From: Alphaproteobacteria bacterium
Lineage (GTDB): Bacteria > Pseudomonadota > Alphaproteobacteria > Rickettsiales > 21-14-0-20-44-7
DNA length: 53,556 nucleotides
Direction of reading: 5' to 3'
Assembly: GCA_013288575.1 (NCBI GenBank)
Contig: JABDBO010000001.1
Location: 91 to 53,646 of the forward strand
Positions 1-53,556 of this stretch are shown here, piece after piece. The notes beneath the pieces were generated by a model. The model had not been told where the DNA came from, searched no databases, and was given only the letters and a program-made list of their open reading frames with translations. How positions within the stretch are numbered: position 1 is the stretch's first letter; each line of letters starts with the position of its first letter. The translations under genes were made by a program, and so were the position numbers.

Positions 1-1
1 G

Positions 2-958
2 GCGAAGGGTTTGTTTGATGCAGATCGGAAAAAGAAATTGCCGTTTATGCCCAAACGTATTGGCGTGGTGACATCGCCGACTGGGGCAGTTATCCGCGAT
101 ATTTTGCACAGAATTGGCGAGCGGTTTCCGACTCATGTTTTGGTTTGGCCAGTGCGGGTGCAGGGGGCAACAGCGCATCTGGAAGTGGCAGAAGCGATTA
201 AAGGTTTTAATGAATTGCCGCCCGAATTACGCCCCGAAGTTATGATAGTTGCACGCGGTGGCGGCTCGATTGAAGACTTGTGGTGCTTTAATGAAGAGGC
301 GGTGGTTTTTGCAGTTGCTGAATCAAAAATCCCGATAATTTCGGCAGTCGGACATGAGACGGATACTACATTGATAGATTATGTTTCTGATTTACGCGCG
401 CCAACCCCAACTGCGGCGGCGGAATTTGCGGTGCCGGTTTTGAGTGAGTGGAAATTCACAGTTGCTGAATATAAAAACCGGATGGAGAAGGGTGCGTCAC
501 GTTTGATCGTGCATAAAAATGCGGAAATGACTGGTCTACTTCGTGGCTTGCCGAATTTGAGTGATATATTAGGAAATTACATTCAGCGGTTAGATGACCG
601 CGTTGAACGCTTGCATAATGCGCTGCCCAATTTGGTTTTAAAATATGAAAAGCGGTTGGCGTCATTACAATTGCGGCCAAAAATTTTGCTCAATGATTTA
701 AATAAATTTGCTGAGAAACTAAATGGCTGGTTTGAGCGGCTGGGGAAATCGAGCGCGGTTTTGCTTGATAAAAACCAGCAGAAATTAGTCTCGCTTACCA
801 AGCTTTTTGACAGTTATAATTATAAAAATGTGCTCTCCAGAGGTTTTGCGCTGGTGAAAAATGAAAATGGAAAGTTGATTAAATCTGCAACCGATGCTAA
901 AGGCAGGGTGAAAATTGAATTTGTTGACGGAACAATAGGAGCAAAAACCGATGAATGA
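2..958 (+). CDS. xseA: Exodeoxyribonuclease VII large subunit, C-terminal part (5' end lies outside the window)
   Basis: The frame is open from the window edge. It shows GLFDADRKKKLPFMPKRIGVVTSPTGAVIRDI, ARGGGSIEDLW and GHETD, typical of the XseA catalytic domain followed by a long helical tail. Confidence 0.85.
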   Translation, partial: AKGLFDADRKKKLPFMPKRIGVVTSPTGAVIRDILHRIGERFPTHVLVWPVRVQGATAHLEVAEAIKGFNELPPELRPEVMIVARGGGSIEDLWCFNEEAVVFAVAESKIPIISAVGHETDTTLIDYVSDLRAPTPTAAAEFAVPVLSEWKFTVAEYKNRMEKGASRLIVHKNAEMTGLLRGLPNLSDILGNYIQRLDDRVERLHNALPNLVLKYEKRLASLQLRPKILLNDLNKFAEKLNGWFERLGKSSAVLLDKNQQKLVSLTKLFDSYNYKNVLSRGFALVKNENGKLIKSATDAKGRVKIEFVDGTIGAKTDE

Positions 959-1259
959 CCAAACTGACGAATTAAGCCGCAAAATTGCCAAAGCCAAGCA
1001 AGTGCGCGATGACAGCCCGGAGAATTTGAAATCAACCCATAGTGAAAGTGATGAGGAAATGTCATTTGGCATGCGCGTGGGTGTTGAGCTTTTCGCCGGC
1101 GTGGCGGTTGGGCTTTTAATCGGTTATTTTTTAGATCGCGTCTTCCACACTATCCCATTGTTTCTTATAATTTTCGTGATAGTGGGTGCGGCGGCCGGTT
1201 CATGGAATATTTATAAGCTTGCATTTAAAGATCAATCTGATAAAAAACCCCGCGAATAA
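951..1259 (+). CDS. atpI: ATP synthase protein I (AtpI/AtpZ family small membrane protein)
   Basis: 102 aa, lying directly upstream of atpB. It has a charged N-terminus followed by two hydrophobic helices (VELFAGVAVGLLIGYFL, LFLIIFVIVGAAAGSW). Confidence 0.7.
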   Translation: MNDQTDELSRKIAKAKQVRDDSPENLKSTHSESDEEMSFGMRVGVELFAGVAVGLLIGYFLDRVFHTIPLFLIIFVIVGAAAGSWNIYKLAFKDQSDKKPRE

Positions 1260-1283
1260 ATTCCAATAGATACATAATATATA

Positions 1284-2051
1284 ATGTCAAAGCACGAAAG
1301 CCCACTGCACCAGTTTGAAATCCAGCCTATGCAAAAGTTGGAACTCGGCGGTTATGATATCAGCTTCACCAATTCATCATTAGTTATGGTAATTGCTTTG
1401 GCGGCGGTGTTGGTGTTTTTGATTGCCGGCATGCGCAAAAAAGCGATGGTGCCGGGCCGCTGGCAGGCGATGAGCGAGATGAGCTATAATTTCGTTGCCG
1501 GGTTGATTAAAGAAAATATCGGGCCGGAAGGAAAAGTTTTCTTCCCGCTGATCTTCACGCTTTTCATGTTCATATTATTTGCCAATTTACTCGGTATGTT
1601 TTCATTCGTGCCGCATGGTTATGCAGTGACGAGCCAGATTATTGTTACATTCGCACTCGCAATTGTGGTGTTTCTAACGGTTACTATATATGGCTTCGTA
1701 AAACACGGTTTGCATTTCTTCAGCCTGTTTGCGCCAAGCGGCGTGCCGATGTGGATTATGCCGTTTATCGTGCCAATTGAAATGGTATCATTCCTCGCGC
1801 GCCCGATTTCTCTCTCAATCAGGTTAGCTGCTGCGATGACAGCGGGCCACGTATTGCTCGAAGTTATTGCCGGATTTATCGTTACATTCATTACCGCTCT
1901 CGGCATTGGCTGGGGTTTCGCGGCGGGTGCTTTGCCATTGGGTATGCTCGTGCTGCTCATAGGTTTGGAAATTTTTATCTGCTTCCTGCAGGCCTACATT
2001 TTCGCATTGCTCGCAAGTATTTACTTGCATGATGCGGTGCACTTACACTAA
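1284..2051 (+). CDS. atpB: F0F1 ATP synthase subunit a
   Basis: 255 aa polytopic membrane protein. It carries the conserved Arg helix ARPISLSIRLAAAMTAGH and sits first in the F0 gene order a-c-b'-b. Confidence 0.95.
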   Translation: MSKHESPLHQFEIQPMQKLELGGYDISFTNSSLVMVIALAAVLVFLIAGMRKKAMVPGRWQAMSEMSYNFVAGLIKENIGPEGKVFFPLIFTLFMFILFANLLGMFSFVPHGYAVTSQIIVTFALAIVVFLTVTIYGFVKHGLHFFSLFAPSGVPMWIMPFIVPIEMVSFLARPISLSIRLAAAMTAGHVLLEVIAGFIVTFITALGIGWGFAAGALPLGMLVLLIGLEIFICFLQAYIFALLASIYLHDAVHLH

Positions 2052-2085
2052 TTAAACTCTAACTAACTAAACAAAGGAAACTAAA

Positions 2086-2313
2086 ATGGAACATCTCGAA
2101 GTTATAAAATATATTGGCGCTGGTTTAATGGCTATTGGTCTCGGCGGCGCTGCCGTTGGTATCGGTCTTATCTTTAACGGTGCTGCTGCAGGCGTTGCCC
2201 GCAACCCGGCTGCTCAAGATAAAATTTTCAAAACTGCTCTTATCGGTGCCGTATTTGCGGAGTTGATGGGTCTTTTCGCATTCGTTGGTATCTTCATCCT
2301 TCTCTTCATCTAG
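2086..2313 (+). CDS. atpE: F0F1 ATP synthase subunit c (proteolipid)
   Basis: 75 aa helical hairpin with a Gly-rich helix 1 (GLGGAAVGIGLIF), the loop ARNP, and a carboxylate Glu in helix 2 (AVFAELMGLFAF). An AAGGAA SD lies upstream. Confidence 0.95.
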   Translation: MEHLEVIKYIGAGLMAIGLGGAAVGIGLIFNGAAAGVARNPAAQDKIFKTALIGAVFAELMGLFAFVGIFILLFI

Positions 2314-2332
2314 TTTTTAAGGATAAAGGCTA

Positions 2333-2767
2333 ATGCCGCATTTAGAAGTTCATACATATACAGGGCAGATTTTCTGGTTAGCAGTGTGTTTCATACTGCT
2401 CTACGTCGTGATGTGGAAAGCCGTTCTGCCTGCTATATCTGGTGTTGTTGAAACGCGCGGCAAAGTTATTGCTGATGATCTTGATGCGGCGGAAAGTTTG
2501 AAAAACCAAGCGGAAGCTGTTGAGAAAAAATATGAGACATTGCTGGTGGAAACCCGCGAGCGTGCTCATAAATTAATCGACGAATCTTCGCAGAAAACCC
2601 GTGTAGTGATTGAGAAAAAACGCGCTGAACTTTCAGCCAAGCTTGATGAAAAAGTGGCTAAAGCCGAGCGTGAAATTGCATCAATTGAAAAAGCTTCGAT
2701 TGCGGCGGCTGATAAGGTTTCCGATGAGCTGGCGCAGGCGATAATTACCAAATTGAAGGTGGCGTAA
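2333..2767 (+). CDS. F0F1 ATP synthase subunit b'
   Basis: 144 aa with one N-terminal TM helix followed by a long charged coiled coil. It occupies the first of two tandem b-type genes, as in alphaproteobacteria. Confidence 0.85.
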   Translation: MPHLEVHTYTGQIFWLAVCFILLYVVMWKAVLPAISGVVETRGKVIADDLDAAESLKNQAEAVEKKYETLLVETRERAHKLIDESSQKTRVVIEKKRAELSAKLDEKVAKAEREIASIEKASIAAADKVSDELAQAIITKLKVA

Positions 2768-3261
2768 TGGATAAATTCATTCACAATCCGGCAAGCTGGG
2801 TCGCCATTGCATTTTTGATCTTTGCTTATTTCACCGTGCGTAAACTCTTCCCAAAACTGGGTTCGTCACTTGACAGCTACAGCGCTAAAATTTCCAAAGA
2901 AATTGAAGAAGCTAAAGTTTTAAAAGCAGAAGCTGAGCAGTTATTGTTAACAGCGCAGAAAAAATCAGCCGAAGCTGAGCGTACAGCGAGTGAAATTGTT
3001 GAACGCGCCAAATTTGACGCTAAGTTGATTGCCGATGAAGCGGAAAAAGATATTGAACGCGAAATCGACCGCAAAATGAAGATTGCGGAAGAAAAAATCA
3101 AGAACGCGGAAAGCGCAGCTGTTGAACATGTGCGTAACCGTGCCGTTGAAATTGCCGTAAATGCCGCCACGGAAATTTTGACGAAAGAATTACAAGCCGA
3201 AAAAACCTCGGAGAAACTGGTTGAGAAATCTATACGTCTTATTTCTAGTAACCTTAGTTAG
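2767..3261 (+). CDS. atpF: F0F1 ATP synthase subunit b
   Basis: 164 aa with an N-terminal TM helix and an A/E/K-rich coiled coil. Its start overlaps the stop of the b' gene (TAATG). Confidence 0.85.
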   Translation: MDKFIHNPASWVAIAFLIFAYFTVRKLFPKLGSSLDSYSAKISKEIEEAKVLKAEAEQLLLTAQKKSAEAERTASEIVERAKFDAKLIADEAEKDIEREIDRKMKIAEEKIKNAESAAVEHVRNRAVEIAVNAATEILTKELQAEKTSEKLVEKSIRLISSNLS

Positions 3262-4021
3262 CTTTGTTCCCACACATGCCCGGGCCGGCGCATGGTTGCA
3301 AAATGAAAATGACGGCCAGATAATTACCACCTTCCGATACTACTCTACAGATACATTCTTTACACCTGACGGTAGTAAAACCAAAATTCCCGATTTTTCC
3401 AAAACCGAAATCAACCCATATTTTGAATATGGATTGCGCAACTGGATAACCATTGGCGGTGATCTTGACCTGGCATCGGTCAGCAATGACACTCCACATT
3501 TGAAAGATATCACCGACACCAAAATAAATTCGGGCAGCATTTTTGCGCGGGCCTATTTGTATCATCAGGGAAATTATGTTGTGTCGCTAGAGCCGGGAAT
3601 AGATTTCCCTTCATCAATTGGCAGTGATTTAACCTCGGATGGTAGCAAGCCAATACCCGAACTCAAACTCAATTTCGGCTACGGTTTTGCGATGAACGGC
3701 CGCAACCATTTCTTCGACGCCAGCCTAAAATATCGCAAGCGCAGTGATGGAGGATTAGATGATATGGTAAAAGGCGAGGCGACATTGGGCTACAAACTAA
3801 GCGACGATTTTACCGCGCTAGCACAACTCTCACAGGAAGAAACTCTGGGCCCGGTTGATAAGGGAATTTCGGGCAATTACAATTTAACCAAGCCACAGCT
3901 TTCGGTGCTCTATGATTACAGTAAAAGCTTCTCGCATCAGCTTGGAGTTTTTTCAGATATTTATGGGCAGAATGTGGGTGCGGGATATGGGGTGACTTAT
4001 TCGGTTTGGTATAAGTTTTAA
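3221..4021 (+). CDS. Outer-membrane beta-barrel protein, family uncertain (MipA/OmpV-like or similar)
   Basis: TTG start preceded by a GGAG SD. It has a signal peptide (RNLYVLFLVTLVSFVPTHARA), alternating amphipathic beta-strand pattern and a C-terminal aromatic YKF. The first 41 nt overlap atpF. Confidence 0.6.
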   Translation: MRNLYVLFLVTLVSFVPTHARAGAWLQNENDGQIITTFRYYSTDTFFTPDGSKTKIPDFSKTEINPYFEYGLRNWITIGGDLDLASVSNDTPHLKDITDTKINSGSIFARAYLYHQGNYVVSLEPGIDFPSSIGSDLTSDGSKPIPELKLNFGYGFAMNGRNHFFDASLKYRKRSDGGLDDMVKGEATLGYKLSDDFTALAQLSQEETLGPVDKGISGNYNLTKPQLSVLYDYSKSFSHQLGVFSDIYGQNVGAGYGVTYSVWYKF

Positions 4022-4031
4022 TGTTATTACA

Positions 4032-4061
4032 TTGTCATTCCAGCTTTCGCCGGAATGACAA
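4032..4061. terminator. Stem-loop TTGTCATTCC(A)GC-TTTC-GC(C)GGAATGACAA downstream of the OMP gene
   Basis: I read a 10-bp perfect stem plus 2 further bp after one mismatch. There is no clear T-run, so it may be a REP-like element rather than a canonical terminator. Confidence 0.4.
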
Positions 4062-4137
4062 GAAAAGGAAGAATTTATTTGCAAATAGGAAAAATCACTA
4101 TACAACCTAAAGTTGAAAATATCTCGAGGCATTAACT

Positions 4138-5961
4138 ATGCAGCAGAAAAAAATCGGAGAAATCCTAATTGAGAAAGGCGCTTTAAAGCCAATAGAGTTG
4201 GAAACAGCGCTTGAAATTCAGGCCAAAGATAACTCGATGCTGGGCAAAATTCTGGTGGGTGAAGATTATGTACGCAATTTTGATTTGCATAAAGCAATCG
4301 CCGAAAGATTTGGGCTGGAATTTGTTGATCTTATAAAAACCGCACCCGACCATGAATTATTGAAACTTGAAAATGCCGCCGATTATTTTGCTTCCGAATT
4401 CGTACCATTTCGTCAGGATGAAAATTCAATCACCATTGCTGTAACGAATATAAATGAGAAAATAAAAACCTGGGCTGCAAGTAATTATCCGAACCGGGAA
4501 GTGAAGTTTGTAATTACTTCGCCATATGATATCCGCCATGTTTTGCAGCAGCGCTTCAGCGAACATCACGATGAAGAGGCGCGGCTTTCGTTATGGAAAA
4601 AGCACCCGATTTATTCTGCGCGCCGTCTGTTTGCCAGCTATCGGCCAAATATTATTGTTCTGGCTTTGCTCTCCGCATTCACACTGGCATTTGCTTACTC
4701 ACAAGGTTTCATCTCGATAGTTTTGTTCATGAATTTCCTGTTTTTATCGGCCGTGAGTTTTAAGCTTGGCGTATTTTTACTGGGGCAGGGCAGCGAAAAA
4801 GAGTTGCCTGGCTATGATAAAGAAATTCCGGTTTACACAATATTGCTGCCGCTCTACCGCGAAATGGCGACATTGCCAAAACTGATAAATGCAATAAAGA
4901 AATTGGATTATCCTAAAGCAAAACTTGATGTGAAATTTGTCGTGGAGGCGGATGACCACATCACGATCAATGCGATTAAAAATCAGGCGCCGCCGCAATA
5001 TATGGAAATTATCGCTGTGCCGTTTTCATTGCCGCGCACCAAACCAAAAGCCTGCAATTATGCGTTGAATTTCGCGCGTGGAGAATTTGTGACGATTTAT
5101 GACGCGGAAGATTTGCCGCACCCCAGCCAGCTTAAAACCGTACTGGCAAAATTTGCGGCAAGCGACGCGTGGTTGGCCTGCGTGCAGGCGCGCTTAAATT
5201 ATTATAATTACAATGATAATATTTTAACTCGCTGGTTTGCGCTCGAATATGCGACTTGGTTTGATTCGGTAATGAAAGGCCTGGAACGCGCTAAAATGCC
5301 GATCCCGCTTGGCGGTACCAGCAATCATGTGCGCACAGACGTGCTGAAACAAATCGGCGGTTGGGATGCGTTTAATGTGACTGAGGATGCTGATTTGGGG
5401 CTGCGTTTGGCGCAGGAAGGTTATTGCACCGAAACGGTGGATTCGCTGACTTTGGAAGAGGCGCCGAATAATTTAGGGCTATGGATAAGGCAGCGCACCC
5501 GGTGGATAAAAGGTTTCATGCAAACTTATTTTGTGCACATGCGCGATATCAGAAAATTAAAACGTAATATCGGTTTGGGTGGAATTTTATCATTGCAGTT
5601 TTTAATCGGAATTCCGGTGGTGATTTATCTCACTTCACCAATATTATTAGTAGCAAGTTTGGTACTGGCAACGGGTGAAGACCCGGTAGTTATTTTCCCT
5701 CAGTGGCTCACATTATTTTGCTGGTTCAATTTTTGCTATGGCGTGGCGGCACATATTTTCATGTGCCTGGTTGCATCATTTAAAGCGATAAAACCCAACG
5801 GTGAAAGATTGTTTAAAACGCGGATGATTTTCTCATGCCTGACTTATCAGTTTTATGCGCTGTTATATATTGTCGCCGCTTTCCGTGCACTTTATCAACT
5901 GATTACAGATCCGCATTATTGGGAAAAGACGACGCACGGGCTTGCTAAAACCGGTACTTAA
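4138..5961 (+). CDS. Processive family-2 glycosyltransferase (membrane polysaccharide synthase) with an N-terminal MshEN/T2SSE_N-like domain
   Basis: The N-terminus KIGEILIEKGALKPIELETALEIQ fits the 24-residue MshEN c-di-GMP-binding motif. The GT2 core has YDAEDLP (DxD) and QRTRW (Q(R/Q)xRW). Several TM helices lie before and after the GT domain. Confidence 0.8.
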   Translation: MQQKKIGEILIEKGALKPIELETALEIQAKDNSMLGKILVGEDYVRNFDLHKAIAERFGLEFVDLIKTAPDHELLKLENAADYFASEFVPFRQDENSITIAVTNINEKIKTWAASNYPNREVKFVITSPYDIRHVLQQRFSEHHDEEARLSLWKKHPIYSARRLFASYRPNIIVLALLSAFTLAFAYSQGFISIVLFMNFLFLSAVSFKLGVFLLGQGSEKELPGYDKEIPVYTILLPLYREMATLPKLINAIKKLDYPKAKLDVKFVVEADDHITINAIKNQAPPQYMEIIAVPFSLPRTKPKACNYALNFARGEFVTIYDAEDLPHPSQLKTVLAKFAASDAWLACVQARLNYYNYNDNILTRWFALEYATWFDSVMKGLERAKMPIPLGGTSNHVRTDVLKQIGGWDAFNVTEDADLGLRLAQEGYCTETVDSLTLEEAPNNLGLWIRQRTRWIKGFMQTYFVHMRDIRKLKRNIGLGGILSLQFLIGIPVVIYLTSPILLVASLVLATGEDPVVIFPQWLTLFCWFNFCYGVAAHIFMCLVASFKAIKPNGERLFKTRMIFSCLTYQFYALLYIVAAFRALYQLITDPHYWEKTTHGLAKTGT

Positions 5962-6079
5962 GCACATTTATAGAGGCATCTACTTGAAATTTTTTGTGCT
6001 CGGAACCGTTCATGTATATTTAATACATTCAGACTCCTGTGCTAAAAAATTCCGGCGTATCTGCTCTCTATAAATATGC
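5962..6079. repeat. ~118-nt nested imperfect palindrome (repeat family copy E1)
   Basis: The outer arms are GCACATTTATAGAG / CTCTATAAATATGC and the middle arms are AATTTTTT / AAAAAATT. The central hairpin is ATGTAT-ATTTA-ATACAT. The element is related to copy E2 at 11730-11811. Confidence 0.65.
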
Positions 6080-6105
6080 TTCAGATATTTTAGTGTTTGG
6101 CAGGA

Positions 6106-6966
6106 ATGGCAAAACCTATATATGGTGAGCCTATGATAATTTCCGAATTAATAAAAAGCGCAGCGAAAAAGTTGCAAGATGTTGGCATTGATACTGCGCG
6201 GCTGGACGCAATGTTGTTGTTAGAAACTGCATTGGGAAAAAATCGTTCTTATCTGGTGGCAAACTCAGAAGCTGCAGTTTCGGAAAACGCACAAAAGCAG
6301 TTTGCAATTTTACTAAAACGCAGAATAAATCGTGAGCCGATTTCGCAAATTATCGGAAAAAAAGAATTTTATGGGCGCCAGTTCAAAGTTTCAAAAGATG
6401 TGCTAACCCCACGCCCGGAAACCGAATTTATTATTGAAGTAGCGCTCAAGCTTTTTAATAAAAACAGTGAAATCAATATATTAGACTTAGGAACTGGCAG
6501 TGGTTGCATAATCCTCACATTGCTGGCTGAAATGCCCAATGCTAAGGGTGTGGGAGTGGATAAATCAAAATCCGCGCTTGCTATTGCTGCCAAAAACGCG
6601 TATGATTTAAAAATAGAAAATGTTGAGTTTGTTCATTCTGATTGGTGTAAAAACCTAGAATCTCAACAAAAGTTTCACCTAATAGTTTCAAACCCGCCCT
6701 ACATTCCTAAAACAGAGCAAAAAACTCTGGATGCAGAGTTGGATTTTGAACCGGAAACGGCGCTATTTGGCGGAGATGATGGATTAGATTGCTATAGGCT
6801 AATAGCCAAAGAAATATCTGGTCTGAAGTTTGATTTTGCAATTCTGGAAATTGGAATAAACCAGGAAGGCGAAGTCAAAAAGATATTTGAACAATATCAA
6901 ATAAAACATAAGGAAACATTGGCCGATCTGGCTGGAATTCCGAGAGTTATAGTATTTAATAAATAG
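6106..6966 (+). CDS. prmC: Peptide chain release factor N5-glutamine methyltransferase
   Basis: It carries the SAM motif ILDLGTGSGCI and the catalytic VSNPPYIP (NPPY). The start is uncertain (TTG 6097, ATG 6106 or ATG 6133). Confidence 0.9.
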   Translation: MAKPIYGEPMIISELIKSAAKKLQDVGIDTARLDAMLLLETALGKNRSYLVANSEAAVSENAQKQFAILLKRRINREPISQIIGKKEFYGRQFKVSKDVLTPRPETEFIIEVALKLFNKNSEINILDLGTGSGCIILTLLAEMPNAKGVGVDKSKSALAIAAKNAYDLKIENVEFVHSDWCKNLESQQKFHLIVSNPPYIPKTEQKTLDAELDFEPETALFGGDDGLDCYRLIAKEISGLKFDFAILEIGINQEGEVKKIFEQYQIKHKETLADLAGIPRVIVFNK

Positions 6967-6983
6967 GGTATAAATCAAAAAAT

Positions 6984-7484
6984 ATGCAGCATAACGGCAG
7001 AAGAAATAACAATAATCGCAACAGATTTAAAAATAACAATAACAATAACCGCAGACGTTATAACAATGGCTGTGGCGGAAGTAGCAGTGGGTTTGATGAT
7101 GAATCATCAAATATTAGCGTTCAGCAACGCAAAAACTTTGCTAACAAATATGAGCAATATGTGCAAAAGGCAAAAGACGCACTCCGCAGCGGTGATCGCG
7201 TTGACGCGGAAAATCATTACCAACATGCTGACCATGCTTATCGTATGATGAATTTAGGGTTAACCGGTGGGTTACGCTTTGATGCGGCGAGGATGATTAT
7301 TTCTAATCCTAACCAACAGAGCAACGCTGATTACCAAGAAAATAGTGAAGGTGGCGAGCAAGTTGATAATTCGCCGATGCAAGTAGAAGGTTCTAGCGAC
7401 CAAGCACCTGCATCTGATATTGCAGCACTCCCATTTATGCAGCCGATTGAAACTAATGATCGTGATCCGCGGATTATAGAATAG
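6984..7484 (+). CDS. DUF4167 domain-containing protein
   Basis: N/R-rich N-terminus followed by YEQYVQKAKDALRSGDRVDAENHYQHADHAYRMM, which matches my recollection of the DUF4167 core. It lies downstream of prmC, as is common in alphaproteobacteria. Confidence 0.7.
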   Translation: MQHNGRRNNNNRNRFKNNNNNNRRRYNNGCGGSSSGFDDESSNISVQQRKNFANKYEQYVQKAKDALRSGDRVDAENHYQHADHAYRMMNLGLTGGLRFDAARMIISNPNQQSNADYQENSEGGEQVDNSPMQVEGSSDQAPASDIAALPFMQPIETNDRDPRIIE

Positions 7485-7493
7485 TTTATTATT

Positions 7494-7532
7494 GTTTTCA
7501 AACGAGCACTGCGGGTGCTCGCGTTTGAAAAC
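7494..7532. terminator. Long hairpin between convergent DUF4167 gene and fabH
   Basis: GTTTTCAAACG-AGCAC-tgcgg-GTGCT(cg)-CGTTTGAAAAC, an 11+5 bp stem. Confidence 0.6.
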
Positions 7533-7549
7533 ACCGCCGTGCGCGGCGG
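7527..7549 (-). terminator. Rho-independent terminator of fabH
   Basis: On the minus strand, a CCGCCG-cgca-CGGCGG GC stem is followed by TGTTTTC. Confidence 0.65.
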
Positions 7550-7584
7550 GCTGACGGCTCCGGATTATTGAATATTTTTTGTCT

Positions 7585-8526
7585 CTAACTCCACTTGAGC
7601 AGAACACTGCCCCAGGAGAAGCCGCCGCCGAGTGCGGTTAGCACAATCAAATCATCTTTTTTGAATTTGCTTTGTGCTTCGCAAAGCGCAAGCGGAATTG
7701 AAGCGGCAGAGGTGTTGGCGTGTTTGCTGACCGTTTCGATAACTTTTTCTGGTGCAATGCCGATGCGTTCGGCAATTGCATTCATAATGCGTAAGTTCGC
7801 CTGGTGCGGCACAATCCAGTTCACATCATTAATAGTTTTGCCGTTGCTTGCCAAAATATCGGCAATTCCGCCTGACATTTTTTCCACCGCATGTTTGAAA
7901 ACTTCGCGCCCATTCATTTTCAAAACGCCGATAGATTTCTGGCTAACGCCACCGCTGACGTAAAGCTCATCATAGTGGCTGCCATCGGTGTTGAGTTTGG
8001 TCGAAATAATTCCTGGTTTATCAGAGGCTGAAAGCACAATTGCGCCAGCGCCATCACCGAACAAAACACATGTGCCGCGGTCAGACCAGTCGAGCACGCG
8101 GGTTAAAGTTTCCGCACCAATTACCAATGCAGTTTTAATCTGGCCGAGTTTGATAAAATTATCGGCCGTTGCAACAGCAAAAGCAAAGCCGGCGCAGACT
8201 GCCTGCACATCGAAAGCAAAACCGGATTTAAAACCAAGTTTCTTCTGCACCTGCGCGGCGGTGGCAGGGAAAGTGTTATCTGGGCTGGTGGTGGCAAGGA
8301 TTATGGCATCAACTTCTGCAAGCCCTGCGTTCTTTAGCGCAACTTTGGCAGCCGCCACTGCCAGGTCTGAAGTCAGCTCGCCGTCGGCCGCAATATAGCG
8401 TTGGGTAATGCCGGTGCGCGTGCGTATCCACTCGTCATTTGTGCCAAGCTCTGCCGGCAACTCACTGTTTAATATGCGTTTCTTCGGCAAATAGCTTCCG
8501 CAGCCAATAATTTTTGAATAAGTCAT
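7585..8526 (-). CDS. fabH: 3-oxoacyl-ACP synthase III
   Basis: 313 aa with the active-site Cys context (QAVCAGFAFAV), HQANLRI and GGGFSWG motifs. Confidence 0.95.
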   Translation of the reverse strand: MTYSKIIGCGSYLPKKRILNSELPAELGTNDEWIRTRTGITQRYIAADGELTSDLAVAAAKVALKNAGLAEVDAIILATTSPDNTFPATAAQVQKKLGFKSGFAFDVQAVCAGFAFAVATADNFIKLGQIKTALVIGAETLTRVLDWSDRGTCVLFGDGAGAIVLSASDKPGIISTKLNTDGSHYDELYVSGGVSQKSIGVLKMNGREVFKHAVEKMSGGIADILASNGKTINDVNWIVPHQANLRIMNAIAERIGIAPEKVIETVSKHANTSAASIPLALCEAQSKFKKDDLIVLTALGGGFSWGSVLLKWS

Positions 8527-8565
8527 AGGAGTTGAAAATAAATGTTAAATGTTTAAAGTCAATTT

Positions 8566-9243
8566 ATGAGATATGCCAGCGTCAATAATGTGATGATTTC
8601 CGCCCTGGTTAGCCAGAGTTATAAGTTCCCAACTCACCAGGCGGCGCAGAACCTGTTGGAAAAATTAAAAGCCCAATTCATTCTCGCCAAAGGACATGAG
8701 GAATTGCTTCCCCAAGGCAAGTTGAAGCTATGGATTCGCGGTTTTCAACTGACCGAGGAAGAAATTAAGGAAGGCGCGCTGGGTAATTTTTGCATAGCGA
8801 CGATTGTGCAGCAAAATGATGGCAACTGCCTTATTAAATGCGAGAAGGAAAATACTCCGCCGATCAACCATCCGATGAAAAAGCGCAAAACCGCGCGCAT
8901 GCCGAATTGGGGCCATCCGACCATGCGCTATATTAAAAACGGCGGCAAGTTTGATAGATATGAAGATGCGGTTGAATCGCTTTATAATTTGCACCAGGAA
9001 TTTCCTGATACGACGATCCCGAACAAGGATAGATTGGATGTAATGGTTTATACGCGTGAAGGAAAAAAGAAACCGGAGACAAAAAAATTCCGCCTCAATT
9101 TAAAGCCAGTAGAAAATTATTTTGTAATTACGCCGGAAGAAAAAGTTGCCCGCCCGCGCGTTTCGGAAACGGAAGAAAAACCATCAGACATTATCGGCCG
9201 CTTTACAGCGCTGGCGCTAATGAAGAAGAAAAAGAAGAAATGA
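8566..9243 (+). CDS. Hypothetical protein, 225 aa, lysine-rich C-terminal tail
   Basis: Long ORF with no family that I recognise. It ends in MKKKKKK, and an alternative start lies at M10 (8593). It is followed by a hairpin at 9248-9269. Confidence 0.5.
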   Translation: MRYASVNNVMISALVSQSYKFPTHQAAQNLLEKLKAQFILAKGHEELLPQGKLKLWIRGFQLTEEEIKEGALGNFCIATIVQQNDGNCLIKCEKENTPPINHPMKKRKTARMPNWGHPTMRYIKNGGKFDRYEDAVESLYNLHQEFPDTTIPNKDRLDVMVYTREGKKKPETKKFRLNLKPVENYFVITPEEKVARPRVSETEEKPSDIIGRFTALALMKKKKKK

Positions 9244-9247
9244 AAAC

Positions 9248-9269
9248 GGGAGAGATTTTACTCTCTCCC
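9248..9269. terminator. Bidirectional hairpin GGGAGAGA-ttttac-TCTCTCCC
   Basis: 8-bp perfect stem. On the minus strand it is followed by GTTTTCA, which fits a terminator for the 95-aa ORF. On the plus strand it lies 5 nt after the stop of the 225-aa ORF. Confidence 0.6.
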
Positions 9270-9318
9270 ATCTTCTGCAGCGCCGTCCCGTTGGGACGCT
9301 GAAAAACTTCACTTACCC

Positions 9319-9606
9319 TTACCCTGGTATGTGTGTGAACGCAAACCAGGATGTGCAGCCAAATAATGCGACCATGGTCGCATTTAAGGCTATCCATCCA
9401 CCTTCCCATTTCTCGCCAGAACAGCTAAGGATAAGAAATCCTAAGGCTGCTACTCCCGAAGATATTCCAATTTTTATAACACTTACCTGGTTATATGGCA
9501 TGGACAATGCTATTATTAATAGGGCCAGCCCGGCCCCTATTATTGCTATCGCACCTCCTAGGGTACGGCGGATTCTTTTTGGATCAAACAGGTTTTCGTA
9601 ACTCAT
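9319..9606 (-). CDS. Small membrane protein, 95 aa, about 3 predicted TM helices (cassette 1)
   Basis: ATG at 9606 (MSYENLFDPKRIRR...). The hydrophobic stretches are GGAIAIIGAGLALLIIAL, IGISSGVAALGFLILS and MVALFGCTSWFAF. A conserved leader precedes it and a terminator follows. No SD is visible. Confidence 0.5.
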   Translation of the reverse strand: MSYENLFDPKRIRRTLGGAIAIIGAGLALLIIALSMPYNQVSVIKIGISSGVAALGFLILSCSGEKWEGGWIALNATMVALFGCTSWFAFTHIPG

Positions 9607-9698
9607 GATGTTTTGTTTATTAATTGTAACTCGGGATGAGTCACAAGAAGAATCTATACAATACAATAGATTTTGGAATTCGTACGATAAATTTTGAG
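9607..9698 (-). promoter_or_regulatory. Conserved leader, copy 1 (most diverged)
   Basis: On the minus strand it reads CTCAAAATTTATCGTACGAATTCC...GTTACAATTAATAAAC...ATG. It shares the 20-nt core and the ACAATTAA block with copy 2. Confidence 0.5.
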
Positions 9699-9720
9699 GC
9701 TCAATAAAAAGTATCGGCGA

Positions 9721-9741
9721 GGGGAAGCTTTCGCAACCCCC
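9721..9741 (-). terminator. Weak hairpin after the 60-aa ORF (GGGG-AA-GC tttc GC-AA-CCCC)
   Basis: The stem is interrupted by an AA/AA internal loop. The T-run on the minus strand begins about 10 nt downstream, so this is a lower-quality terminator. Confidence 0.35.
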
Positions 9742-9756
9742 ACACCAATGACAGGC

Positions 9757-9939
9757 CTACACTATGGTAGGCTTGCTAGCTTTTCGTTTTTGTCGCCAAT
9801 CATAAATGGCAGCAACCGCTATAGCCAGCATAGCGATGCCGAATATGATCATGACATTCCGCTGCGGGGCGGTTAGCAGATATCCAAGCAGGCACAGCAG
9901 AATTATTCCAACGATTTTAGCTACTTTTTCTTTCATCAT
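9757..9939 (-). CDS. Small membrane protein, 60 aa, 2 predicted TM helices (cassette 2)
   Basis: The peptide is MMKEKVAKIVGIILLCLLGYLLTAPQRNVMIIFGIAMLAIAVAAIYDWRQKRK, with a positively charged tail. It has its own conserved leader. Confidence 0.5.
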   Translation of the reverse strand: MMKEKVAKIVGIILLCLLGYLLTAPQRNVMIIFGIAMLAIAVAAIYDWRQKRKASKPTIV

Positions 9940-10030
9940 AAGAGTTAATTGTAATCGCTTTCCAAAATGGATGCGAGAAGAGCCTGCAATATAGCAGAAG
10001 ACTGCGAAATTCGTATGATAAATTTTGTGA
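9940..10030 (-). promoter_or_regulatory. Conserved leader, copy 2
   Basis: On the minus strand it reads TCACAAAATTTATCATACGAATTTCGCAGTCTTCTGCTATATTGCAGG...TTTTGGAAAGCGATTACAATTAACTCTT-ATG. By eye it is roughly three-quarters identical to copy 3. Confidence 0.6.
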
Positions 10031-10038
10031 AATCATAT

Positions 10039-10075
10039 AAAAAGGCGGGGGAGATATGTAAATCTCCTTCCCGCC
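10039..10075 (-). terminator. Rho-independent terminator after the 44-aa ORF
   Basis: On the minus strand, GGCGGGAAGGAGAT-ttacat-ATCTCCCCCGCC is followed by TTTTT. Confidence 0.75.
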
Positions 10076-10116
10076 TCATGGGCAACGCAACCGGTCGGCG
10101 CGCTGCTAGACCAAAA

Positions 10117-10251
10117 TTACCAGTGCATGTTCGCAATGGATGATGAATCCACCATACCTTTGAGTACGGCGGCCACAAATATCACGAATCCACCTATTAA
10201 GAAAAATCCAAGGAGACAACCCATGGGTTCTTCTTTTTTATCATTAGCCAT
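10117..10251 (-). CDS. Small hydrophobic peptide, 44 aa, 1 predicted TM helix (cassette 3; below ORF-track cutoff)
   Basis: I translated it by hand as MANDKKEEPMGCLLGFFLIGGFVIFVAAVLKGMVDSSSIANMHW*. A conserved leader precedes it and a strong terminator follows. No SD is visible. Confidence 0.45.
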   Translation of the reverse strand: MANDKKEEPMGCLLGFFLIGGFVIFVAAVLKGMVDSSSIANMHW

Positions 10252-10340
10252 ATTTTTTCAATCGCGTTCCAGAATTGAAGGCGAGTAGAAGCACATAATA
10301 TAGCAGAAATCAGTGAAATTCGTATGATAAATCTTGCGAA
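10252..10340 (-). promoter_or_regulatory. Conserved leader, copy 3
   Basis: On the minus strand it reads TTCGCAAGATTTATCATACGAATTTCACTGATTTCTGCTATATTATGTGC...TTCTGGAACGCGATTGAAAAAAT-ATG. Confidence 0.6.
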
Positions 10341-10345
10341 GTTAC

Positions 10346-10375
10346 AAAAAAAAGCGGAAGCCCGAAGGCCTCCGC
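10346..10375 (-). terminator. Rho-independent terminator after the 39-aa ORF
   Basis: On the minus strand, GCGGAGGCC-ttcg-GGCTTCCGC is followed by TTTTTTTT. Confidence 0.8.
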
Positions 10376-10424
10376 TTTGTGCAGCTCCACCGTATCGGCG
10401 GTGCTGCTTGAACTGATACTACTG

Positions 10425-10544
10425 CTACTGTCCCTTTCCCTTCCGGGCTAGCGCCATGCCGAGTAAGCACGACGCGGCCAGGAACGCCATAAAATATCCC
10501 ACCCAAGGGGTGGTGGCGACGATTGGTTCAGAATTTTCGTTCAT
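10425..10544 (-). CDS. Small hydrophobic peptide, 39 aa, 1 predicted TM helix (cassette 4; below ORF-track cutoff)
   Basis: I translated it by hand as MNENSEPIVATTPWVGYFMAFLAASCLLGMALARKGKGQ*. A strong terminator follows. The upstream region shares only a GCTATAGT-type block with the other leaders. Confidence 0.4.
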   Translation of the reverse strand: MNENSEPIVATTPWVGYFMAFLAASCLLGMALARKGKGQ

Positions 10545-10679
10545 AGGGTTAACACGTAGAGACCATGGTTGGATGGTCAAGGTGCCTAAACTATAGCAAT
10601 GCTGTTGAGGATTTGCATTATAATATTTTAAGGATTGGCGTGAATTTACTGCGGGTAAAAAGAAGTGAGGGAATCGGAA

Positions 10680-11699
10680 TTACAAATCCGCATCATTCTC
10701 GCTTGAGAAGCCGATTTCATCAATAATTCGCTGATTTATATTGGCTTTTGCCAGGTGAATTGCGACATCGATTGCATTGGCAAAGCCAACATGGTCCATT
10801 CCGCCGTGACTTTTTACGATAATTCCGTTTAAGCCCAAAAACATCGCGCCGTTATGCGCGCGCGGATCGATTTTTTTGAAAATACTTTTTAGCGCAGGTT
10901 TTGCCATCATGCTGCCGACTTTGGCAAAGATCGATGAAGTTAAACCCATCTTGATATATTCACCGCAAAGTTTGGCGACACCTTCGGCGGTTTTGAGTGC
11001 GATGTTGCCGGTGAATCCATCAGTGACGATAATATCAACTGTGCCGGTGGCGATATCATTGCCTTCGATGAAGCCAACATATTTAATTGGGATTTGTGTG
11101 GTTTGCAGCATCTCAGAAGCTTGGCGGACTGAATCCACCCCTTTGCCAGCTTCGGAACCGATATTGAGCAAACCAATTGTCGGCTCTTTTTTGCCAAGCA
11201 GCGCAACGCCGAAAGCTTCACCCATAATTGCGAATTGGAAAAGGTTTTCTGCCGTGCATTCAGGATTTGCTCCCAGATCAAGCATAACGGCTTGGCCTTT
11301 ACGAGTTGGGAAAAGTGAGCAGATAGCAGGACGGTCAATGCCGGGCAGGGTGCGAAGCGCAATTTTTGCCATCGCCATTAACGCGCCAGTGTTGCCGCCG
11401 GAAACGCAAGCATCGGCAATTTTTTCTTTAACCGTATTGATTGCCAATTGCATTGAAGAATTTTTGCCTTGGCGAAGCGCAATCGAGGGTTTATCTTCAT
11501 TGGTTACCACATCAGTGGTATGGATGATTTGTGAGCGCTGCTCTAACTTGTGATGTTTGTGGAGAAGCGGCCGGATTTCAGATTCATTGCCGACTAGCAA
11601 AAATTCCAGATCAGGGTTTCGCGAAAGCGCAAAATTGGCGCCGCGGATAACGGCCTTTGGAGCATAATCTCCGCCCATGGCATCAAGCGCGATTTTCAT
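10680..11699 (-). CDS. plsX: Phosphate acyltransferase PlsX
   Basis: 339 aa starting MKIALDAMGGDYAP, with the SGGNTGA motif. It lies downstream of rpmF, as in the conserved rpmF-plsX arrangement. Confidence 0.95.
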   Translation of the reverse strand: MKIALDAMGGDYAPKAVIRGANFALSRNPDLEFLLVGNESEIRPLLHKHHKLEQRSQIIHTTDVVTNEDKPSIALRQGKNSSMQLAINTVKEKIADACVSGGNTGALMAMAKIALRTLPGIDRPAICSLFPTRKGQAVMLDLGANPECTAENLFQFAIMGEAFGVALLGKKEPTIGLLNIGSEAGKGVDSVRQASEMLQTTQIPIKYVGFIEGNDIATGTVDIIVTDGFTGNIALKTAEGVAKLCGEYIKMGLTSSIFAKVGSMMAKPALKSIFKKIDPRAHNGAMFLGLNGIIVKSHGGMDHVGFANAIDVAIHLAKANINQRIIDEIGFSSENDADL

Positions 11700-11729
11700 A
11701 TTAAACCTCGTAAAAGATTTTCGATGGGC

Positions 11730-11811
11730 GATTTCGTTGTTAATTCTGTGCTCAAAGCGCTCACGTATGCTAAATACGTTCGGCTTCTGTGCGCAGAATT
11801 GCCTAGAAATC
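11730..11811. repeat. ~82-nt nested palindrome (repeat family copy E2) in the rpmF-plsX intercistronic region
   Basis: The arms are GATTTC/GAAATC and AATTCTG(T)GC/GC(G)CAGAATT, around a central hairpin ACGTAT-GCTAA-ATACGT. Its architecture is shared with E1, with compensatory substitutions in the stems. Confidence 0.65.
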
Positions 11812-11873
11812 TCCTCATGTAAAACCTTTTAGTTTTGGAGTATTAGCCTTAAGTCTTAAAAAAACTTGTAGCC

Positions 11874-12068
11874 TTATGCTTGCGCTGAACCTTTTTCGAG
11901 CACATTGCGGCCATTGTAGAAGCCGTCTTTGCTTACATGGTGCGGGCGTTTGAGTTCGCCAGTTGTTGAATCTTCAACGTAACCAACTGTTTTTTTAGCA
12001 TGTTTCATGTTGGCTGATTTTCTCATGCCGGTACGTGATTTCGATTTCTTCCGCTTAGGAACTGCCAT
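11874..12068 (-). CDS. rpmF: 50S ribosomal protein L32
   Basis: 64 aa starting [18 protein letters not shown], the typical L32 N-terminus. Confidence 0.95.
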
Positions 12069-12128
12069 TTGAGCCTCTTTTTGTAATTTGGAGCGCGGTT
12101 TCTAGCATGACGCTTAATGAAAGGCAAG

Positions 12129-12233
12129 AGGTTTTAGGGCCTAGGTTCGAGGTGCTAGGTTCTAGGGATTGACTATTACAAACATTAATATAAATTCCGC
12201 TCCCTAAAACCTCGAACCTAGGCCCTAAAACCT
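12129..12233. repeat. 105-nt element with perfect 25-bp terminal inverted repeats built from 14-nt tandem units
   Basis: The left arm AGGTTTTAGGGCCTAGGTTCGAGGT (12129-12153) is the exact reverse complement of 12209-12233. Three tandem 14-mers of the form AGGTTnnAGGnnnT fill 12129-12170. The element ends 6 nt before tRNA-Val. Confidence 0.75.
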
Positions 12234-12239
12234 AGCAGA

Positions 12240-12316
12240 GGGCGGTTAGCTCAGTTGGTTAGAGCGCTACGTTGACATCGTAGAGGTCGGAGGTTCGAGT
12301 CCTCTACCGCCCACCA
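12240..12316 (+). tRNA. tRNA-Val (anticodon GAC), CCA encoded
   Basis: I folded the cloverleaf by hand. The acceptor is GGGCGGT/ACCGCCC and the D-arm is GCTC-AGTTGGTTA-GAGC. The anticodon arm is CTACG-TTGACAT-CGTAG and the T-arm is GGAGG-TTCGAGT-CCTCT. The discriminator is A and the total length is 77 nt. Confidence 0.93.
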
Positions 12317-12502
12317 TTTATGGAAATTCCCGTCAAAATAGCAATTTAGCAGCGCTGTTTCAAACAGCGGTTGAGTGCCCTAAAAAACTTTTTTCTCTTA
12401 TTTGGAAGGGCCAAATTGCAATGTGTTTGGCTAACATTTTGGTTAATTTCGCCTTAATCAGTTGGGCATAAAGTTGGGATATATCCAACGAAGGCTATAT
12501 TT

Positions 12503-12979
12503 ATGATTTTACAAATTGAGAAAACCAACCATATCAAAGCATCAAAAGATGCAGAAATTGCTCCCAACCCAATTGATATAGTTCTGGCTGAAGATAGTAT
12601 AGGCGACCAGTGCTTAACTGAAATTGCTTTGAAGAAAACTAATATCCCGCATTACTTGACCACTTATCGTAATGGAGATTTGTTATTGCCGGCATTGGTT
12701 GAACAACGCGAACAAAATAAGAAATTATTACCTGATTTGCTTCTTTTGGATATTGGCTTACCTGGCAGGAATGGTATTGATATATTGGCAGAACTCGCGC
12801 AATCTTCTCCTTCAATTAGATCAATTCCCATTGTCATTCTTACTAATTATTCTGACCTAGAATATATTTGCAGCAAACAGAATAATCTTTTCATAGTGAG
12901 TTATTTGCGCAAACCTTGTGACCCGGCGATTTTGAAAATTATAATGGAAAATATCAGGCGCTATAAATTTCCAAATTAA
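12503..12979 (+). CDS. Single-domain response regulator (CheY-like receiver)
   Basis: DIVLAEDS acidic pocket, the phospho-acceptor context LLLLDIGLPGRNG, IVILT and YLRKP (conserved Lys). There is no output domain. Confidence 0.8.
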   Translation: MILQIEKTNHIKASKDAEIAPNPIDIVLAEDSIGDQCLTEIALKKTNIPHYLTTYRNGDLLLPALVEQREQNKKLLPDLLLLDIGLPGRNGIDILAELAQSSPSIRSIPIVILTNYSDLEYICSKQNNLFIVSYLRKPCDPAILKIIMENIRRYKFPN

Positions 12980-13030
12980 AGTTAGGGCCAGATACCTTCC
13001 AGCCCTTAGGAACTTTATATTCCGGCTAGT

Positions 13031-13642
13031 TTAAGCGATAATGCTTAACAGCGTATTTGAGTTTGCTGCGGCCGCAGTTCCAGCATTAAGCAGTGAACTC
13101 AGCATATTTGATAAAATGCTGGTGTTGCCATTCGCTGCAGATGCGGATGCAGGGGTGCTCACGCTACTTGCGCTTGCATCAGTTGTGCTATCAACCGGAT
13201 CCAGATTTAAAGGATCGTTAGGATCATTACTAGTATCGGTGGCATCAGCTTTATGATGGCCGCCGCCGTGGTGATGACCTTTAACTTTGCTAGTATCTGG
13301 AAGGCTGGTGTTGCCAGCATTGGCAACAGCGGTATTGACATCAGTTGAGGGATCTGACGCCGACGAAGCTTGCGATGATTGCATCTTCGCCTGGATATAG
13401 CCCGTCACTTTCGAAAAGTTGATGCTGCCGTCTTGATTGGTGACAGCATCAGCCGCATCACTACCGAATTCCTGGCTGAAGTTGCTCAAGAATTGCTGGG
13501 TATTGATTTGGCCAGTTCCGTAAGTGCTTTGCGAGCTTTGACTTTGCTGTAAAATCGAACTTGATACAGGTTGGGCAGCGCTCATAACGCTGTTACTATA
13601 AACGTTCGGATTCCACAGTGAGGATATGCTAGATATACTCAT
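13031..13642 (-). CDS. Hypothetical S/T/N/Q-rich low-complexity protein, 203 aa, with a His/Gly cluster
   Basis: ATG at 13642 lies 7 nt after an AGGAG SD. No signal peptide is evident, and there is a KGHHHGGGHHK motif. The longer 249-aa track ORF overlaps the permease gene and lacks an SD. Confidence 0.55.
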   Translation of the reverse strand: MSISSISSLWNPNVYSNSVMSAAQPVSSSILQQSQSSQSTYGTGQINTQQFLSNFSQEFGSDAADAVTNQDGSINFSKVTGYIQAKMQSSQASSASDPSTDVNTAVANAGNTSLPDTSKVKGHHHGGGHHKADATDTSNDPNDPLNLDPVDSTTDASASSVSTPASASAANGNTSILSNMLSSLLNAGTAAAANSNTLLSIIA

Positions 13643-13748
13643 TGGTTGGCTCCTTTTTAGGTTAAAACGGGTATAGCGCACCGAAATGCGCAAAACCCAG
13701 GATTTTAGGAGCAAGATATGTGCCGGGCCAAGGCTAACTGCGGGTTTG

Positions 13749-14552
13749 CTAACTGACGCTCTCAGCGCTGTAGCGGGCAATTAGGCCGGTTTTTAGGGCG
13801 TGGTTGTAAATCTTAACGAAACACCAACAGGCGAGCATTATATATATAAGCGCAAGGGCGGCGGCGATTATAAGTGACTGAATTGAAATTCCATTTCCGG
13901 CAATAATTGAGCGCATATTTTCAAACACATATGATGGCGGAAAAATATGGGCAACAGCCTGCATCCATGAAGGCAAAGTTGAGAGCGGGTAAAACACGCC
14001 GACAAATGGCGCAATCACCGCCGGAATCGGCCAGACAAACCATTCTGAACTTGGGCCATAACGCAGCATTATCGCACAGCCGAAGATCCCCAAGCTAATG
14101 CTGAACAGAACAATCACTAATATGAATGGAATTATCATCACGCCATAAATTAACATCGACAGGCCGAACACTCCCATCGCAAGAATCAACATAACAACCA
14201 GCCCGAACATGCTGGTGGTAATTCCCGTCAAAACTAACCCGCTCAAATATTCCGATACACGCATCGGCGAGGCGAAGAGGTTTAAAAAATTGCGGCTCCA
14301 GCTATCTTCCATAAACGCCATGCTAGTGCCGTGCATAACACGCACCATAAATTCCCAAACCAAAACTGTGCCAAGTACCATCGGCACGAAATTCATATTG
14401 GTATGAGTAAATTCATTGAGGAATTTTGTCATAAAACCCCAGATGACGATGTCAATTGCCTGCCAGATAAAAAGCGGAATAACGCGCGTGACGCTGCCGC
14501 GAATAAGATAAAACTGGCGAAGCATAAGCGCGGTGATGCGGGATGTTTTCAT
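13749..14552 (-). CDS. ABC-2 type transporter permease
   Basis: 267 aa with about 6 TM helices. Its start overlaps the stop of the ATPase gene (TAATG). It shows the typical ABC-2 exporter pairing. Confidence 0.8.
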   Translation of the reverse strand: MKTSRITALMLRQFYLIRGSVTRVIPLFIWQAIDIVIWGFMTKFLNEFTHTNMNFVPMVLGTVLVWEFMVRVMHGTSMAFMEDSWSRNFLNLFASPMRVSEYLSGLVLTGITTSMFGLVVMLILAMGVFGLSMLIYGVMIIPFILVIVLFSISLGIFGCAIMLRYGPSSEWFVWPIPAVIAPFVGVFYPLSTLPSWMQAVAHIFPPSYVFENMRSIIAGNGISIQSLIIAAALALIYIMLACWCFVKIYNHALKTGLIARYSAESVS

Positions 14553-15295
14553 TATTTTTCCTCCAGCTTTAAAGGTTCACGCGCAACTGTAATGAATAAT
14601 TCTTCTAGTGTGGTTTTTCCATGTTCGGCCGGTAAAGTTTTCGGATTGCCTTCAAGCAAAATTTTTCCTTTCGACATAAAAAGAACGCGGTCACAAACTT
14701 CCTGAACTTCATACATATTATGCGAAGTCCACAAAACCCCGCTCTCGCCATGCGCAGCAAAACCACGGATTTTTTCTCTGATATCTTTGGCAGTAGATGG
14801 GTCAAGCGAAGCGGTCGGTTCATCAAGCAATAACAATTTGGGATTATTGAGCGCAGCTTTGGCCAGCGACACGCGCGTTTGTTCACCCGATGATAATACG
14901 CCGCATCGCGTATCACGAAATTTTACGAGGTCATACTCTGCGAGTAATTCTTCAATCCGTATTTTCAAATTCTTTACGCAATAAATTTTGCCAAAAACTT
15001 TTAAGTTTTGCGTAACAGTAAGATTGCCGGGTAGCGGCGCATAAACGGCCGCAAAATTGGTTTGCTCTAAAGCAGCCGAGCGTTGTTTGGCGATATCAAT
15101 CCCATTTATATAAATCACGCCCGAGGTGGGTTTGAGCACTCCCAAAACCATATTGATAGTGGTGGTTTTACCCGCTCCATTTGGCCCTAAGAGCCCAACG
15201 ATTTCACCTTTTTTTACTGAAAATGAAATACTTTCCACTGCTGTATTAGAGCCATAGATTTTCTGCACATTGTTGAGAGAGAGTATGTCTGACAT
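14552..15295 (-). CDS. ABC transporter ATP-binding protein
   Basis: Walker A GPNGAGKTT, signature LSSGEQTRV and Walker B LLLLDEP. Confidence 0.92.
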   Translation of the reverse strand: MSDILSLNNVQKIYGSNTAVESISFSVKKGEIVGLLGPNGAGKTTTINMVLGVLKPTSGVIYINGIDIAKQRSAALEQTNFAAVYAPLPGNLTVTQNLKVFGKIYCVKNLKIRIEELLAEYDLVKFRDTRCGVLSSGEQTRVSLAKAALNNPKLLLLDEPTASLDPSTAKDIREKIRGFAAHGESGVLWTSHNMYEVQEVCDRVLFMSKGKILLEGNPKTLPAEHGKTTLEELFITVAREPLKLEEK

Positions 15296-15378
15296 TAAAT
15301 ATAATTAATTCGTTGGCTTAAACTGGGGCAAGGTTTATCATAATATAATCTTTATGAAGCAACAAATATAAATACCAT

Positions 15379-17301
15379 ATGAAAACACGCCATATTATTC
15401 GTTCCACCGCCATTGCTTTGGCAATTATAATCACCTCAGGCAATGCCGCATTGGCAGATCCACCAGCACGGGTTGGGCGTTTGAGTTATATGGATGGCAC
15501 AGTATCATTTCACACCGGTGACCAGGATCAATGGGCACAGGCAACGATGAATTATCCGATCACAAATGGTGATGCGCTTTGGACAGAACCGGATTCACGC
15601 GCGGAAGTGCAGGTTGGCTCGGCGGAAATTCGGCTCGACCAGTCTACGGAAGTTGATGTTATAAAACTTGATGATACTGGTACTCAATTGCAAGTTCCGC
15701 AAGGCGTGGTGAATGTGCATTTGCACCGTGAAATGCCACATGGTGGTGTGCAGGTGTTTACGCCAAATGGTGAAATTGATTTGGTAAAACCAGGCAGCTA
15801 TCACATTGATTCTGGACAACCGAACGGTGATCAGCCGGCAGCCCAAGTTACAGCAACCGTATTGGAAGGCGAAGTGAACATCGCTGCGCCGCATGCAAGC
15901 GTTGCAGTTCTCGCCGGTGAATCAGCAGTTTTAACTGGTAACCCGCCATCATTCTCATTGCAGGAAGGAAACGCAACTCCGTTTGATAACTGGGCGCTCT
16001 CGCGTGAAAAACGTGAAGTGACGCCGCTGGCGACAACTTATGTTCCGCAAGGAATGACAGGTTATCAGGATTTGGATAGTTATGGTAATTGGGGCAGTGA
16101 CCCAGAGTACGGTGTTGTGTGGTATCCAACTGCGACAATCGCACCGGATTGGGCACCATATCGTTATGGCCACTGGGCCTATGTTGCACCTTGGGGTTGG
16201 ACATGGGTTGATGATGCAGCTTGGGGCTTTGCACCATTCCACTATGGACGCTGGGTGCAAATTAATAACCGCTGGTGCTGGTCGCCAGGTGAGCGCCATT
16301 TCCATCCAGTTTATGCGCCTGCACTCGTTACCTTCATCGGTGGTAATGGCTGTAATGTAAGTTCGAGTCCAGCAGTTGGTTGGGTGCCGCTTGCTCCGCG
16401 TGAAGTTTATCATCCGTATTATAATGTCAGTGTTGATTATGCGCGCCGCGTCAATGGAGCTTATGTAAATAAAACCGTGGTGAATAATATTACCATCAAT
16501 AATATTCATAATAATTCCGACCATTTTGCTAACCGTGGTTTTGCAACTGTAGTTACGGCAAAAGCTTTTACTAATGCAGAACCTGTGCATAAGTCTTTGG
16601 TGAATGTGAGACCGGATGAAATTGCTAAAGCGCCGGTTACTCCGACAATTGAACATTTACAACCTGCACCTGCTGCGCGTGCACCAGGGCATGATTTGAC
16701 TACGGGAGCAAGAGCAGAGTTGCCGCATCATGACCAGAATCGTTTCCAGAATAGCCAGATGCGTGCTCCAGAAACGCCAAGAGTGGAACGTCCAACTGTA
16801 ACAACATCAACTGCACCGGCTGTGGTGAATGAGCGCTCTACACCGCAAGTGCAAGCTCCGGCAAACCAGCCAGTTGTGCCTCATCCATTTAATCAATCAG
16901 GAAACCAGTTTGCAAGACAGCCGAATATTATTCGCGGTGCTCAGCAATCAAATAATATTCAGCAGGAAGATAGGCATGATCACACGCCCGGTGCGCCGGT
17001 TGTACAAAGGCCAAGCATAGCTACGCCGGTAACACCACATGTTTCGGAACCTCAAGTATCGCAGCCACAAGTCGCGCAACCGCAAAGGCAGCAGTTCCAA
17101 AATATGCAGGTTAACCATCCGGTGCAGCAAACGCATATTGCACCAACTCCGCAAGGATGGCAGCGTCAGCAACAAGCTCCGCGTGTTGAGCAAAAGCAGC
17201 AAGAGCAGCCTCCTCGCCCGGAACGAGTGCCGCAACAACAAGCGCAGCCCCAGGCGAATGGTAACCAACGTGATTCACGCGACCCGCGTGACCAACATTG
17301 A
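15379..17301 (+). CDS. Secreted FecR-like / W-rich repeat (DUF6600-like) protein with a Q/P-rich C-terminal region
   Basis: Signal peptide (AIIITSGNAALA), then an N-terminal beta-rich FecR-like segment (GRLSYMDGTVSF...AEVQVGSAEIRL). A Trp-rich block follows (YGNWGSDPEYGVVWYP...YRYGHWAYVAPWGWTWVDDAAWGFAPFHYGRW). The last ~200 aa are Q/P-rich and low in complexity. Confidence 0.65.
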   Translation: MKTRHIIRSTAIALAIIITSGNAALADPPARVGRLSYMDGTVSFHTGDQDQWAQATMNYPITNGDALWTEPDSRAEVQVGSAEIRLDQSTEVDVIKLDDTGTQLQVPQGVVNVHLHREMPHGGVQVFTPNGEIDLVKPGSYHIDSGQPNGDQPAAQVTATVLEGEVNIAAPHASVAVLAGESAVLTGNPPSFSLQEGNATPFDNWALSREKREVTPLATTYVPQGMTGYQDLDSYGNWGSDPEYGVVWYPTATIAPDWAPYRYGHWAYVAPWGWTWVDDAAWGFAPFHYGRWVQINNRWCWSPGERHFHPVYAPALVTFIGGNGCNVSSSPAVGWVPLAPREVYHPYYNVSVDYARRVNGAYVNKTVVNNITINNIHNNSDHFANRGFATVVTAKAFTNAEPVHKSLVNVRPDEIAKAPVTPTIEHLQPAPAARAPGHDLTTGARAELPHHDQNRFQNSQMRAPETPRVERPTVTTSTAPAVVNERSTPQVQAPANQPVVPHPFNQSGNQFARQPNIIRGAQQSNNIQQEDRHDHTPGAPVVQRPSIATPVTPHVSEPQVSQPQVAQPQRQQFQNMQVNHPVQQTHIAPTPQGWQRQQQAPRVEQKQQEQPPRPERVPQQQAQPQANGNQRDSRDPRDQH

Positions 17302-17302
17302 T

Positions 17303-17743
17303 TTAAGTAGTTTTTAGATTTTTTAAATAATGGCTGAGCTTGGCGCGCAGCTCAATGTTGCTGAATGGTTTTGAGATATAATCATTCATTCCATTAGAAA
17401 TGCATTTTTCCTGATCACCAATCAGCGTGAGTGCGGTCATGGCAATTACCGGCACTTCTGCGCGACTCATATCTTTTTCAATTTGCCTGATTTGTTGAGT
17501 GGCCTCATAACCGCTTAAGCCATTCATATGGACATCCATTAAAACTAACGAGTAATTATTGGTGCGATATTTTTCAACCGCTTCTACGCCATCATGGGCG
17601 ATATCATAATCATAACCAAATTCATCCAGCCAAGCTTTTGCGACCAGAATGTTTGATTGCTCATCTTCAACTAATAAAATCTTTGCCATTTCTAACAAAG
17701 ATTCCTTAATGGTTGTAGATGATTTAGTCATAGAAATCGCCAT
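17303..17743 (-). CDS. Single-domain response regulator (CheY-like receiver)
   Basis: KILLVEDE, the phospho-acceptor context LVLMDVHMNGLSG, VIAMTA and YISKPF. There is no output domain. Confidence 0.85.
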   Translation of the reverse strand: MAISMTKSSTTIKESLLEMAKILLVEDEQSNILVAKAWLDEFGYDYDIAHDGVEAVEKYRTNNYSLVLMDVHMNGLSGYEATQQIRQIEKDMSRAEVPVIAMTALTLIGDQEKCISNGMNDYISKPFSNIELRAKLSHYLKNLKTT

Positions 17744-17848
17744 GGTTGTATCTAGCTCTTATTTTTGCGAGATAACAAGCTAAATCCAGACGGAAATTTT
17801 ATCTCTTTGTTCCTATGCTTTTTATGTAACAATGTTTTAGGGGGGAAT

Positions 17849-18013
17849 ATGAGTATTTTTCAGCGAATATCATGCGGAATAAATAACTTATTTCATGGAA
17901 AAAAGTCTGAAGTGTGCAAAATAAAAGAAGCGCATAATAGGCTTAGCACCAAACAAGTAGATAAAACAATTGATGATAGTTTTCCGGCAAGTGACCCGCC
18001 TAGCTGGTATTAG
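17849..18013 (+). CDS. Small hypothetical protein, 54 aa, with C-terminal DSFPASDPPSW motif
   Basis: ATG at 17849 lies after an AGGGGGG SD. The upstream part of the 82-aa track ORF has no SD. Confidence 0.45.
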   Translation: MSIFQRISCGINNLFHGKKSEVCKIKEAHNRLSTKQVDKTIDDSFPASDPPSWY

Positions 18014-18164
18014 CAAACCTATTGATATTTTTGATATAAAAACACATTTGCTTTAAGCTTCTGTTAATTTCTTTTTATTATTATACAACCATAAGTCGAG
18101 TATCTTCAATAGGATAATCTTCTTGGGGTTGAAGGTAAAAAAGATAAAAAAATGGGAGTTAAGG

Positions 18165-18728
18165 ATGAAATTAGGTAAATTTTTTAAGTTAGGATTTGTA
18201 CCATTATTAACGGGTAGCTTATTGGCAACAAATGCTCTTGCTGCATCAAACGGTACTTTAGGGGCAACATCTACCGGTACGGTAAATATTAGTATTACGA
18301 AATCCATGCAGGCACAAATTTCGGATATTACTGATATGGTATTGGCAAGCTGGAATATCGGTGACCCGGCAGTACAATTATATAGCAACTTGTGTATTTA
18401 TTCCTCTACGGGCAATTATAAAGTAACGGCAACTGGTAGCGGAACTTCGAACGCTTTTACAATTTCAAACGGCACTTCGACAATTCCATATAGCGTGGTT
18501 TGGAACTCTGGCCCGGCAGGTAGTTTGGCGAGCACCGGCACTTCACTTACAACGAACACACAATCTGGCGCATTTGCAAATGCAAGCATGGCAGCGGCAA
18601 ATTGCGGTGGTTCGACAAATGATACGGCACGAGTAGTAGTGAATATTCCGCAAGCAACCATGCAAGCAGCTCCTGGTAGTGCAACTGCATATACCGGCAC
18701 GCTTACCATGTTAGTGACACCGAACTAA
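18165..18728 (+). CDS. Fimbrial subunit of a chaperone-usher system (SCPU/Csu-type or DUF4402-like), 187 aa
   Basis: AAGGA SD, and a signal peptide ending in NALA. It has an N-terminal alternating hydrophobic strand (GTVNISITKS) and two Cys, and it ends in YTGTLTMLVTPN. It is paralogous to the next ORF. Confidence 0.65.
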   Translation: MKLGKFFKLGFVPLLTGSLLATNALAASNGTLGATSTGTVNISITKSMQAQISDITDMVLASWNIGDPAVQLYSNLCIYSSTGNYKVTATGSGTSNAFTISNGTSTIPYSVVWNSGPAGSLASTGTSLTTNTQSGAFANASMAAANCGGSTNDTARVVVNIPQATMQAAPGSATAYTGTLTMLVTPN

Positions 18729-18729
18729 A

Positions 18730-19212
18730 ATGAAACGGCTGCTGCTTAGCCTGGTGATTGTTTTAAGTTTCGCGCAAGCAGCTAATGCATTGTTGTTTGT
18801 AAGGCTCACCGGGATGCAGGATATAAATTATACTGGATGGGTAATTGGCAATGGAGCAATTACTAGTTCGCAAGATGTTTGCGTTTACAGCACTCTTGCG
18901 CTTGGCAGCCCGTATGCAATTACGGTGACTGGTTCTGGCGGATTTAATTTGGTGAGTGGTACTAATAATTTGGCCTACACAATTACCTGGGATGATTCGG
19001 GGCCGGGAAGTTTAGGCTCGCATCCAATTAATTTAACCAGCGGCGTGAAAGTGCAAAATTTGCAGAACGCGAATTTCAATTTATTTCATGATGATTGCAG
19101 CGTTGAAGGCATGAATGCGCGGCTGACTTTTTCAATCACTCAAGCAGCGATGATGGCAGCGCCAGCAGGAACATATACTGGCACATTGACTATCCTTCTC
19201 TCGCAAACTTAA
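18730..19212 (+). CDS. Fimbrial subunit paralog, 160 aa
   Basis: Signal peptide ending in AQA. It shares blocks with the preceding ORF: C(I/V)YS, Y.(V/I)T(A/V)TGSG, Y(S/T)(V/I).W(N/D)(S/D)GPGSL and AAPG..YTGTLT(M/I)L. Confidence 0.65.
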   Translation: MKRLLLSLVIVLSFAQAANALLFVRLTGMQDINYTGWVIGNGAITSSQDVCVYSTLALGSPYAITVTGSGGFNLVSGTNNLAYTITWDDSGPGSLGSHPINLTSGVKVQNLQNANFNLFHDDCSVEGMNARLTFSITQAAMMAAPAGTYTGTLTILLSQT

Positions 19213-19309
19213 GTTATAATTAACTTATATATTTCAATTAGATAATAACAATATTTTAATTCATTTCCTGTACAACTATAGGTAGAAAACAATTTTTGCC
19301 AAGTAGGTT

Positions 19310-21709
19310 ATGGGGAATTTTTGCAGGTATTTGCAGATGATTTTTTTAAGCGCTTTTTTATGTGGCGCTTATTCATCTGCGCATGCTGAAATTTTTGTAA
19401 AACCTGGTGCTCCTGCAAGCTTTGCTGATATGGAAAAACCAAAAGCAACAGTAGTTGATGTTTTCTTCGGTGGAAAATCTATCGGCAGTTTCAAAGGAAA
19501 ATTTTCGCCAACAAGTTTTTGGTTTGATGCGCCGGAAAAAATTATTGCCAAACTCGATAATGTAAAAGATGAAAACAAAATCCAAGTGCAAAGTGCATTA
19601 GGCGCCGAGTTACCAAATAACGCCGGTCAAATTTGCCGCAAATATCAGGAAAAAAATTGCGGCATATTAAGCCCGGAAGTTACTGGAGTGATTTTTGACG
19701 AAGAAAAATTCCGCGTCGATATTTTCATCAACAAAGATTTTTTGAAACTACAGGATAATTCTTCTGCGCGATATCTGCCGGGTGCCGAGCAGAAGTTTTC
19801 ATCCATTCTCGGTTTAAGTGGCGCAGTTGCCGGCAGCACTAATGCGCAAACTAATTTTACTATCAATGACAACACAACTTATTCATTCGGCGAAACCAAC
19901 CTCAACACGCAAAGCTCAGTTTCCAACCAGGGTTTGCGTTTTGATAACGTTGTAGCCAGCCGCGATATTGAAGGCGTAAATCAGCAAGCTGGGCTTTTTA
20001 GAAGCCGGGCGATGCAATTAATTCCTGACCATGATATGGCAGGCGTGGCAATTTCCACTTCGATGAATACGCGGCTTGATGCGCATAAGGTGCAGGGTAA
20101 TGATGTTGCGGTTTATTTGCCGCGCCGCTCGTGGGTTTCAATTTACCGCGACGGAAAATTATATTCTTCGAATTTCTATGAAGCCGGCAACCAACTCATC
20201 GACACCACAGAATTGCCGGAAGGTGCATATTTCATTACGCTTCATATTCAAGGCTCCGATGGTTCGGTAACGGAAGAGCGCCGCTTCTTCGCCAAATCAC
20301 CAGATCTGCCGCCGCCAGGTGATCCGGTATATTATGCTGAAGGTGGCGTTATCAGAAAACCGGCGCAGCTTGATGACACGATGCCAAATATCACTGATCA
20401 TCCGATTATGCGCTTAGGAACGGTGCAACGTTTAACTGAGTATTTGGGAGTGGACACCGGCCTTCTCGGTCTTGATGACCAAGTGGCAGGCGAGGCGAGT
20501 TTCTTTGGTATGTATGACGGGCAAAAAATTCGCACTTCCATAATGAGTAGCTCACGTGGTGATTATGGTCTGCAGGCTTCTTATGAAGCAATTTTTGATA
20601 AACTCTCCGTTTCAATGGATACGCGTAAAGTATGGGCGGGGGATGATAGGCACCCGGCTTATGACCCGGTTAGCAATGGGTTGGCGCAAACTACAGCGAC
20701 AATCAATTACCAGATTACGCCTGATCTAACCGCTAGCGCGCATTATAATAACAGTTGGCAAGAAAATTCATCAACGCAAAATTCTTATGGCCCTGGCTTG
20801 GAATACTACGCTTGGCGGAGTGGAGAAAATAGTTTGGCCTTCACGACTGATGTTAGCAAAACAAATCAGGGTGTGGTTGGCACAGCATTCGTTCGCTTTA
20901 GCATGAAACTTGGTGAGTGGGGATTAAGCGGCACGACAGGTGCCACCGCTGGCGGCAGTAACCATGGTGAAATGGGTAATGTGCACGGAACCTGGAGCGA
21001 TGATAAATCAATCGATCATAAAACGCTGGCGGGAATTGGTTTTGATTCTGACCGCAATAGCAGAAGTATTGGTGGTGATATTCAATATAATGACAATTTC
21101 GGCATGGCCAAAGGCAATGTGCAAGAAGCACAAAATACGAACGGCAATATGTTGAACTATGGCGGCCAATTTAATTTTGGCGTGGCGCAAGTAGGTGACC
21201 GCATCGAAGTTGGCGGCGATAGAATGGATTGGAGCGCAGTGATTGTTGACGTTACAGGTGATGCCGGAATTCCGATGCAGATTATGGTCAACAACATCCC
21301 GCGCCAAAATGTGATGCCGGGCACAAGCCAGACAATTTATCTATCCCCTTACCAAACTTATGCGGTGCGAATAGTCGCGGCCAAAGATGGTTTGTATGAT
21401 TATGACACCGGCAACCGCGCTGTGACACTTTATCCTGGCAATGTAACCAAGTTGGAATGGGAGGTGGATAAAGCGGTTTTATTAGTTGGGCATGTGGTTG
21501 ATAAGGATGGAAATATATTAGTGAACGCAACTTTATTGGCGGGTAAAAACCAGATTGTTACCAATGAAGATGGTCGCTTCCAGGCTGAAGTTCACTCGGC
21601 TAAAACGCTACAATTCCAGAAAGATGATGTGATATGTACCGTAACTCTGCCGCTAGCAGAAGAAAAGAATGGCGTACTAGTTTATAGAGATAAGTTGGTG
21701 TGTGAGTAA
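19310..21709 (+). CDS. Outer-membrane usher-like protein, 799 aa
   Basis: Signal peptide, a size appropriate for a large beta-rich usher, and a C-terminal beta-sandwich-like segment (VGHVVDKDGNILVNATLLAGKNQIVTNEDGRFQAEV). Its position after the pilin genes and next to the chaperone also supports the call. The family (classical versus TcfC/CooC-like) is not resolvable by eye. Confidence 0.6.
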   Translation: MGNFCRYLQMIFLSAFLCGAYSSAHAEIFVKPGAPASFADMEKPKATVVDVFFGGKSIGSFKGKFSPTSFWFDAPEKIIAKLDNVKDENKIQVQSALGAELPNNAGQICRKYQEKNCGILSPEVTGVIFDEEKFRVDIFINKDFLKLQDNSSARYLPGAEQKFSSILGLSGAVAGSTNAQTNFTINDNTTYSFGETNLNTQSSVSNQGLRFDNVVASRDIEGVNQQAGLFRSRAMQLIPDHDMAGVAISTSMNTRLDAHKVQGNDVAVYLPRRSWVSIYRDGKLYSSNFYEAGNQLIDTTELPEGAYFITLHIQGSDGSVTEERRFFAKSPDLPPPGDPVYYAEGGVIRKPAQLDDTMPNITDHPIMRLGTVQRLTEYLGVDTGLLGLDDQVAGEASFFGMYDGQKIRTSIMSSSRGDYGLQASYEAIFDKLSVSMDTRKVWAGDDRHPAYDPVSNGLAQTTATINYQITPDLTASAHYNNSWQENSSTQNSYGPGLEYYAWRSGENSLAFTTDVSKTNQGVVGTAFVRFSMKLGEWGLSGTTGATAGGSNHGEMGNVHGTWSDDKSIDHKTLAGIGFDSDRNSRSIGGDIQYNDNFGMAKGNVQEAQNTNGNMLNYGGQFNFGVAQVGDRIEVGGDRMDWSAVIVDVTGDAGIPMQIMVNNIPRQNVMPGTSQTIYLSPYQTYAVRIVAAKDGLYDYDTGNRAVTLYPGNVTKLEWEVDKAVLLVGHVVDKDGNILVNATLLAGKNQIVTNEDGRFQAEVHSAKTLQFQKDDVICTVTLPLAEEKNGVLVYRDKLVCE

Positions 21710-21714
21710 CTAAA

Positions 21715-22398
21715 TTAAAATTCCTTCTTCTCTAATTTCTCACCATCCCAGATAAAATAAGTTGCGGTAGTAGAGAAGGGGAGTTCCATGCTTGTTTCCT
21801 GCCCAGGATAGATGCGAGTAAGCGGCAGCGGTTTGCAATCTTTCTTCTCAACTGGGTCTACGCATTGTTCGCCTGATTGCAAAATAACATTTGTGTTACC
21901 GCTATTTTTAAAAGTGATTTTATTTCCGGTGCGGTTGCCGGTTAAATTTGGCGCTGGATTAAGTGGGCGGACAATCACCAGCGCTTCATAACCGATCAAA
22001 ACTTTCAGTGCCATTTTGGAATTTGATGAAACATCATTTATTACCGGTTTAATAATTACGCGATAAATATGCTCGCTATCATCGGCATCTCTTAAAAGCA
22101 CGAAGCGCATATTTTTTCTGCCGCCCGGTGGCAATATAGTTTTATCTGGCGTAACTAAAATTCCCGCGTCTTCAGGGTTTTTTATCTCAACATGTTTCTC
22201 ATTGGCCAGACCGGGGTTTTGCACTTCATAAACTTGGGTAATGATATAATCACTTTCCTGGCCCTGGCTGATAAGCTCAATATCTTGTTGCTTGGAATTC
22301 TTATTAAAATCAACAATGGCTGAACTTAAGATAAATGCAGCCTGCGCATTTGGTGTGGGAATTAAGAGTAAAATCAACGCTAGATATATTTTTTTCAT
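21715..22398 (-). CDS. Periplasmic fimbrial chaperone (PapD-like), 227 aa
   Basis: Signal peptide ending in AQA, the two-domain size, and LVTPDKTILPPGGRKNMRFVL resembling the PapD-like PP.f.l.pg..q.lRi strand. It is convergent with the usher with only a 5-nt gap. Confidence 0.6.
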   Translation of the reverse strand: MKKIYLALILLLIPTPNAQAAFILSSAIVDFNKNSKQQDIELISQGQESDYIITQVYEVQNPGLANEKHVEIKNPEDAGILVTPDKTILPPGGRKNMRFVLLRDADDSEHIYRVIIKPVINDVSSNSKMALKVLIGYEALVIVRPLNPAPNLTGNRTGNKITFKNSGNTNVILQSGEQCVDPVEKKDCKPLPLTRIYPGQETSMELPFSTTATYFIWDGEKLEKKEF

Positions 22399-22533
22399 CC
22401 AGTTTCATATAACACAAAACTCGTTTAATTTCAACCATAAGTTGCATAAACTTCTGTGCTGTCCCGAATGGTCTTGTATAGAGAATGGGAGTTGTTATAT
22501 AATATAAGCATTAACAACATAGGTATTAAACCA

Positions 22534-23250
22534 ATGACAGATTACACCAAATTAAACACTGCAACTGCGCAAACAGCTGTTGACTATGATGCTGGCCTAC
22601 GCGCATTTATGCTGAAAGTTTATAATTACATGACCATGGCTTTGGTTATGAGTGGGGCAATTGCTTATTTTGCCGGAACTTCTGTGGAATTTCAAAATAC
22701 GATAATGGCCAATCACGCGCTGGTTTATATAATTATGTTTGCGCCATTGGTTCTGGTTTTTATATTTTCGATGCGCCTACAAAGCATGAGCCTGCAAGCC
22801 ACGCAAGCACTTTACTGGGTTTTCTCGGCAGTAATGGGGCTTTCATTATGGTTCGTTTTCGCAATTTATACGCGCGAAAGCATTGTTGAAACCTTCTTCA
22901 TTACCGCGGCAACTTTTGGCGGCATGAGCTTGTTCGGCTATACAACAAAACGTGATTTAACCGGTATGGGCCACTTCATGATTATGGGTTTGTGGGGAAT
23001 TATCATCGCCTCAATCATCAATATTTTCATGCATAACTCGATGGCAAGTTTGCTAATTTCAGTATTGGGCGTGGTGATTTTCACCGGGCTTACTGCTTAT
23101 GATACGCAAAAACTCAAGCAGTATTATTATATGGGCGGCAGCGATGCGACAGCTTCAGGCAAATTGGCAATCTCAGGCGCATTGAATCTTTACCTGGATT
23201 TCCTCAACTTGTTCTTAATGCTGCTCAGATTGATGGGCAATCGTAGATAA
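22534..23250 (+). CDS. Bax inhibitor-1/YccA family membrane protein
   Basis: Starts at MTDYTKLN and contains DAGLRAFMLKVYNYM. It has 7 hydrophobic helices and TAYDTQKLK. The upstream 26 codons of the track ORF are probably not translated. Confidence 0.85.
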   Translation: MTDYTKLNTATAQTAVDYDAGLRAFMLKVYNYMTMALVMSGAIAYFAGTSVEFQNTIMANHALVYIIMFAPLVLVFIFSMRLQSMSLQATQALYWVFSAVMGLSLWFVFAIYTRESIVETFFITAATFGGMSLFGYTTKRDLTGMGHFMIMGLWGIIIASIINIFMHNSMASLLISVLGVVIFTGLTAYDTQKLKQYYYMGGSDATASGKLAISGALNLYLDFLNLFLMLLRLMGNRR

Positions 23251-23277
23251 AATATCGGATATCAAATTTCATATGTC

Positions 23278-23309
23278 AGAGAGGTTCATGAAAATGAGCC
23301 TCTCTTTTT
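23278..23309 (+). terminator. Rho-independent terminator of the BI-1 gene
   Basis: AGAGAGG(T)TCAT-gaaa-ATGA(G)CCTCTCT is followed by TTTTT. It is embedded in a larger palindrome at 23258-23340. Confidence 0.8.
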
Positions 23310-23346
23310 ATTTGACATCTGACACCTGGCATTTGATATCTAGAAA

Positions 23347-23943
23347 ATGCCTCATTTGGAAATAGAAAAATCATTGGCTGGAATAATCTGCGGAATTGAT
23401 GAAGCAGGGCGCGGACCTTGGGCGGGGCCGGTAGTTGCCGCGGCGGTAATTTTGGGTGAGCAAGTTCCAACCGGAATTGATGATTCTAAAAAATTGAAAC
23501 CACAAAAGCGCGAAGAAATTTACCAAAAGATAATCGAAACCTGCCGCTATGGAATTGGCCAGGCCAGCGTTGAGGAAATTGATAGTTTAAATATCCTCCA
23601 AGCCACCAAACTTGCCATGCTCCGCGCCTATGAAGCTTTGAACACAGCTTGCGACCATGCGCTGATAGATGGCAACCAACTGCCGCACCTGCCATGCAAA
23701 ATGCAATATGTCATAAAAGGCGATTCGGTAAGCTATTCAATTGCCGCCGCCAGTATTATTGCCAAAGTAACGCGTGACCGAATTTTACAGGAATTACACG
23801 CAGAATTCCCCCATTACAACTGGGCCGGGAATAAAGGCTATGGCACCGCTGACCATATTCAAGGTATTGAAAAACATGGAATTTCTATTCACCACCGCCG
23901 TTCCTATGCTCCCATCCGCGCTAGGTTGGAAACCGCGGTCTAG
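23347..23943 (+). CDS. rnhB: Ribonuclease HII
   Basis: 198 aa with GIDEAGRGPWAGPVVAAAV and DDSKKL motifs. Confidence 0.93.
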   Translation: MPHLEIEKSLAGIICGIDEAGRGPWAGPVVAAAVILGEQVPTGIDDSKKLKPQKREEIYQKIIETCRYGIGQASVEEIDSLNILQATKLAMLRAYEALNTACDHALIDGNQLPHLPCKMQYVIKGDSVSYSIAAASIIAKVTRDRILQELHAEFPHYNWAGNKGYGTADHIQGIEKHGISIHHRRSYAPIRARLETAV

Positions 23944-24017
23944 AGCCAATTTATGAAGCTTTTGTGAAAGGGCTTTTTTGGGTTGAAAAGAATGTCTAGT
24001 TATAATAGAATTTAGAT

Positions 24018-24368
24018 ATGGCAGATAACCCAGGCATAAATTCAGCGCTCCAATCACTTATTGCTGGTCAAAACGCCCCTAAGGCTCCACGTACTGGCGC
24101 CCTCGAATTACCATTTAATGACATTGTTGCGGCACTAAAAAGTGGCTTGGGTCTGAGTGGTGATAAAATTAATGCCCTTGGTAAGGGCGCATTTGGCGAT
24201 CCTTCCAATATGGTAGGAGGTTTTAGGCTTCCTACGAGTTTAGCTGCGCCTTCTAAACAAGGTCCTGCAGTCAAAACTGCGATAGACCAATCCGTATATG
24301 GTGGTAGTGGTCCTGTAGACCCTAGTAGCGGTTTACCTGCTACAGGCGATTCTAGAAATAGGCAATAG
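24018..24368 (+). CDS. Hypothetical G/P/S-rich protein, 116 aa
   Basis: ATG-initiated ORF with no recognisable family, and it is probably disordered. The larger antisense ORF (24068-24496) has no better support. Confidence 0.4.
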   Translation: MADNPGINSALQSLIAGQNAPKAPRTGALELPFNDIVAALKSGLGLSGDKINALGKGAFGDPSNMVGGFRLPTSLAAPSKQGPAVKTAIDQSVYGGSGPVDPSSGLPATGDSRNRQ

Positions 24369-24374
24369 TCAGAA

Positions 24375-24572
24375 GTGACAATCCTCACAATATTAATCGG
24401 AATTCTTATGCTTGGCGCGGTTGGCGCCCTTCTTTTTGGCATCGTATTAATGGCTAAAGGCGGCGGCAAGGAAAACGAACTTCGCCAAAACCGCATGATG
24501 AGCTACCGCATCTGGTTCCAAGCCGGGGCGATATTGCTGATTGTTTTGGCGTTCTCGGTGTTTAAGAAATAG
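24375..24572 (+). CDS. Twin transmembrane helix small protein (HIG1-like)
   Basis: 65 aa with two TM helices separated by NELRQNRMMSYRIWFQ, which resembles the HIG1-type R-x-R-x3-Q loop. The start codon is GTG. Confidence 0.65.
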   Translation: MTILTILIGILMLGAVGALLFGIVLMAKGGGKENELRQNRMMSYRIWFQAGAILLIVLAFSVFKK

Positions 24573-24629
24573 AACTTAGAACATTAGAACTTAGAACGTT
24601 AGATATCTAAGTTATAACGTTTTATCTAA
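24570..24629. repeat. Four degenerate tandem 15-nt units between convergent genes
   Basis: The units are TAGAACTTAGAACAT, TAGAACTTAGAACGT, TAGATATCTAAGTTA and TAACGTTTTATCTAA. The region contains the near-palindrome AACGTTAGATATCTAAGTT and overlaps both stop codons. Confidence 0.7.
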
Positions 24630-25345
24630 CCCTTCCAATCTGCCACCACAGCATGCGCTGCTTCAGCCAATTGCTTACGATCACCTTTCACGCTTAGTGG
24701 CTCGTGGATTTTCACCTCAGCGCGCACAATTCCCAAATTCACAAATTCATTTAAATGTGGCATAAGTTCCGCATCACCAACCCAAGCGATTTTTACGCGC
24801 TCATTGGCCTGAATCGGCAAACCATTTATATGCGTATAAGTAATCGTTACCGGCTGAATGGTGATATCTCGCGCTTCAGCAATTTTGAATAACGATGATT
24901 TGAATGGCAGCACGCCTTTGCCGTCACTTGTCGTGCCCTCAGGAAATAAAATCAGGTTTTTGCCGCTATCAATTGCCTTTTCCAAATCACCAATCTGGTT
25001 GGTGGTGCCGCTTCTTTTTCGGCTGACAAAAACGCAACCGCTTAAACTCGCAATCCACCCCATCAATGGCCATTTTTTCACTTCTGCTTTGGAAACGAAA
25101 CTGCCGGGGAGTGACGCGCCAAGCACCATAATATCAACATATGACATATGGTTTGAAACGAACATGACTGGCTCCTTATGGGAGATTTTTCCTTTGATGG
25201 AAACTTTAATACGGAACGCGCGGGCAAGGATGCGATAGATTATAATATTTGCACGTTTGCGAGTGTGGTTTGGTAAAAGCGCTGACAGTGAAATTGGGAT
25301 TAGGAACAGCGCCAACAATGACATTAAATAAATAACTCTAAGCAT
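24626..25345 (-). CDS. olsA: Lysophospholipid/lyso-ornithine lipid O-acyltransferase (PlsC family), probable OlsA
   Basis: NHMSYVD (HX4D) and FPEGTTS motifs. It lies immediately downstream of, and overlaps, the OlsB-like gene. Confidence 0.65.
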   Translation of the reverse strand: MLRVIYLMSLLALFLIPISLSALLPNHTRKRANIIIYRILARAFRIKVSIKGKISHKEPVMFVSNHMSYVDIMVLGASLPGSFVSKAEVKKWPLMGWIASLSGCVFVSRKRSGTTNQIGDLEKAIDSGKNLILFPEGTTSDGKGVLPFKSSLFKIAEARDITIQPVTITYTHINGLPIQANERVKIAWVGDAELMPHLNEFVNLGIVRAEVKIHEPLSVKGDRKQLAEAAHAVVADWKG

Positions 25346-26189
25346 CTATTGTTCCTGGTGCATAACGAGTTTGATATTTATCGGTGATGGAATCAGTTTT
25401 TACAAGAATGCAAATATCAGTAGTGTTGTAAGGTTTATCTTTATAAGCGCCGTTGCCAACATAACCGCCAACGCGCAAATAACCTTTGATCAGCGGCGGC
25501 AAACTAACCATGCATTCGCGTTTATCCAAATGGTCTTTGTCAACCAAGTTCATCCGCTTGCCTTTGCGGCGGTTTTTCAAAACTTTCGGACGAAACTCAG
25601 CCGGTGCCAAATGATAGTGATATAAATAGGCAAGGTGAGTGGCGTGAACTTTGTAGCGTGAACCGGGGAAGCTGGCGCAGCCAAACAAAAGTTCAACATT
25701 ATGTACGGCGACATATTCACCAATCGCGCGCCACAAAAGCTGCATGGAGCTGCGTGTGCGATAAGCGCGGTCAACGCACGAGCGGCCAAGTTCCATAACT
25801 TCGCCTTTGAAATATTTCAAAGCTTTTGAAATATCATATTCACCTTCAGTGTAGAATTTTTTGCCTTTCGGAAGTTGACTGCGGCGAAGCAAACGATATG
25901 AACCGACAACTGCTTTGTTTTTATCATGGTCAATTACCAGCAAGTGATCGCAGATATTGTCATATGTATCAAAGTCACGTTTAGTAGATTTCATCTGCTT
26001 GCTGGCTTTAGCGCCCATTTCTTCGCAGAAAACGCGGTAACGCAATTTTTGTGAGGCTTTGATTTGCGATTTATTTTCGGCAACTAAAACTTCCAAACTA
26101 CCAACGCGGAAATTGACCTTGGCGTTTAAGGCCTTATCAGTTGCTTTTCGGGACGCAGAAGAGTTCGAGCCGGTGGTCGACGAGCTCAT
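25338..26189 (-). CDS. olsB: Ornithine-acyl-ACP N-acyltransferase-like GNAT (OlsB-like)
   Basis: GSLEVLVAENKSQIKASQKLRYRVFCEEMGA resembles the OlsB N-terminal block. The start is uncertain: ATG 26189 or ATG 26237. Both overlap the upstream Fur-family gene. Confidence 0.65.
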   Translation of the reverse strand: MSSSTTGSNSSASRKATDKALNAKVNFRVGSLEVLVAENKSQIKASQKLRYRVFCEEMGAKASKQMKSTKRDFDTYDNICDHLLVIDHDKNKAVVGSYRLLRRSQLPKGKKFYTEGEYDISKALKYFKGEVMELGRSCVDRAYRTRSSMQLLWRAIGEYVAVHNVELLFGCASFPGSRYKVHATHLAYLYHYHLAPAEFRPKVLKNRRKGKRMNLVDKDHLDKRECMVSLPPLIKGYLRVGGYVGNGAYKDKPYNTTDICILVKTDSITDKYQTRYAPGTIDA

Positions 26190-26547
26190 ACCCGTACTCG
26201 CTCGCAATTTTTTCCTGTAGTTTTTCAATTTCTTCATTTAGGAACTCTATAACTTTGCCTGAACGTATATCTATTAAGTGGTCATGATGCGATTCGCCAG
26301 CTTGTTCATATCTGGCGCGGCCATCACGAAAATCCCGCTTTTCAATTATGCCCTCTTCCTCGAGTAGTTTAACTGTTCTATATACTGTGGCAATTGAAAT
26401 TCGCGGGTCAATTTTATGCGAGCGCATATAAACTTCTTCAACCGAAGGATGATCGTCAGATGCGCCGATAATATTAGCAATCACCTTGCGCTGGTCTGTC
26501 ATCCGGATGCCTTTTTCAAGGCAAAGCTGCTCTAATCTGTGAGACAT
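26137..26547 (-). CDS. Fur family transcriptional regulator (Irr/Fur-like, no CxxC pairs)
   Basis: 136 aa with a winged-helix segment (ISIATVYRTVKLLEEEGII) and the metal-site HHDHLID. Structural-zinc cysteines are absent. Confidence 0.8.
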   Translation of the reverse strand: MSHRLEQLCLEKGIRMTDQRKVIANIIGASDDHPSVEEVYMRSHKIDPRISIATVYRTVKLLEEEGIIEKRDFRDGRARYEQAGESHHDHLIDIRSGKVIEFLNEEIEKLQEKIASEYGYELVDHRLELFCVPKSN

Positions 26548-26594
26548 GAGAAGGTTTTACACCGAAGCGTGAAATGCGTCAACTGCGGAAGTTT

Positions 26595-27032
26595 TTATAG
26601 TTTTGCGATGACAGAAGTAGGAAGAATAAAATGTGGTGGTGGCGATGGAACCGGTGCACCAGGTGGGTGTTGCGGTATCGCGCCCGGGTTTGGCTCTTTA
26701 GATAATTCGAGGCCAGATATAACTTGTTTTATTTCTTCATCGCTTAAAATTTTTCCTGTTTGTTTGCAATATGTCTGTATGTAGCTTTTCATTACTACGT
26801 AGGCTTTTAAAGTTTCAATTTCATTATTGTGTTGCTCTACATTAGTAAGAGCTTGCGAGTTTTGCATTGATAGATAATGCTGCTCGGCAGAAAGATAATC
26901 CTTATTATTAAGCATGGCGATGGCAACATCTTTCAAATTTTTTACATGGGCTGGAGCCGGTAAAATATTGCCGATTAATTTTAACACGATCTCTCGTCGA
27001 GAAGGCAAATCTTTGGTTGGTATATCTGTCAT
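26595..27032 (-). CDS. Hypothetical protein, 145 aa, Pro-rich C-terminus
   Basis: ATG-initiated ORF with no recognisable family. Confidence 0.45.
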   Translation of the reverse strand: MTDIPTKDLPSRREIVLKLIGNILPAPAHVKNLKDVAIAMLNNKDYLSAEQHYLSMQNSQALTNVEQHNNEIETLKAYVVMKSYIQTYCKQTGKILSDEEIKQVISGLELSKEPNPGAIPQHPPGAPVPSPPPHFILPTSVIAKL

Positions 27033-27071
27033 AATTATTATATTGGTTAATAATTATTAACTTTTAACATA

Positions 27072-27593
27072 TTATTTTACCTTAGTCAACCTTCTTATTT
27101 CCGTGCTAGATGCTGAATTTTTGCGGATTTTGTGATAGGTGATGCGGTTGGGGTAACGTAAATAAGCGCGGGATTTGGTGGCCCTGTAAAAATCGTCATC
27201 GCGGTCAAACACATGCACTTCTGCCAAATCCAGAATATGTTGCCACTTTTTCCAGCGAGTGAATTGCAGCAGGTTATCTGTTCCCATTAACCAGAAAAAT
27301 TCAACATGGGGAAATTTTTTCTTGAGCCGTTTGATTGTATCAACCGTATATCGCGTGCCGAGTTCAACCTCAATCCCAAGCACTTTGATTTTTGGGTTTC
27401 TGCCGGCAATTGCTTGCGCATGGTCAAGCCGGAGCGTGAAATCCATCATATCTTCTTTTTTCTTCAAAGGATTTAAAGGGGATACCAGCCACCACACCTG
27501 ATCAAGCTTCAACTTCTTCAGCGCTATCTCACTAATATACAAATGCCCAACATGCGCCGGGTTGAATGAGCCACCAAGTAATCCGATTTTCAT
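27072..27593 (-). CDS. nadD: Nicotinate-nucleotide adenylyltransferase
   Basis: Starts MKIGLLGGSFNPAHVGHL (the (H/T)xGH motif) and has a C-terminal SSTEIR. It lies downstream of proA. Confidence 0.9.
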   Translation of the reverse strand: MKIGLLGGSFNPAHVGHLYISEIALKKLKLDQVWWLVSPLNPLKKKEDMMDFTLRLDHAQAIAGRNPKIKVLGIEVELGTRYTVDTIKRLKKKFPHVEFFWLMGTDNLLQFTRWKKWQHILDLAEVHVFDRDDDFYRATKSRAYLRYPNRITYHKIRKNSASSTEIRRLTKVK

Positions 27594-27634
27594 TAGCAGA
27601 TTATTATCCAGAAAATTGATACAAGCAAGCCAGC

Positions 27635-28825
27635 TTAAACTTCTTGTCCAGGAGGGCCTTCCGGCTTTGGTGAAATTTTTGGGGATCCACCATTTCTAAT
27701 TTGACCGTCCTTGGAACACTGGACAAATCCTAGTTTTGCAATTTCTTCTGGTTTGAATGTTTTCAGTAGAGGGTCTGCCAGGCCATCAGGATATGCATAA
27801 CGCGGCACTATATAATCTCCGGCGCTCAGCTCTAATCTTTCTGCGCCCAAATATATGATTGTATCGATATTTGCTACAAAGGCTTGTGTTGGGCGTGGGC
27901 GAAGAGTGCCGTGAGCGGAATGTTTAGGTGAATCTGGTATGCCATAATCTTCCCAATCATTACTTCCAAATAAGCATGTTAAATCTAATATTTTCTTCGG
28001 ATCTAATGAACTTAATATCTGAGCAGGCTGCAACCCATCAACATAATCACCTTGGCGCAATAGAATTAGATCACCCCAGCCATTTTCTGCAGTCAGTATT
28101 GTGCCAGTGGGCTTTCCATCAATTATTTGTGGTATTTGCTGACCGGGTTCGACTCTTGCATATAAAATTCTAGCAGTTGGGCAAACTATATGTGTTTCGT
28201 CACATGCATCTTCAAACCAAATGGTTCGCTTTTGAGAAAAAGTTGGGGCGCCGTCATATTGAAGAAATTCTTCACTGCCTTGGATGAAGCTTCTGTCATT
28301 ATTATGTCTGGTAAAAAGAATTGTTCCATCGTTGTGAATATGAAGATTAAAGTTTGGCATAATTCCAATCCAACTACCAATTCGAGAGTTTTGTGTATTT
28401 GGTCTTGAGCCGAAGCCATGTTCCATTAATAATTCAGATAAGCCACCAGGGAGGACTTCTTCATCACGCGAATTTATTACTACGGTAACGCAGCTCACAT
28501 CTTCGTGCTCATAAAATCTAGCGTCAGGAACTTCACCAAACATTTCAACCATGCCGGTTAACTTTAGTCCATCTTCTGACTGAAAGCTTGTTGGGCGTCC
28601 ATATATTCTGCTTCGTGTAAGAAGATCAGCTATATCTTCAACTAAAGCCTTTCTTTCTGGCGCACCAAATAAAGCACGTCTTTCTGTAATTGCTTTTTTA
28701 GCTATAGCATTTGCTTTCTCTGCATGATCGGCCATGCTGCCAAATAAGCAAATATTTTCACTTGCCAATAATTCGCGGACAATTAATTCAGATGCGGCGT
28801 AAACTTGTTGTACATGATGTGTCAT
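27635..28825 (-). CDS. Hypothetical protein, 396 aa (orphan inserted between proA and nadD)
   Basis: Long ATG-initiated ORF. I see no signal peptide, TM segment or recognisable catalytic motif. Confidence 0.55.
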   Translation of the reverse strand: MTHHVQQVYAASELIVRELLASENICLFGSMADHAEKANAIAKKAITERRALFGAPERKALVEDIADLLTRSRIYGRPTSFQSEDGLKLTGMVEMFGEVPDARFYEHEDVSCVTVVINSRDEEVLPGGLSELLMEHGFGSRPNTQNSRIGSWIGIMPNFNLHIHNDGTILFTRHNNDRSFIQGSEEFLQYDGAPTFSQKRTIWFEDACDETHIVCPTARILYARVEPGQQIPQIIDGKPTGTILTAENGWGDLILLRQGDYVDGLQPAQILSSLDPKKILDLTCLFGSNDWEDYGIPDSPKHSAHGTLRPRPTQAFVANIDTIIYLGAERLELSAGDYIVPRYAYPDGLADPLLKTFKPEEIAKLGFVQCSKDGQIRNGGSPKISPKPEGPPGQEV

Positions 28826-28869
28826 GCACAGTTTATATTAAATATTATTAACCAAGTCAATAATATTTT

Positions 28870-30168
28870 TTAAGGCCTAACTTGGCCGCTGCCTTCGACG
28901 ATGTATTTGTAAGTGGTCAATTGTTCAACGCCAACTGGGCCGCGAGCATGAAGTCGACCAGTCGAAATACCGATCTCTGCACCCATGCCGAATTCGCCGC
29001 CATCGGCAAATTGAGTGGAGGCATTATGCATAACAATCGCACTATCAATTTCATTCAAAAATTGCTCAGCCGCTTTTTTATCAGTGGTGATAATCGCTTC
29101 CGTGTGATGTGAGCTGTAAAAATTGATGTGCTCAATTGCGTGTTTAATATCTTTTGCAGTTTTGACTGAAACTACTGCATCAAGATATTCCTTAAACCAA
29201 TCAGCCGGTGAGGCAGTTTTGATGCGTTTATCAGCTAATTGCGCACGCTCATCGCCGCGAACTTCGCAACCGGCAGCCGCGAGTTGGTCAATCACCAAAG
29301 GCAAAATTGAATCAACAACTGCTTCGTCAATGACGATGGATTCAGTTGCTCCGCAAATTCCGGTGCGGCGCATTTTAGCATTATAAGTAACTTTAGCTGC
29401 CATTTCAGGATCAGCTTTTGCATGGATATAAGTGTGACAATTGCCATCTAAGTGTAGCAGTGTTGCAATACGACTTTCGTTCTTAATTTTCTCAGTCAAA
29501 CCTTTGCCGCCGCGTGGGATAATGATGTCGATATATTCGCTCATCTGCAGCATTTCTGTTACCGCTGCGCGATCATTGGTTGGTACTAATTGAATTGCTT
29601 CAACCGGTAAATCAGCTTGCGCTAAACCGCGTTGCATCGCAAGTTCAATTGCGCGTGAAGAATTAAAACTATCAGAACCGCAACGCAAAATTACCGCATT
29701 GCCAGATTTCAAGCACAGGCCGCCAGCATCAGCAGTGACATTTGGGCGTGATTCATAAATAACGCCGATAACACCAAGCGGTACTGAAATGCGGCTGATG
29801 TTTAATCCATTTGGACGGTCCCATGAAGCTAGTTTTTTGCCAACCGGATCAGGTAATTTAGCAATTTCTTCCAAACCTTTTGCCATAGCTTCAACACGAA
29901 CAGGCGAGAGTGCCAAACGGTCTAAAAATGCGGCATTAGCGCGGTTTGATTTGGCAATTGCGATATCTTTCTCATTAGCTGCCAGAATATCTTTGGCATT
30001 TTCGCGAATAGCTTTTGCTGCCGCAATCAGCGCCTTGTTTTTTTGCTCAGAGCTGGCTTTGGCGAGAACCGCATAGGCTTCTTTCGCTTTCTGGCCAAGA
30101 GTTATCATCATTTCGTGAACCTCGGTGTTGATTTCAAGGCTTGGTTTATCAAGAATATCAATGGCCAT
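28870..30168 (-). CDS. proA: Gamma-glutamyl phosphate reductase
   Basis: 432 aa aldehyde-dehydrogenase fold with RTGICGATES (catalytic Cys) and GVIGVIYESRPNV. Confidence 0.95.
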   Translation of the reverse strand: MAIDILDKPSLEINTEVHEMMITLGQKAKEAYAVLAKASSEQKNKALIAAAKAIRENAKDILAANEKDIAIAKSNRANAAFLDRLALSPVRVEAMAKGLEEIAKLPDPVGKKLASWDRPNGLNISRISVPLGVIGVIYESRPNVTADAGGLCLKSGNAVILRCGSDSFNSSRAIELAMQRGLAQADLPVEAIQLVPTNDRAAVTEMLQMSEYIDIIIPRGGKGLTEKIKNESRIATLLHLDGNCHTYIHAKADPEMAAKVTYNAKMRRTGICGATESIVIDEAVVDSILPLVIDQLAAAGCEVRGDERAQLADKRIKTASPADWFKEYLDAVVSVKTAKDIKHAIEHINFYSSHHTEAIITTDKKAAEQFLNEIDSAIVMHNASTQFADGGEFGMGAEIGISTGRLHARGPVGVEQLTTYKYIVEGSGQVRP

Positions 30169-30238
30169 AATAGCTTGCTGCTGGTTAATTTTTTGTTATT
30201 TCAAGGAGAATAGCGGGATTTGGCAGCCTATTCAACTA

Positions 30239-31342
30239 TTATATAGTCAGAACTAGGTCATCGCGATGGATTAACTCGTCCCGTCCAGCGAAGCCAAGGA
30301 TTTTTTCGATTTCGGAGGATTTTTTGCCAATGATTTTCTTTGCATCCTCAATCGAATAAGCTGAGAGCCCGCGCGCTACTTCGCCATGTTCATTTTTGAC
30401 AATTACCAGATCACCACGTTCAAATTTACCGGTTACTTCTGTGGCTCCAGCTGGCAGCAGACTATTGCCTTTTGTGAGTGCCGTCACTGCGCCTTTATCA
30501 ATGATGATTTCACCCATCGGCTTTACGCCGGAAACAATCCATTTTTTGCGTGCCGTTAATGGGTTTACCGATGAAATAAAGCGGGTGAATAATTGCTTGC
30601 CAGAAATCAGATTTTTCAATGGGTTAACCTTATGGCCGTTGGTGATTATGCAATCACATCCTGAGCGCACAGCAATTTTGGCAGCTTCAATCTTGGTTTT
30701 CATGCCTCCAGTGCCGACTTTGCTGGTAGGGTCGCCTGCCATTTCTTCAATTTCAGTGGTGATTTTGGCAACTTCAGCTATGTGTTTGGCGTTTTTATTG
30801 GTAACTGGGTTGCTGTCATAAAGCCCATCAACATCAGAGAAAATAATCAAAAGATCAGCGCGGAGCATTTCGGCCACGCGGGCGGAAAGCCGGTCATTAT
30901 CGCCATAATTCAGCTCAGAAGTTGCTACCACGTCATTTTCATTGATAACTGGTATAATGCCCATTTTCAGCATGGTTTCCATAGCATCTTTTGCATTTAG
31001 GTAACTGCGGCGTCGCTCGGTATCCCAGGCGGTGAGCAGCACTTGTGCCACTTTCAGCGGCTTTAAAACACGAGAATAGCCTTGCATTAGCTCAATCTGC
31101 CCGCAGGCGACAGCCGCCTGTTTTTCCTCTAATTTGAGCTTACCCGTTGGTTTTCCGATATGTTTCCGGCCTAAAGCTACCCCGCCGCTTGTCACGATAA
31201 TAATTTCTTTACCCTGTTTTATCAGGCCGGAAATGTCAACAGCCAGGCTTTTGAGCCATTCCTCGCGGATTTCGCCGTTTTCCGAAGTAATAATCGATGA
31301 ACCCAGTTTTAGGACAATTCTTTGCAAATCATTAAAATTCAT
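30239..31342 (-). CDS. proB: Glutamate 5-kinase (with C-terminal PUA domain)
   Basis: 367 aa with IVLKLGSS, VTSGGVALG and a NENDVV block. The C-terminal ~90 aa are PUA-like. Confidence 0.95.
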   Translation of the reverse strand: MNFNDLQRIVLKLGSSIITSENGEIREEWLKSLAVDISGLIKQGKEIIIVTSGGVALGRKHIGKPTGKLKLEEKQAAVACGQIELMQGYSRVLKPLKVAQVLLTAWDTERRRSYLNAKDAMETMLKMGIIPVINENDVVATSELNYGDNDRLSARVAEMLRADLLIIFSDVDGLYDSNPVTNKNAKHIAEVAKITTEIEEMAGDPTSKVGTGGMKTKIEAAKIAVRSGCDCIITNGHKVNPLKNLISGKQLFTRFISSVNPLTARKKWIVSGVKPMGEIIIDKGAVTALTKGNSLLPAGATEVTGKFERGDLVIVKNEHGEVARGLSAYSIEDAKKIIGKKSSEIEKILGFAGRDELIHRDDLVLTI

Positions 31343-31407
31343 CGGCGCATCCTAACTTAAAGCTTCTGTTTAATCAATATTTAACCCTATTCATATATTA
31401 ATGGAGC

Positions 31408-32610
31408 ATGTCATTATTTATCTACAAGGCGATGAACGAAATGGGCAAGACGGTGCGCGGTAAAATTACTGCCGCCAATGACATTGACCTTGAAACTCGC
31501 TTAAGAGGAATTGGGCTTGATTTACTCTCGGGCAGAGAAGTGAAAGAATCAAAAGCATTGTCACTATTCGGTGTAAAAACCAAAGATAAAGTTATGTTTT
31601 GTGCGCATATGGAACAACTCGATAAAGCCGGCGTGCCGATTCTTGATGCACTTGCAGACGTGAGAGATTCTACCGAGGCGCCAAAACTAAAAGACGTATT
31701 ATCCGATGTTTATGAATCAGTAAAAACGGGTATGTTGTTATCGGAAGCTATGGCTAAACATCCGCGAACGTTTGACGGTGTATTTTGCGGCTTGATCTCG
31801 GCTGGCGAGCGAACTGGTAATTTGCACGAATCATTCAAAAGTCTTGAGCATCACCTTAAATGGTCAGCAGAAATTAAACGTAAAGTCAGAAAAGCGGTTT
31901 CATATCCAATTTTCACTTTATTCGTAATGATAGGAACAATTACTATATTGATGCTTTATGTTGTTCCGCAAATCGTAAAATTCATTGAGTCAAATGGTCA
32001 AAAATTGCCTTGGCACACGCGTGCTTTAATTTCCACTTCTGAGTTCTTCGGTGATTTCTGGTGGCTTATTTTGCCAGTTCCATTTGGCTTTTTCGTTTCG
32101 GTGAGATTCTTAAAACGCGTCTCTTACAAATTTGCTTTTAACTGGGATAAGGTAATGCTCAAACTTCCTGTTTTGGGTAATCCATTCCGCAAAATTGATA
32201 TGGCGCGGTTTGTCCACTTTTTCAGCGTTCTTTATACTAGTGGTATTGATATCCTAGAATGTCTTAAAGTTGGCCAACAAGTGGTAAAAAATAAAGTATT
32301 ACTTGACTCCCTGGAGGGAGTAAGAAGGATTGTAGGCGAGGGTAATTCGCTTACCGGCGCACTAAGAATGTCTAACCAGTTTCCGGGATTAGTTATACGC
32401 ATGTTCAAAGTTGGTGAAGATAGCGGTAATATGAAGGAAGCTTTGGAGCATGTTAACTTCTTCTTTGATCGTGAAGTTAACGATTCGGTAGATAATATCA
32501 TAGGCGTCATTAAGCCTGCCCTTACGTTGATACTTGGTTTGTTGCTTGCCTGGATCGCCCTTGCGATGTTTGGCCCGCTCTACGACGGTATCAGCAAAAT
32601 TAAATATTAG
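31408..32610 (+). CDS. Type II secretion system F family platform protein (PilC/GspF-like)
   Basis: 400 aa with two repeats of the GspF-type domain (SEAMAKHPRTFDGVFCGLISAGERTGNL and GALRMSNQFPGLVIRMFKVGEDSGNM). It has 3 TM helices. Confidence 0.85.
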   Translation: MSLFIYKAMNEMGKTVRGKITAANDIDLETRLRGIGLDLLSGREVKESKALSLFGVKTKDKVMFCAHMEQLDKAGVPILDALADVRDSTEAPKLKDVLSDVYESVKTGMLLSEAMAKHPRTFDGVFCGLISAGERTGNLHESFKSLEHHLKWSAEIKRKVRKAVSYPIFTLFVMIGTITILMLYVVPQIVKFIESNGQKLPWHTRALISTSEFFGDFWWLILPVPFGFFVSVRFLKRVSYKFAFNWDKVMLKLPVLGNPFRKIDMARFVHFFSVLYTSGIDILECLKVGQQVVKNKVLLDSLEGVRRIVGEGNSLTGALRMSNQFPGLVIRMFKVGEDSGNMKEALEHVNFFFDREVNDSVDNIIGVIKPALTLILGLLLAWIALAMFGPLYDGISKIKY

Positions 32611-32651
32611 ACTAATAATTAGACGCGATATTATAGCTAACCGGGCAGGAA

Positions 32652-34247
32652 ATGGATTTAAGGAAGAAGAAAGGTAAGGCAATCAAGAATCAGTTCGTCT
32701 TAAGCGTGGGCGATGAAGGTGCCATTCTCTGCCATTATCATGATGGATCGCTCGCTAACCGGTTTTTTGTTGATTCGCCATATTCGCCTGATGTCAAACT
32801 CATAGAAAAGCTCACCTCGACTTATCCGAAATCACCAATCAGTATATTGGTCGATGTTATCGAGCAAAACTACTCGCAGCAGGTTTTACCCCCGGTTTCA
32901 TCATGGGGTGTAAAGCAGCAAGTCAAACGCCGGATTAAGCGTGATTTTCAACCAAATGATCTTAATAATACGCTATTGCTTGAAAGATCAAAAGAAGGCC
33001 GCCGTGATTGGAATTTTCTATTTATTTCCCTCGCAAATAGTGATCCGTTTGCTAAATGGCTGGAAATCGTATTAGCGCAAAAAAATGATTTTAAAGGCGT
33101 TTTCCTTTTACCAATTGAAGCAACCGAATTTACTAAAGATCTTTATTCGGTTTCGCTCAAAGAAAACCAAGGCGAATGGAAGCTTTTAGTTTTGCACAAT
33201 AAGGTTGGTGGTTTTCGTATTGTTGCTTTTAAAAATGGCAAATTGATTTTCACACGACTCGCGCAGAATTTAATCGGCGACAATATCGCAGAAATTGTTG
33301 TTGGTAACATGGAGCAGGAAATTTCCAACACGGTAGAATATTTAAAGCGCCTTGCTTTTAAAGGTGAAGCAGATAGCCATTTAACAATTATAGCTGGCGC
33401 TGATATCCTGCAAAAGATTGATCCCAAAACTCTAAAATTCGGGCAGGTTGATTTAATTACTCCATTTGAAGCATCAGAGAAATTAAACTTACCGGAAGCT
33501 GTTACTGATAAAGATAAATTTGCCGATGTATTACTCGCGACCTATTTTTCCAGTTCTAAAAAACATGTTTTAAAATTTACTTCTAACGTTACGCAAAAAG
33601 TTGAGGCGTTATATAATTCCATTAAAGGAATTTATGCAGCTGCCGCGCTAATATCTCTTATAATCATAGGTTTTGCCGCATCTGATGCTTATGATATAAA
33701 GCAGAAATTGGACGATAAAGATCAGGCCGACGCGCATTTGTTGCAATCAACAAATATGTTAAGTGCAGCCAAGGCAAAGAAAGATAAACTACCAAAAAAT
33801 ATCGATAAGATGCTCGATATTATGAGTTTATCTAAAATGCTTTCGGAAGATAAGCTCAGAGAAATAAAACTTATAAGCGACATTGCGCCGGTATTTAATG
33901 ATAAATTTACAGTTACGTCGGTTGAGTATGTCAGCCGTTTACCTGATGCTGCGAGCACGTCAAACCATCCAAAGGCAGATGCTCAAGCGGGAGATAGCAC
34001 TAAGACATCTTCTTTTACATTTTCAATTGATATGAATTTTTATATCTCTGCTCATGACCAAGATTTGATGAACAACATAAGCGGTAATTTTTTAAATCAG
34101 ATTGCGGCGTTATTTCCTAATTATAAAGTTTCCTACGCATCTCCTCCACTAGTGCCAACGCAAGGGCAATATGAATCAATTGTTCCATCTGATGATGGCC
34201 ACATATTTCCTGTTTCTGCTAAAATTTTGATAACAGGAGAGCTCTGA
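32652..34247 (+). CDS. Bitopic protein with PilM-PilN / GspL-like architecture, 531 aa
   Basis: A ~320-aa cytoplasmic part starts FVLSVGDEGAIL, which is like the first strand of an actin-like ATPase fold. A single TM helix follows (IYAAAALISLIIIGFAA), then a coiled coil and a ~150-aa periplasmic domain. It sits between the GspF-like and PilO/GspM-like genes. Confidence 0.5.
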   Translation: MDLRKKKGKAIKNQFVLSVGDEGAILCHYHDGSLANRFFVDSPYSPDVKLIEKLTSTYPKSPISILVDVIEQNYSQQVLPPVSSWGVKQQVKRRIKRDFQPNDLNNTLLLERSKEGRRDWNFLFISLANSDPFAKWLEIVLAQKNDFKGVFLLPIEATEFTKDLYSVSLKENQGEWKLLVLHNKVGGFRIVAFKNGKLIFTRLAQNLIGDNIAEIVVGNMEQEISNTVEYLKRLAFKGEADSHLTIIAGADILQKIDPKTLKFGQVDLITPFEASEKLNLPEAVTDKDKFADVLLATYFSSSKKHVLKFTSNVTQKVEALYNSIKGIYAAAALISLIIIGFAASDAYDIKQKLDDKDQADAHLLQSTNMLSAAKAKKDKLPKNIDKMLDIMSLSKMLSEDKLREIKLISDIAPVFNDKFTVTSVEYVSRLPDAASTSNHPKADAQAGDSTKTSSFTFSIDMNFYISAHDQDLMNNISGNFLNQIAALFPNYKVSYASPPLVPTQGQYESIVPSDDGHIFPVSAKILITGEL

Positions 34248-34972
34248 TGAAATTTCAGCAATTGCAGAAACGAGTAATTAAAATTGGGGTTGTATGCACA
34301 GCCATAGTTATTTTGTTGGGAATTGGCTATTATTTTGTTTCTAATTATCAAGATAAACTTGTCCAGCAAATTGCTGAAGAGAAATCTAAAACCTCGGCTA
34401 ATCAAGCCCAGACTAAAATTATTGAAAAACAAGTTTTAGATGCCAAAGATGCGCTGGTTTTTTATAATGACTTCAATGACTCAGGCAACTCCGATCCGCA
34501 AAATTTCCGTCGTGATTTCGCCAAAAACCTGCTCATGAAACTTAAAGATAGCAATAATATTATGGATTTGAAATTCACTATGGATCAGTTCACTAAACTA
34601 GGTGACCAATATACAAAACCGACAGTTGCTGTATATTCGAGCAAGGTTAGTGTGCCATTTTCGGCGATTTCTGATATTGATGCATATAACCTGATTAAAA
34701 ATATCAGCGATGCATTTCCTGGCGATGTGAAAATTTTATCTTACAATGTGAAAAAAACTAGGGACATAAATGACGAAAATCTTATACAACTTAGTACGGG
34801 CTCGCTTCCTGATGGATTTATAACTGGAGAGATGACCTTCGAATGGCGAAGCATTCAAGATAACCCTGATTATAAAGCTAAAGCTGAGGGCCAAGCGCCT
34901 AATGCTAATGCAAAACCTCGTGCAGCTACACCACCGCGTCTAAATCCACTTAAGGCGGCACCAAATGGCTAG
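34247..34972 (+). CDS. PilO/GspM-like bitopic protein, 241 aa
   Basis: Short cytoplasmic N-terminus, a single TM helix (IGVVCTAIVILLGIGYYFV), a coiled coil and a compact periplasmic domain. Its start overlaps the upstream stop (TGATG). Confidence 0.5.
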   Translation: MKFQQLQKRVIKIGVVCTAIVILLGIGYYFVSNYQDKLVQQIAEEKSKTSANQAQTKIIEKQVLDAKDALVFYNDFNDSGNSDPQNFRRDFAKNLLMKLKDSNNIMDLKFTMDQFTKLGDQYTKPTVAVYSSKVSVPFSAISDIDAYNLIKNISDAFPGDVKILSYNVKKTRDINDENLIQLSTGSLPDGFITGEMTFEWRSIQDNPDYKAKAEGQAPNANAKPRAATPPRLNPLKAAPNG

Positions 34973-36521
34973 ATTTTATAAATATATATCTTGTCTTGCG
35001 GTGCTTAGTGTTATGGTACCGGCACTATCATTAGCTGTTGATAATCAACCGGCCGCGCCAACTGCAACTGAGCAGCCATCAATTATACAAGCATCGCCTT
35101 CAGCGCCTACGCCAACTGTAGCAACAACGCCAGCACCTACTTTGGCCCCAGTTCCAGATAATTCTGCGACACCAGTGCCTGCTGCTATATCAGCGCCTCA
35201 AACTGCACAAACTGCTCCGCCCCAAGCTCCTATTGCGCCAAGAACTTTAAAATCAATTACTGACACAATTCCAAACAATAATAATAAACCATCAGTGCCG
35301 ATAGTAGTGAATTTTGACAAAAGTTTGATGTTTAAAAAGGAAGATCTTAGTAAAGCTAGGATGATTTATAATGCCTATATGGGAAGGCAAAAAAATAATC
35401 AGGCTGTTGTTAAAAATGATGAGGATAGTAAAGTTGATGAAATTCTTGGCCGTCTTGCACGAGATAAAAAGGAGCTGCCAAAACCGCCAAATGGAATTTA
35501 TTTAAATTCGATATTATTCCGCTCAGCTGGGCAAGCAGAAGCTTGGATCAATGGAAAAAAATATGAAATTTCAGGCGTAGAAAACGGAATTAAATTGGCA
35601 GACGTTTCGCCATACCGCGCAAATATTATTTTTGATAGTTCTCGCTACGATTTTGATTTCAATAAATGGGTAGATGCGTTTAGCGGTGATCCAAATTCGC
35701 TGCCGCCAAACCGTAAAGATATAAAGGTTGATACAACAACACATTCAATTATGTTTTCTCTCCATCCTAACCAGCGCCTTGATTTTAATGAATTAGCGAT
35801 AAAAGAAGGCAAGCCGCTACTGGTTAAAGAAGGAAGTAAACCTGCTGATGGTAAACAAGCAAATGATAAGTCACTCAATGGTAAACCATTGGCTAATAAT
35901 GCGCCGATAGATGGTAAGGATTCGTTCGTTGAAAATGTGCCTGCTAATGAATTTTTCAAAACTCCGCAAGAGATGATGAAGATGCTTGATGAATGCCAGA
36001 AAGACCCTTCAGCACCCGACTGCGTTAATAAAATCAAGCCAAATACTAAATATGAAATCCGCTATGCTCAGGATAAAAACGGCAATAATATTAAAGATAA
36101 GGATGGCAACCTAATTGTTGAGCAAAGTGATGTGCCGGATATGCCTGCGGCAAAACAAGCGAATTTTAAAGTTGCGCCAGATGGGCATTTTTACATTCCA
36201 GCTGATTTAAACCAACAAACAATCAATTTCAAAGTTGATACTGGGGCAACAATTACTGCCATTTCAATTGATGATGCGAAAAAAGCGGGGATTGATGTGG
36301 GCAAGCTTAATTATAACCAAGACGTAAAATTAGCCGATGGTACAATTGTAAAAGCGGCAATGACCACGATAGATAATTTTGCGGTAGGGCCAATTAAATT
36401 ATCTGCTGTGAATATATTAGTTGCGCAAGGCACGATGGACCAACCGTTACTTGGTATGAGCTTCTTCAATAAGTTAAAACGCTTTACGATTGAAGGCGAT
36501 ACACTTACTTTGTTCCAATAA
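34965..36521 (+). CDS. Secreted or anchored protein with a Pro/Ala/Thr-rich linker, a GspB/PilP/MshK-like ING motif and a C-terminal retropepsin-like aspartic protease domain
   Basis: Signal peptide (ISCLAVLSVMVPALSLA), with the P/A/T-rich linker at residues ~28-95. LNSILFRSAGQAEAWINGKKYEISGVENGIKLADV spans 35490-35639. INFKVDTGATITAI has its catalytic Asp codon at 36237-36239, and LLGMSFFNKL lies near the C-terminus. Confidence 0.7.
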   Translation: MARFYKYISCLAVLSVMVPALSLAVDNQPAAPTATEQPSIIQASPSAPTPTVATTPAPTLAPVPDNSATPVPAAISAPQTAQTAPPQAPIAPRTLKSITDTIPNNNNKPSVPIVVNFDKSLMFKKEDLSKARMIYNAYMGRQKNNQAVVKNDEDSKVDEILGRLARDKKELPKPPNGIYLNSILFRSAGQAEAWINGKKYEISGVENGIKLADVSPYRANIIFDSSRYDFDFNKWVDAFSGDPNSLPPNRKDIKVDTTTHSIMFSLHPNQRLDFNELAIKEGKPLLVKEGSKPADGKQANDKSLNGKPLANNAPIDGKDSFVENVPANEFFKTPQEMMKMLDECQKDPSAPDCVNKIKPNTKYEIRYAQDKNGNNIKDKDGNLIVEQSDVPDMPAAKQANFKVAPDGHFYIPADLNQQTINFKVDTGATITAISIDDAKKAGIDVGKLNYNQDVKLADGTIVKAAMTTIDNFAVGPIKLSAVNILVAQGTMDQPLLGMSFFNKLKRFTIEGDTLTLFQ

Positions 36522-36611
36522 TTGCGCCTGTCTGGGGCTACTGGCTATCCAATGATCATTGCTTAAAGGCTGGTTGGCTTACTGTTCATATTTATTTTTC
36601 AATCTAAAATC

Positions 36612-36640
36612 TTGCAAAACATAGGCAAATAATGTTTTAT
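36612..36640 (+). promoter_or_regulatory. Putative sigma70-type promoter of lysK (TTGCAA-N17-TTTTAT)
   Basis: I read the hexamers directly. The -10 element ends 8 nt before the ATG and no SD is present. Confidence 0.3.
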
Positions 36641-36648
36641 GCTGCGCT

Positions 36649-38187
36649 ATGACTGATTATTCCCAAGCAAAATCCTGGCCCTTCATTGAGGCTCGTAAAA
36701 TTCTAGACCGCGTTACCAAAACGCCGCCGAAAAAAGGCTATGTGCTTTTTGAAACCGGCTATGGCCCATCGGGTTTGCCGCATATCGGAACATTTGGTGA
36801 AGTTGCGCGCACAACTATGGTGCGCCATGCTTTTCAGCAATTGTCCGATCTTCCAACCAAATTATTCTCAGTTTCCGATGATATGGATGGGCTCCGCAAA
36901 GTGCCGGAAAATTTACCAAACCAAAAAATGCTCGAAGAAAATTTGGGCAAACCATTTACCAGCGTACCTGATCCGTTTGGCACCCATGAAAGCTTCGGCG
37001 CGCATATGAATTCGCGCCTACGCGCGTTTCTCGACCATTTCGGTTTTGATTATGAATTTAAAAGCGCTACCGATCTTTACAAAAACGGCACTTTTGATGC
37101 TACGCTTTTAACCGCGTTAAAACGCTATGACGCGATCATGAAAATCATGATTCCAACCTTGGGGCCAGAACGCCAGGCGACTTATTCACCGTTTTTACCC
37201 ATCAGCCCAAAAACGGGCAGGGTGCTTTATGTGCCTACAATTCCAAATGCTGAAAAAGGCACAATCAGTTTCAAAGACGAAGATGGAACTGAAACCGAAC
37301 TGCCAGTCACCGAGGGTCACTGCAAACTCCAGTGGAAACCGGATTTCGGCATGCGTTGGGCAGCACTTGATGTTGATTTTGAAATGTATGGCAAAGACCA
37401 CTTGGTCAACGGTAAAATCTATTCCGCTATATGCAAAACGCTAGGTGGCACCCCACCTGAGCAATTTAATTTCGAATTATTCCTCGACGAAAAAGGCGAA
37501 AAAATTTCCAAATCGAAAGGTAACGGCCTCACGATTGATCAGTGGCTCACCTACGCAAGCTCTGAAAGCCTTGCGCAATATATGTTCGTCAATCCACAGA
37601 AAGCGAAAAAATTATATTTTGATGTCATTCCGAAAAACGTTGATGAATATTTGACCTGGGTAAAAAAATATAATGAAGCGCCAGATGTTGATAACCCAGC
37701 ATGGCATGTGCATAGCGGCAAAGTTCCAAAAGTCGAGAGCGACATTACTTTTGCATTGCTCATCAACCTGGCCAGTGCCTGCAACCCGGAAGATAAATTA
37801 ATCCTTTGGGGCTTCATCAGCAAATATGATGCGAACGCAAACCCGGCAACCTGCCCGATGCTCGATAAACTTGCCGGTTACGCGGTAAAATATTATGATG
37901 ATTTCGTAAAACCGCACAAAAAATACCGTACGCCAAGCGAAAAAGAAAAGGCTGCATTTATTGAGCTTGCAGATGAAATGCCAAAACTTCCGGAGCCAAA
38001 CGCACAAACTATTCAGCAGTTAGTTTACGATATCGGCACGAAACATGGTTTTGAGAATATGCGTGAATGGTTCTCGGCAATTTACGAAGTGCTTTTAGGT
38101 GCGGAACAAGGCCCGCGCGCAGGCAGTTTCTTTGCCCTATTTGGCGTGAAAGAAAGCGTTGCTTTAATACATAGTAAGACAAAATAG
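36649..38187 (+). CDS. lysK: Lysine--tRNA ligase, class I
   Basis: 512 aa with GLPHIGTFGEV (HIGH-type) and KISKSKGNG (KMSKS-type). These are typical of the class I LysRS found in alphaproteobacteria. Confidence 0.92.
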   Translation: MTDYSQAKSWPFIEARKILDRVTKTPPKKGYVLFETGYGPSGLPHIGTFGEVARTTMVRHAFQQLSDLPTKLFSVSDDMDGLRKVPENLPNQKMLEENLGKPFTSVPDPFGTHESFGAHMNSRLRAFLDHFGFDYEFKSATDLYKNGTFDATLLTALKRYDAIMKIMIPTLGPERQATYSPFLPISPKTGRVLYVPTIPNAEKGTISFKDEDGTETELPVTEGHCKLQWKPDFGMRWAALDVDFEMYGKDHLVNGKIYSAICKTLGGTPPEQFNFELFLDEKGEKISKSKGNGLTIDQWLTYASSESLAQYMFVNPQKAKKLYFDVIPKNVDEYLTWVKKYNEAPDVDNPAWHVHSGKVPKVESDITFALLINLASACNPEDKLILWGFISKYDANANPATCPMLDKLAGYAVKYYDDFVKPHKKYRTPSEKEKAAFIELADEMPKLPEPNAQTIQQLVYDIGTKHGFENMREWFSAIYEVLLGAEQGPRAGSFFALFGVKESVALIHSKTK

Positions 38188-38216
38188 CATCATTGCGAGA
38201 CGGCAGGACGGAAGGG

Positions 38217-38235
38217 GCAATCTAGACTGGATTGC
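38217..38235. terminator. Hairpin GCAATC-tagactg-GATTGC downstream of lysK
   Basis: 6-bp stem. An upstream ATTGC (38192-38196) could pair alternatively with GCAAT. There is no T-run, so terminator function is uncertain. Confidence 0.3.
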
Positions 38236-38286
38236 AACGTTTGGTGAATTCGTATACAAGCTAGGCAGAAAACCTTAATAATGCGC

Positions 38287-38313
38287 TTGACTATTTTTCA
38301 TGAGCGCTATACT
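38287..38313 (+). promoter_or_regulatory. Putative promoter of petABC (TTGACT-N15-TATACT)
   Basis: I read the hexamers directly. The spacer is short at 15 nt. The -10 element ends 11 nt before the petA ATG and no SD is present. Confidence 0.3.
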
Positions 38314-38324
38314 TAAGCCCAATT

Positions 38325-38879
38325 ATGGCAAAAGATTCGACAAAAAATACTAGTTGCGGCGACGGCGAAGTTTGTGACCCGTCTAAGCGTGATTTTATGG
38401 TGCTGGCTGCTAACGGCCTAGGCGTTGTTGGTGCATGCACAGTGGCATGGCCGCTAATTGACAGCATGAACCCTTCGCAGGATGTTCTGGCGCAAAGCTC
38501 AGTTGAAGTTGATATTTCTTCCGTTCAACCCGGCCAGCAGAAAAAAGCCATGTGGCGCGGCAAGCCGATTTTCGTTTATCGCCGCACGCCACAACAGATT
38601 GCTGACGCTAATAAAGTTGATGTTGCGTCGTTACGCGACCCGCAAACTGATAAAGAACGCACCAAACCAAACCATGAAGAATGGCTGGTTGTAGTTGGCG
38701 TTTGCACGCATTTGGGATGCATCCCGATTGTGGGTGAGGGCGAATTCGGCGGCTGGTTCTGCCCATGCCACGGTTCGCAATATGATATCGCCGGCCGTAT
38801 CCGCAAAGGCCCGGCCCCGCAGAATCTTGTGGTTCCACCATATGAATTCATTAACGACAAAACTATTAGGATTGGCTAA
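38325..38879 (+). CDS. petA: Ubiquinol-cytochrome c reductase iron-sulfur (Rieske) subunit
   Basis: CTHLGC and CPCHGS cluster-binding boxes, and an N-terminal TM/Tat-like segment. Confidence 0.95.
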
Positions 38880-40093
38880 TGTCTGACCCTTTGGCACCAA
38901 AAGCACCGCAAGAAAAAGGCATTATTGGCTGGATAAATTACCGCCTGCCGATTTTTGATTTTACTAAAAGCCTGCAAGATTATCTTACTCCGAAAAACCT
39001 CAATTATTTCTGGAGTTTCGGTTCGATTGCCGGCGTTTGCCTGATGATTCAGATCATCACCGGTATCGTTTTGGCCATGCATTACACCCCGCAAACCGGC
39101 CATGCGTTTGAATCTGTCGAACATATTATGCGTGATGTCAATTACGGTTGGCTCTTGCGCTACACCCACGCAGTTGGCGCTTCGATGTTTTTCGTCACTG
39201 TCTATATCCATATTTTCCGCGCCTTTTATTATGGCTCATATAAAAACCCGCGTGAGCTTTTATGGTTCATCGGCGTAATTATTTTGCTAGCCATGATGGC
39301 CGCGGCTTTCATGGGCTACGTATTACCTTGGGGCCAGATGAGCCTTTGGGGCGCGACGGTTATTACCAGCTTCTTCGATAAAATTCCGGTAATCGGCACG
39401 GCGATCGGCACATGGCTGCGTGGCGGTTTCTCAGTTGATAATGCTACACTCAACCGTTTCTTCGCATTACACTATCTGGTTCCTTTCATAATTTTGGGCC
39501 TTGTAGTTATCCATATTTGGGCGTTGCACCACCACGGTTCGAGCAACCCGACCGGCGTTGAAGTGAAATCTAAAAAAGACGTAATTCCTTTCCACCCATA
39601 TTACACTATTAAAGATTGCTTCGGATTCGGCGTGTTCTTCATCATCTTCGCCATTTTCATTTTCTTCATCCCGAATTACCTCGGCCACCCGGATAACTAC
39701 ATTCCGGCTGATCCGATGGTAACGCCGCCGCACATTGTACCTGAATGGTATTTCCTGCCGTTCTACGCAATTTTGCGCTCTATACCTAACGCATTCTTGG
39801 GCGTTGTGGCGATGTTCTCATCAATTGCCGTGTTATTCTTCCTGCCTTGGCTTGATACTTCCAAAGTCCGCAGCGGTAGGTATCGCCCGGTGTTTAAAGT
39901 GTTCTTCTGGGTTTTCTTGGTTGACGTTTTGTTCCTCGGTTTCATCGGTGAATCACCGGCTGAAGGCTGGTATGTTGTCGGCGGACGCATAGCTACACTT
40001 TATTACTTCTTCCATTTCCTCGTGCTTCTGCCAGTAATCGGCAAGCTCGAAACAACACGTCCGGTTCCGGCGTCACTTAGCGAGGCCAAATAA
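38879..40093 (+). CDS. petB: Cytochrome b
   Basis: 404 aa polytopic protein with heme-ligand His contexts ([20 protein letters not shown]) and a PEWYFL motif. Confidence 0.95.
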
Positions 40094-40094
40094 T

Positions 40095-40901
40095 ATGAAC
40101 CAGAGATTAAGCACGGTTTTAGTCGGTTTACTCAGCGCATTTTTCCTTATCTCAGCGTTGATGTACGTATCAAACTTTGGCTTTAAAGCCCCAGAGCCGG
40201 TGAGCCACGCCAAAAAAGAAATGCCAAAACCGCAGCAATGGAGTTTTGATGGCCCGCTTGGCACTTTTGATAAACAATCAATCCAACGTGGTTATAAAGT
40301 TTACAAAGAAGTTTGCTCAGCCTGCCATTCAATGAAACTGGTGGCTTTCCGCAACTTAAAAGGCGCTGGTTTCTCTGATGCTGAAATAAAAGCAATTGCT
40401 GCTGATTATACATATCCATCAGTCGGTGAAGATGGCAGCAATGTTGACCGCAAAGGCCTGCCTTCTGACCATTTCAAATCCCCGTTCGAAACCAAAGAAG
40501 CTGCCGCTGCTGCAAACGGTGGTGCTGCTCCACCAGATCTTTCTCTCATGGCAAAAGCGCGTGAAGATGGCCCTAACTATATTTATTCAATCCTCACCGG
40601 CTATGGCAAAACTCCGCCATCTGACCTGCAAGTGCCAAGCGGAAAGTATTTCAACCCATATTATTCCGGCCAGGTGATTTCAATGCCGCAACCGCTCAAA
40701 GAAAATCAGGTGGATTTCCAAGACGGCACCAAGGCGACTATTTCCCAAGAAGCGCATGACGTTGTAAACTTCCTCCAATATACAGCCGAACCAGAAATGG
40801 AGCTGCGCAAACGCATGGGCCTAAAAGTGGTTGTATTCCTTGGAATTATGACGGTATTTTTCTATATCGCTAAACTCCGCATCTGGGCGCGCGTGCACTA
40901 A
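40095..40901 (+). CDS. petC: Cytochrome c1
   Basis: CSACHS heme-binding motif, PPDLS, and a C-terminal TM anchor. Confidence 0.93.
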   Translation: MNQRLSTVLVGLLSAFFLISALMYVSNFGFKAPEPVSHAKKEMPKPQQWSFDGPLGTFDKQSIQRGYKVYKEVCSACHSMKLVAFRNLKGAGFSDAEIKAIAADYTYPSVGEDGSNVDRKGLPSDHFKSPFETKEAAAAANGGAAPPDLSLMAKAREDGPNYIYSILTGYGKTPPSDLQVPSGKYFNPYYSGQVISMPQPLKENQVDFQDGTKATISQEAHDVVNFLQYTAEPEMELRKRMGLKVVVFLGIMTVFFYIAKLRIWARVH

Positions 40902-41049
40902 AATTCTACTATGCTGAGTATCTACTTGTAATTTTTGCGCTGCCAACTCCGTATAAATGGATTTTTATATTCTCGGGTAGTTTCCATATAGAATTTTTAT
41001 CAATATCTGTGCCAAACTTTTCTTATAATTCAATACCCAAGGAGGGTTT

Positions 41050-41337
41050 ATGGCTAACCAAAAAAATAAAGCAACTGTTCTTCACGACTTGAATGACATT
41101 AAAGATAATATGGATATCGACCAGTTGAAATCTCGCGCCCGCCAATCGGCAAAAGACCTGCATAATTTCGCCAGCCGCATTAGCACATTAGCGCATGATT
41201 TTATGGATGTGGCCAATGATGAACTTAGCGAGCGCAAAGAAAAGCTCGCGACTCGCGTTACCCAAAAACCATTGCAGGCAATTGCAATTGCTTTCGGTGC
41301 GGGTTACGTGGTGCGCGCAATTTTCGGCCGCCGCTAG
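41050..41337 (+). CDS. DUF883/ElaB-YqjD family tail-anchored protein
   Basis: 95 aa with a helical N-terminal part and a C-terminal anchor, KPLQAIAIAFGAGYVVRAIFGRR. A GGAGGG SD lies upstream. Confidence 0.7.
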   Translation: MANQKNKATVLHDLNDIKDNMDIDQLKSRARQSAKDLHNFASRISTLAHDFMDVANDELSERKEKLATRVTQKPLQAIAIAFGAGYVVRAIFGRR

Positions 41338-41340
41338 AAG

Positions 41341-41793
41341 CTAAAAAGTTTTCAAAAACTTATGCAGCCGGGTAGTGCCGAAAGGAATTTCGGTCTCCGG
41401 CTGTTTTTTGAAGCCGTGTTTCTCATAAAACTTTTCTGAATACGGATGCGCAATCAACCAGATATAATTATGCGTTGGACGAATCGCGCTTTCAGCAAAT
41501 TTCAATAATGCGCTGCCAACACCGCTGCTCTGAATTTCCGGCAGGGTAAATAAATAAGCCAGATATGCACCTTTCCAACTGACAAAACCAGCTTCAACAC
41601 CATTGTGCAAATAGATGTAAATTTCATGATTATCAAAATCATTCTGTACATCCATCGTTGCCCATGCATCAGCGGCAATTTGCAATTCTTGTTTGTTCCA
41701 AAAAGTTTCCGGTTGCGCCAGAATAGTTCGTGCACGAATTTCGCCAAGTAACCGCAAATCATCTCTGGTAGCTTTTCTTAGAGCGAGTTCCAT
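41341..41793 (-). CDS. GNAT family N-acetyltransferase
   Basis: 150 aa with the acetyl-CoA-binding-type motif [13 protein letters not shown] and YEKHGF. Confidence 0.75.
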
Positions 41794-42782
41794 AACCGCG
41801 CCACGTCAAGCATGCGCACGCTAAAACCCCATTCGTTATCATACCATGAGGCAATGCGGACCAGGTTGCCATCAATAACTTTGGTCAGTGTCGAATCAAA
41901 AATCGAGCTATGCGGGTTGTGGTTGAAATCAGTCGAAACCAGTGGCTCTTCATTATATTCGAGCACATTTTTCATCGCGCCGGTTGCTTGCGTTTTTAAA
42001 GCCGCGTTCACTTCATCTTTACTAATTTTGCGTTTTGGCACGAAGCTCAAATCTATCATCGAAACATTCGGCGTCGGCACGCGAATTGCCGTGCCATCGA
42101 GTTTGCCTTCGAGTTCTGGCAACACCAAACCCAGCGCTTTTGCAGCGCCGGTTGAAGTTGGGATGATTGACATTGCAGCTGCACGCGCGCGACGAAGATC
42201 TTTATGTTTGCCGTCTAATATTACTTGGTCATTCGTGTATGAGTGAATTGTCGTCATATATCCACGCTCAATACCAATCGCATCATTCAAAACTTTGGCG
42301 ACAGGTGCCAAGCAATTTGTTGTGCATGAGCCGATTGAAATAACTTCGTGCGCCTTTTTCAAGGCAGAATTATTGACACCGAAAACAATCGTCGCATCCA
42401 CTTTTTCAGCAGGTGCTGAAATGATAACTTTTTTTGCGCCGGCTTTGATATGGCCATATGCATCATCTTTTCCTTTGAAAGCGCCGGTGCATTCAAGCAC
42501 AATATCAACTTTCAAATCTTTCCAAGGCAGTTTTGCCGGGTCGCGCTCTGAGAGTAGCGGGATTTTTTTTCCATTGATAATGAGAGCATTTTCACCAGCC
42601 TCAACATGCGGGAAAAATCCGTGCAGCGAATCATATTTCAGTAAATGTGCGTGAGTTTTTGCATCACCAGAACCACCGTTTACCGCGACGATTTCGATAT
42701 CATTATAGTTATATTCGCTAATGGCGCGGATAATACAGCGACCAATTCTGCCCAAGCCATTGATTGCAACTTTTATCGTCAT
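41778..42782 (-). CDS. gap: Glyceraldehyde-3-phosphate dehydrogenase
   Basis: 334 aa with INGLGRIGR (NAD-binding) and SCTTNCLAP (catalytic Cys). Confidence 0.96.
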
Positions 42783-44776
42783 ATTTTTTCCTTCACCTGT
42801 TTCACTATATTTTCAACCGTAATGCCAAAATGCTTGTAAAGCTCAGTTGCCGGGCCGGAAGCACCGAACGAATTCATGCCGATGAAAACACCGTTTTCGC
42901 CGATATATTTTTCCCAGCCATAACCACCCGCCGCTTCTACTGCAACTCGCAAACCGCTACCCAAAATACTAGCGCGATATTTCGCATCCTGTTCATCGAA
43001 CAATTTAGTGCATGGCATTGAAACTACGTTCACTGCAATGCCTTCTGCATCGAGTTTTTTCTGCGCTTCAATTGCCAGTGAAACTTCTGAGCCAGTGGCG
43101 ATTATTGTTGCCTTCGCACCTTTTTTCTCGGAGATTATATAGCCGCCTTTTGCGGTTTTGTTTTCAGAGAAATCAGTGCGGATTGTTGGCACGTTTTGGC
43201 GAGTTAGTGAAATTACTGATGGTGTAGTTTTGTGAGAGAGTGCAATTTCCCAGCTTTCGGCAACTTCAATTTCGTCGCATGGGCGCAGCACTAGCAAATT
43301 AGGAATCGCGCGCAAAGATGCCAAATGTTCAACCGGTTGGTGGGTTGGGCCGTCTTCGCCAAGGCCGATAGAATCATGCGTGCCGACAAATACGTTGCGG
43401 ATTCCCATGAGTGCCGCCAAGCGAATTGAGGGACGTGCATAATCAGAAAATACAAGGAAAGTTCCGCCATATGGAATGAAACCACCATGCAGCGTGATGC
43501 CGTTCATCGCCGCCTGCATTGCATGTTCGCGCACGCCGTAATGGATGTAGTTGCCGGCATAATCACGAGCAGAAACAGGTTTGTAATTCTTGGTTTTAGT
43601 GCCTACAGAGCCGGTCAAATCCGCCGAACCGCCAATCAACTCAGGTAGTGCCTCAGTCAAAACATCAAGCACTTTTTGCGATGAGTTTCTTGTTGCCATT
43701 CCAGGTTTTTTCTCAATGAATTCTTTCTTCGCACCTTCGAGCAATTTTGCCAAATTAGGTATTTCGCCATTATAGGTTCTTTCAAATTCTTTGCGGCCGG
43801 TGGCATCAAGTTTTTCAACATTCTTTTGCCAATCTTTATAAAGTGCGCCACCGCGCTGACCGGCTTCGCGCCAGCTATCCAGCACATCGGCTGGAACTTC
43901 GAACTCTTTATGTTCCCATTTTAAAAACTCGCGCGCGCCTTTAATTTCTTCTGCACCGAGTGGCGAACCGTGCGAATTATGGCTGCCAGCTTTAGTTGGC
44001 GCACCGTAGCCGATCTTGGTATTGCAGGCAATCATGACTGGTCTATCTTGCATTTTCGCCCAGGCGAGTGCTTCAGTAATAGCATAGAAATCATGGCCAT
44101 TAATCGCTTTCACATCCCAACCGCAAGCTTCAAAACGCTTCAATTGATTTTCTGAAGTTGCGAGATCCGTTGCGCCATCAATGGAGATTTTATTATCATC
44201 CCACAGCACGATTAATTTGTTCAACCGCAAATGCCCGGCCATGGAAATTGCTTCTTGCGAAATGCCTTCCATCAAGCAGCCATCGCCAGCGATAACATAA
44301 GTGTAATGGTCAATTGCATTTGGGTAGCGCGCGTTCAACATACGCTCAGCCAAAGCCATGCCAACTGCATTTGCAATGCCTTGACCTAAAGGACCAGTTG
44401 TCGTTTCAATTCCTTCGGCATGACCATATTCCGGATGGCCCGCAGTTTTAGCACCAAGCTGGCGGAAGTTTTTGATGTCATCAATTGTCATATCCTCATA
44501 ACCGGTGAGGTAGAGCAGGGAATAAATTAACATTGAGCCGTGCCCAGCAGAAAGCACGAAGCGGTCGCGGTTTGGCCATTTTGGATGTTTCGGGTCAAAA
44601 TTTAAGTATTGGGTGAACAGAACAGTTGCTACATCTGCCATACCCATCGGCATGCCAGGATGGCCGCTCTTGGCCTTTTCAACCGCATCCATCGATAATG
44701 CGCGAATGGCGTTTGCCATGCGAATATAACTAACTTCTGATTCGGTCTGCTTAGAATTCTGGGCTTTCTGCGACAT
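42779..44776 (-). CDS. tkt: Transketolase
   Basis: 665 aa with [19 protein letters not shown] and GEDGPTHQP motifs. It has a 4-nt overlap with gap. Confidence 0.96.
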
Positions 44777-44852
44777 ATTTCTCTTGCAATGGTTTCTGGT
44801 TAAATGTTAGCTTCGTTAAATAAAGGTTTTTATCACTAATTTCCAGCAGAAT

Positions 44853-45185
44853 ATGGTCGCATTGAAAGAATCATTAATAGTTGAAAAAAGCCGGCTTGAA
44901 TCAGCCTTTGAACAGCTTGAGAAGGCGGTGGATAAATATGCCAAGTTTACCGAAGACCAGGTTCGCTCAAAAACCACCACGACGTTAAAGTCAGAAATTG
45001 ATACTTTGAAAGATGAATTGAAGACCCTGCGTGATAATGCCGCGGAATATAAAGAGGAAATCAGTAATTTATCGGCGGAATTGGTGCGTTATAAAAGCGA
45101 GAATAAACGCTTGAAAGACTTGAATGAGAAAATTTCTGGGTTACTTAAAAAATCAATCGGCGAATTAGAGGAGATGGTGGGCTAA
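44853..45185 (+). CDS. Coiled-coil protein (DUF4164-like)
   Basis: 110 aa, entirely coiled-coil. It lies immediately upstream of zapA and divergent from tkt, as is common in alphaproteobacteria. Confidence 0.6.
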   Translation: MVALKESLIVEKSRLESAFEQLEKAVDKYAKFTEDQVRSKTTTTLKSEIDTLKDELKTLRDNAAEYKEEISNLSAELVRYKSENKRLKDLNEKISGLLKKSIGELEEMVG

Positions 45186-45508
45186 TGGCTATATTGAATT
45201 TGAATGTAAACCGCCGCGAATATCAAATTGCTTGTGGTGATGGCGAAGAGCAGCACTTGTTGAATCTTTCCTATGAGCTTGATAAGCGCGTCAAAGATCT
45301 TTCCCGCACTATCGGTACTGGCAACCAATCATTATTATTGGTGGTAGCGGCAGTACAGTTGCTTGACGAATTATATGAACTGCGCAATTCCGGTAGCAGC
45401 CGCGCCAATATACAGGATGAAGTTGATAAAATCAGCTCAGCGACAATTTCGCAGATCACTTCTAAAATCGAAGATCTAGCCCGCCGGATCGAGAAAAAAG
45501 CTAGCTAA
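45185..45508 (+). CDS. zapA: Cell division protein ZapA
   Basis: 107 aa with LNVNRREYQIACGDGEEQHL, matching the ZapA N-terminal pattern (G..Y.i.C...e...l), followed by a coiled-coil tail. Confidence 0.8.
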   Translation: MAILNLNVNRREYQIACGDGEEQHLLNLSYELDKRVKDLSRTIGTGNQSLLLVVAAVQLLDELYELRNSGSSRANIQDEVDKISSATISQITSKIEDLARRIEKKAS

Positions 45509-45552
45509 ATTTTTACCTTTCACTTTTCGTTTTTGTCGTTACTATTCAGCGA

Positions 45553-46182
45553 ATGCTAGTTTGTAATAACGTCAATTGCCATTACGGTGAGCGCCATGTT
45601 TTTGAAGGGGTGAGCTTTGCGGCAGCTCCTGGAACTATTATTGTTCTGCATGGCCATAATGGTACTGGCAAAACCAGTCTATTACATATGTTGGCTGGCT
45701 TGAAGAAGCCAAGCCAGGGCATGATCAACTGGAATGAGCAGGAAATTAGCAACGCTATTCGCAACAATGATTGCGAAATGACTTTTATCGGCCATGAAAT
45801 TATGGTGAAGCCAGAATTAACTGTGCTGGAAAATATTTATTTTTGGGCAGACTTGTGCGGCGAGCGTGAATCAGTTCCTTTTGCACTAAGAAAGCTGGGT
45901 TTAGAACCTTATGTCGACATGAAATGCGGCGAGCTTTCTAAAGGCTGGCAGCGACGGGTTGCATTATCGCGCCTAATATTTTGCGCAGCTGATCTATGGA
46001 TTTTAGACGAACCTTACAACAATCTCGACCATGACGTTTCCAAGTTACTGGACACACTAATTTCTGAGAAGTGTTCTGCCGGAGGAGTTATTATTCTTTC
46101 CAGCCATATGTATGTTCCGATCGAACATGCGATAAAAATTAATATCTCTGATTTTGCGGCGAAATCTCAATTGGTTGCCTAG
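45553..46182 (+). CDS. ccmA: Heme exporter ATP-binding protein CcmA
   Basis: 209 aa with Walker A GHNGTGKTS, LSKGWQRRV and WILDEP. The short ABC ATPase size is typical of CcmA. Confidence 0.8.
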   Translation: MLVCNNVNCHYGERHVFEGVSFAAAPGTIIVLHGHNGTGKTSLLHMLAGLKKPSQGMINWNEQEISNAIRNNDCEMTFIGHEIMVKPELTVLENIYFWADLCGERESVPFALRKLGLEPYVDMKCGELSKGWQRRVALSRLIFCAADLWILDEPYNNLDHDVSKLLDTLISEKCSAGGVIILSSHMYVPIEHAIKINISDFAAKSQLVA

Positions 46183-46219
46183 TTATCCAAAAATCCACCT
46201 AGGAAATTAATTCCGGCTA

Positions 46220-47068
46220 ATGTTAAAATTCATTATGGCCAGAAAAGCGCAAGAAATTGAATCAAAATTTATTCCCACTAAATCTGCAATCGCGGAAATA
46301 AAAGCTGCGGCTCAGCAGGAGTTGGAAATTATTCAAGGCTATATGCCGATGAAAGGCGTGGTTAGAGTTTTAGAAGTTGGCTTTAATCCAAGGACGAAAA
46401 CTATTATTTATAAATTAAGCGGAGTTGAAATTCTTCGCGCGAAAGAAACTGACCGTGATCGAGCTGCGATAATTAAAAAAGAAATTGAGGAAAATCCTAA
46501 TTTTCTCAAGCAATCGCGCATAAGATATCAGGAGGATATTAAAACCAATAAGGTCAGTGCTTATCTTACTGTAAAAGGGCCAGCTAATGAGGCTGGCGAG
46601 CGGGTGGAACTTGAGTATAAAATTCCGGTGAAAGCAGCCGTGGGGATTCTGATAAAATTATGCGCTGATAAATTGCTTTATAAAACTCGTTATATTGCTT
46701 CAAGAACTTTGGGCGGTGTAGAGAGGACTCTTGAGTTGGATGAATATCAGGGTGCGCATCGCGGTAAATATGTTGTTGAAATTGAATATGCATCTGCCGG
46801 TGAAAGAATAAAGGCGGCTGATATTCCGGAAATTACGGCCAGAGATGGGGATGTGAGCGAGTCAGAAACATGGAAGAATGCCAATATGGCAAACCCAGAT
46901 AAGGCGGCCTTTAAAAAATTGAATGAAATCAGTAAGCGACTGGAAAATAAAGACCGAAAAAAGCATGGTTTAGGTAAAGAAGGGGCTGGGATTAAGGTTC
47001 AAGGCTGGTCTGAAATTTTAAAGAATACTGGAGAAATGCCTGATTATCAAAAGGGCGGCAGGAATTAA
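46220..47068 (+). CDS. CYTH domain-containing protein (CyaB/ThTPase-like) with a C-terminal extension
   Basis: N-terminal EIESKF (the ExExK signature), followed by LTVKG, RVELEY, KTRY, ELDEYQG and VVEIEY strands. An alternative start lies at 46235. Confidence 0.65.
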   Translation: MLKFIMARKAQEIESKFIPTKSAIAEIKAAAQQELEIIQGYMPMKGVVRVLEVGFNPRTKTIIYKLSGVEILRAKETDRDRAAIIKKEIEENPNFLKQSRIRYQEDIKTNKVSAYLTVKGPANEAGERVELEYKIPVKAAVGILIKLCADKLLYKTRYIASRTLGGVERTLELDEYQGAHRGKYVVEIEYASAGERIKAADIPEITARDGDVSESETWKNANMANPDKAAFKKLNEISKRLENKDRKKHGLGKEGAGIKVQGWSEILKNTGEMPDYQKGGRN

Positions 47069-47217
47069 CCTTCAAAAAATCCTTGCTTTTTGCTATTGTT
47101 TTTTGTAGATAATCCCTTCTTTTTGTGGTAAAATACTACAGTTTAAAAGCTAATTAGTTAATAATTGGTTTAAAGATTTTTTCGTTAATTTTTTTATTAT
47201 TGGGACTATTTAAGACT

Positions 47218-47409
47218 ATGGGTGAAGATAAAAAAATAATGCAAGAACTTGAAATGCTCCGTGCGGAACATCGAACTATTGATCTTGCTATCCTTGAACT
47301 AGCCGGTGCTGACATGATTCGCATCCAAAAGCTGAAAAAGCGCAAACTTATCCTCCGTGATAAAATTTGCATGCTCGAATCAATGATTCTTCCAGATATT
47401 ATTGCCTAA
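47218..47409 (+). CDS. DUF465 (YdcH-like) family protein
   Basis: 63 aa with LRAEHRTIDLAI...IQKLKKRKLILRDKI, matching the DUF465 pattern. I prefer the ATG at 47218 over the TTG at 47200. Confidence 0.65.
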   Translation: MGEDKKIMQELEMLRAEHRTIDLAILELAGADMIRIQKLKKRKLILRDKICMLESMILPDIIA

Positions 47410-47424
47410 AATAATACCGATGCT

Positions 47425-47451
47425 GCCCCTAATTTATTAGTGGGCTTTTTT
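47425..47451 (+). terminator. Rho-independent terminator of the DUF465 gene
   Basis: GCCC(C)TAAT...ATTA(GT)GGGC is followed by TTTTTT. The T-run overlaps the pyrD stop codon on the opposite strand. Confidence 0.6.
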
Positions 47452-48490
47452 ATTTTCCGGCAGTGCCGATTGCGCTTTGCAGGTTTTTAAATCCGCGTTG
47501 CTTTAATATTGCGGCCAGTTCGTGTTTTATATCGCGCACCACTCTCGGGCCTTTGTAAATTAGACTGGTGTAAATTTGTACGAGTGACGCACCTGCGGCG
47601 ATTTTCTCGAACGCATCTTCACCACTTGCCACTCCGCCAACGCCAATAATTTTTACCGCGCCATTTGAGTGAGAGTAGATTTTTCTGATTATTTCAGTTG
47701 CCGTATCACGTAAAGGTTTGCCACTTAAACCTCCGGTTTCATTGGCGCTGATATTGGTAAGATGCGGGCGTTTGATGGTTGTGTTGGTGGCAATGATTCC
47801 ATCAAGTTTCAATTCCTGCGCAATATCGGTTATGGCGAAAACTTCCTCATCGGTTAAGTCCGGCGCAATTTTTACTAGCAATGGCGGCTTTCGTTTTTGC
47901 GCATTACGGATCTCCAAAACATCTTTGAGTAATTTGGCGATCGCTTCTTTCTTCTGTAAATCGCGCAAACCTGGGGTATTCGGCGATGAAATATTCACCG
48001 TAATATAATCAGCCAAAGGTGTAGCGCGCTCGATCAAAATCAAATAATCATCATAGAAATTTTCACTATCTTTATTAGCACCAATATTAATTCCGAGGAT
48101 CGGTTTTGTTTTTAACTTTGCGGTTGATGCGGCGTAATTTTTAAGAAATTCCTCAATTCCTGCATTGTTAAAACCCAGCCGATTGATAATTGCTTCATCT
48201 TCCGTCAGCCTAAAAATGCGCGGTTTCGGGTTGCCAGCTTGCTGGCGCGGGGTGACGCTGCCGGCTTCCACAAAACCAAATCCAAGTTTTGCCAGGCCAT
48301 TAATTGCACGCGCATTTTTATCAAACCCGGCCGCCATGCCGATGGGGTTGGTAAATTTTAGGCCAAATATTTCGCTGGCCAAAATTGGATCATCACTTTC
48401 GCGATAATCTGGTGCCAGCCCATTATGCAGCGCCCAAATAGCCAAATTATGCGCCGTTTCAGGCGAGAGGTTGTAGAGGAGTTTATGCAT
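47450..48490 (-). CDS. pyrD: Dihydroorotate dehydrogenase (quinone), class 2
   Basis: 346 aa with an N-terminal membrane-association helix region, GFVEAGSVTP, NISSPNTPGLR and GGLSGKPL motifs. Confidence 0.94.
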   Translation of the reverse strand: MHKLLYNLSPETAHNLAIWALHNGLAPDYRESDDPILASEIFGLKFTNPIGMAAGFDKNARAINGLAKLGFGFVEAGSVTPRQQAGNPKPRIFRLTEDEAIINRLGFNNAGIEEFLKNYAASTAKLKTKPILGINIGANKDSENFYDDYLILIERATPLADYITVNISSPNTPGLRDLQKKEAIAKLLKDVLEIRNAQKRKPPLLVKIAPDLTDEEVFAITDIAQELKLDGIIATNTTIKRPHLTNISANETGGLSGKPLRDTATEIIRKIYSHSNGAVKIIGVGGVASGEDAFEKIAAGASLVQIYTSLIYKGPRVVRDIKHELAAILKQRGFKNLQSAIGTAGK

Positions 48491-48504
48491 TAGTTATTAA
48501 TATA

Positions 48505-49128
48505 TTAGACGACTATAATTGCAATCCCAAAACCAATGAATATCGAGCCGGTGATTATTTTGAATAGCAGCTGCGAAGCAGGGCGTTCGAGAAAACGTGA
48601 AATGGCCGCGCCAAATGTAGCATAGGCTATGTACCAGCTCGATTCGATTATAATAAATATAGCAAGCAACACAGCTAATTGTGGAACGCGTGGCATGGTG
48701 GGGTTTATGAATTGCGGAAAAAATGCGGCGGCAAAAATAACTGCTTTGGGATTGCTAATGCCGATAAAAAATGCATTGCGAAAAATTTGTTTGCGGCGAT
48801 TCTTAAGGGAATTAGGGAGATTTTCAGCAACAACCGGATTATAAAACGGCTCAACCCAAATTCGAAAACCCAAATAGGCAAGATAGGCGGCGCCAAGATA
48901 ACGTAGCATAATAAAAATTCGTGGCCACTCTTGCAGGATTGCCGCCAGGCCAATAGCGGAAGTGATTAAAAGAATGAGAACTGCCGCCATACATCCCGAC
49001 ATTGCTATGAGGGTGCGGATAAAACCGAGTCGGGCACTGCTTGTCATAATATGCAGCATGTTTGGGCCGGGCGAAGCGCATACAAAAAAGGTGGCGATTA
49101 TATAGGCTATGAGAGTATCAAAACTCAT
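48505..49128 (-). CDS. LysE/RhtB family amino-acid efflux translocator
   Basis: 207 aa with about 6 TM helices and an N-terminal ASPGPN motif. Confidence 0.8.
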   Translation of the reverse strand: MSFDTLIAYIIATFFVCASPGPNMLHIMTSSARLGFIRTLIAMSGCMAAVLILLITSAIGLAAILQEWPRIFIMLRYLGAAYLAYLGFRIWVEPFYNPVVAENLPNSLKNRRKQIFRNAFFIGISNPKAVIFAAAFFPQFINPTMPRVPQLAVLLAIFIIIESSWYIAYATFGAAISRFLERPASQLLFKIITGSIFIGFGIAIIVV

Positions 49129-50171
49129 TTTGCGGCGCTGATCTGCCAGTTGATTTTTTCACCGGCGAGTAATGGAATGAGTTTGCCTTCTGGAGTTTCA
49201 ATGAATTCAGGGATTTTCTGAGGGGTTTTAGTGAGGGTGATTTTTTGCTTATTGTGGGGCAGGTTATAAAAATCAGCACCGAATTTGCTCATGAAGTTTT
49301 CGAATTTTTTCTGAGTAGCTGGTTTGCTTAAATCTTCTGTTTTATCGAAAACTTCGGCGTATAATTCAACGGCATTGAATGCGGTATAACAGCCAGCGCA
49401 GCCGCAGGAATGTTCTTTTTTGTTCTGCAGGTGAGGGGCGCTATCGGTGCCGGCGAAGAATTTGCTGGAGTCGCTTAAAGCAGCTTTTACTAATGACTTG
49501 CGATGGGTTTCGCGCTTTAGAATCGGCAGACAAAAATAATGGGGGCGAATGCCGCCGACTAGCATGTCGTTGCGGTTAAACAGCAAATGATGGGCGGTGA
49601 TTGTGGCGGCGATATTTTTGCCGGAGGCATTTATGAAATCGGCCGCTTGTGAAGTGGTAATATGTTCCAAAACAATTTTCAGAGCTGGGAATTTTTTCAC
49701 AATCGGCTGCAAAATGCGTTCGATGAAAACTGCTTCACGGTCAAAAATATCAATTTCTTTATCAGTCACTTCGCCATGAACGAGAAATAATATTCCATGT
49801 TTTTCGCAAGCTTCAATAACTTTGCTGATTTTGTTTACATCAGTCACACCCGAATCAGAATTGGTTGTCGCACCGGCTGGATATAATTTTACAGCTTTCA
49901 CCAAACCAGATTTTGCGGCTTTTTCAATTTCTTGCGGAGTTGTGTTATCGGTTAAATATAGAGACATGATCGGCTCGATATCTGCCGCTTGCTTGATGCG
50001 GTCATAATATTGAAAAGCCATATCAACCGTCGTTACCGGCGGCACCAAATTTGGCATCGCCAGTGCGCGCGAAAATTGTGCGGCAGTGTGTGGTGCTACG
50101 GTTTTAAGCATTGCGCCGTCACGTAAGTGGACGTGGAGATCGTCGGGTTTTATGATGCTGAAACTGGTCAC
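49125..50171 (-). CDS. pyrC: Dihydroorotase (homodimeric type)
   Basis: 348 aa with DDLHVHLRDG and KLYPAGATTNS. GTG start with a 4-nt overlap to the upstream gene. Its stop overlaps the lysE-family start (ATGA). Confidence 0.92.
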   Translation of the reverse strand: MTSFSIIKPDDLHVHLRDGAMLKTVAPHTAAQFSRALAMPNLVPPVTTVDMAFQYYDRIKQAADIEPIMSLYLTDNTTPQEIEKAAKSGLVKAVKLYPAGATTNSDSGVTDVNKISKVIEACEKHGILFLVHGEVTDKEIDIFDREAVFIERILQPIVKKFPALKIVLEHITTSQAADFINASGKNIAATITAHHLLFNRNDMLVGGIRPHYFCLPILKRETHRKSLVKAALSDSSKFFAGTDSAPHLQNKKEHSCGCAGCYTAFNAVELYAEVFDKTEDLSKPATQKKFENFMSKFGADFYNLPHNKQKITLTKTPQKIPEFIETPEGKLIPLLAGEKINWQISAAK

Positions 50172-50809
50172 GCTTTAAAATTTATCTGTTCGAATTTGAG
50201 TTTGCTGTTATTGACATGCATCGCATTGCTGGCGTTCAAAATTGCTGATTCAGGGTCATCAGCCGGGGTTATGGCATGCACTCCATAAGCTAATAATATA
50301 TTTACCAAACTATTATTCCAACGAAACGGCGCCTGGCGAATTTGCGCGCACATTCTTTCAGCCTTGGCTTGCACGTCAGCAAGATCGGCAAAATACATAA
50401 TTGCGCCATATTGGTTTTCATTGATGCGGGCTAGATAATCAGTATCGCGGATATTATTGGTAATGAATTCGGCCACGTAATTACCAACTCGCGACCCGGC
50501 CTGATAACCATAAGTGCGGCTAATGCTTTCAAAATCAGTAATGGAAAACACGATGATCGAGCTTGGGCCATTATAGCGTTTGTTCATGGCGATCGACCAA
50601 CTTAAGCGTTTGACGAGCGCGTGGCGGTTAGGAATAACGCTCACCGGGTCAACATCAACCATCTGCTGGATGCTTTCCAGTTGGGTTTTGGTTTGCTGCA
50701 ATTCTTTATTCAACTGGTCGATATGATCGGTTAAGCCGTTAACGGCGATGCTCACCGAGGGTGTAACCTCATGTGGAGGAATTCCTAATTCTTGCAGTTT
50801 ATCTGACAA
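50168..50809 (-). CDS. GGDEF-domain protein with degenerate active site (NENQY) and intact RxxD I-site, plus an N-terminal coiled coil
   Basis: IPNRHAL begins the domain. RDTD-YLARI-NENQYG (50408-50449) aligns with RxxD-x5-GG(D/E)EF. TTG start, overlapping the upstream ORF by 11 nt. Confidence 0.7.
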   Translation of the reverse strand: MSDKLQELGIPPHEVTPSVSIAVNGLTDHIDQLNKELQQTKTQLESIQQMVDVDPVSVIPNRHALVKRLSWSIAMNKRYNGPSSIIVFSITDFESISRTYGYQAGSRVGNYVAEFITNNIRDTDYLARINENQYGAIMYFADLADVQAKAERMCAQIRQAPFRWNNSLVNILLAYGVHAITPADDPESAILNASNAMHVNNSKLKFEQINFKA

Positions 50810-51170
50810 AGATTTTCACTTCTTCACTGTTAACACGGCCGCTTTCTGCATGGAAAGTAATTTGCTGTTGCGAAACTCCGATGCGCGCGATGTCATTTGC
50901 AACCTGCTGACCATAGGCCGGCTGCCCATTTGGGGTTGTATCAACCACATCAAAAACTACCGAGGGTTTTGTTTTAACTGCCTGGCTTACAACATAAAAA
51001 AGCTGGTCCTGATAGGCCACAGTTTTCTGGTTAAAGCGAATGGTCATAAGTGCTTCTTGTCCATTAGAAACAAGGGCTTGTGCGTTATTTTCAGAGCCAA
51101 AATCGCTTATAATAAAGGCGCTAATTATAGCAATGCTTAGAGCAAAAAAGCCGTTTAAAACGAATTTCAT
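50799..51170 (-). CDS. Hypothetical exported protein, 123 aa
   Basis: An N-terminal hydrophobic signal or anchor (FFALSIAIISAFII). No family is recognisable. Confidence 0.5.
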   Translation of the reverse strand: MKFVLNGFFALSIAIISAFIISDFGSENNAQALVSNGQEALMTIRFNQKTVAYQDQLFYVVSQAVKTKPSVVFDVVDTTPNGQPAYGQQVANDIARIGVSQQQITFHAESGRVNSEEVKIFVR

Positions 51171-51270
51171 ATAAATATCCTTGTGTTAATACTTGAATTC
51201 GGCACGTGGAATGGCGATAATAAGCCTGAAAGTTAAATATTCAAGAAATATTCGGGGCCAAAAAGCATTT

Positions 51271-51660
51271 ATGAATAGTATTAAAACTTACACGGTTTAT
51301 GCAAAACCAGGCCAGGCAAAACAGCCTGAGAATGCTATTTTCGTGCCTGAAACATTTACGCTGGCCGCATTAATTCCAGTCTATAATTTCGTCTGGGCAG
51401 TGATGAACAAATGTTGGCTTTTCCTGGTTATTCTATTGGTGTTTAACCTTACCGCAGTCCCACAATCTTTTAATAACAACCCGTTTTTCAATAATCTGGG
51501 TTGGATCAAATTGGCGATTTTCCCGTTTTTGGGAGTATTTGCCAATGATTTTTGGCGCCAGAGTTTGAAAAGACGCGGTTATCAACTTCAAACTGTTGTG
51601 AGCGGCAAGAATGAATCTGAGGCGCAGCTTCGCTATTTTGAGCGGGTGAGTGGGAATTAA
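51271..51660 (+). CDS. DUF2628-like small membrane protein
   Basis: Starts at MNSIKTYTVYAKPG and contains FVPETFTLAALIPVYNFVWAVMNKCW, plus two TM helices. This matches my recollection of DUF2628 proteins. Confidence 0.55.
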   Translation: MNSIKTYTVYAKPGQAKQPENAIFVPETFTLAALIPVYNFVWAVMNKCWLFLVILLVFNLTAVPQSFNNNPFFNNLGWIKLAIFPFLGVFANDFWRQSLKRRGYQLQTVVSGKNESEAQLRYFERVSGN

Positions 51661-51702
51661 TGCTGGTTGCTATCTTAGAGCAACAAAATGGGATGAGGTA
51701 AT

Positions 51703-52383
51703 ATGTCTGTAAGGTTATTCGAAGAGATTAAAACAATTGTAATAGAGTCAATGCCCGCATCTTTGCGGCCCCCTGAAACTGCATTAGATGCCTTTATTAA
51801 AGGAATTATAAAAGAACATATACCTCTTTTTCTAGAGGTAACGGCAAAACTTGAAATTGCACTAGCTTTTAAAGGTGATGAGAAAGTAATTGCAAAACAT
51901 GCAGTACAAAAAGCTTCAGACGATTTGAGGAAAATAATAAAGACAATGGAAAGTTATTGCCAAGGCGAAAATCCTGAGGTGTATAGGGATCAATTTTCTG
52001 CTTTAATGGTAAAAGAGAGCTCATACATAAGTGCTAAAGCGGATTATTTAATGGATTATCGTAGATACCACATGCACATTATGGAGGGTAAGGATCTGCG
52101 GGATTGCGTATTGGCTGAGAGCAAGCGAATAGAAGAATTTGACTTAACTCAGATTCTTAATTTGTCAGCCGAACAAGAAGTTTTGCATGTGGCGGTACAA
52201 CGATATTTAAATGCAGCAAGAAATAAGGCCAAAGAGCTGGGATTGATTAAAAAAGACGAGGAATTTAATATAACTGCGGCTATGAATAAAATTGAAGGTT
52301 TTGGTAGTGAAGAAATTGAGAAATATGCCGAGAGATTAGAAAGTGTTCTCGTCAATAGAGGAAACTCTGATATAACTCGGTAA
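51703..52383 (+). CDS. Hypothetical helical protein, 226 aa
   Basis: ATG after a GAGG SD. The composition is AT-rich and K/E-rich, and no family is recognisable. Confidence 0.5.
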   Translation: MSVRLFEEIKTIVIESMPASLRPPETALDAFIKGIIKEHIPLFLEVTAKLEIALAFKGDEKVIAKHAVQKASDDLRKIIKTMESYCQGENPEVYRDQFSALMVKESSYISAKADYLMDYRRYHMHIMEGKDLRDCVLAESKRIEEFDLTQILNLSAEQEVLHVAVQRYLNAARNKAKELGLIKKDEEFNITAAMNKIEGFGSEEIEKYAERLESVLVNRGNSDITR

Positions 52384-53046
52384 ATGAAAACCATCACCAT
52401 TATCGATTACGGTTCCGGCAATTTGCGCTCAGCAGCAAAAGCTTTTGAACATGTTGTACAAAAATCTCCCGGTGCGAAAGTTATAGTTACCAACAACCCT
52501 GCTGATCTTGAAAAAGCAACGCACATTGTGCTACCGGGCGTTGGTGCGTTTGGAGATTGCGCGGCTGGTTTGGCCAAAATTCCTGGCATGGTTGCTGCAT
52601 TAGAAAAACAGGTTTTACAAAATAAAAAACCTTTCTTAGGAATCTGCGTTGGTATGCAATTGCTTGCTGATATCGGGCACGAATATGGTGAGCATAAAGG
52701 TTTGGGCTGGATAAAAGGCGAGGTGAGAAGAATCAACCCTAGTGATAAATCACTCCCTATTCCGCATATGGGTTGGAACGGGCTTGCTGCACAGAAGAAA
52801 TTGCCACTCTTGAATAACATCAAATCAGATGTGTATTTCGTCCACTCATACCAATTTATTTGCGCGAATAATGATAATTTGGTTGCAACCTGTGATTATG
52901 GCGGGCAGATTACTGCCGTTATTGCCAAAGGCAATATCATGGGCGTGCAATTCCATCCGGAAAAAAGTCAAACCGCGGGGCTCACGCTTATCGAGAATTT
53001 TTTAAAGGTGGGCGATAATAATGATGAATACGCAAAAAGAGTTTGA
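52384..53046 (+). CDS. hisH: Imidazole glycerol phosphate synthase, glutamine amidotransferase subunit
   Basis: IIDYGSGNLRS, GICVGMQLL (catalytic Cys) and VQFHPEKS. Confidence 0.93.
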   Translation: MKTITIIDYGSGNLRSAAKAFEHVVQKSPGAKVIVTNNPADLEKATHIVLPGVGAFGDCAAGLAKIPGMVAALEKQVLQNKKPFLGICVGMQLLADIGHEYGEHKGLGWIKGEVRRINPSDKSLPIPHMGWNGLAAQKKLPLLNNIKSDVYFVHSYQFICANNDNLVATCDYGGQITAVIAKGNIMGVQFHPEKSQTAGLTLIENFLKVGDNNDEYAKRV

Positions 53047-53556
53047 GCCAAAAATTATTGTAGAAAAATTGCGCGAGTTAAAAGGCGCTGACCTTGAAGA
53101 ATTATGCGACGCCACCGAGCAAACGATTGATGATGCAGGGCTTGGTTTTTCAGTCGGATTTAACTGGGTTGAAGTTCCCGCGCGCGAAAGACTAGAAGCG
53201 CATTGGAAAGGTTTATTACAGATCCCAGAACGCCAGGTTTTCATCGGCCGGCTTGACGGAGTTATTGCCAGTTCAATCCAATTAGTGAAACCGGCACCAA
53301 GCAACCAGGCGCATAATTTTGCGGCCACTATCCGCGAGCATTTCGTAGCCCCGTGGGCACGTGGGCACGGTTTGGCGAAAACATTGCTGAAAGCTGCGGA
53401 AGAAGAGACAATTGCAGTCAAGATGAAGATTTTAAAATTGGAAGTTCGTGCCACCCAATCGGCAGCGGTTTCACTTTATGAATCCAGCGGCTACAAACGC
53501 TGGGGCGTGTTGGATAAGTATGAATTAGTTGACGGGAAGTATATTGCGGGATACTT
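53020..53556 (+). CDS. GNAT family N-acetyltransferase (3' end lies outside the window)
   Basis: I translated it by hand from the ATGATG at 53020. It is open to the window end and contains APWARGHGLAKTLL and LYESSGYKRWG, which are GNAT motifs A and B. It is absent from the ORF track because no stop lies in the window. Confidence 0.7.

Follow-up and report, generated by a model that had tools for sequence, protein, structure and literature searches.

The genes at 3221-4021 and 4138-5961 of the window (the whole 53,556-nucleotide stretch analysed here) probably form a two-gene xagA-xagB module, in which a processive synthase would be switched by c-di-GMP through an MshEN domain and its product exported through XagA; the probability of this reading is put at roughly 65%. 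XagB would be an inner-membrane processive family-2 glycosyltransferase (GT2) that polymerises a nucleotide-sugar at the cytoplasmic face, as BcsA and hyaluronan synthase do, and threads the growing chain through its own transmembrane helices. The cytoplasmic MshEN is proposed to bind one c-di-GMP between its two tandem 24-residue motifs, and binding would allosterically turn XagB on, as in the reverse-order relative NfrB. The 12-stranded XagA barrel might then carry the chain across the outer membrane. The analogy with NfrB (PMC8669469) makes direct activation through MshEN the reading with the best support, although no demonstration of c-di-GMP binding by any XagB-type protein was found in the literature searched.

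If an XagB-type MshEN does bind c-di-GMP, the family would join the PilZ-bearing BcsA and the NfrB type as a third kind of glycan synthase gated by c-di-GMP through a fused receptor. Among its members are candidate genes for biofilm formation in Xanthomonas and for stalk formation in iron-oxidising bacteria. Alone, the copy in the window adds little, being an orthodox member of a family for which published work and curated domain models already contain the idea. It is of modest value as a stripped-down two-gene version, which would be convenient for reconstitution, and as part of a natural series running from genomes that keep the sensor domain to others in which it is degenerate or lost, alongside the GGDEF repertoire.

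Gene layout and domain architecture of the synthase

The genes and the membrane segments of the synthase are laid out as follows.

3221-4021, forward strand: xagA-like gene, 266 aa, predicted 12-stranded outer-membrane beta-barrel (ORF list, AF2 model, HMM)
4032-4061, forward strand: intergenic hairpin (GTCATTCC…GGAATGAC) with no T-run, between the barrel gene and the synthase gene (sequence reading)
4138-5961, forward strand: xagB-like gene, MshEN-GT2 membrane synthase, 607 aa (open ORF, profile searches, AF2 model, fold matches)
4639-4785, forward strand: two N-terminal transmembrane helices, about residues 168-216 (hydropathy; AF2 helices 168-186 and 188-215)
5566-5907, forward strand: C-terminal hydrophobic helices, putative translocation channel, about residues 477-514, 526-551 and 563-590 (hydropathy, AF2, fold matches)

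The synthase frame is open from end to end and translates to 607 residues. The earlier note had read it as an N-terminal MshEN joined to a membrane-embedded GT2, and this architecture is borne out by matches above the Pfam and NCBIfam cut-offs and by five hydrophobic helices. Profile searches placed the N-terminus in MshEN (PF05157; 38.0 bits against a cut-off of 23.1, E 1.7e-9, residues 58-144) and the glycosyltransferase part in Glyco_tranf_2_3 (85.9 bits). The NCBIfam model NF053729 ('c-di-GMP_motif') matched residues 5-56 at 42.1 bits against a cut-off of 38 (E 5.5e-11) and scored 45.8 bits on the synthase in a genome-wide scan. Because PF05157 and NF053729 both score above their curated cut-offs, the MshEN match is not a chance one. 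A PDB sequence search led from the N-terminus to the c-di-GMP-binding domain of PilF and to MshE (5HTL), and from the glycosyltransferase part to BcsA.

In the AF2 model of the synthase (pLDDT 94.4, pTM 0.92), residues 6-57 form a four-helix bundle, and the rest comprises an alpha/beta subdomain, a GT-A domain and the five hydrophobic helices. The C-terminal three span residues 480-511, 522-549 and 570-590 in the model, and fold matches to BcsA and hyaluronan synthases support their assignment as a channel. Promoter and terminator scans around the synthase gene returned nothing above shuffled background, and the terminator scan reported nothing at the intergenic hairpin. The xagA-like gene begins at a TTG codon 41 nt inside the end of atpF (2767-3261), an overlap that suggests housekeeping-like expression.

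The putative MshEN sensor and its retention among relatives

The sensor domain is divided into two motifs, a spacer and a C-terminal subdomain.

4150-4221, forward strand: MshEN motif I, residues 5-28, KIGEILIEKGALKPIELETALEIQ (translation against the relaxed census motif, PMC5013675)
4222-4236, forward strand: spacer AKDNS, 5 residues, between motif I and motif II
4237-4308, forward strand: MshEN motif II, residues 34-57, MLGKILVGEDYVRNFDLHKAIAER (translation, alignment)
4309-4569, forward strand: MshEN_C subdomain, alpha/beta unit, residues 58-144 (PF05157, AF2 secondary structure)

MshEN_N consists of two 24-residue motifs separated by five residues (PMC5013675), and the synthase N-terminus has this 24+5+24 layout. 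Motif I reads as the earlier note had it and agrees with the relaxed census motif at every constrained position. The 23 closest homologues show no variation at position 3 (G), 6 (L), 17 (L), 21 (L) or 24 (Q), and only L or I occurs at position 2. The second copy, previously described as looser, is present, but that description needs correcting: it is a genuine motif II in exact register, with clade-fixed deviations. These are M at position 1, D at position 10 and R at position 24, of which the first two fall outside the relaxed census motif and the third is allowed by it. Near-clade sequences have L/K/M/I/H at position 1, N/D at position 10 and K/R at position 24, whereas the wider family has R/K, G and H/Q, respectively. 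Judged from these alignments, the deviations are fixed in the surrounding clade and do not look like random decay. Near-clade identity is 52% in MshEN_N versus 30% in the linker/TM region.

In the AF2 model the four-helix bundle is formed by helices 6-12, 18-31, 35-41 and 47-57, followed by a beta/alpha region over residues 77-139, at a pLDDT of about 95. The secondary structure of MshEN_C runs H77-86, E88-93, E97-102, H107-116, E121-126 and H129-139. For the hydrophobic residue that opens motif II, PilF GSPII-B offers a tested precedent (PMC11731258); none was found for Asp at position 10, or for Arg in place of the terminal Gln, in the literature searched.

A motif match alone is not proof of binding, since PilF GSPII-A, a near-consensus GSPII domain, does not bind c-di-GMP (PMC12002112). 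The MshEN of this clade might no longer sense c-di-GMP and might be kept as a structural, oligomerisation or partner-binding domain, or for another ligand, with the synthase constitutive or otherwise controlled. This alternative is unlikely but deserves the most weight among the rivals. Motif II departs from consensus at three key positions, fixed in the clade, and PilF GSPII-A loses binding through small deviations plus context (PMC12002112). The same synthase occurs with a degenerate or deleted MshEN_N in related genomes and so can work without it; the xagA start inside the end of atpF points the same way, toward housekeeping-like expression. Against a non-sensing domain, motif I is fully canonical and its key positions are invariant in the clade, the NF053729 cut-off is passed, the Lys/hydrophobic pattern at the first motif positions is that of the tightest known binder, PilF GSPII-B, and several GGDEF proteins are encoded in the genus.

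Diguanylate-cyclase-type genes occur in the genus. The window's own genome, 58% complete, has a single GGDEF domain, which is catalytically degenerate, and no EAL domain in its assembled part. A same-genus genome has six GGDEF matches. The idea that the host has no c-di-GMP was rejected in view of these six matches and the incompleteness of the assembly. A synthase match was present in 33 genomes, and the N-terminus was examined in all but G015, which has only a stop-riddled remnant, leaving 32. Canonical tandem xLG motifs were found in 20 genomes, all of them with at least three GGDEF matches, and MshEN_N was degenerate or missing in all seven genomes with two or fewer (both hand-checked), a pattern that is confounded by genome reduction and shared ancestry. 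An extension of this link to 150 genomes via NF053729 was dropped because the model also matches other ORFs, which presumably encode pilus or secretion ATPases. Motif retention scored in this way is not a clean proxy: G007 and G026, both GGDEF-less, still give scores above the cut-off, with the motif surviving there on other ORFs of about 600 aa.

Catalytic domain, barrel and proposed export

The catalytic part carries the following features.

4828-5538, forward strand: GT-A (GT2) catalytic domain, residues 231-467 (Pfam, invariant columns, fold matches, motif scan)
5038-5061, forward strand: TKPKACNY, within the GT-A domain
5101-5112, forward strand: DAED, residues 322-325, within the GT-A domain
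5380-5388, forward strand: TED, residues 415-417, within the GT-A domain
5491-5505, forward strand: QRTRW, residues 452-456, within the GT-A domain
5920-5940, forward strand: C-terminal motif WEKTTHG, family-invariant, with W595, T598 and H600 invariant (alignment columns)

DAED and QRTRW lie where they had first been reported, and the signatures of a processive synthase, also claimed at that stage, prove complete: D, DxD, TED and QxxRW all occur, and transmembrane helices flank the domain. Residues D322, D325, T415, E416, D417, Q452, R455 and W456 are invariant among 64 homologues. The best Foldseek matches of the AF2 model are BcsA, the Xenopus and Chlorella-virus hyaluronan synthases and chitin synthases (E 5e-13 to 1e-7), and PcManGT is also among the best. 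The C-terminal WEKTTHG may be the equivalent of a gating loop.

The earlier note had stated that no export genes flank the synthase. This is wrong, as the gene directly upstream, at 3221-4021, encodes an XagA-homologous predicted barrel that is syntenic with the synthase. The protein has a signal peptide (…THARA|GAW) and a C-terminal …WYKF, whose terminal Phe is invariant in a 14-sequence alignment. Pfam gave no match for it. Its AF2 model (pLDDT 86.5, pTM 0.81) is all-beta with 12 strands, and its best PDB folds are the COG4313 channel 4RL8 (TM 0.70) and FapF (TM 0.57-0.65 over its chains). Members of the COG4313 family are presumed to take up hydrophobic compounds. An HMM of the barrel finds, at 2e-27, the ORF that immediately precedes Xanthomonas xagB, in the xagA position of the published xagABCD operon, and also matches the synthase-neighbouring ORF in about 30 further named loci. 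The barrel gene adjoins the synthase across many diderm phyla; no monoderm locus shows this pairing.

Export through XagA would still have to account for the periplasm. XagA has no periplasmic TPR domain. XagC and the GH113 protein XagD were not found in the window's own genome, which is 58% complete, or in four relatives (genomes searched: G000, G001, G002, G004 and G010). Together, these absences count against the main model. Weak XagD-like GH113 matches in G001, G002 and G004 were rejected: the protein that gives them is a 1,210-aa GTA_TIM/phage-tail component of a gene transfer agent.

The GH113 gene of the Xanthomonas operon is the sole hint of a beta-mannan-like polymer. A guess at the polymer from precursor pathways was rejected, as these do not discriminate between candidates: GalU is present in the window's own genome, and a full GDP-mannose pyrophosphorylase/isomerase occurs only in G001, with shorter matches elsewhere.

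The barrel's fold bears on a second, quite improbable alternative, in which the enzyme is a non-processive membrane GT2 that adds a single sugar to a lipid or other acceptor (of the monoglucosyl-diacylglycerol or ceramide-glucosyltransferase type) and the barrel's cargo is a hydrophobic molecule. The COG4313 channel as the barrel's best fold match would suit this role, an XagB-like gene has been auto-annotated as a beta-monoglucosyldiacylglycerol synthase (PMC4643136), and Glyco_transf_21 gives a weak match to the synthase (20.8 bits, below its cut-off). The complete catalytic set with flanking transmembrane helices argues for processivity instead, as do the processive synthases that head the fold matches, the EPS- and biofilm-linked phenotype of the Xanthomonas xag genes (PMC3609779) and the GH113 glycan hydrolase in the Xanthomonas operon.

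Least probable of all is that c-di-GMP binds the synthase and inhibits or relocalises it with no activation: the MshEN sits at the opposite end of the protein from NfrB's, so that the allosteric path must differ, but the characterised c-di-GMP-controlled synthases in the literature searched (NfrB, cellulose synthase and PGA synthase) are all activated, and xag-dependent biofilm arises in a Xanthomonas rpfG (HD-GYP) mutant (PMC3609779).

A broader proposal builds on the c-di-GMP-activated module, and the odds are somewhat against it. In this small-genome alphaproteobacterial order, xagA-xagB might be a complete minimal synthase-dependent exopolysaccharide system, made up of a single inner-membrane synthase and a bare 12-stranded barrel, that has no TPR scaffold, periplasmic partner or hydrolase. 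The barrel gene, at least, would be co-transcribed with the F0 ATP-synthase genes; control would be exerted largely by c-di-GMP on an arginine-free, PilF-GSPII-B-like MshEN, and the sensor would decay or be deleted where diguanylate cyclases are lost.

Relationship to known systems

On sequence grounds, the synthase belongs squarely to the very large XagB/Sfz2 family, and its MshEN-GT2 fusion is not new. Full-length relatives number at least 7,998 matches, and the family occurs in Proteobacteria, Bacteroidota, Firmicutes, Actinomycetota, Chloroflexota, Cyanobacteria and Thermotogota. Several homologues are named 'glycosyltransferase XagB' by JGI. The MshEN census of Wang et al. (2016; PMC5013675) already aligned XCC0678, an N-terminal-MshEN protein with the XagB-family signature sequence. 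The stalk clusters of iron-oxidisers encode further members of the XagB/XagA family, Sfz2/Sfb2.

The closest parallel is the xag operon of Xanthomonas. Identity to Xanthomonas XagB is 41-42% over residues 6-604 (loci L039 and L044; E 9e-143 and 3e-136). Both proteins are about 600-635 aa with the order MshEN, two transmembrane helices, GT2 and further transmembrane helices, both have all family-invariant residues, and both are preceded directly by a homologous small barrel gene. The extra biofilm of an X. oryzae pv. oryzicola mutant in rpfG, which encodes an HD-GYP protein, depends on both xagA and xagB (PMC3609779). Relative to xagABCD, in which XagC is a 452-aa protein without a Pfam match and XagD is a GH113 protein, the module here is reduced to two genes. 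The barrel is also shorter, at 266 aa versus 340 aa in Xanthomonas XagA, its gene overlaps the end of the F0 ATP-synthase operon, and motif II has clade-specific substitutions.

NfrB/NfrA, the N4 glycan receptor system of E. coli, likewise pairs a GT2 (DxD, TED, QxxRW) fused to MshEN with an outer-membrane partner. The MshEN of NfrB binds c-di-GMP and binding is required for function, the enzyme being activated by c-di-GMP (PMC8669469, 2021). The order is reversed in NfrB, with GT2 N-terminal and MshEN C-terminal, and NfrA is a large TPR-plus-barrel protein, whereas XagA here is a bare 12-stranded barrel. The synthase falls short of the NfrB model NF008411, scoring 45.8 bits against a cut-off of 1170, through the MshEN part only.

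BcsA likewise joins a membrane-embedded processive GT2 fold to a c-di-GMP receptor in one protein, and the glycosyltransferase part has it among its best matches by fold and by sequence. Its receptor is a C-terminal PilZ domain rather than MshEN; no PilZ was found in the synthase or the assembled genome, and no BcsB partner was seen next to the synthase gene. The synthase also falls short of the BcsA model TIGR03030, at 71.4 bits against a cut-off of 699.1.

Among solved structures, the nearest relative of the sensor (residues 4-130) is PilF GSPII-B of Thermus thermophilus (PDB 8PDK, 8PKZ, 8PQU). Its motif I begins with Lys and its motif II with Leu, and it binds c-di-GMP with a KD of 6 nM (PMC11731258). 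The two motifs of the synthase similarly begin with Lys (K5) and a hydrophobic residue (M34). GSPII-B differs in being part of a pilus ATPase and in keeping the turn Gly and terminal Gln of motif II, where the synthase has Asp and Arg.

An MshEN module joined to a GT2 synthase

The XagB-like synthase gene (window 4138-5961, +) spans 607 open codons and starts at the first ATG downstream of a stop. The following motifs are read directly from it:

4150-4221, +, first MshEN motif (motif I), residues 5-28, reading KIGEILIEKGALKPIELETALEIQ
5101-5112, +, DAED
5380-5388, +, TED
5491-5505, +, QRTRW

Motif I is followed by a five-residue spacer, AKDNS, and a second 24-residue copy (motif II, residues 34-57). 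This 24+5+24 layout is the defining arrangement of the c-di-GMP-binding half of MshEN (PMC5013675). Profile searches pass the curated thresholds, with 38.0 bits against Pfam MshEN (residues 58-144; cut-off 23.1), 42.1 bits against NCBIfam NF053729, "cyclic di-GMP-binding domain, MshE-related" (residues 5-56; cut-off 38), and 85.9 bits against Glyco_tranf_2_3 (residues 233-459). The MshEN and GT2 assignments are confirmed far beyond chance; motif I, DAED and QRTRW all lie where the earlier note had placed them, and the second MshEN copy it had glimpsed is present.

An AlphaFold2 model built from a 64-sequence alignment (pLDDT 94.4, pTM 0.92) begins with a four-helix bundle (residues 6-57) and an alpha/beta subdomain (77-139), continues through an amphipathic helix and two transmembrane helices (~168-216), and ends with a GT-A domain and three more long hydrophobic helices (477-590). 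Its best PDB fold matches by Foldseek are BcsA, the Xenopus and Chlorella-virus hyaluronan synthases, chitin synthases and the mannosyltransferase PcManGT, all membrane-embedded GT2 enzymes, the majority of which polymerise and translocate a glycan. Among the 64 homologues 68 alignment columns are invariant, including D322, D325, T415-E416-D417, Q452, R455, W456 and a C-terminal W595/T598/H600 motif. The predicted identity as a processive GT2 synthase, also proposed in the earlier note, is well founded because fold matches and invariant motifs both point to it.

Ligand binding by the MshEN domain

Motif I is canonical: G3, L6, L17, L21 and Q24 (numbered within the motif) are invariant among the 23 closest homologues, where position 2 is always L/I and position 1 always K/R. 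Three positions of motif II set it apart from the wider family, and the changes are fixed in this near clade. Position 1 is M (clade L/K/M/I/H versus R/K in the wider family), position 10 is D (N/D versus G) and position 24 is R (K/R versus H/Q). Because identity within the clade is 52% in MshEN_N versus 30% in the linker and transmembrane region, the domain is under constraint and not decaying.

Of the solved structures, the one most closely related to residues 4-130 is Thermus PilF GSPII-B, which carries Lys and Leu at the first positions of its two motifs, where the synthase has K5 and M34. The KD of PilF GSPII-B for c-di-GMP is 6 nM, which makes it a tighter binder than MshE, and restoring Arg at either first position weakens binding (PMC11731258); K5 and M34 are thus no argument against binding. 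For Asp at the motif II turn position, or Arg replacing the terminal Gln, no tested case was found in the literature. PilF GSPII-A is near-consensus in sequence yet does not bind c-di-GMP (PMC12002112). We put the probability that the MshEN domain of the synthase binds c-di-GMP at a physiologically relevant level at roughly 0.65-0.7.

The supply of ligand was surveyed in the window's genome as assembled (1.05 Mb, 93 contigs, 58% complete). It contains no EAL or PilZ domain and a single GGDEF domain:

50168-50809, -, GGDEF-domain protein of 213 aa with a coiled-coil-like N-terminus

Besides its active site, which reads NENQY where relatives have GGEEF, changes affect the metal and substrate residues (DxDxF…ND). 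The RxxD inhibitory site (RDTD) is retained in register, and the protein may be a c-di-GMP receptor rather than a cyclase. Two related genomes (G001, G004) preserve it as a ~215-aa ORF. Since a same-genus genome (91% complete) has six GGDEF matches and the count is 3-10 in most members of the order, c-di-GMP signalling is expected in this organism.

Of the 33 related genomes that match the synthase, 32 were compared at the N-terminus of the protein; in the other, G015, the gene is just a stop-riddled remnant. Canonical tandem xLG motifs occur in 20 genomes, each with at least three GGDEF matches, and MshEN_N is degenerate or absent in all seven genomes with two or fewer. G006, with no GGDEF match, has both motif glycines replaced (E, T). 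G017 and G028 have four and three GGDEF matches, yet degenerate motifs; GGDEF-less G007 and G026 retain an NF053729-type motif on other ORFs of ~600 aa. The pattern fits a sensor kept only where c-di-GMP is made, and is weak evidence for it because the genomes share kinship and genome reduction strips many genes together. The synthase gene itself appears to be decaying in G015 (contig C12:24481-25227; residues 350-604 interrupted by seven in-frame stops) and in G027 (C13:31052-32197; one TGA, N-terminus missing).

An XagA-like barrel and a proposed export route

The earlier note saw no export genes beside the synthase, a claim overturned by the gene directly upstream, an xagA homologue with a putative role in export:

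3221-4021, +, XagA-like barrel ORF of 266 aa with a TTG start, beginning 41 nt within the end of atpF

The protein has a signal peptide ending …ARA|GAW and a C-terminus reading …WYKF; a Pfam search of its 266 aa gave no match. Its AF2 model (pLDDT 86.5, pTM 0.81) folds entirely into beta structure, a barrel of 12 strands. By fold it most resembles the 12-stranded COG4313 channel 4RL8 (TM 0.70), together with FapF, an amyloid exporter (TM 0.57-0.65 across chains). In relatives from at least six GTDB families of the same order, the gene immediately preceding the synthase is a homologue of the barrel gene, a pairing that persists down to ~43% synthase identity. In Xanthomonas, an HMM of the barrel protein matches the ORF that immediately precedes xagB (2e-27), the position of xagA in the published xagABCD operon. 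It also matches synthase-adjacent ORFs in Acidobacteriota, Nitrospinota, Aquificota, Synergistota, Gemmatimonadota, Ignavibacteria and Pedobacter, and none in the monoderm synthase loci (Paenibacillus, Cohnella, Actinomycetota, Chloroflexota). This diderm-only spread fits a role at the outer membrane.

The MshEN domain, N-terminal to the first transmembrane helix and with the GT domain following the second, would be cytoplasmic and bind one c-di-GMP, which might lift autoinhibition of the GT2 domain by analogy with NfrB and BcsA. A nucleotide sugar would then be polymerised and the chain threaded through the synthase's own helices, as its fold and motifs suggest. Conserved synteny, diderm-only distribution and the barrel fold suggest that XagA would conduct the chain across the outer membrane.

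Beyond xagAB, the Xanthomonas operon encodes xagC (452 aa, without a Pfam match) and xagD, a GH113 hydrolase; neither was found in the window's genome or four relatives. GH113 is a beta-mannanase family, and this is the only hint at the polymer. GalU is present in the window's genome, and the GDP-mannose enzyme is complete only in a sister genome.

At its start the barrel gene shares 41 nt with the final codons of the second F0 b-subunit gene (2767-3261). The overlap recurs in two related loci (41 nt in L003, 4655-5915; 17 nt in L004, 4644-5970), and the predicted envelope/export gene is thus appended to an atpIBEFF' operon in an arrangement conserved in the family. Relatives have a second MshEN protein ~4 kb downstream of the synthase, an MshEN-T2SSE ATPase of ~690 aa (L004, whose synthase is 57% identical, 11888-13860; G002, C26:2408-2569), placing two MshEN-type receptors close together in such genomes. 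The prmC (hemK) gene adjoins the synthase downstream in the window (5961-6966) and upstream in L006 (4903-7827), where the synthase is 44% identical and has no barrel gene beside it; the synteny is old, and nothing obvious ties the two genes functionally. Elsewhere in the small genomes G001 (L135, contig C2, 1481-5113), G002 and G004, a 1,210-aa protein of the gene-transfer-agent host-specificity type (GTA_TIM, Phage-tail_3, Rcc01698_C) is adjoined by DUF2793 and DUF2748 genes.

Relation to known MshEN-glycosyltransferases

When 5.8 billion proteins were searched and 8,000 candidates scored, at least 7,998 of the candidates matched over the full length. Most bear PF05157 and GT2 families, and several carry the JGI name "glycosyltransferase XagB". 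With each species represented by a single genome, a scan found full-length relatives at 35-45% identity over residues ~2-607 in many groups. Carriers include Rickettsiales-labelled MAGs, Lacibacterium, Devosia, sphingomonads, Sulfitobacter, Xanthomonas, Mariprofundus, Mucilaginibacter, Pedobacter, Paenibacillus, Actinomycetota, Chloroflexota, cyanobacteria and Thermotogota. Identity to Xanthomonas XagB is 42% over residues 6-604.

The enhanced biofilm of an X. oryzae pv. oryzicola rpfG (HD-GYP) mutant requires xagA and xagB (PMC3609779). Sfz2, a homologue in stalk-forming iron oxidisers, was described as an "N-terminal EpsE-like T2SS domain plus GT2" (PMC8250860; PMC4643136). MshEN-glycosyltransferase fusions are stated in the main text of Wang et al. 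2016, whose supplement includes X. campestris XCC0678 among its aligned MshEN proteins, with a motif beginning at residue 14 and running on as …FGLQFVDLVQQPPDPELL (PMC5013675). That continuation is the signature of the XagB family, and we infer that XCC0678 is XagB. The earlier note's interpretation is largely right but not new, given the XagB family, Wang et al. 2016 and NfrB. Because XagB-family relatives are widespread and the literature already holds the pieces, the fusion is of a known kind, of which the window synthase is an orthodox member. NfrB likewise binds c-di-GMP through MshEN and requires that binding for function (PMC8669469), although its domain order is the reverse of that seen here.

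What the first reader, a model, noticed from the sequence alone, without database searches (positions are those of the whole stretch)
9244..10679. Tandem array of four terminator-bounded cassettes for small hydrophobic peptides sharing a conserved ~90-nt leader
On the minus strand between plsX and fabH there are four consecutive mini-units. Each consists of an upstream region, a short ORF (39, 44, 60 or 95 aa with 1-3 predicted TM helices) and a hairpin. Two of the hairpins are textbook rho-independent terminators (10039-10075 and 10346-10375). Two of the ORFs are too short to appear in the ORF track.

The leaders of cassettes 1-3 are paralogous. They share a 20-nt core A(A/G)ATTTATC(A/G)TACGAATT(T/C)C. 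Cassettes 2 and 3 also share TTCTGCTATATT and TGGAA(A/C)GCGATT blocks at fixed spacing. The unit period is about 310-330 nt. The encoded peptides are not obviously similar to one another.

In this array the untranslated leader is conserved, the small membrane peptides differ, and the units are tandemly duplicated. Type I toxin-antitoxin loci and stress-induced small membrane protein families have the same organisation. I cannot assign these cassettes to any described family. None of the four ORFs has a visible SD, so translation control through leader structure is plausible.
Basis: partly seen in the sequence, partly recalled or inferred. Interest (0 to 1): 0.8.

Follow-up and report, generated by a model that had tools for sequence, protein, structure and literature searches.

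The report
Tandem small membrane-protein genes, shared promoter
Four tiny membrane-protein genes sit in a row between two lipid-synthesis genes of an uncultured alphaproteobacterium; each has a copy of the same promoter and short leader plus its own terminator, and a related genome keeps this promoter module at the same site while carrying unrelated small proteins.

Summary
All four units on the minus strand (9236-10679) share one architecture, and all four end in a strong hairpin followed by a T run.

The "conserved ~90-nt leader" is mostly promoter DNA. Its 20-nt core lies 10 nt upstream of a -10 element, so it is probably not transcribed. It reads as two 7-nt direct repeats with an 11-nt period, which resembles a PHO box.

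The probable 5' UTR is only about 40-45 nt. It has a CU-rich 5' end, a stem-loop near the 5' end, and an unstructured linker before the ATG.

The ORFs look like real genes. In each, the annotated frame scores best of six and carries transmembrane segments. The two peptides searched, C and D, have no homologues among 5.8 billion protein clusters; A and B were not searched.

A related metagenome contig (L108; PlsX 89% identical) has four units at the same site with the same promoter and leader module. Its ORFs are unrelated to those in the window. A more distant relative (L002) has one unit.

The array converges on an uncharacterised 225-aa gene. In all 5 readable contexts, that gene's family is followed by convergent small membrane-protein genes.

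I found no support for a type I toxin-antitoxin system: no conserved antisense promoter and no sequestered start codon. Verdict: co-regulated, fast-evolving small membrane-protein genes. Moderately interesting.

The parts
10346..10679 (-). Unit A. Direct-repeat box 10606-10623 (diverged). -10 TATAGT at 10590-10595, preceded by TGC. An overlapping alternative sigma-70 promoter, TTCACG-16-TATAAT, at 10617-10644. 5' hairpin at 10561-10578. ORF of 39 aa with 1 TM at 10425-10544. Terminator at 10351-10378 followed by T8.
10039..10345 (-). Unit B. Box TTATCAT-ACGA-ATTTCAC at 10313-10330. TGC plus -10 TATATT at 10297-10305. 5' hairpin at 10263-10283. ORF of 44 aa with 1 TM at 10117-10251. Terminator hairpin at 10042-10077 followed by a T run.
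9708..10038 (-). Unit C. Box at 10004-10021. TGC plus -10 TATATT at 9988-9996. 5' hairpin at 9956-9975. ORF of 60 aa with 2 TM at 9757-9939. Terminator hairpin at 9714-9749 followed by a T run.
9236..9707 (-). Unit D. Box TTATCGT-ACGA-ATTCCAA at 9673-9690. Weak -10 at 9657-9665. 5' hairpin at 9626-9644. ORF of 95 aa at 9319-9606, with 2 segments above the hydropathy threshold and probably 3 TM. Terminator at 9242-9275, shared with the convergent 225-aa gene.
8566..9243 (+). Convergent 225-aa gene of an uncharacterised family with a poly-lysine C-terminal helix. In all 5 readable contexts, its homologues are followed by convergent small membrane-protein gene(s).

Best explanation
This is a lineage-specific tandem array of four separately transcribed small-protein genes (39, 44, 60 and 95 aa, with 1-3 transmembrane helices). 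It arose by duplication of whole units, and the units are probably switched on together.

Each unit has the following parts, in order:
1. An 18-nt box made of two 7-nt direct repeats with an 11-nt period. The consensus over two genomes is TTRTCAY-N4-NTTTCAY.
2. Exactly 10 nt of spacer.
3. A -10 element, preceded in several units by an extended TG.
4. A 5' UTR of about 40-45 nt. It begins with a conserved CU-rich stretch, forms a stem-loop near the 5' end, and ends in an unstructured A/C-rich linker with no Shine-Dalgarno sequence.
5. The ORF.
6. An intrinsic terminator.

It most likely binds a transcription activator that takes the place of a -35 element. Its layout matches that of OmpR/PhoB-type response-regulator sites, and it resembles a PHO box.

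The stem-loop most likely stabilises the mRNA. The proteins insert in the inner membrane.

The array forms one block with the convergent 225-aa gene. That block is absent from the same site in the two nearest reference genomes.

**Shown:** the anatomy, the paralogy of the units, the terminators, the coding signal, conservation of the module in a second genome, and the turnover of the ORFs.

**Inferred:** the transcription start site, the identity of the regulator, the role of the hairpin, and the function of the proteins.
For: **Repeat and architecture.** The distance from the -10 element to the ATG is 45, 45, 48 and 50 nt in the four units.

**Room for a promoter.** Each unit follows an intrinsic terminator. 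A promoter must therefore lie in the roughly 95 nt before each ATG.

**Conservation in a second genome (L108).**
- L108 is 89% identical in PlsX, 83% in FabH and 67% in the 225-aa protein.
- It has four units at the same site with the same layout: TTGTCAC-N4-yTTTCAY, 10 nt, TATAAT, CAGGCTCTTTCG, a hairpin, then the ATG.
- In L108 the box cannot itself be a -10 element. This fixes the downstream hexamer as the -10.

**Resemblance to a PHO box.**
- At that fixed position the boxes match the PHO-box consensus CTGTCAT-N4-CTGTCAT at 5-11 of 14 positions.
- The background mean is 3.6, and 10 or more matches occur at 0.027% of positions.
- The consensus is taken from PMC3465305, PMC3131613 and PMC4415409.

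**5' hairpin.**
- All 8 units fold better than dinucleotide shuffles, each with p<=0.04, and the summed z is -9.1.
- The four L108 units served as an independent check of a pattern first seen in the window.
- Two units in a third genome show the same hairpin.

**Coding signal.**
- The annotated frame has the best codon score of six frames in all four ORFs.
- Every ORF has at least one segment with 19-residue hydropathy of 1.95 or more. Among random ORFs of similar length, 21% have a segment above the 1.6 threshold.

**Link to the 225-aa gene.** All 5 readable contexts of its homologues have convergent small membrane-protein genes. Both the gene and the array are absent from the plsX-fabH spacer of L001, and only one unit is present in L002.
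Against: - There are no transcript or ribosome data.
- The -35 zone matches the sigma-70 consensus poorly, so the promoter call rests on the -10 element and on conservation.
- In units B-D the box contains TATCAT or TATCGT. These align with a perfect TATAAT in unit A, which has a good -35 element. An upstream start site that would put the box inside the RNA is therefore not excluded for this genome.
- The PHO-box resemblance was noticed only after the register was fixed. It is weak in units A and D (5 and 7 of 14).
- No known phosphate-regulon gene lies in the window to calibrate the comparison.
- The statement that PHO boxes lie 10 bp upstream of the -10 element comes from my own recall, not from a paper read here.
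- RNAalifold on an unguided alignment finds no consensus structure. Homologous bases take different roles in the different hairpins.
- One L108 unit encodes a basic, non-hydrophobic 38-aa peptide.
- The association with the 225-aa family rests on about 3 independent genomic settings.
Confidence: 0.6

Rival explanations
1. This is a tandem array of type I toxin-antitoxin loci. Each small hydrophobic peptide is a membrane toxin, and an antisense or divergent small RNA represses its mRNA.
For: Peptides A-C are under 60 aa with one or two transmembrane helices, some with charged ends. The units are tandemly multiplied, as in known type I families (my own knowledge). The 5' regions are conserved. 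There are scattered promoter-like sites on the plus strand, and one terminator-like hairpin on the plus strand at 9752-9775.
Against: - No plus-strand promoter or terminator recurs at the same place in the four units, or in the four L108 units.
- Nothing outside the sense promoter and leader is conserved between the two genomes.
- The UTR is short, and the start codon lies in open sequence rather than being sequestered.
- Unit sizes reach 95-162 aa, and one unit is a basic soluble peptide.
- No Rfam family matches.
Confidence: 0.1
2. The conserved core is transcribed and acts in the RNA. Transcription would start from the TATCAT/TATAAT inside the box, giving a leader of about 75 nt. That leader would be a target for a small RNA, a protein or a ribosome standby mechanism.
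For: In unit A the box holds a perfect TATAAT with TTCACG 16 nt upstream, the best sigma-70 match in the region at 10.1 bits. TATCAT in units B and C matches the -10 consensus at 5 of 6 positions.
Against: - In L108 the homologous box is TTGTCAC, which cannot serve as a -10 element.
- In units B-D, the -35 position for such a promoter falls in the T run of the preceding terminator.
- The stretch just downstream of the second hexamer, CAGGCTCTTTCG, is conserved across genomes, as expected for the start of a transcript.
Confidence: 0.15
3. The units are non-coding small-RNA genes, or transcriptional noise from duplicated promoters, and the ORFs are incidental.
For: The two peptides searched, C and D, have no homologues in 5.8 billion protein clusters; A and B were not searched. 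The ORFs are not conserved between related genomes, whereas the promoter and 5' hairpin are. Codon scores lie in the low range for real genes.
Against: - In all four units the open frame is the best-scoring of six frames and encodes transmembrane segments.
- The ATGs align at a fixed distance from the promoter.
- The same holds for 3 of the 4 L108 units and for all the L109, L110 and L111 units.
- The transcripts would be about 250-430 nt, which is long for small RNAs.
Confidence: 0.1
4. The region is the decayed remnant of one larger gene or of a mobile element.
For: The block is missing from the same site in the nearest reference genomes.
Against: - There are four complete sets of promoter, ORF and terminator in the same order.
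- No frame runs across units.
- There is no DNA or protein match to plasmids or phages.
- There are no Pfam, NCBIfam, PHROG or PADLOC hits.
- The G+C content matches the flanks.
Confidence: 0.03

Closest known systems
Tandem type I toxin-antitoxin loci (for example ldr, ibs/sib, hok/sok, zor-orz, aapA/isoA)
   Same: Small hydrophobic peptides, multiplied in tandem, each with its own promoter and terminator and with conserved 5' regions.
   Different: No antisense or partner small RNA was detected. The UTR is short and the start codon is open. The conserved element is promoter DNA. The peptides are much less conserved than the regulatory region. Some units encode 95-162 aa.
PhoB / PHO-box promoters, and OmpR-family class II activation in general
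   Same: Two 7-nt direct repeats separated by 4 nt replace a -35 element, and they sit 10 nt upstream of the -10. Six of the 8 units match CTGTCAT-N4-CTGTCAT at 8-11 of 14 positions.
   Different: The regulator is unknown. No phosphate-regulon gene is available for comparison. Units A and D match weakly. The third genome (L109) lacks the box.
Phage 'morons' (self-contained promoter-ORF-terminator insertions)
   Same: Autonomous units of promoter, small ORF and terminator inserted between conserved genes. They are present or absent among close relatives.
   Different: The setting is chromosomal, with no phage or plasmid similarity. The units are paralogous copies of one module.
Stress-induced small membrane proteins of enterobacteria, and the ecnAB (entericidin) tandem pair
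   Same: Very small membrane or lipoprotein genes under a stress-responsive regulator, sometimes in tandem. The single L002 unit encodes a lipoprotein-like 33-aa peptide.
   Different: There is no sequence similarity to any of these and no Pfam hit. The window peptides have no lipobox.

Membership tests
Type I toxin-antitoxin system | Small hydrophobic toxin peptide, typically under 60 aa with one transmembrane helix | tested here: inconclusive
   A, B and C fit (39, 44 and 60 aa, 1-2 TM). D is 95 aa. The L108 units are 38 aa (basic), 107, 54 and 162 aa.
Type I toxin-antitoxin system | RNA antitoxin encoded antisense to or beside the toxin, with its own promoter and base-pairing to the toxin mRNA | tested here: not met
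   No plus-strand promoter or terminator is conserved in position across units or genomes. There is no conserved sequence other than the sense promoter and leader, and no Rfam hit. Sequence scans cannot prove absence.
Type I toxin-antitoxin system | Structured toxin mRNA leader that blocks the ribosome-binding site | tested here: not met
   The hairpin lies at about +6 to +28 of the predicted transcript. The 15-25 nt before each ATG are unpaired in the minimum-free-energy folds.
Type I toxin-antitoxin system | The peptide is toxic when over-expressed | not testable with these tools
   Needs an experiment.
PHO box / PhoB-dependent promoter | 18-nt site made of two 7-nt direct repeats (consensus CTGTCAT) separated by 4 nt | tested here: inconclusive
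   Matches of 14: wA 5, wB 9, wC 8, wD 7; x1 9, x2 10, x3 8, x4 11. The background mean is 3.6. The consensus comes from PMC3465305, PMC3131613 and PMC4415409.
PHO box / PhoB-dependent promoter | Site placed about 10 bp upstream of the -10 element, in place of a -35 element (my own recall; not confirmed in a paper read here) | tested here: met
   There are exactly 10 nt between the box and the -10 hexamer in all 8 units. The -35 match is poor.
PHO box / PhoB-dependent promoter | PhoB binding and induction by phosphate starvation | not testable with these tools
   No pst or pho genes occur in the window or loci to calibrate the comparison.
Described RNA leader or small-RNA family (Rfam) | Match to a curated covariance model | tested here: not met
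   At the gathering threshold, only a tRNA at 12240-12313 matches. The best sub-threshold hit is Xoo2 at 28.5 bits against a cutoff of 45, and it lies over terminator A.
Known small-protein families (Pfam, NCBIfam, PHROGs, PADLOC) | Profile match above threshold | tested here: not met
   Searches give nothing above the curated cutoffs.

The most novel reading that the evidence does not exclude
The 225-aa protein family and the convergent small membrane-protein cassettes form a previously undescribed two-part membrane module. One promoter and leader "expression slot" is conserved and duplicated, while the small proteins it drives turn over almost completely between related genomes. This would make it either a nursery for new membrane micro-proteins or a diversifying set of immunity or defence partners for the 225-aa protein.
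Probability: 0.2. Interest if true: 0.7.

Novelty: new variant of a known kind. Interest (0 to 1): 0.45.

Why it matters
Small membrane proteins are under-annotated, and two of these four are below usual gene-calling cut-offs.

This locus has three useful properties:
- It offers a clean natural test bed: the same promoter and leader drives four different micro-proteins.
- A sister genome has the module conserved and the proteins replaced.
- It is linked to a widespread protein family (286 clusters at 50% identity) that has a confident predicted fold but no known function or structural relative.

It could show how new micro-proteins arise downstream of duplicated promoters, and what the 225-aa family does. 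If the direct-repeat box is a PhoB-type site, these proteins would connect to envelope remodelling under nutrient stress, at a site next to the lipid-synthesis genes plsX and fabH.

Tried and rejected
**Searches with no result**
- Rfam, at the gathering threshold over the whole window and at a relaxed threshold over the region: no family.
- Pfam, NCBIfam, PHROGs and PADLOC on the peptides and the 225-aa protein: nothing above cutoff.
- Protein search for peptides D and C in 5.8 billion clusters: only self-hits.
- Blastn and tblastn against plasmids and phages: no match.
- Scan of viral contigs for the 225-aa family: none.
- Foldseek of the pLDDT-92 model of the 225-aa protein against the PDB: no hit with E<=0.001. 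The profile search against PDB sequences also found nothing.

**Searches that returned only chance hits**
- Metagenome DNA scan for the core plus TG: 26 single hits. None shows flanking similarity, and the number is what chance predicts.

**Ideas tested and dropped or left open**
- RNAalifold on the unguided MAFFT alignment of the four UTRs predicted 0 pairs. I replaced it with per-sequence tests against dinucleotide shuffles.
- Peptide-to-peptide similarity is marginal. The best of 91 pairs has z of 4.2.
- Canonical PHO boxes elsewhere in the window, including upstream of the olsB-like gene: none convincing.
- Other regulators for the box (RpoH, sigma-54, DnaA box, CtrA, LexA, Fur, IHF, a T7-like promoter) were compared by eye with consensus sequences recalled from memory. 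All fitted poorly.
Full report
**1. What is at the coordinates**

On the minus strand the order is rpmF (11874-12068), plsX (10680-11699), four short units (10679 down to 9236), and later fabH (7585-8526). It lies between the array and fabH and converges on unit D.

**2. The repeat is real**

- The 17-nt core occurs exactly three times and nowhere else in the window.
- The repeat finder reports a 61-nt family with three copies spaced 331 and 309 nt apart; B and C are 82% identical.
- Aligning whole units shows that unit A carries a diverged copy of the same module, and that all four ATGs align.
- The distance from the -10 element to the ATG is 45, 45, 48 and 50 nt.
- A matrix built from the 8 units of the two genomes scores the window units at 27-51 bits, against 10.6 bits for the next best site.
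- All four units end in a strong hairpin followed by a T run (-23 to -31 kcal/mol; z -3.2 to -4.2).

**3. The ORFs look like genes, and C and D have no homologues**

- For each ORF the annotated frame has the highest codon log-likelihood of the six frames. Each score exceeds 95-99% of non-coding-frame segments but lies in the low range for real genes.
- Each ORF has at least one segment with mean 19-residue hydropathy of 1.95 or more. Among random ORFs of 39-100 aa in the window, 21% have a segment above the 1.6 threshold.
- Peptides D and C match only themselves among 5.8 billion protein clusters. A and B were not searched.
- No profile library gives a hit.
- A, B and C share a CLLG motif. 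In B and C it is in register with the DNA repeat (family D2). This points to duplication of whole units followed by fast divergence of the coding part.

**4. Relatives**

| Locus | Relation | What lies between plsX and fabH |
|---|---|---|
| L107 | Logan contig, 100% identical | The same locus |
| L001 | Reference genome, PlsX 83% | A frameshifted four-helix-bundle gene |
| L002 | Reference genome, PlsX 74% | One unit: a module hit of 22 bits, TATAAT, a 33-aa lipoprotein-like ORF containing CLLA, and a terminator |
| L003 | Micavibrio | Nothing; the genes are adjacent |
| L108 | Found through the 225-aa protein; PlsX 89%, FabH 83%, 225-aa protein 67% | Same synteny, with 1.8 kb in which no genes had been called |

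The 1.8-kb stretch in L108 holds four units (38, 107, 54 and 162 aa). Each reads TTGTCAC-N4-yTTTCAY, 10 nt, TATAAT or TATTAT, CAGGCTCTTTCG, a hairpin, an A/C-rich linker, the ATG, and later a terminator.

The window box, TTATCAT-ACGA-ATTTCAC, is the same element at the same distance from the -10 element.

Between the two genomes the flanking genes are 73-81% identical in DNA. The arrays align only over 21 nt at the start of the transcribed region. The peptides show no significant similarity.

**5. What the "leader" is**

A terminator ends 10-15 nt before each box, so a promoter must lie within the roughly 95 nt before each ATG.

It also appears as TGCTATAAA in three units of a third genome. 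In L108 the box cannot act as a -10 element. The 20-nt core therefore sits at about -38 to -21 and is most likely not transcribed.

The sigma-70 -35 match is poor. Instead, the box consists of two 7-nt direct repeats with an 11-nt period, exactly 10 nt upstream of the -10 element. This is how PHO boxes are organised, and more generally the sites of OmpR/PhoB-family activators. Papers read here define the PHO box as two 7-nt repeats of CTGTCAT separated by 4 nt (PMC4415409, PMC3465305, PMC3131613). The 10-bp position is from my own recall.

The boxes match that consensus at 5-11 of 14 positions. The background mean is 3.6, and 10 or more matches occur at 0.027% of positions.

This remains a lead and has not been tested. 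No phosphate-regulon gene is available for calibration, and units A and D match weakly.

One alternative cannot be excluded for this genome alone. In unit A, the sequence TTCACG-16-TATAAT inside the box is the best sigma-70 match in the region.

**6. The true 5' UTR**

The predicted transcript runs about 40-45 nt before the ATG.
- It begins with a conserved CU-rich stretch.
- A stem-loop sits at a fixed offset, 12-34 nt after the -10 element. The stems have different sequences in each unit: GACCAT/ATGGTC; CGC.TTC/GAA.GCG; CGC.TCCA/TGGA..GCG; GTGACTC/GAGTTAC.
- Each of the 8 segments folds better than dinucleotide shuffles (p<=0.04 each; summed z -9.1).
- The four L108 units acted as an independent check, and two L109 units behave the same way.
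- RNAalifold on an unguided alignment finds nothing. Homologous bases play different roles in different hairpins, so the constraint seems to be "a hairpin here" rather than a fixed structure.
- The ATG lies in open A/C-rich sequence.
- The lack of a Shine-Dalgarno sequence is normal for this organism; only about one third of the genes in the window have one.
- I infer that the 5' stem-loop stabilises the mRNA.

**7. The neighbouring 225-aa gene**

- The family has 286 clusters at 50% identity.
- It has no Pfam, NCBIfam, PHROG or PADLOC match.
- Its AlphaFold model is confident (pLDDT 92). It shows two alpha/beta domains and a C-terminal helix ending in KKKKKK.
- It has no PDB fold match with E<=0.001.
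- All 5 contexts with readable downstream sequence carry convergent small membrane-protein genes that share a terminator hairpin with it:

| Context | Convergent small genes | Upstream neighbour |
|---|---|---|
| Window | 4 units | fabH locus |
| L108 | 4 units | fabH locus |
| L109 | 3 units (95, 100, 100 aa) | LOG gene |
| L110 | 1 unit (96 aa) | ThiS gene |
| L111 | 1 unit (83 aa) | LOG gene |

These amount to about three independent genomic settings. In L109 the leaders of units y2 and y3 are again paralogous while the proteins are not. The gene and the array are both absent from the plsX-fabH spacer in L001 and L002. I infer a functional link, possibly a peripheral membrane protein working with variable integral partners. 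The sample is small.

**8. Type I toxin-antitoxin reading**

The peptide size and the tandem layout fit. The defining RNA antitoxin was not found:
- No plus-strand promoter or terminator recurs in position.
- Nothing other than the sense promoter and leader is conserved between the genomes.
- The start codon is not sequestered.
- Some units are far too large, or are not hydrophobic.

This lowers the claim but cannot exclude it without RNA data.

**9. Verdict**

The most likely reading is a set of co-regulated, independently transcribed, fast-evolving small membrane-protein genes. Their conserved "leader" is a duplicated promoter and operator plus a short UTR bearing a hairpin. The array is coupled to an uncharacterised conserved protein. 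I rate this a new variant of a known kind, with interest of about 0.45.

Noticed in passing
window 8566-9243 (+): A 225-aa protein of an uncharacterised family (286 clusters at 50% identity). Its AlphaFold model is confident (pLDDT 92), and it has no PDB fold match, no Pfam hit, and a C-terminal helix ending in KKKKKK. Convergent small membrane-protein genes follow it in all 5 contexts with readable downstream sequence.
   Followed up: partly
window 8527-8565: Only 39 nt separate the start codons of fabH (minus strand) and the 225-aa gene (plus strand). The usual plsX-fabH operon is broken here, so the fabH promoter must overlap the start of the 225-aa gene.
   Followed up: no
L001 7026-7418: In the closest reference genome, the plsX-fabH spacer holds a frameshifted gene that looks like a four-helix-bundle (23S rRNA intervening-sequence type) protein. 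This spacer appears to be an insertion hot spot in the clade.
   Followed up: no
L002 3277-3520: There is a single unit between plsX and fabH. It encodes a 33-aa lipoprotein-like peptide (MKKRVLYIIAITALCLLAIGGCVGVQRTLDGGL) with its own TATAAT and terminator. This may be the ancestral state of the array.
   Followed up: partly
L108 4982-5959 (+): An extra 325-aa ORF with no Pfam or PADLOC hit lies between fabH and the homologue of the 225-aa gene. It is absent from the window.
   Followed up: no
window, all genes: Only about one third of the long ORFs have a recognisable Shine-Dalgarno sequence. Initiation without one seems to be the norm in this organism.
   Followed up: partly
window 24626-26547 (-): An acyltransferase and a GNAT (Acetyltransf_5) gene lie side by side, resembling the ornithine-lipid genes olsA/olsB. 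The ORF upstream looks Fur-like by eye. No convincing PHO box lies upstream.
   Followed up: partly
window 19310-21709 (+): A 799-aa protein with TcfC and CooC_C domains (usher of CS1-type pili), near a T2SS-F-like gene at 31408-32610.
   Followed up: no
window 6984-7484 (+): The DUF4167 protein has an unusually long asparagine/arginine-rich N-terminus (NNNNRNRFKNNNNNN). The homologues in L001 and L002 have similar low-complexity runs.
   Followed up: no
window 12240-12313 (+): A tRNA gene (71.6 bits) lies between rpmF and a stand-alone receiver-domain gene (12503-12979).
   Followed up: no

Follow-up and report, generated by a model that had tools for sequence, protein, structure and literature searches.

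Three described machines come closest to the locus reported here. In the type IVa pilus (T4aP) of Pseudomonas, Myxococcus, Neisseria and Thermus, the polytopic platform protein PilC acts with PilM, PilN, PilO and PilP: PilM is actin-like, the single-pass proteins PilN and PilO are paralogues that both combine a coiled coil with a small alpha/beta domain, the lipoprotein PilP is the fourth partner, and the alignment genes are arranged as pilMNOPQ with the secretin. The type II secretion system (T2SS) has GspF, GspL and GspM with GspC or GspB, and GspL joins an actin-like cytoplasmic domain, a membrane helix and a periplasmic ferredoxin-like domain. The MSHA pilus (T4eP) is formed by MshI-MshJ-MshK-MshL-MshN-MshE-MshG, in which MshI resembles PilM/PilN and MshK has a domain of the GspB type. 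The published MSH model treats mshM as a mandatory gene (PMC6668835). Among Rickettsiales, PilA, PilB, PilC, PilD, PilT and a secretin family annotated as MshL are found in most basal members, while the sole family mostly matching PilM/PilN profiles occurs in three taxa only (PMC9352585 supplementary file 18; PMC10847448); 90% of the members of the secretin family are annotated K12282 mshL (PMC9352585 supplement). No broadly distributed PilMNOP set was detected for this pilus in the published surveys.

We analyzed a 53.6-kb stretch of alphaproteobacterial DNA (the window) containing a block of four open reading frames, g1 to g4, on the plus strand (31408-36521; Table 1). We consider it likely that these genes specify the assembly platform in the inner membrane, together with the alignment subcomplex, of the type IV pilus ancestral in Rickettsiales-like Alphaproteobacteria, and that the block has become separated in this lineage from its ATPase genes. 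All four frames were confirmed where the preliminary description had placed them, as was its picture of a compact operon divergent from proB, followed by lysK, with two overlaps of stop and start codons. One base is common to the g2 stop and the g3 start (TGATG at 34247), and g3 and g4 overlap by 8 nt (ATGGCTAG at 34965-34972); 41 nt separate g1 from g2, and a GGAG Shine-Dalgarno motif lies just 5' of the g1 ATG. The gene identities first proposed largely stood (g1, the fold of g2 and the paralogy of g3); a retropepsin domain at the C-terminus of g4 had been overlooked.

Table 1. Coordinates of the block, its domains and the flanking genes in the window.
Feature	Position	Strand	Description
proB	30239-31342	-	divergent from g1
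g1	31408..32610	+	400 aa, GspF/PilC-type polytopic platform protein, two T2SSF repeats
g2	32652..34247	+	531 aa, single-pass membrane protein, predicted PilM-like/PilN-like fusion (GspL architecture)
g2 cytoplasmic domain	32691..33581	+	residues ~14-310, predicted actin-like (PilM/GspL-cyto-like)
g2 transmembrane helix	33627..33683	+	residues 326-344
g2 periplasmic part	33684..34244	+	residues ~345-531, predicted coiled coil and small beta-beta-alpha-beta-beta domain (PilN/GspL-C-like)
g3	34247..34972	+	241 aa, putative PilO/GspM-like single-pass membrane protein
g4	34965..36521	+	518 aa, secreted modular protein
g4 conserved core	35475..35819	+	residues ~171-285, beta-rich
g4 C-terminal domain	36168..36515	+	residues 402-517, clan AA retropepsin-like, predicted catalytic D425-T-G-A
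lysK, class I	36649-38187		3' of g4

The first protein shares the polytopic T2SSF platform with T4aP. A Pfam search matched PF00482 (T2SSF) to g1 in two stretches (6.9e-43; 146 bits versus a cut-off of 25.2), in line with its initial assignment as a GspF/PilC platform protein, and hydropathy revealed three membrane segments. The best NCBIfam match was GspF (TIGR02120; 4e-90, 302.9 bits), while the PilC models scored ~225 bits; both values are below the respective equivalog cut-offs (424 and 700 bits), and g1 is a member of the GspF/PilC family whose subtype is not assignable by these scores. The higher score against GspF speaks for an alternative that we regard as unlikely, namely that the block is a T2SS, in which GspF, a GspL-type fusion, a GspM-like protein and a GspB/GspC-like protein act with pseudopilins in the secretion of folded proteins. 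The shortfall of g1 against the GspF equivalog cut-off argues against it, and further evidence on both sides comes from the other proteins and from the gene neighbourhood.

The second protein is recognizable by its fold. No Pfam, NCBIfam or PDB sequence match was found for g2; no PilM or T2SSL model of Pfam or NCBIfam was matched by g2, by 53 family members or by the family consensus, and E. coli HofM and GspL, used as phmmer queries, returned no g2-type match. The AlphaFold2 model of g2 had a mean pLDDT of 87.9 (above 90 in the actin-like domain), and its best Foldseek matches in the PDB were PilM structures (5eou, 2ych and 3jc8; 1.6e-10 to 3.8e-10, target TM-score 0.51-0.59), followed by FtsA and the GspL/EpsL cytoplasmic domains 4pht and 1yf5 (~1e-7, target TM-score 0.60). 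The membrane helix (Kyte-Doolittle peak 2.11) lies inside a long helix of the model, whose C-terminal elements are H312-379, H384-414, E419-429, E454-466, H467-487, E492-497 and E518-530. Residues invariant across the family include G20, G23, D68, Q72 and D98. In this confident model, g2 joins a PilM-like actin fold and a single membrane helix to a coiled coil and a small alpha/beta domain, as a PilM-PilN fusion or GspL would; the bitopic PilM+PilN (or GspL) topology suggested earlier was thereby borne out at the level of the fold. The cytoplasmic actin-like domain is common to T4aP, with PilM as its best fold match, whereas the PilM and PilN parts, separate in T4aP, are one chain in g2. The single chain, followed by a smaller paralogous single-pass protein, favors the T2SS reading, as PulL has been described as a PilM-PilN fusion (PMC10191384). 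However, the cytoplasmic domain of g2, at ~300 aa, is nearer in size to PilM (PDB chains of 333-356 aa) than to the cytoplasmic domain of GspL (224-238 aa).

The third protein has a membrane helix at residues 13-31 (hydropathy), a coiled coil, a presumed alpha/beta domain and a Pro-rich tail, and had no Pfam or NCBIfam match. Comparing a g3 profile of 64 sequences with the g2 profile by hhalign, residues 36-160 of g3 aligned to residues 357-491 of g2 (probability 88.6%, E 2.6e-6), while negative controls reached 0.7% and 0.3%. By this profile match, g3 is related to the periplasmic half of g2 as PilO is to PilN, making it a paralogue of PilO/GspM type, in agreement with the PilO/GspM-like bitopic protein originally proposed. 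As in T4aP, g2 and g3 would form a paralogous single-pass pair, both combining a coiled coil with a small alpha/beta domain, the latter fold being presumed for g3. In every one of 68 loci, g3 lies directly 3' of g2. Neither the members nor the consensus of g2 and g3 gave an above-threshold match to the PilN, PilO, T2SSM or T2SSM_b models; T2SSM matches were sporadic (4/53 g2 members, best 0.0057; g3 consensus, E 0.12), and hhalign against E. coli GspM, HofN and HofO was uninformative, these being single-sequence comparisons.

The fourth protein is modular, with a signal peptide, a Pro/Ala-rich linker, a helical segment, a conserved beta-rich core, a second linker and the retropepsin domain. 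Its signal-like N-terminal segment spans residues 7-25 (hydropathy), the N-terminus reads MARFYKYISCLAVLSVMVPALSLA↓VDN, and the family consensus A-x-A-Q is a signal peptidase I-type site. Like PilP in T4aP, g4 is a fourth, beta-rich periplasmic protein; unlike the lipoprotein PilP, it has no PilP-type lipobox, its sole N-terminal Cys (residue 10) lying within the hydrophobic segment and not preceded by a lipobox-type tripeptide. Within the core, residues 171-280 were predicted as beta-rich with a pLDDT of ~88-96; Q270, E281 and G282 are family-invariant, and W191 and W223 nearly so. The first half of the core (~175-226, including 'AWINGKKY') is the region of a GspB_C (T2SSB)-like match. PF16537 (T2SSB), the only recurrent Pfam signal of g4 and a point in favor of a T2SS, was matched by 8/60 family members (best E 0.001), and the family consensus aligned to positions 2-53 of the 60-position model below threshold (E 0.055; 13.6 bits versus a cut-off of 28.4). 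Foldseek of the core against the PDB gave nothing with E <0.001, and hhalign against single sequences of E. coli GspB, GspC and HofP was uninformative at this single-sequence level. Of the secreted protein with a GspB/PilP/MshK-type ING motif that had been proposed for g4, the secretion signal and a recurrent T2SSB match hold; the match is sub-threshold and the structure search did not confirm a PilP-type fold. Profile searches of the whole block thus yielded T2SSF for g1 and no above-threshold match of g2, g3 or g4 to the PilM/N/O/P (including PilM_2), GspL/M/C/B or Msh models.

By its family scores, the C-terminal 116-residue domain of g4 is clearly an APRc-like clan AA retropepsin-like aspartic protease domain. 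It matched TIGR02281 (1.4e-29; 102.7 bits, cut-off 57.95) and Pfam Asp_protease_2 (4.4e-21), and phmmer aligned it to the Rickettsia conorii APRc structures 5c9b/5c9d (3e-16) with the DTGA motifs in register. Thus g4 resembles APRc (RC1339) in family score and catalytic motif. APRc and most TIGR02281 proteins are short and membrane-anchored, whereas in g4 the domain is fused to the C-terminal end of a putative pilus-machine periplasmic protein, an arrangement also foreign to T4aP. The domain was found in the g4 orthologues of three related loci (L003, L076 and L078), and the fusion was seen in only four lineages of the window's subclade, including the window itself; the DTGA motif is kept in L076 and L078, while the L003 slice does not include it.

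The window was searched for the remaining parts of such a machine. No T2SSE-type ATPase was found with PilB and PilT of relatives as phmmer queries, no ORF carried a class III G↓F-x-x-x-E leader in a six-frame regular-expression scan, and E. coli GspD/HofQ secretins and the GspO peptidase had no match, which upholds the initial statement that ATPase (GspE/PilB), pilins, prepilin peptidase and secretin are missing from the window. A glycosyltransferase at 4138-5961 carries an MshEN domain, and an unrelated orphan ORF occupies positions 27635-28825, where two related loci (L003 and L082) have prepilin genes.

We then compared 72 related loci from GTDB species genomes. One locus, L054, has a Legionellales title; the titles of the others (71/72) name Alphaproteobacteria, Rickettsiales or similar, and Ca. 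Arcanobacter lacustris is among the 72. The g2-g3-g4 block is kept in these Rickettsiales-like relatives, mostly with pilB 5': the order pilB-pilC-g2-g3-g4 occurs in ~60 loci, and in most of these an ABC ATPase gene follows 3', and then come, encoded on the other strand, two pilT genes and a gene for a TPR protein resembling PilW/Tgl below threshold. The PilT proteins of relatives exceed the TIGR01420 cut-off (424 and 484 bits versus 319), and their PilB has an MshE-type c-di-GMP motif (63 bits versus 38). In the window's subclade, comprising nine lineages with 44-57% g2 identity, pilB is not adjacent and the block is placed as proB, block, lysK-petABC. Prepilin genes with the leader M-K/R-R-G↓FTLVEL lie within 5 kb of the block in three of these nine lineages (L003, L079 and L082). 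They encode large proteins (223-493 aa), one of them modular and Cys-rich; the L003 pilins exceed the TIGR02532 cut-off. A GspO-like peptidase is encoded at 2 loci, and no related locus has a secretin within 10 kb. The block has thus come away from a cluster that is otherwise conserved, and is best read as belonging to a dispersed, retractile type IV pilus system. The earlier suggestion of a dispersed filament system is supported by pilB 5' of the block in ~60 loci, by the pilT pairs and by the prepilins of same-placement relatives.

The same comparison bears on the opposite view, that the block is a remnant or has been repurposed, its ATPase, pilins and secretin being lost and its proteins decaying or serving another envelope role, such as anchoring a periplasmic protease. 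We find this improbable, even if the 53.6 kb hold no partner gene, the adjacency to pilB seen in ~60 relatives is lost in the subclade, and an orphan ORF stands in place of the prepilin genes of L003 and L082; T4P components have also been lost repeatedly in Rickettsiales (PMC10847448). The four ORFs are full length, have overlapping stop and start codons and keep every family-invariant residue, their arrangement persists in nine lineages at the g2 identity given above, and prepilins adjoin the block in three of them. Moreover, T4aP genes usually lie dispersed over the genome (PMC10191384). The 'reduced and repurposed' or 'decaying duplicate' alternatives raised at the outset are unsupported, since nine lineages keep the ORFs intact and in synteny.

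The neighbourhood also weighs against a T2SS. The N-termini of the L003 pilins match GspG and GspH as well, yet the adjacent prepilins are unlike the small GspG-K set. Two above-cut-off PilT/PilU-family retraction ATPases are encoded in most clusters of relatives, a feature shared with T4aP, as are the short-leader prepilins, whereas the T2SS has been described as arising from T4aP upon PilT loss (PMC10191384). No PDZ domain was found in g4 (Pfam), and no related locus has a GspD-type secretin, a PDZ-bearing GspC or a gspG-K operon.

Another possibility, which we view as rather doubtful, is that the block belongs to the MSHA class, with g2, g3 and g4 as the counterparts of MshI, MshJ and MshK. 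The c-di-GMP-binding motif of the relatives' ATPase is of the MshE type, the TPR protein of the cluster is reminiscent of MshN, the components MshI and MshK have the features noted above, and the Rickettsiales secretin family is mostly annotated as mshL. On the other hand, the MshEN domain is also found outside MshE, for instance on the glycosyltransferase of the window, and g2-g4 have no NCBIfam or Pfam matches to Msh components. The gene order differs, and no related locus has a homologue of GspA, the ExeA-like family to which we take MshM to belong, within 10 kb. The cluster contains two pilT genes, whereas MSHA has been described as arising with PilT loss and in few Proteobacteria only (PMC10191384).

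On the preferred reading of a dispersed, retractile type IV pilus, whose order pilB-pilC-MN-O-P differs from pilMNOPQ, the parts may work as follows, by analogy with T4aP and T2SS. The g1 protein (PilC/GspF) would be the platform where pilins leave the membrane. The actin-like domain of g2 would hold PilB, the assembly ATPase with its MshE-type c-di-GMP-binding N-domain, to the platform; the pilB gene, like those for PilT, PilD, the pilins and the secretin, presumably lies elsewhere in this genome. On the periplasmic side, g2 could use its coiled coil and alpha/beta domain to pair with g3, as in PilN-PilO or GspL-GspM, and the GspB/HR-like beta domain of g4 may link this ring to an outer-membrane secretin of the type annotated as MshL in the Rickettsiales surveys. 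Retraction of the pilus would come from the two PilT-family ATPases that are encoded alongside in relatives. In the subclade, g4 would bring an aspartic protease that depends on dimerization to the periplasmic side of the pilus machine, with g4 itself (autoprocessing), pilins or adhesins, and secretin-associated proteins as candidate substrates.

Three of the four block proteins belong to families for which no database model exists. We tentatively raise the idea, speculative as it is, that the Rickettsiales-type pilus is a distinct subclass of type IV filaments, with an alignment subcomplex of a fused PilM-N protein, a PilO-like protein and a GspB-like connector that has diverged past sequence recognition, and with a mixture of T4aP (PilT), T2SS (GspL-type fusion, GspB-type domain) and MSH (MshE-type ATPase, MshL-type secretin, TPR protein) features, and that the connector of one subclade recruited an APRc-like retropepsin. 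If true, a protease would be built into the pilus machine, perhaps processing pilins, adhesins or host-facing surface proteins in passage, and the APRc that pathogenic Rickettsia carry as a separate protein could be left over from, or related to, a protease once associated with a pilus.

The four open reading frames of the block (g1 to g4) were recovered at coordinates identical to those claimed in the preliminary description. The block is divergent from proB, and class I lysK and petABC lie downstream of g4. g2 and g3 share one base at their junction (TGATG), and g3 and g4 overlap by 8 nt. It had also been claimed that the window lacks the ATPase, pilins, secretin and prepilin peptidase of a complete machine, and the searches bore this out: no T2SSE-type ATPase was found in the window, no class III leader was present in any of its frames, and no secretin or prepilin peptidase was detected in it with E. 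coli queries. As both the searches and the coordinates agreed with the description, its factual part is confirmed. A scan of positions 31000-36800 for promoters and terminators returned counts equal to the shuffled expectation, and an Rfam scan of the whole window returned tRNA-Val only.

Features of the four-gene block and of the chaperone-usher locus in the window
Feature	Window position	Strand	Description
g1	31408-32610	+	GGAG motif upstream; three membrane segments (hydropathy)
g2	32652-34247	+	one membrane segment, residues 326-344 (hydropathy)
g3	34247-34972	+	one membrane segment, residues 13-31 (hydropathy)
g4	34965-36521	+	N-terminal signal-like segment (hydropathy)
Small secreted subunits	18123-18728, 18730-19212		no Pfam match; chaperone-usher locus
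Usher	19310-21709		TcfC and CooC_C domains; chaperone-usher locus
Chaperone	21715-22398	-	PapD_N; chaperone-usher locus

The proposal that g1 encodes a GspF/PilC platform protein was upheld by a Pfam match to the T2SSF domain (6.9e-43, two repeats). The top-scoring subtype model was GspF, although g1 scores below every equivalog cut-off. Searches with g2, g3 and g4 returned nothing above any threshold in Pfam, NCBIfam and the PDB sequences, save for one retropepsin domain. They were run with individual proteins, with every member of each family, and with the consensus sequences and profiles of the families; g2 had zero matches in all three collections. Single E. coli K-12 proteins were also compared by hhalign with the g3 and g4 profiles; the probabilities against GspB, GspC, GspM, HofN, HofO and HofP were at most 1%, in a test of low power because the templates were single sequences, and these values do not count as negative results.

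An AlphaFold2 model of g2, built with 53 homologues as input, is confident (mean pLDDT 87.9). Its N-terminal part is an alpha/beta domain of some 300 residues; a very long helix, within which the membrane segment falls, and further helices come next, and a beta-beta-alpha-beta-beta domain lies at the C-terminal end. When this model was compared with the PDB by Foldseek, PilM ranked on top (5eou, 2ych, 3jc8; 1.6e-10 to 3.8e-10); FtsA and the GspL/EpsL cytoplasmic domains ranked next. PulL/GspL has been described as a PilM-PilN fusion (PMC10191384), and the predicted architecture of g2 is of the same kind, so that the PilM+PilN (or GspL) topology proposed earlier holds at the level of the modelled fold. 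The g2 family is large and without a database model, and is in no sense rare: its profile, searched against 1.84 billion representative proteins, matched 2112 clusters (50% identity) at E <=1e-3 and 635 at E <=1e-30.

No family model in Pfam or NCBIfam matched g3. Its profile (64 sequences) aligned with residues 357-491 of the g2 profile with a probability of 88.6% and an E-value of 2.6e-6 (hhalign), while the control pairs g3-g4 and g4-g2 each gave a probability below 1%. The alignment and the clean controls show that g3 and the periplasmic half of g2 are paralogous. g3 stands to that half as PilO stands to PilN, or as GspM stands to the C-terminal part of GspL, and its earlier assignment as PilO/GspM-like gains support from this sequence relationship.

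The protein encoded by g4 is modular. A signal peptide without a lipobox leads into a linker rich in Pro and Ala. Next come a helical stretch bearing a conserved S-L-x-F motif and a conserved core rich in beta structure (residues ~171-285, pLDDT about 90-96), after which another linker connects to the C-terminal domain. Homologues were gathered with the trimmed core alignment, which gave 23 matches; the full-length search gave 2, because low-complexity words crowded the candidate list. That g4 is secreted and carries an ING motif was correct; its GspB/PilP type is less certain. That motif lies in the core's first half, which in 8 of 60 family members matches Pfam T2SSB, the model for the C-terminal domain of GspB, always sub-threshold; the family consensus matches positions 2-53 of the 60 in the model, also sub-threshold. 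Foldseek gave no significant PDB match for the core when the full g4 model was searched; the mean pLDDT of this model was 59%, lowered by its long linkers and by shallow alignment depth over the protease domain. With sub-threshold matches and no PDB fold match, the assignment of the core as a GspB/PilP-type domain is tentative.

The C-terminal domain of g4, overlooked in the preliminary description, is unambiguously a clan AA retropepsin-like aspartic protease. It scores 102.7 bits against TIGR02281 (cut-off 57.95), contains a D425-T-G-A catalytic motif, and matches the crystal-structure sequences of Rickettsia conorii APRc at 3e-16. As far as we found, no retropepsin fused to a connector protein of a pilus machine has been described. 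We considered whether this domain could supply the prepilin peptidase and rejected the idea: prepilin peptidases belong to another family of aspartic proteases, are polytopic in the membrane and cut at its cytoplasmic side, whereas the domain in g4 is soluble, of retropepsin type and preceded by a signal peptide.

The distribution of the block was surveyed by scanning GTDB species genomes with the g2 alignment, which yielded 72 loci (labelled L with a number). All but one were titled Alphaproteobacteria, Rickettsiales or similar (71/72), Candidatus Arcanobacter lacustris among them; the exception, L054, carried the title Legionellales. To annotate their ORFs, seeds were taken from the window and one relative with Pfam annotation. 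About 60 loci share the gene order pilB-pilC-g2-g3-g4, in which pilB, directly upstream, encodes MshEN plus T2SSE and carries an MshE-type c-di-GMP-binding motif. In most of these, g4 is followed by an ATPase of ~246 aa and then, on the opposite strand, by two PilT-family ATPases that exceed the TIGR01420 cut-off and a TPR protein with a sub-threshold resemblance to PilW/Tgl. The ~246-aa protein (L001 13561-14301) is of ABC type and occupies the same position, between g4 and the pilT genes, in about 60 loci with no adjacent permease; it has no counterpart beside the block in the window. Fifteen E. coli Gsp/Hof proteins were searched by phmmer against all ORFs of ~80 loci; matches came from GspE, GspF, GspG (N-terminus) and GspO alone, except that HofN matched two pilC ORFs marginally (E about 0.002). 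These queries found no secretin in the ~80 loci, and none lies within 10 kb of any block.

Together with L003 (GCA_043757405.1), L076-L079 and L082-L084, the window makes up a nine-lineage subclade, in which the other g2 proteins are 44-57% identical to that of the window. In all nine the block lies between proB and lysK and pilB is not adjacent. The retropepsin fusion is present in the window, L003, L076 and L078 and absent from L077, L079 and L084 (L082 and L083 are outside this count). Three relatives in the subclade have prepilin genes with the leader M-K/R-R-G↓FTLVEL within 5 kb of the block: two in L003, three in L079 and one in L082, whose g2 is closer to that of the window than any other (57% identical). 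The L082 gene (4472-5953) adjoins the block and encodes a modular prepilin of 493 aa (MRRGFTLVEL...) whose C-terminal repeats are rich in Cys. At the position of the prepilin genes of L003 and L082, the window has an unrelated orphan ORF of 396 aa between nadD and proA (27635-28825, - strand), with no Pfam match and no homologue in the ~80 loci.

Elsewhere in the window, another pilus locus, unrelated to the block and of alternate chaperone-usher type, occupies positions 18123-22398. The only weak PilB-like match in the window is a 607-aa protein (4138-5961) in which an N-terminal MshEN (c-di-GMP-binding) domain is fused to a family 2 glycosyltransferase. The model for NfrB, a c-di-GMP-activated glycosyltransferase, matched PilB of the relatives as well, in its MshEN region, which suggests an NfrB-like architecture. 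The 640-aa product of positions 15379-17301 is secreted and combines FecR and DUF6600 domains with a long tail rich in Gln and Pro; the gene beside it (17303-17743) is response-regulator-like, as judged from its translation alone. A Ser/Ala/Thr-rich low-complexity ORF (13031-13780, - strand), with an HHHGGGHH run and no obvious domain, may not be a real gene.

The preliminary description had left a choice between a dispersed filament system and a reduced or repurposed module. The best-supported reading is the former: the block would supply the platform and the alignment components of a type IV pilus system of the Rickettsiales type that is dispersed and retractile, its partner genes lying at other sites in the genome, as those of T4aP usually do. 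If the block were a remnant, its ORFs would not be expected to be intact, translationally coupled and conserved across nine lineages, and that alternative is weakened. Membership of a T2SS is likewise weakened, by the PilT genes in the relatives' clusters and by the large modular pilins. The Rickettsiales-type system could be placed with T4aP, with MSH or in a subclass of its own. By analogy, g2 would hold PilB on PilC, g2 and g3 would pair in the periplasm, and g4 would connect to the secretin.

Type IV pili have been inferred to be an ancestral trait of Rickettsiales, with a possible part in attachment to the host (Schön et al. 2022, PMC9352585; Castelli et al. 2024). In the published inventory (PMC9352585, supplementary file 18), PilA, PilB, PilC, PilD, PilT and a secretin family annotated K12282 mshL occur in most basal taxa; no widely distributed link of PilMNOP type from the inner to the outer membrane is listed. 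The family that mostly matches PilM/PilN profiles occurs in only three taxa, and thus the alignment subcomplex is effectively unassigned there. Position and topology, together with the fold of g2 and the paralogy of g3, make the products of g2, g3 and g4 the obvious candidates. What is new is the proposed alignment-component role for three conserved, unannotated families in the Rickettsiales pilus. Their assignment would sharpen system detection (e.g. MacSyFinder/TXSScan models) and improve reconstructions of trait gain and loss in Rickettsiales, and the fusion of connector and retropepsin offers a concrete hypothesis for the site of action of such periplasmic aspartic proteases.
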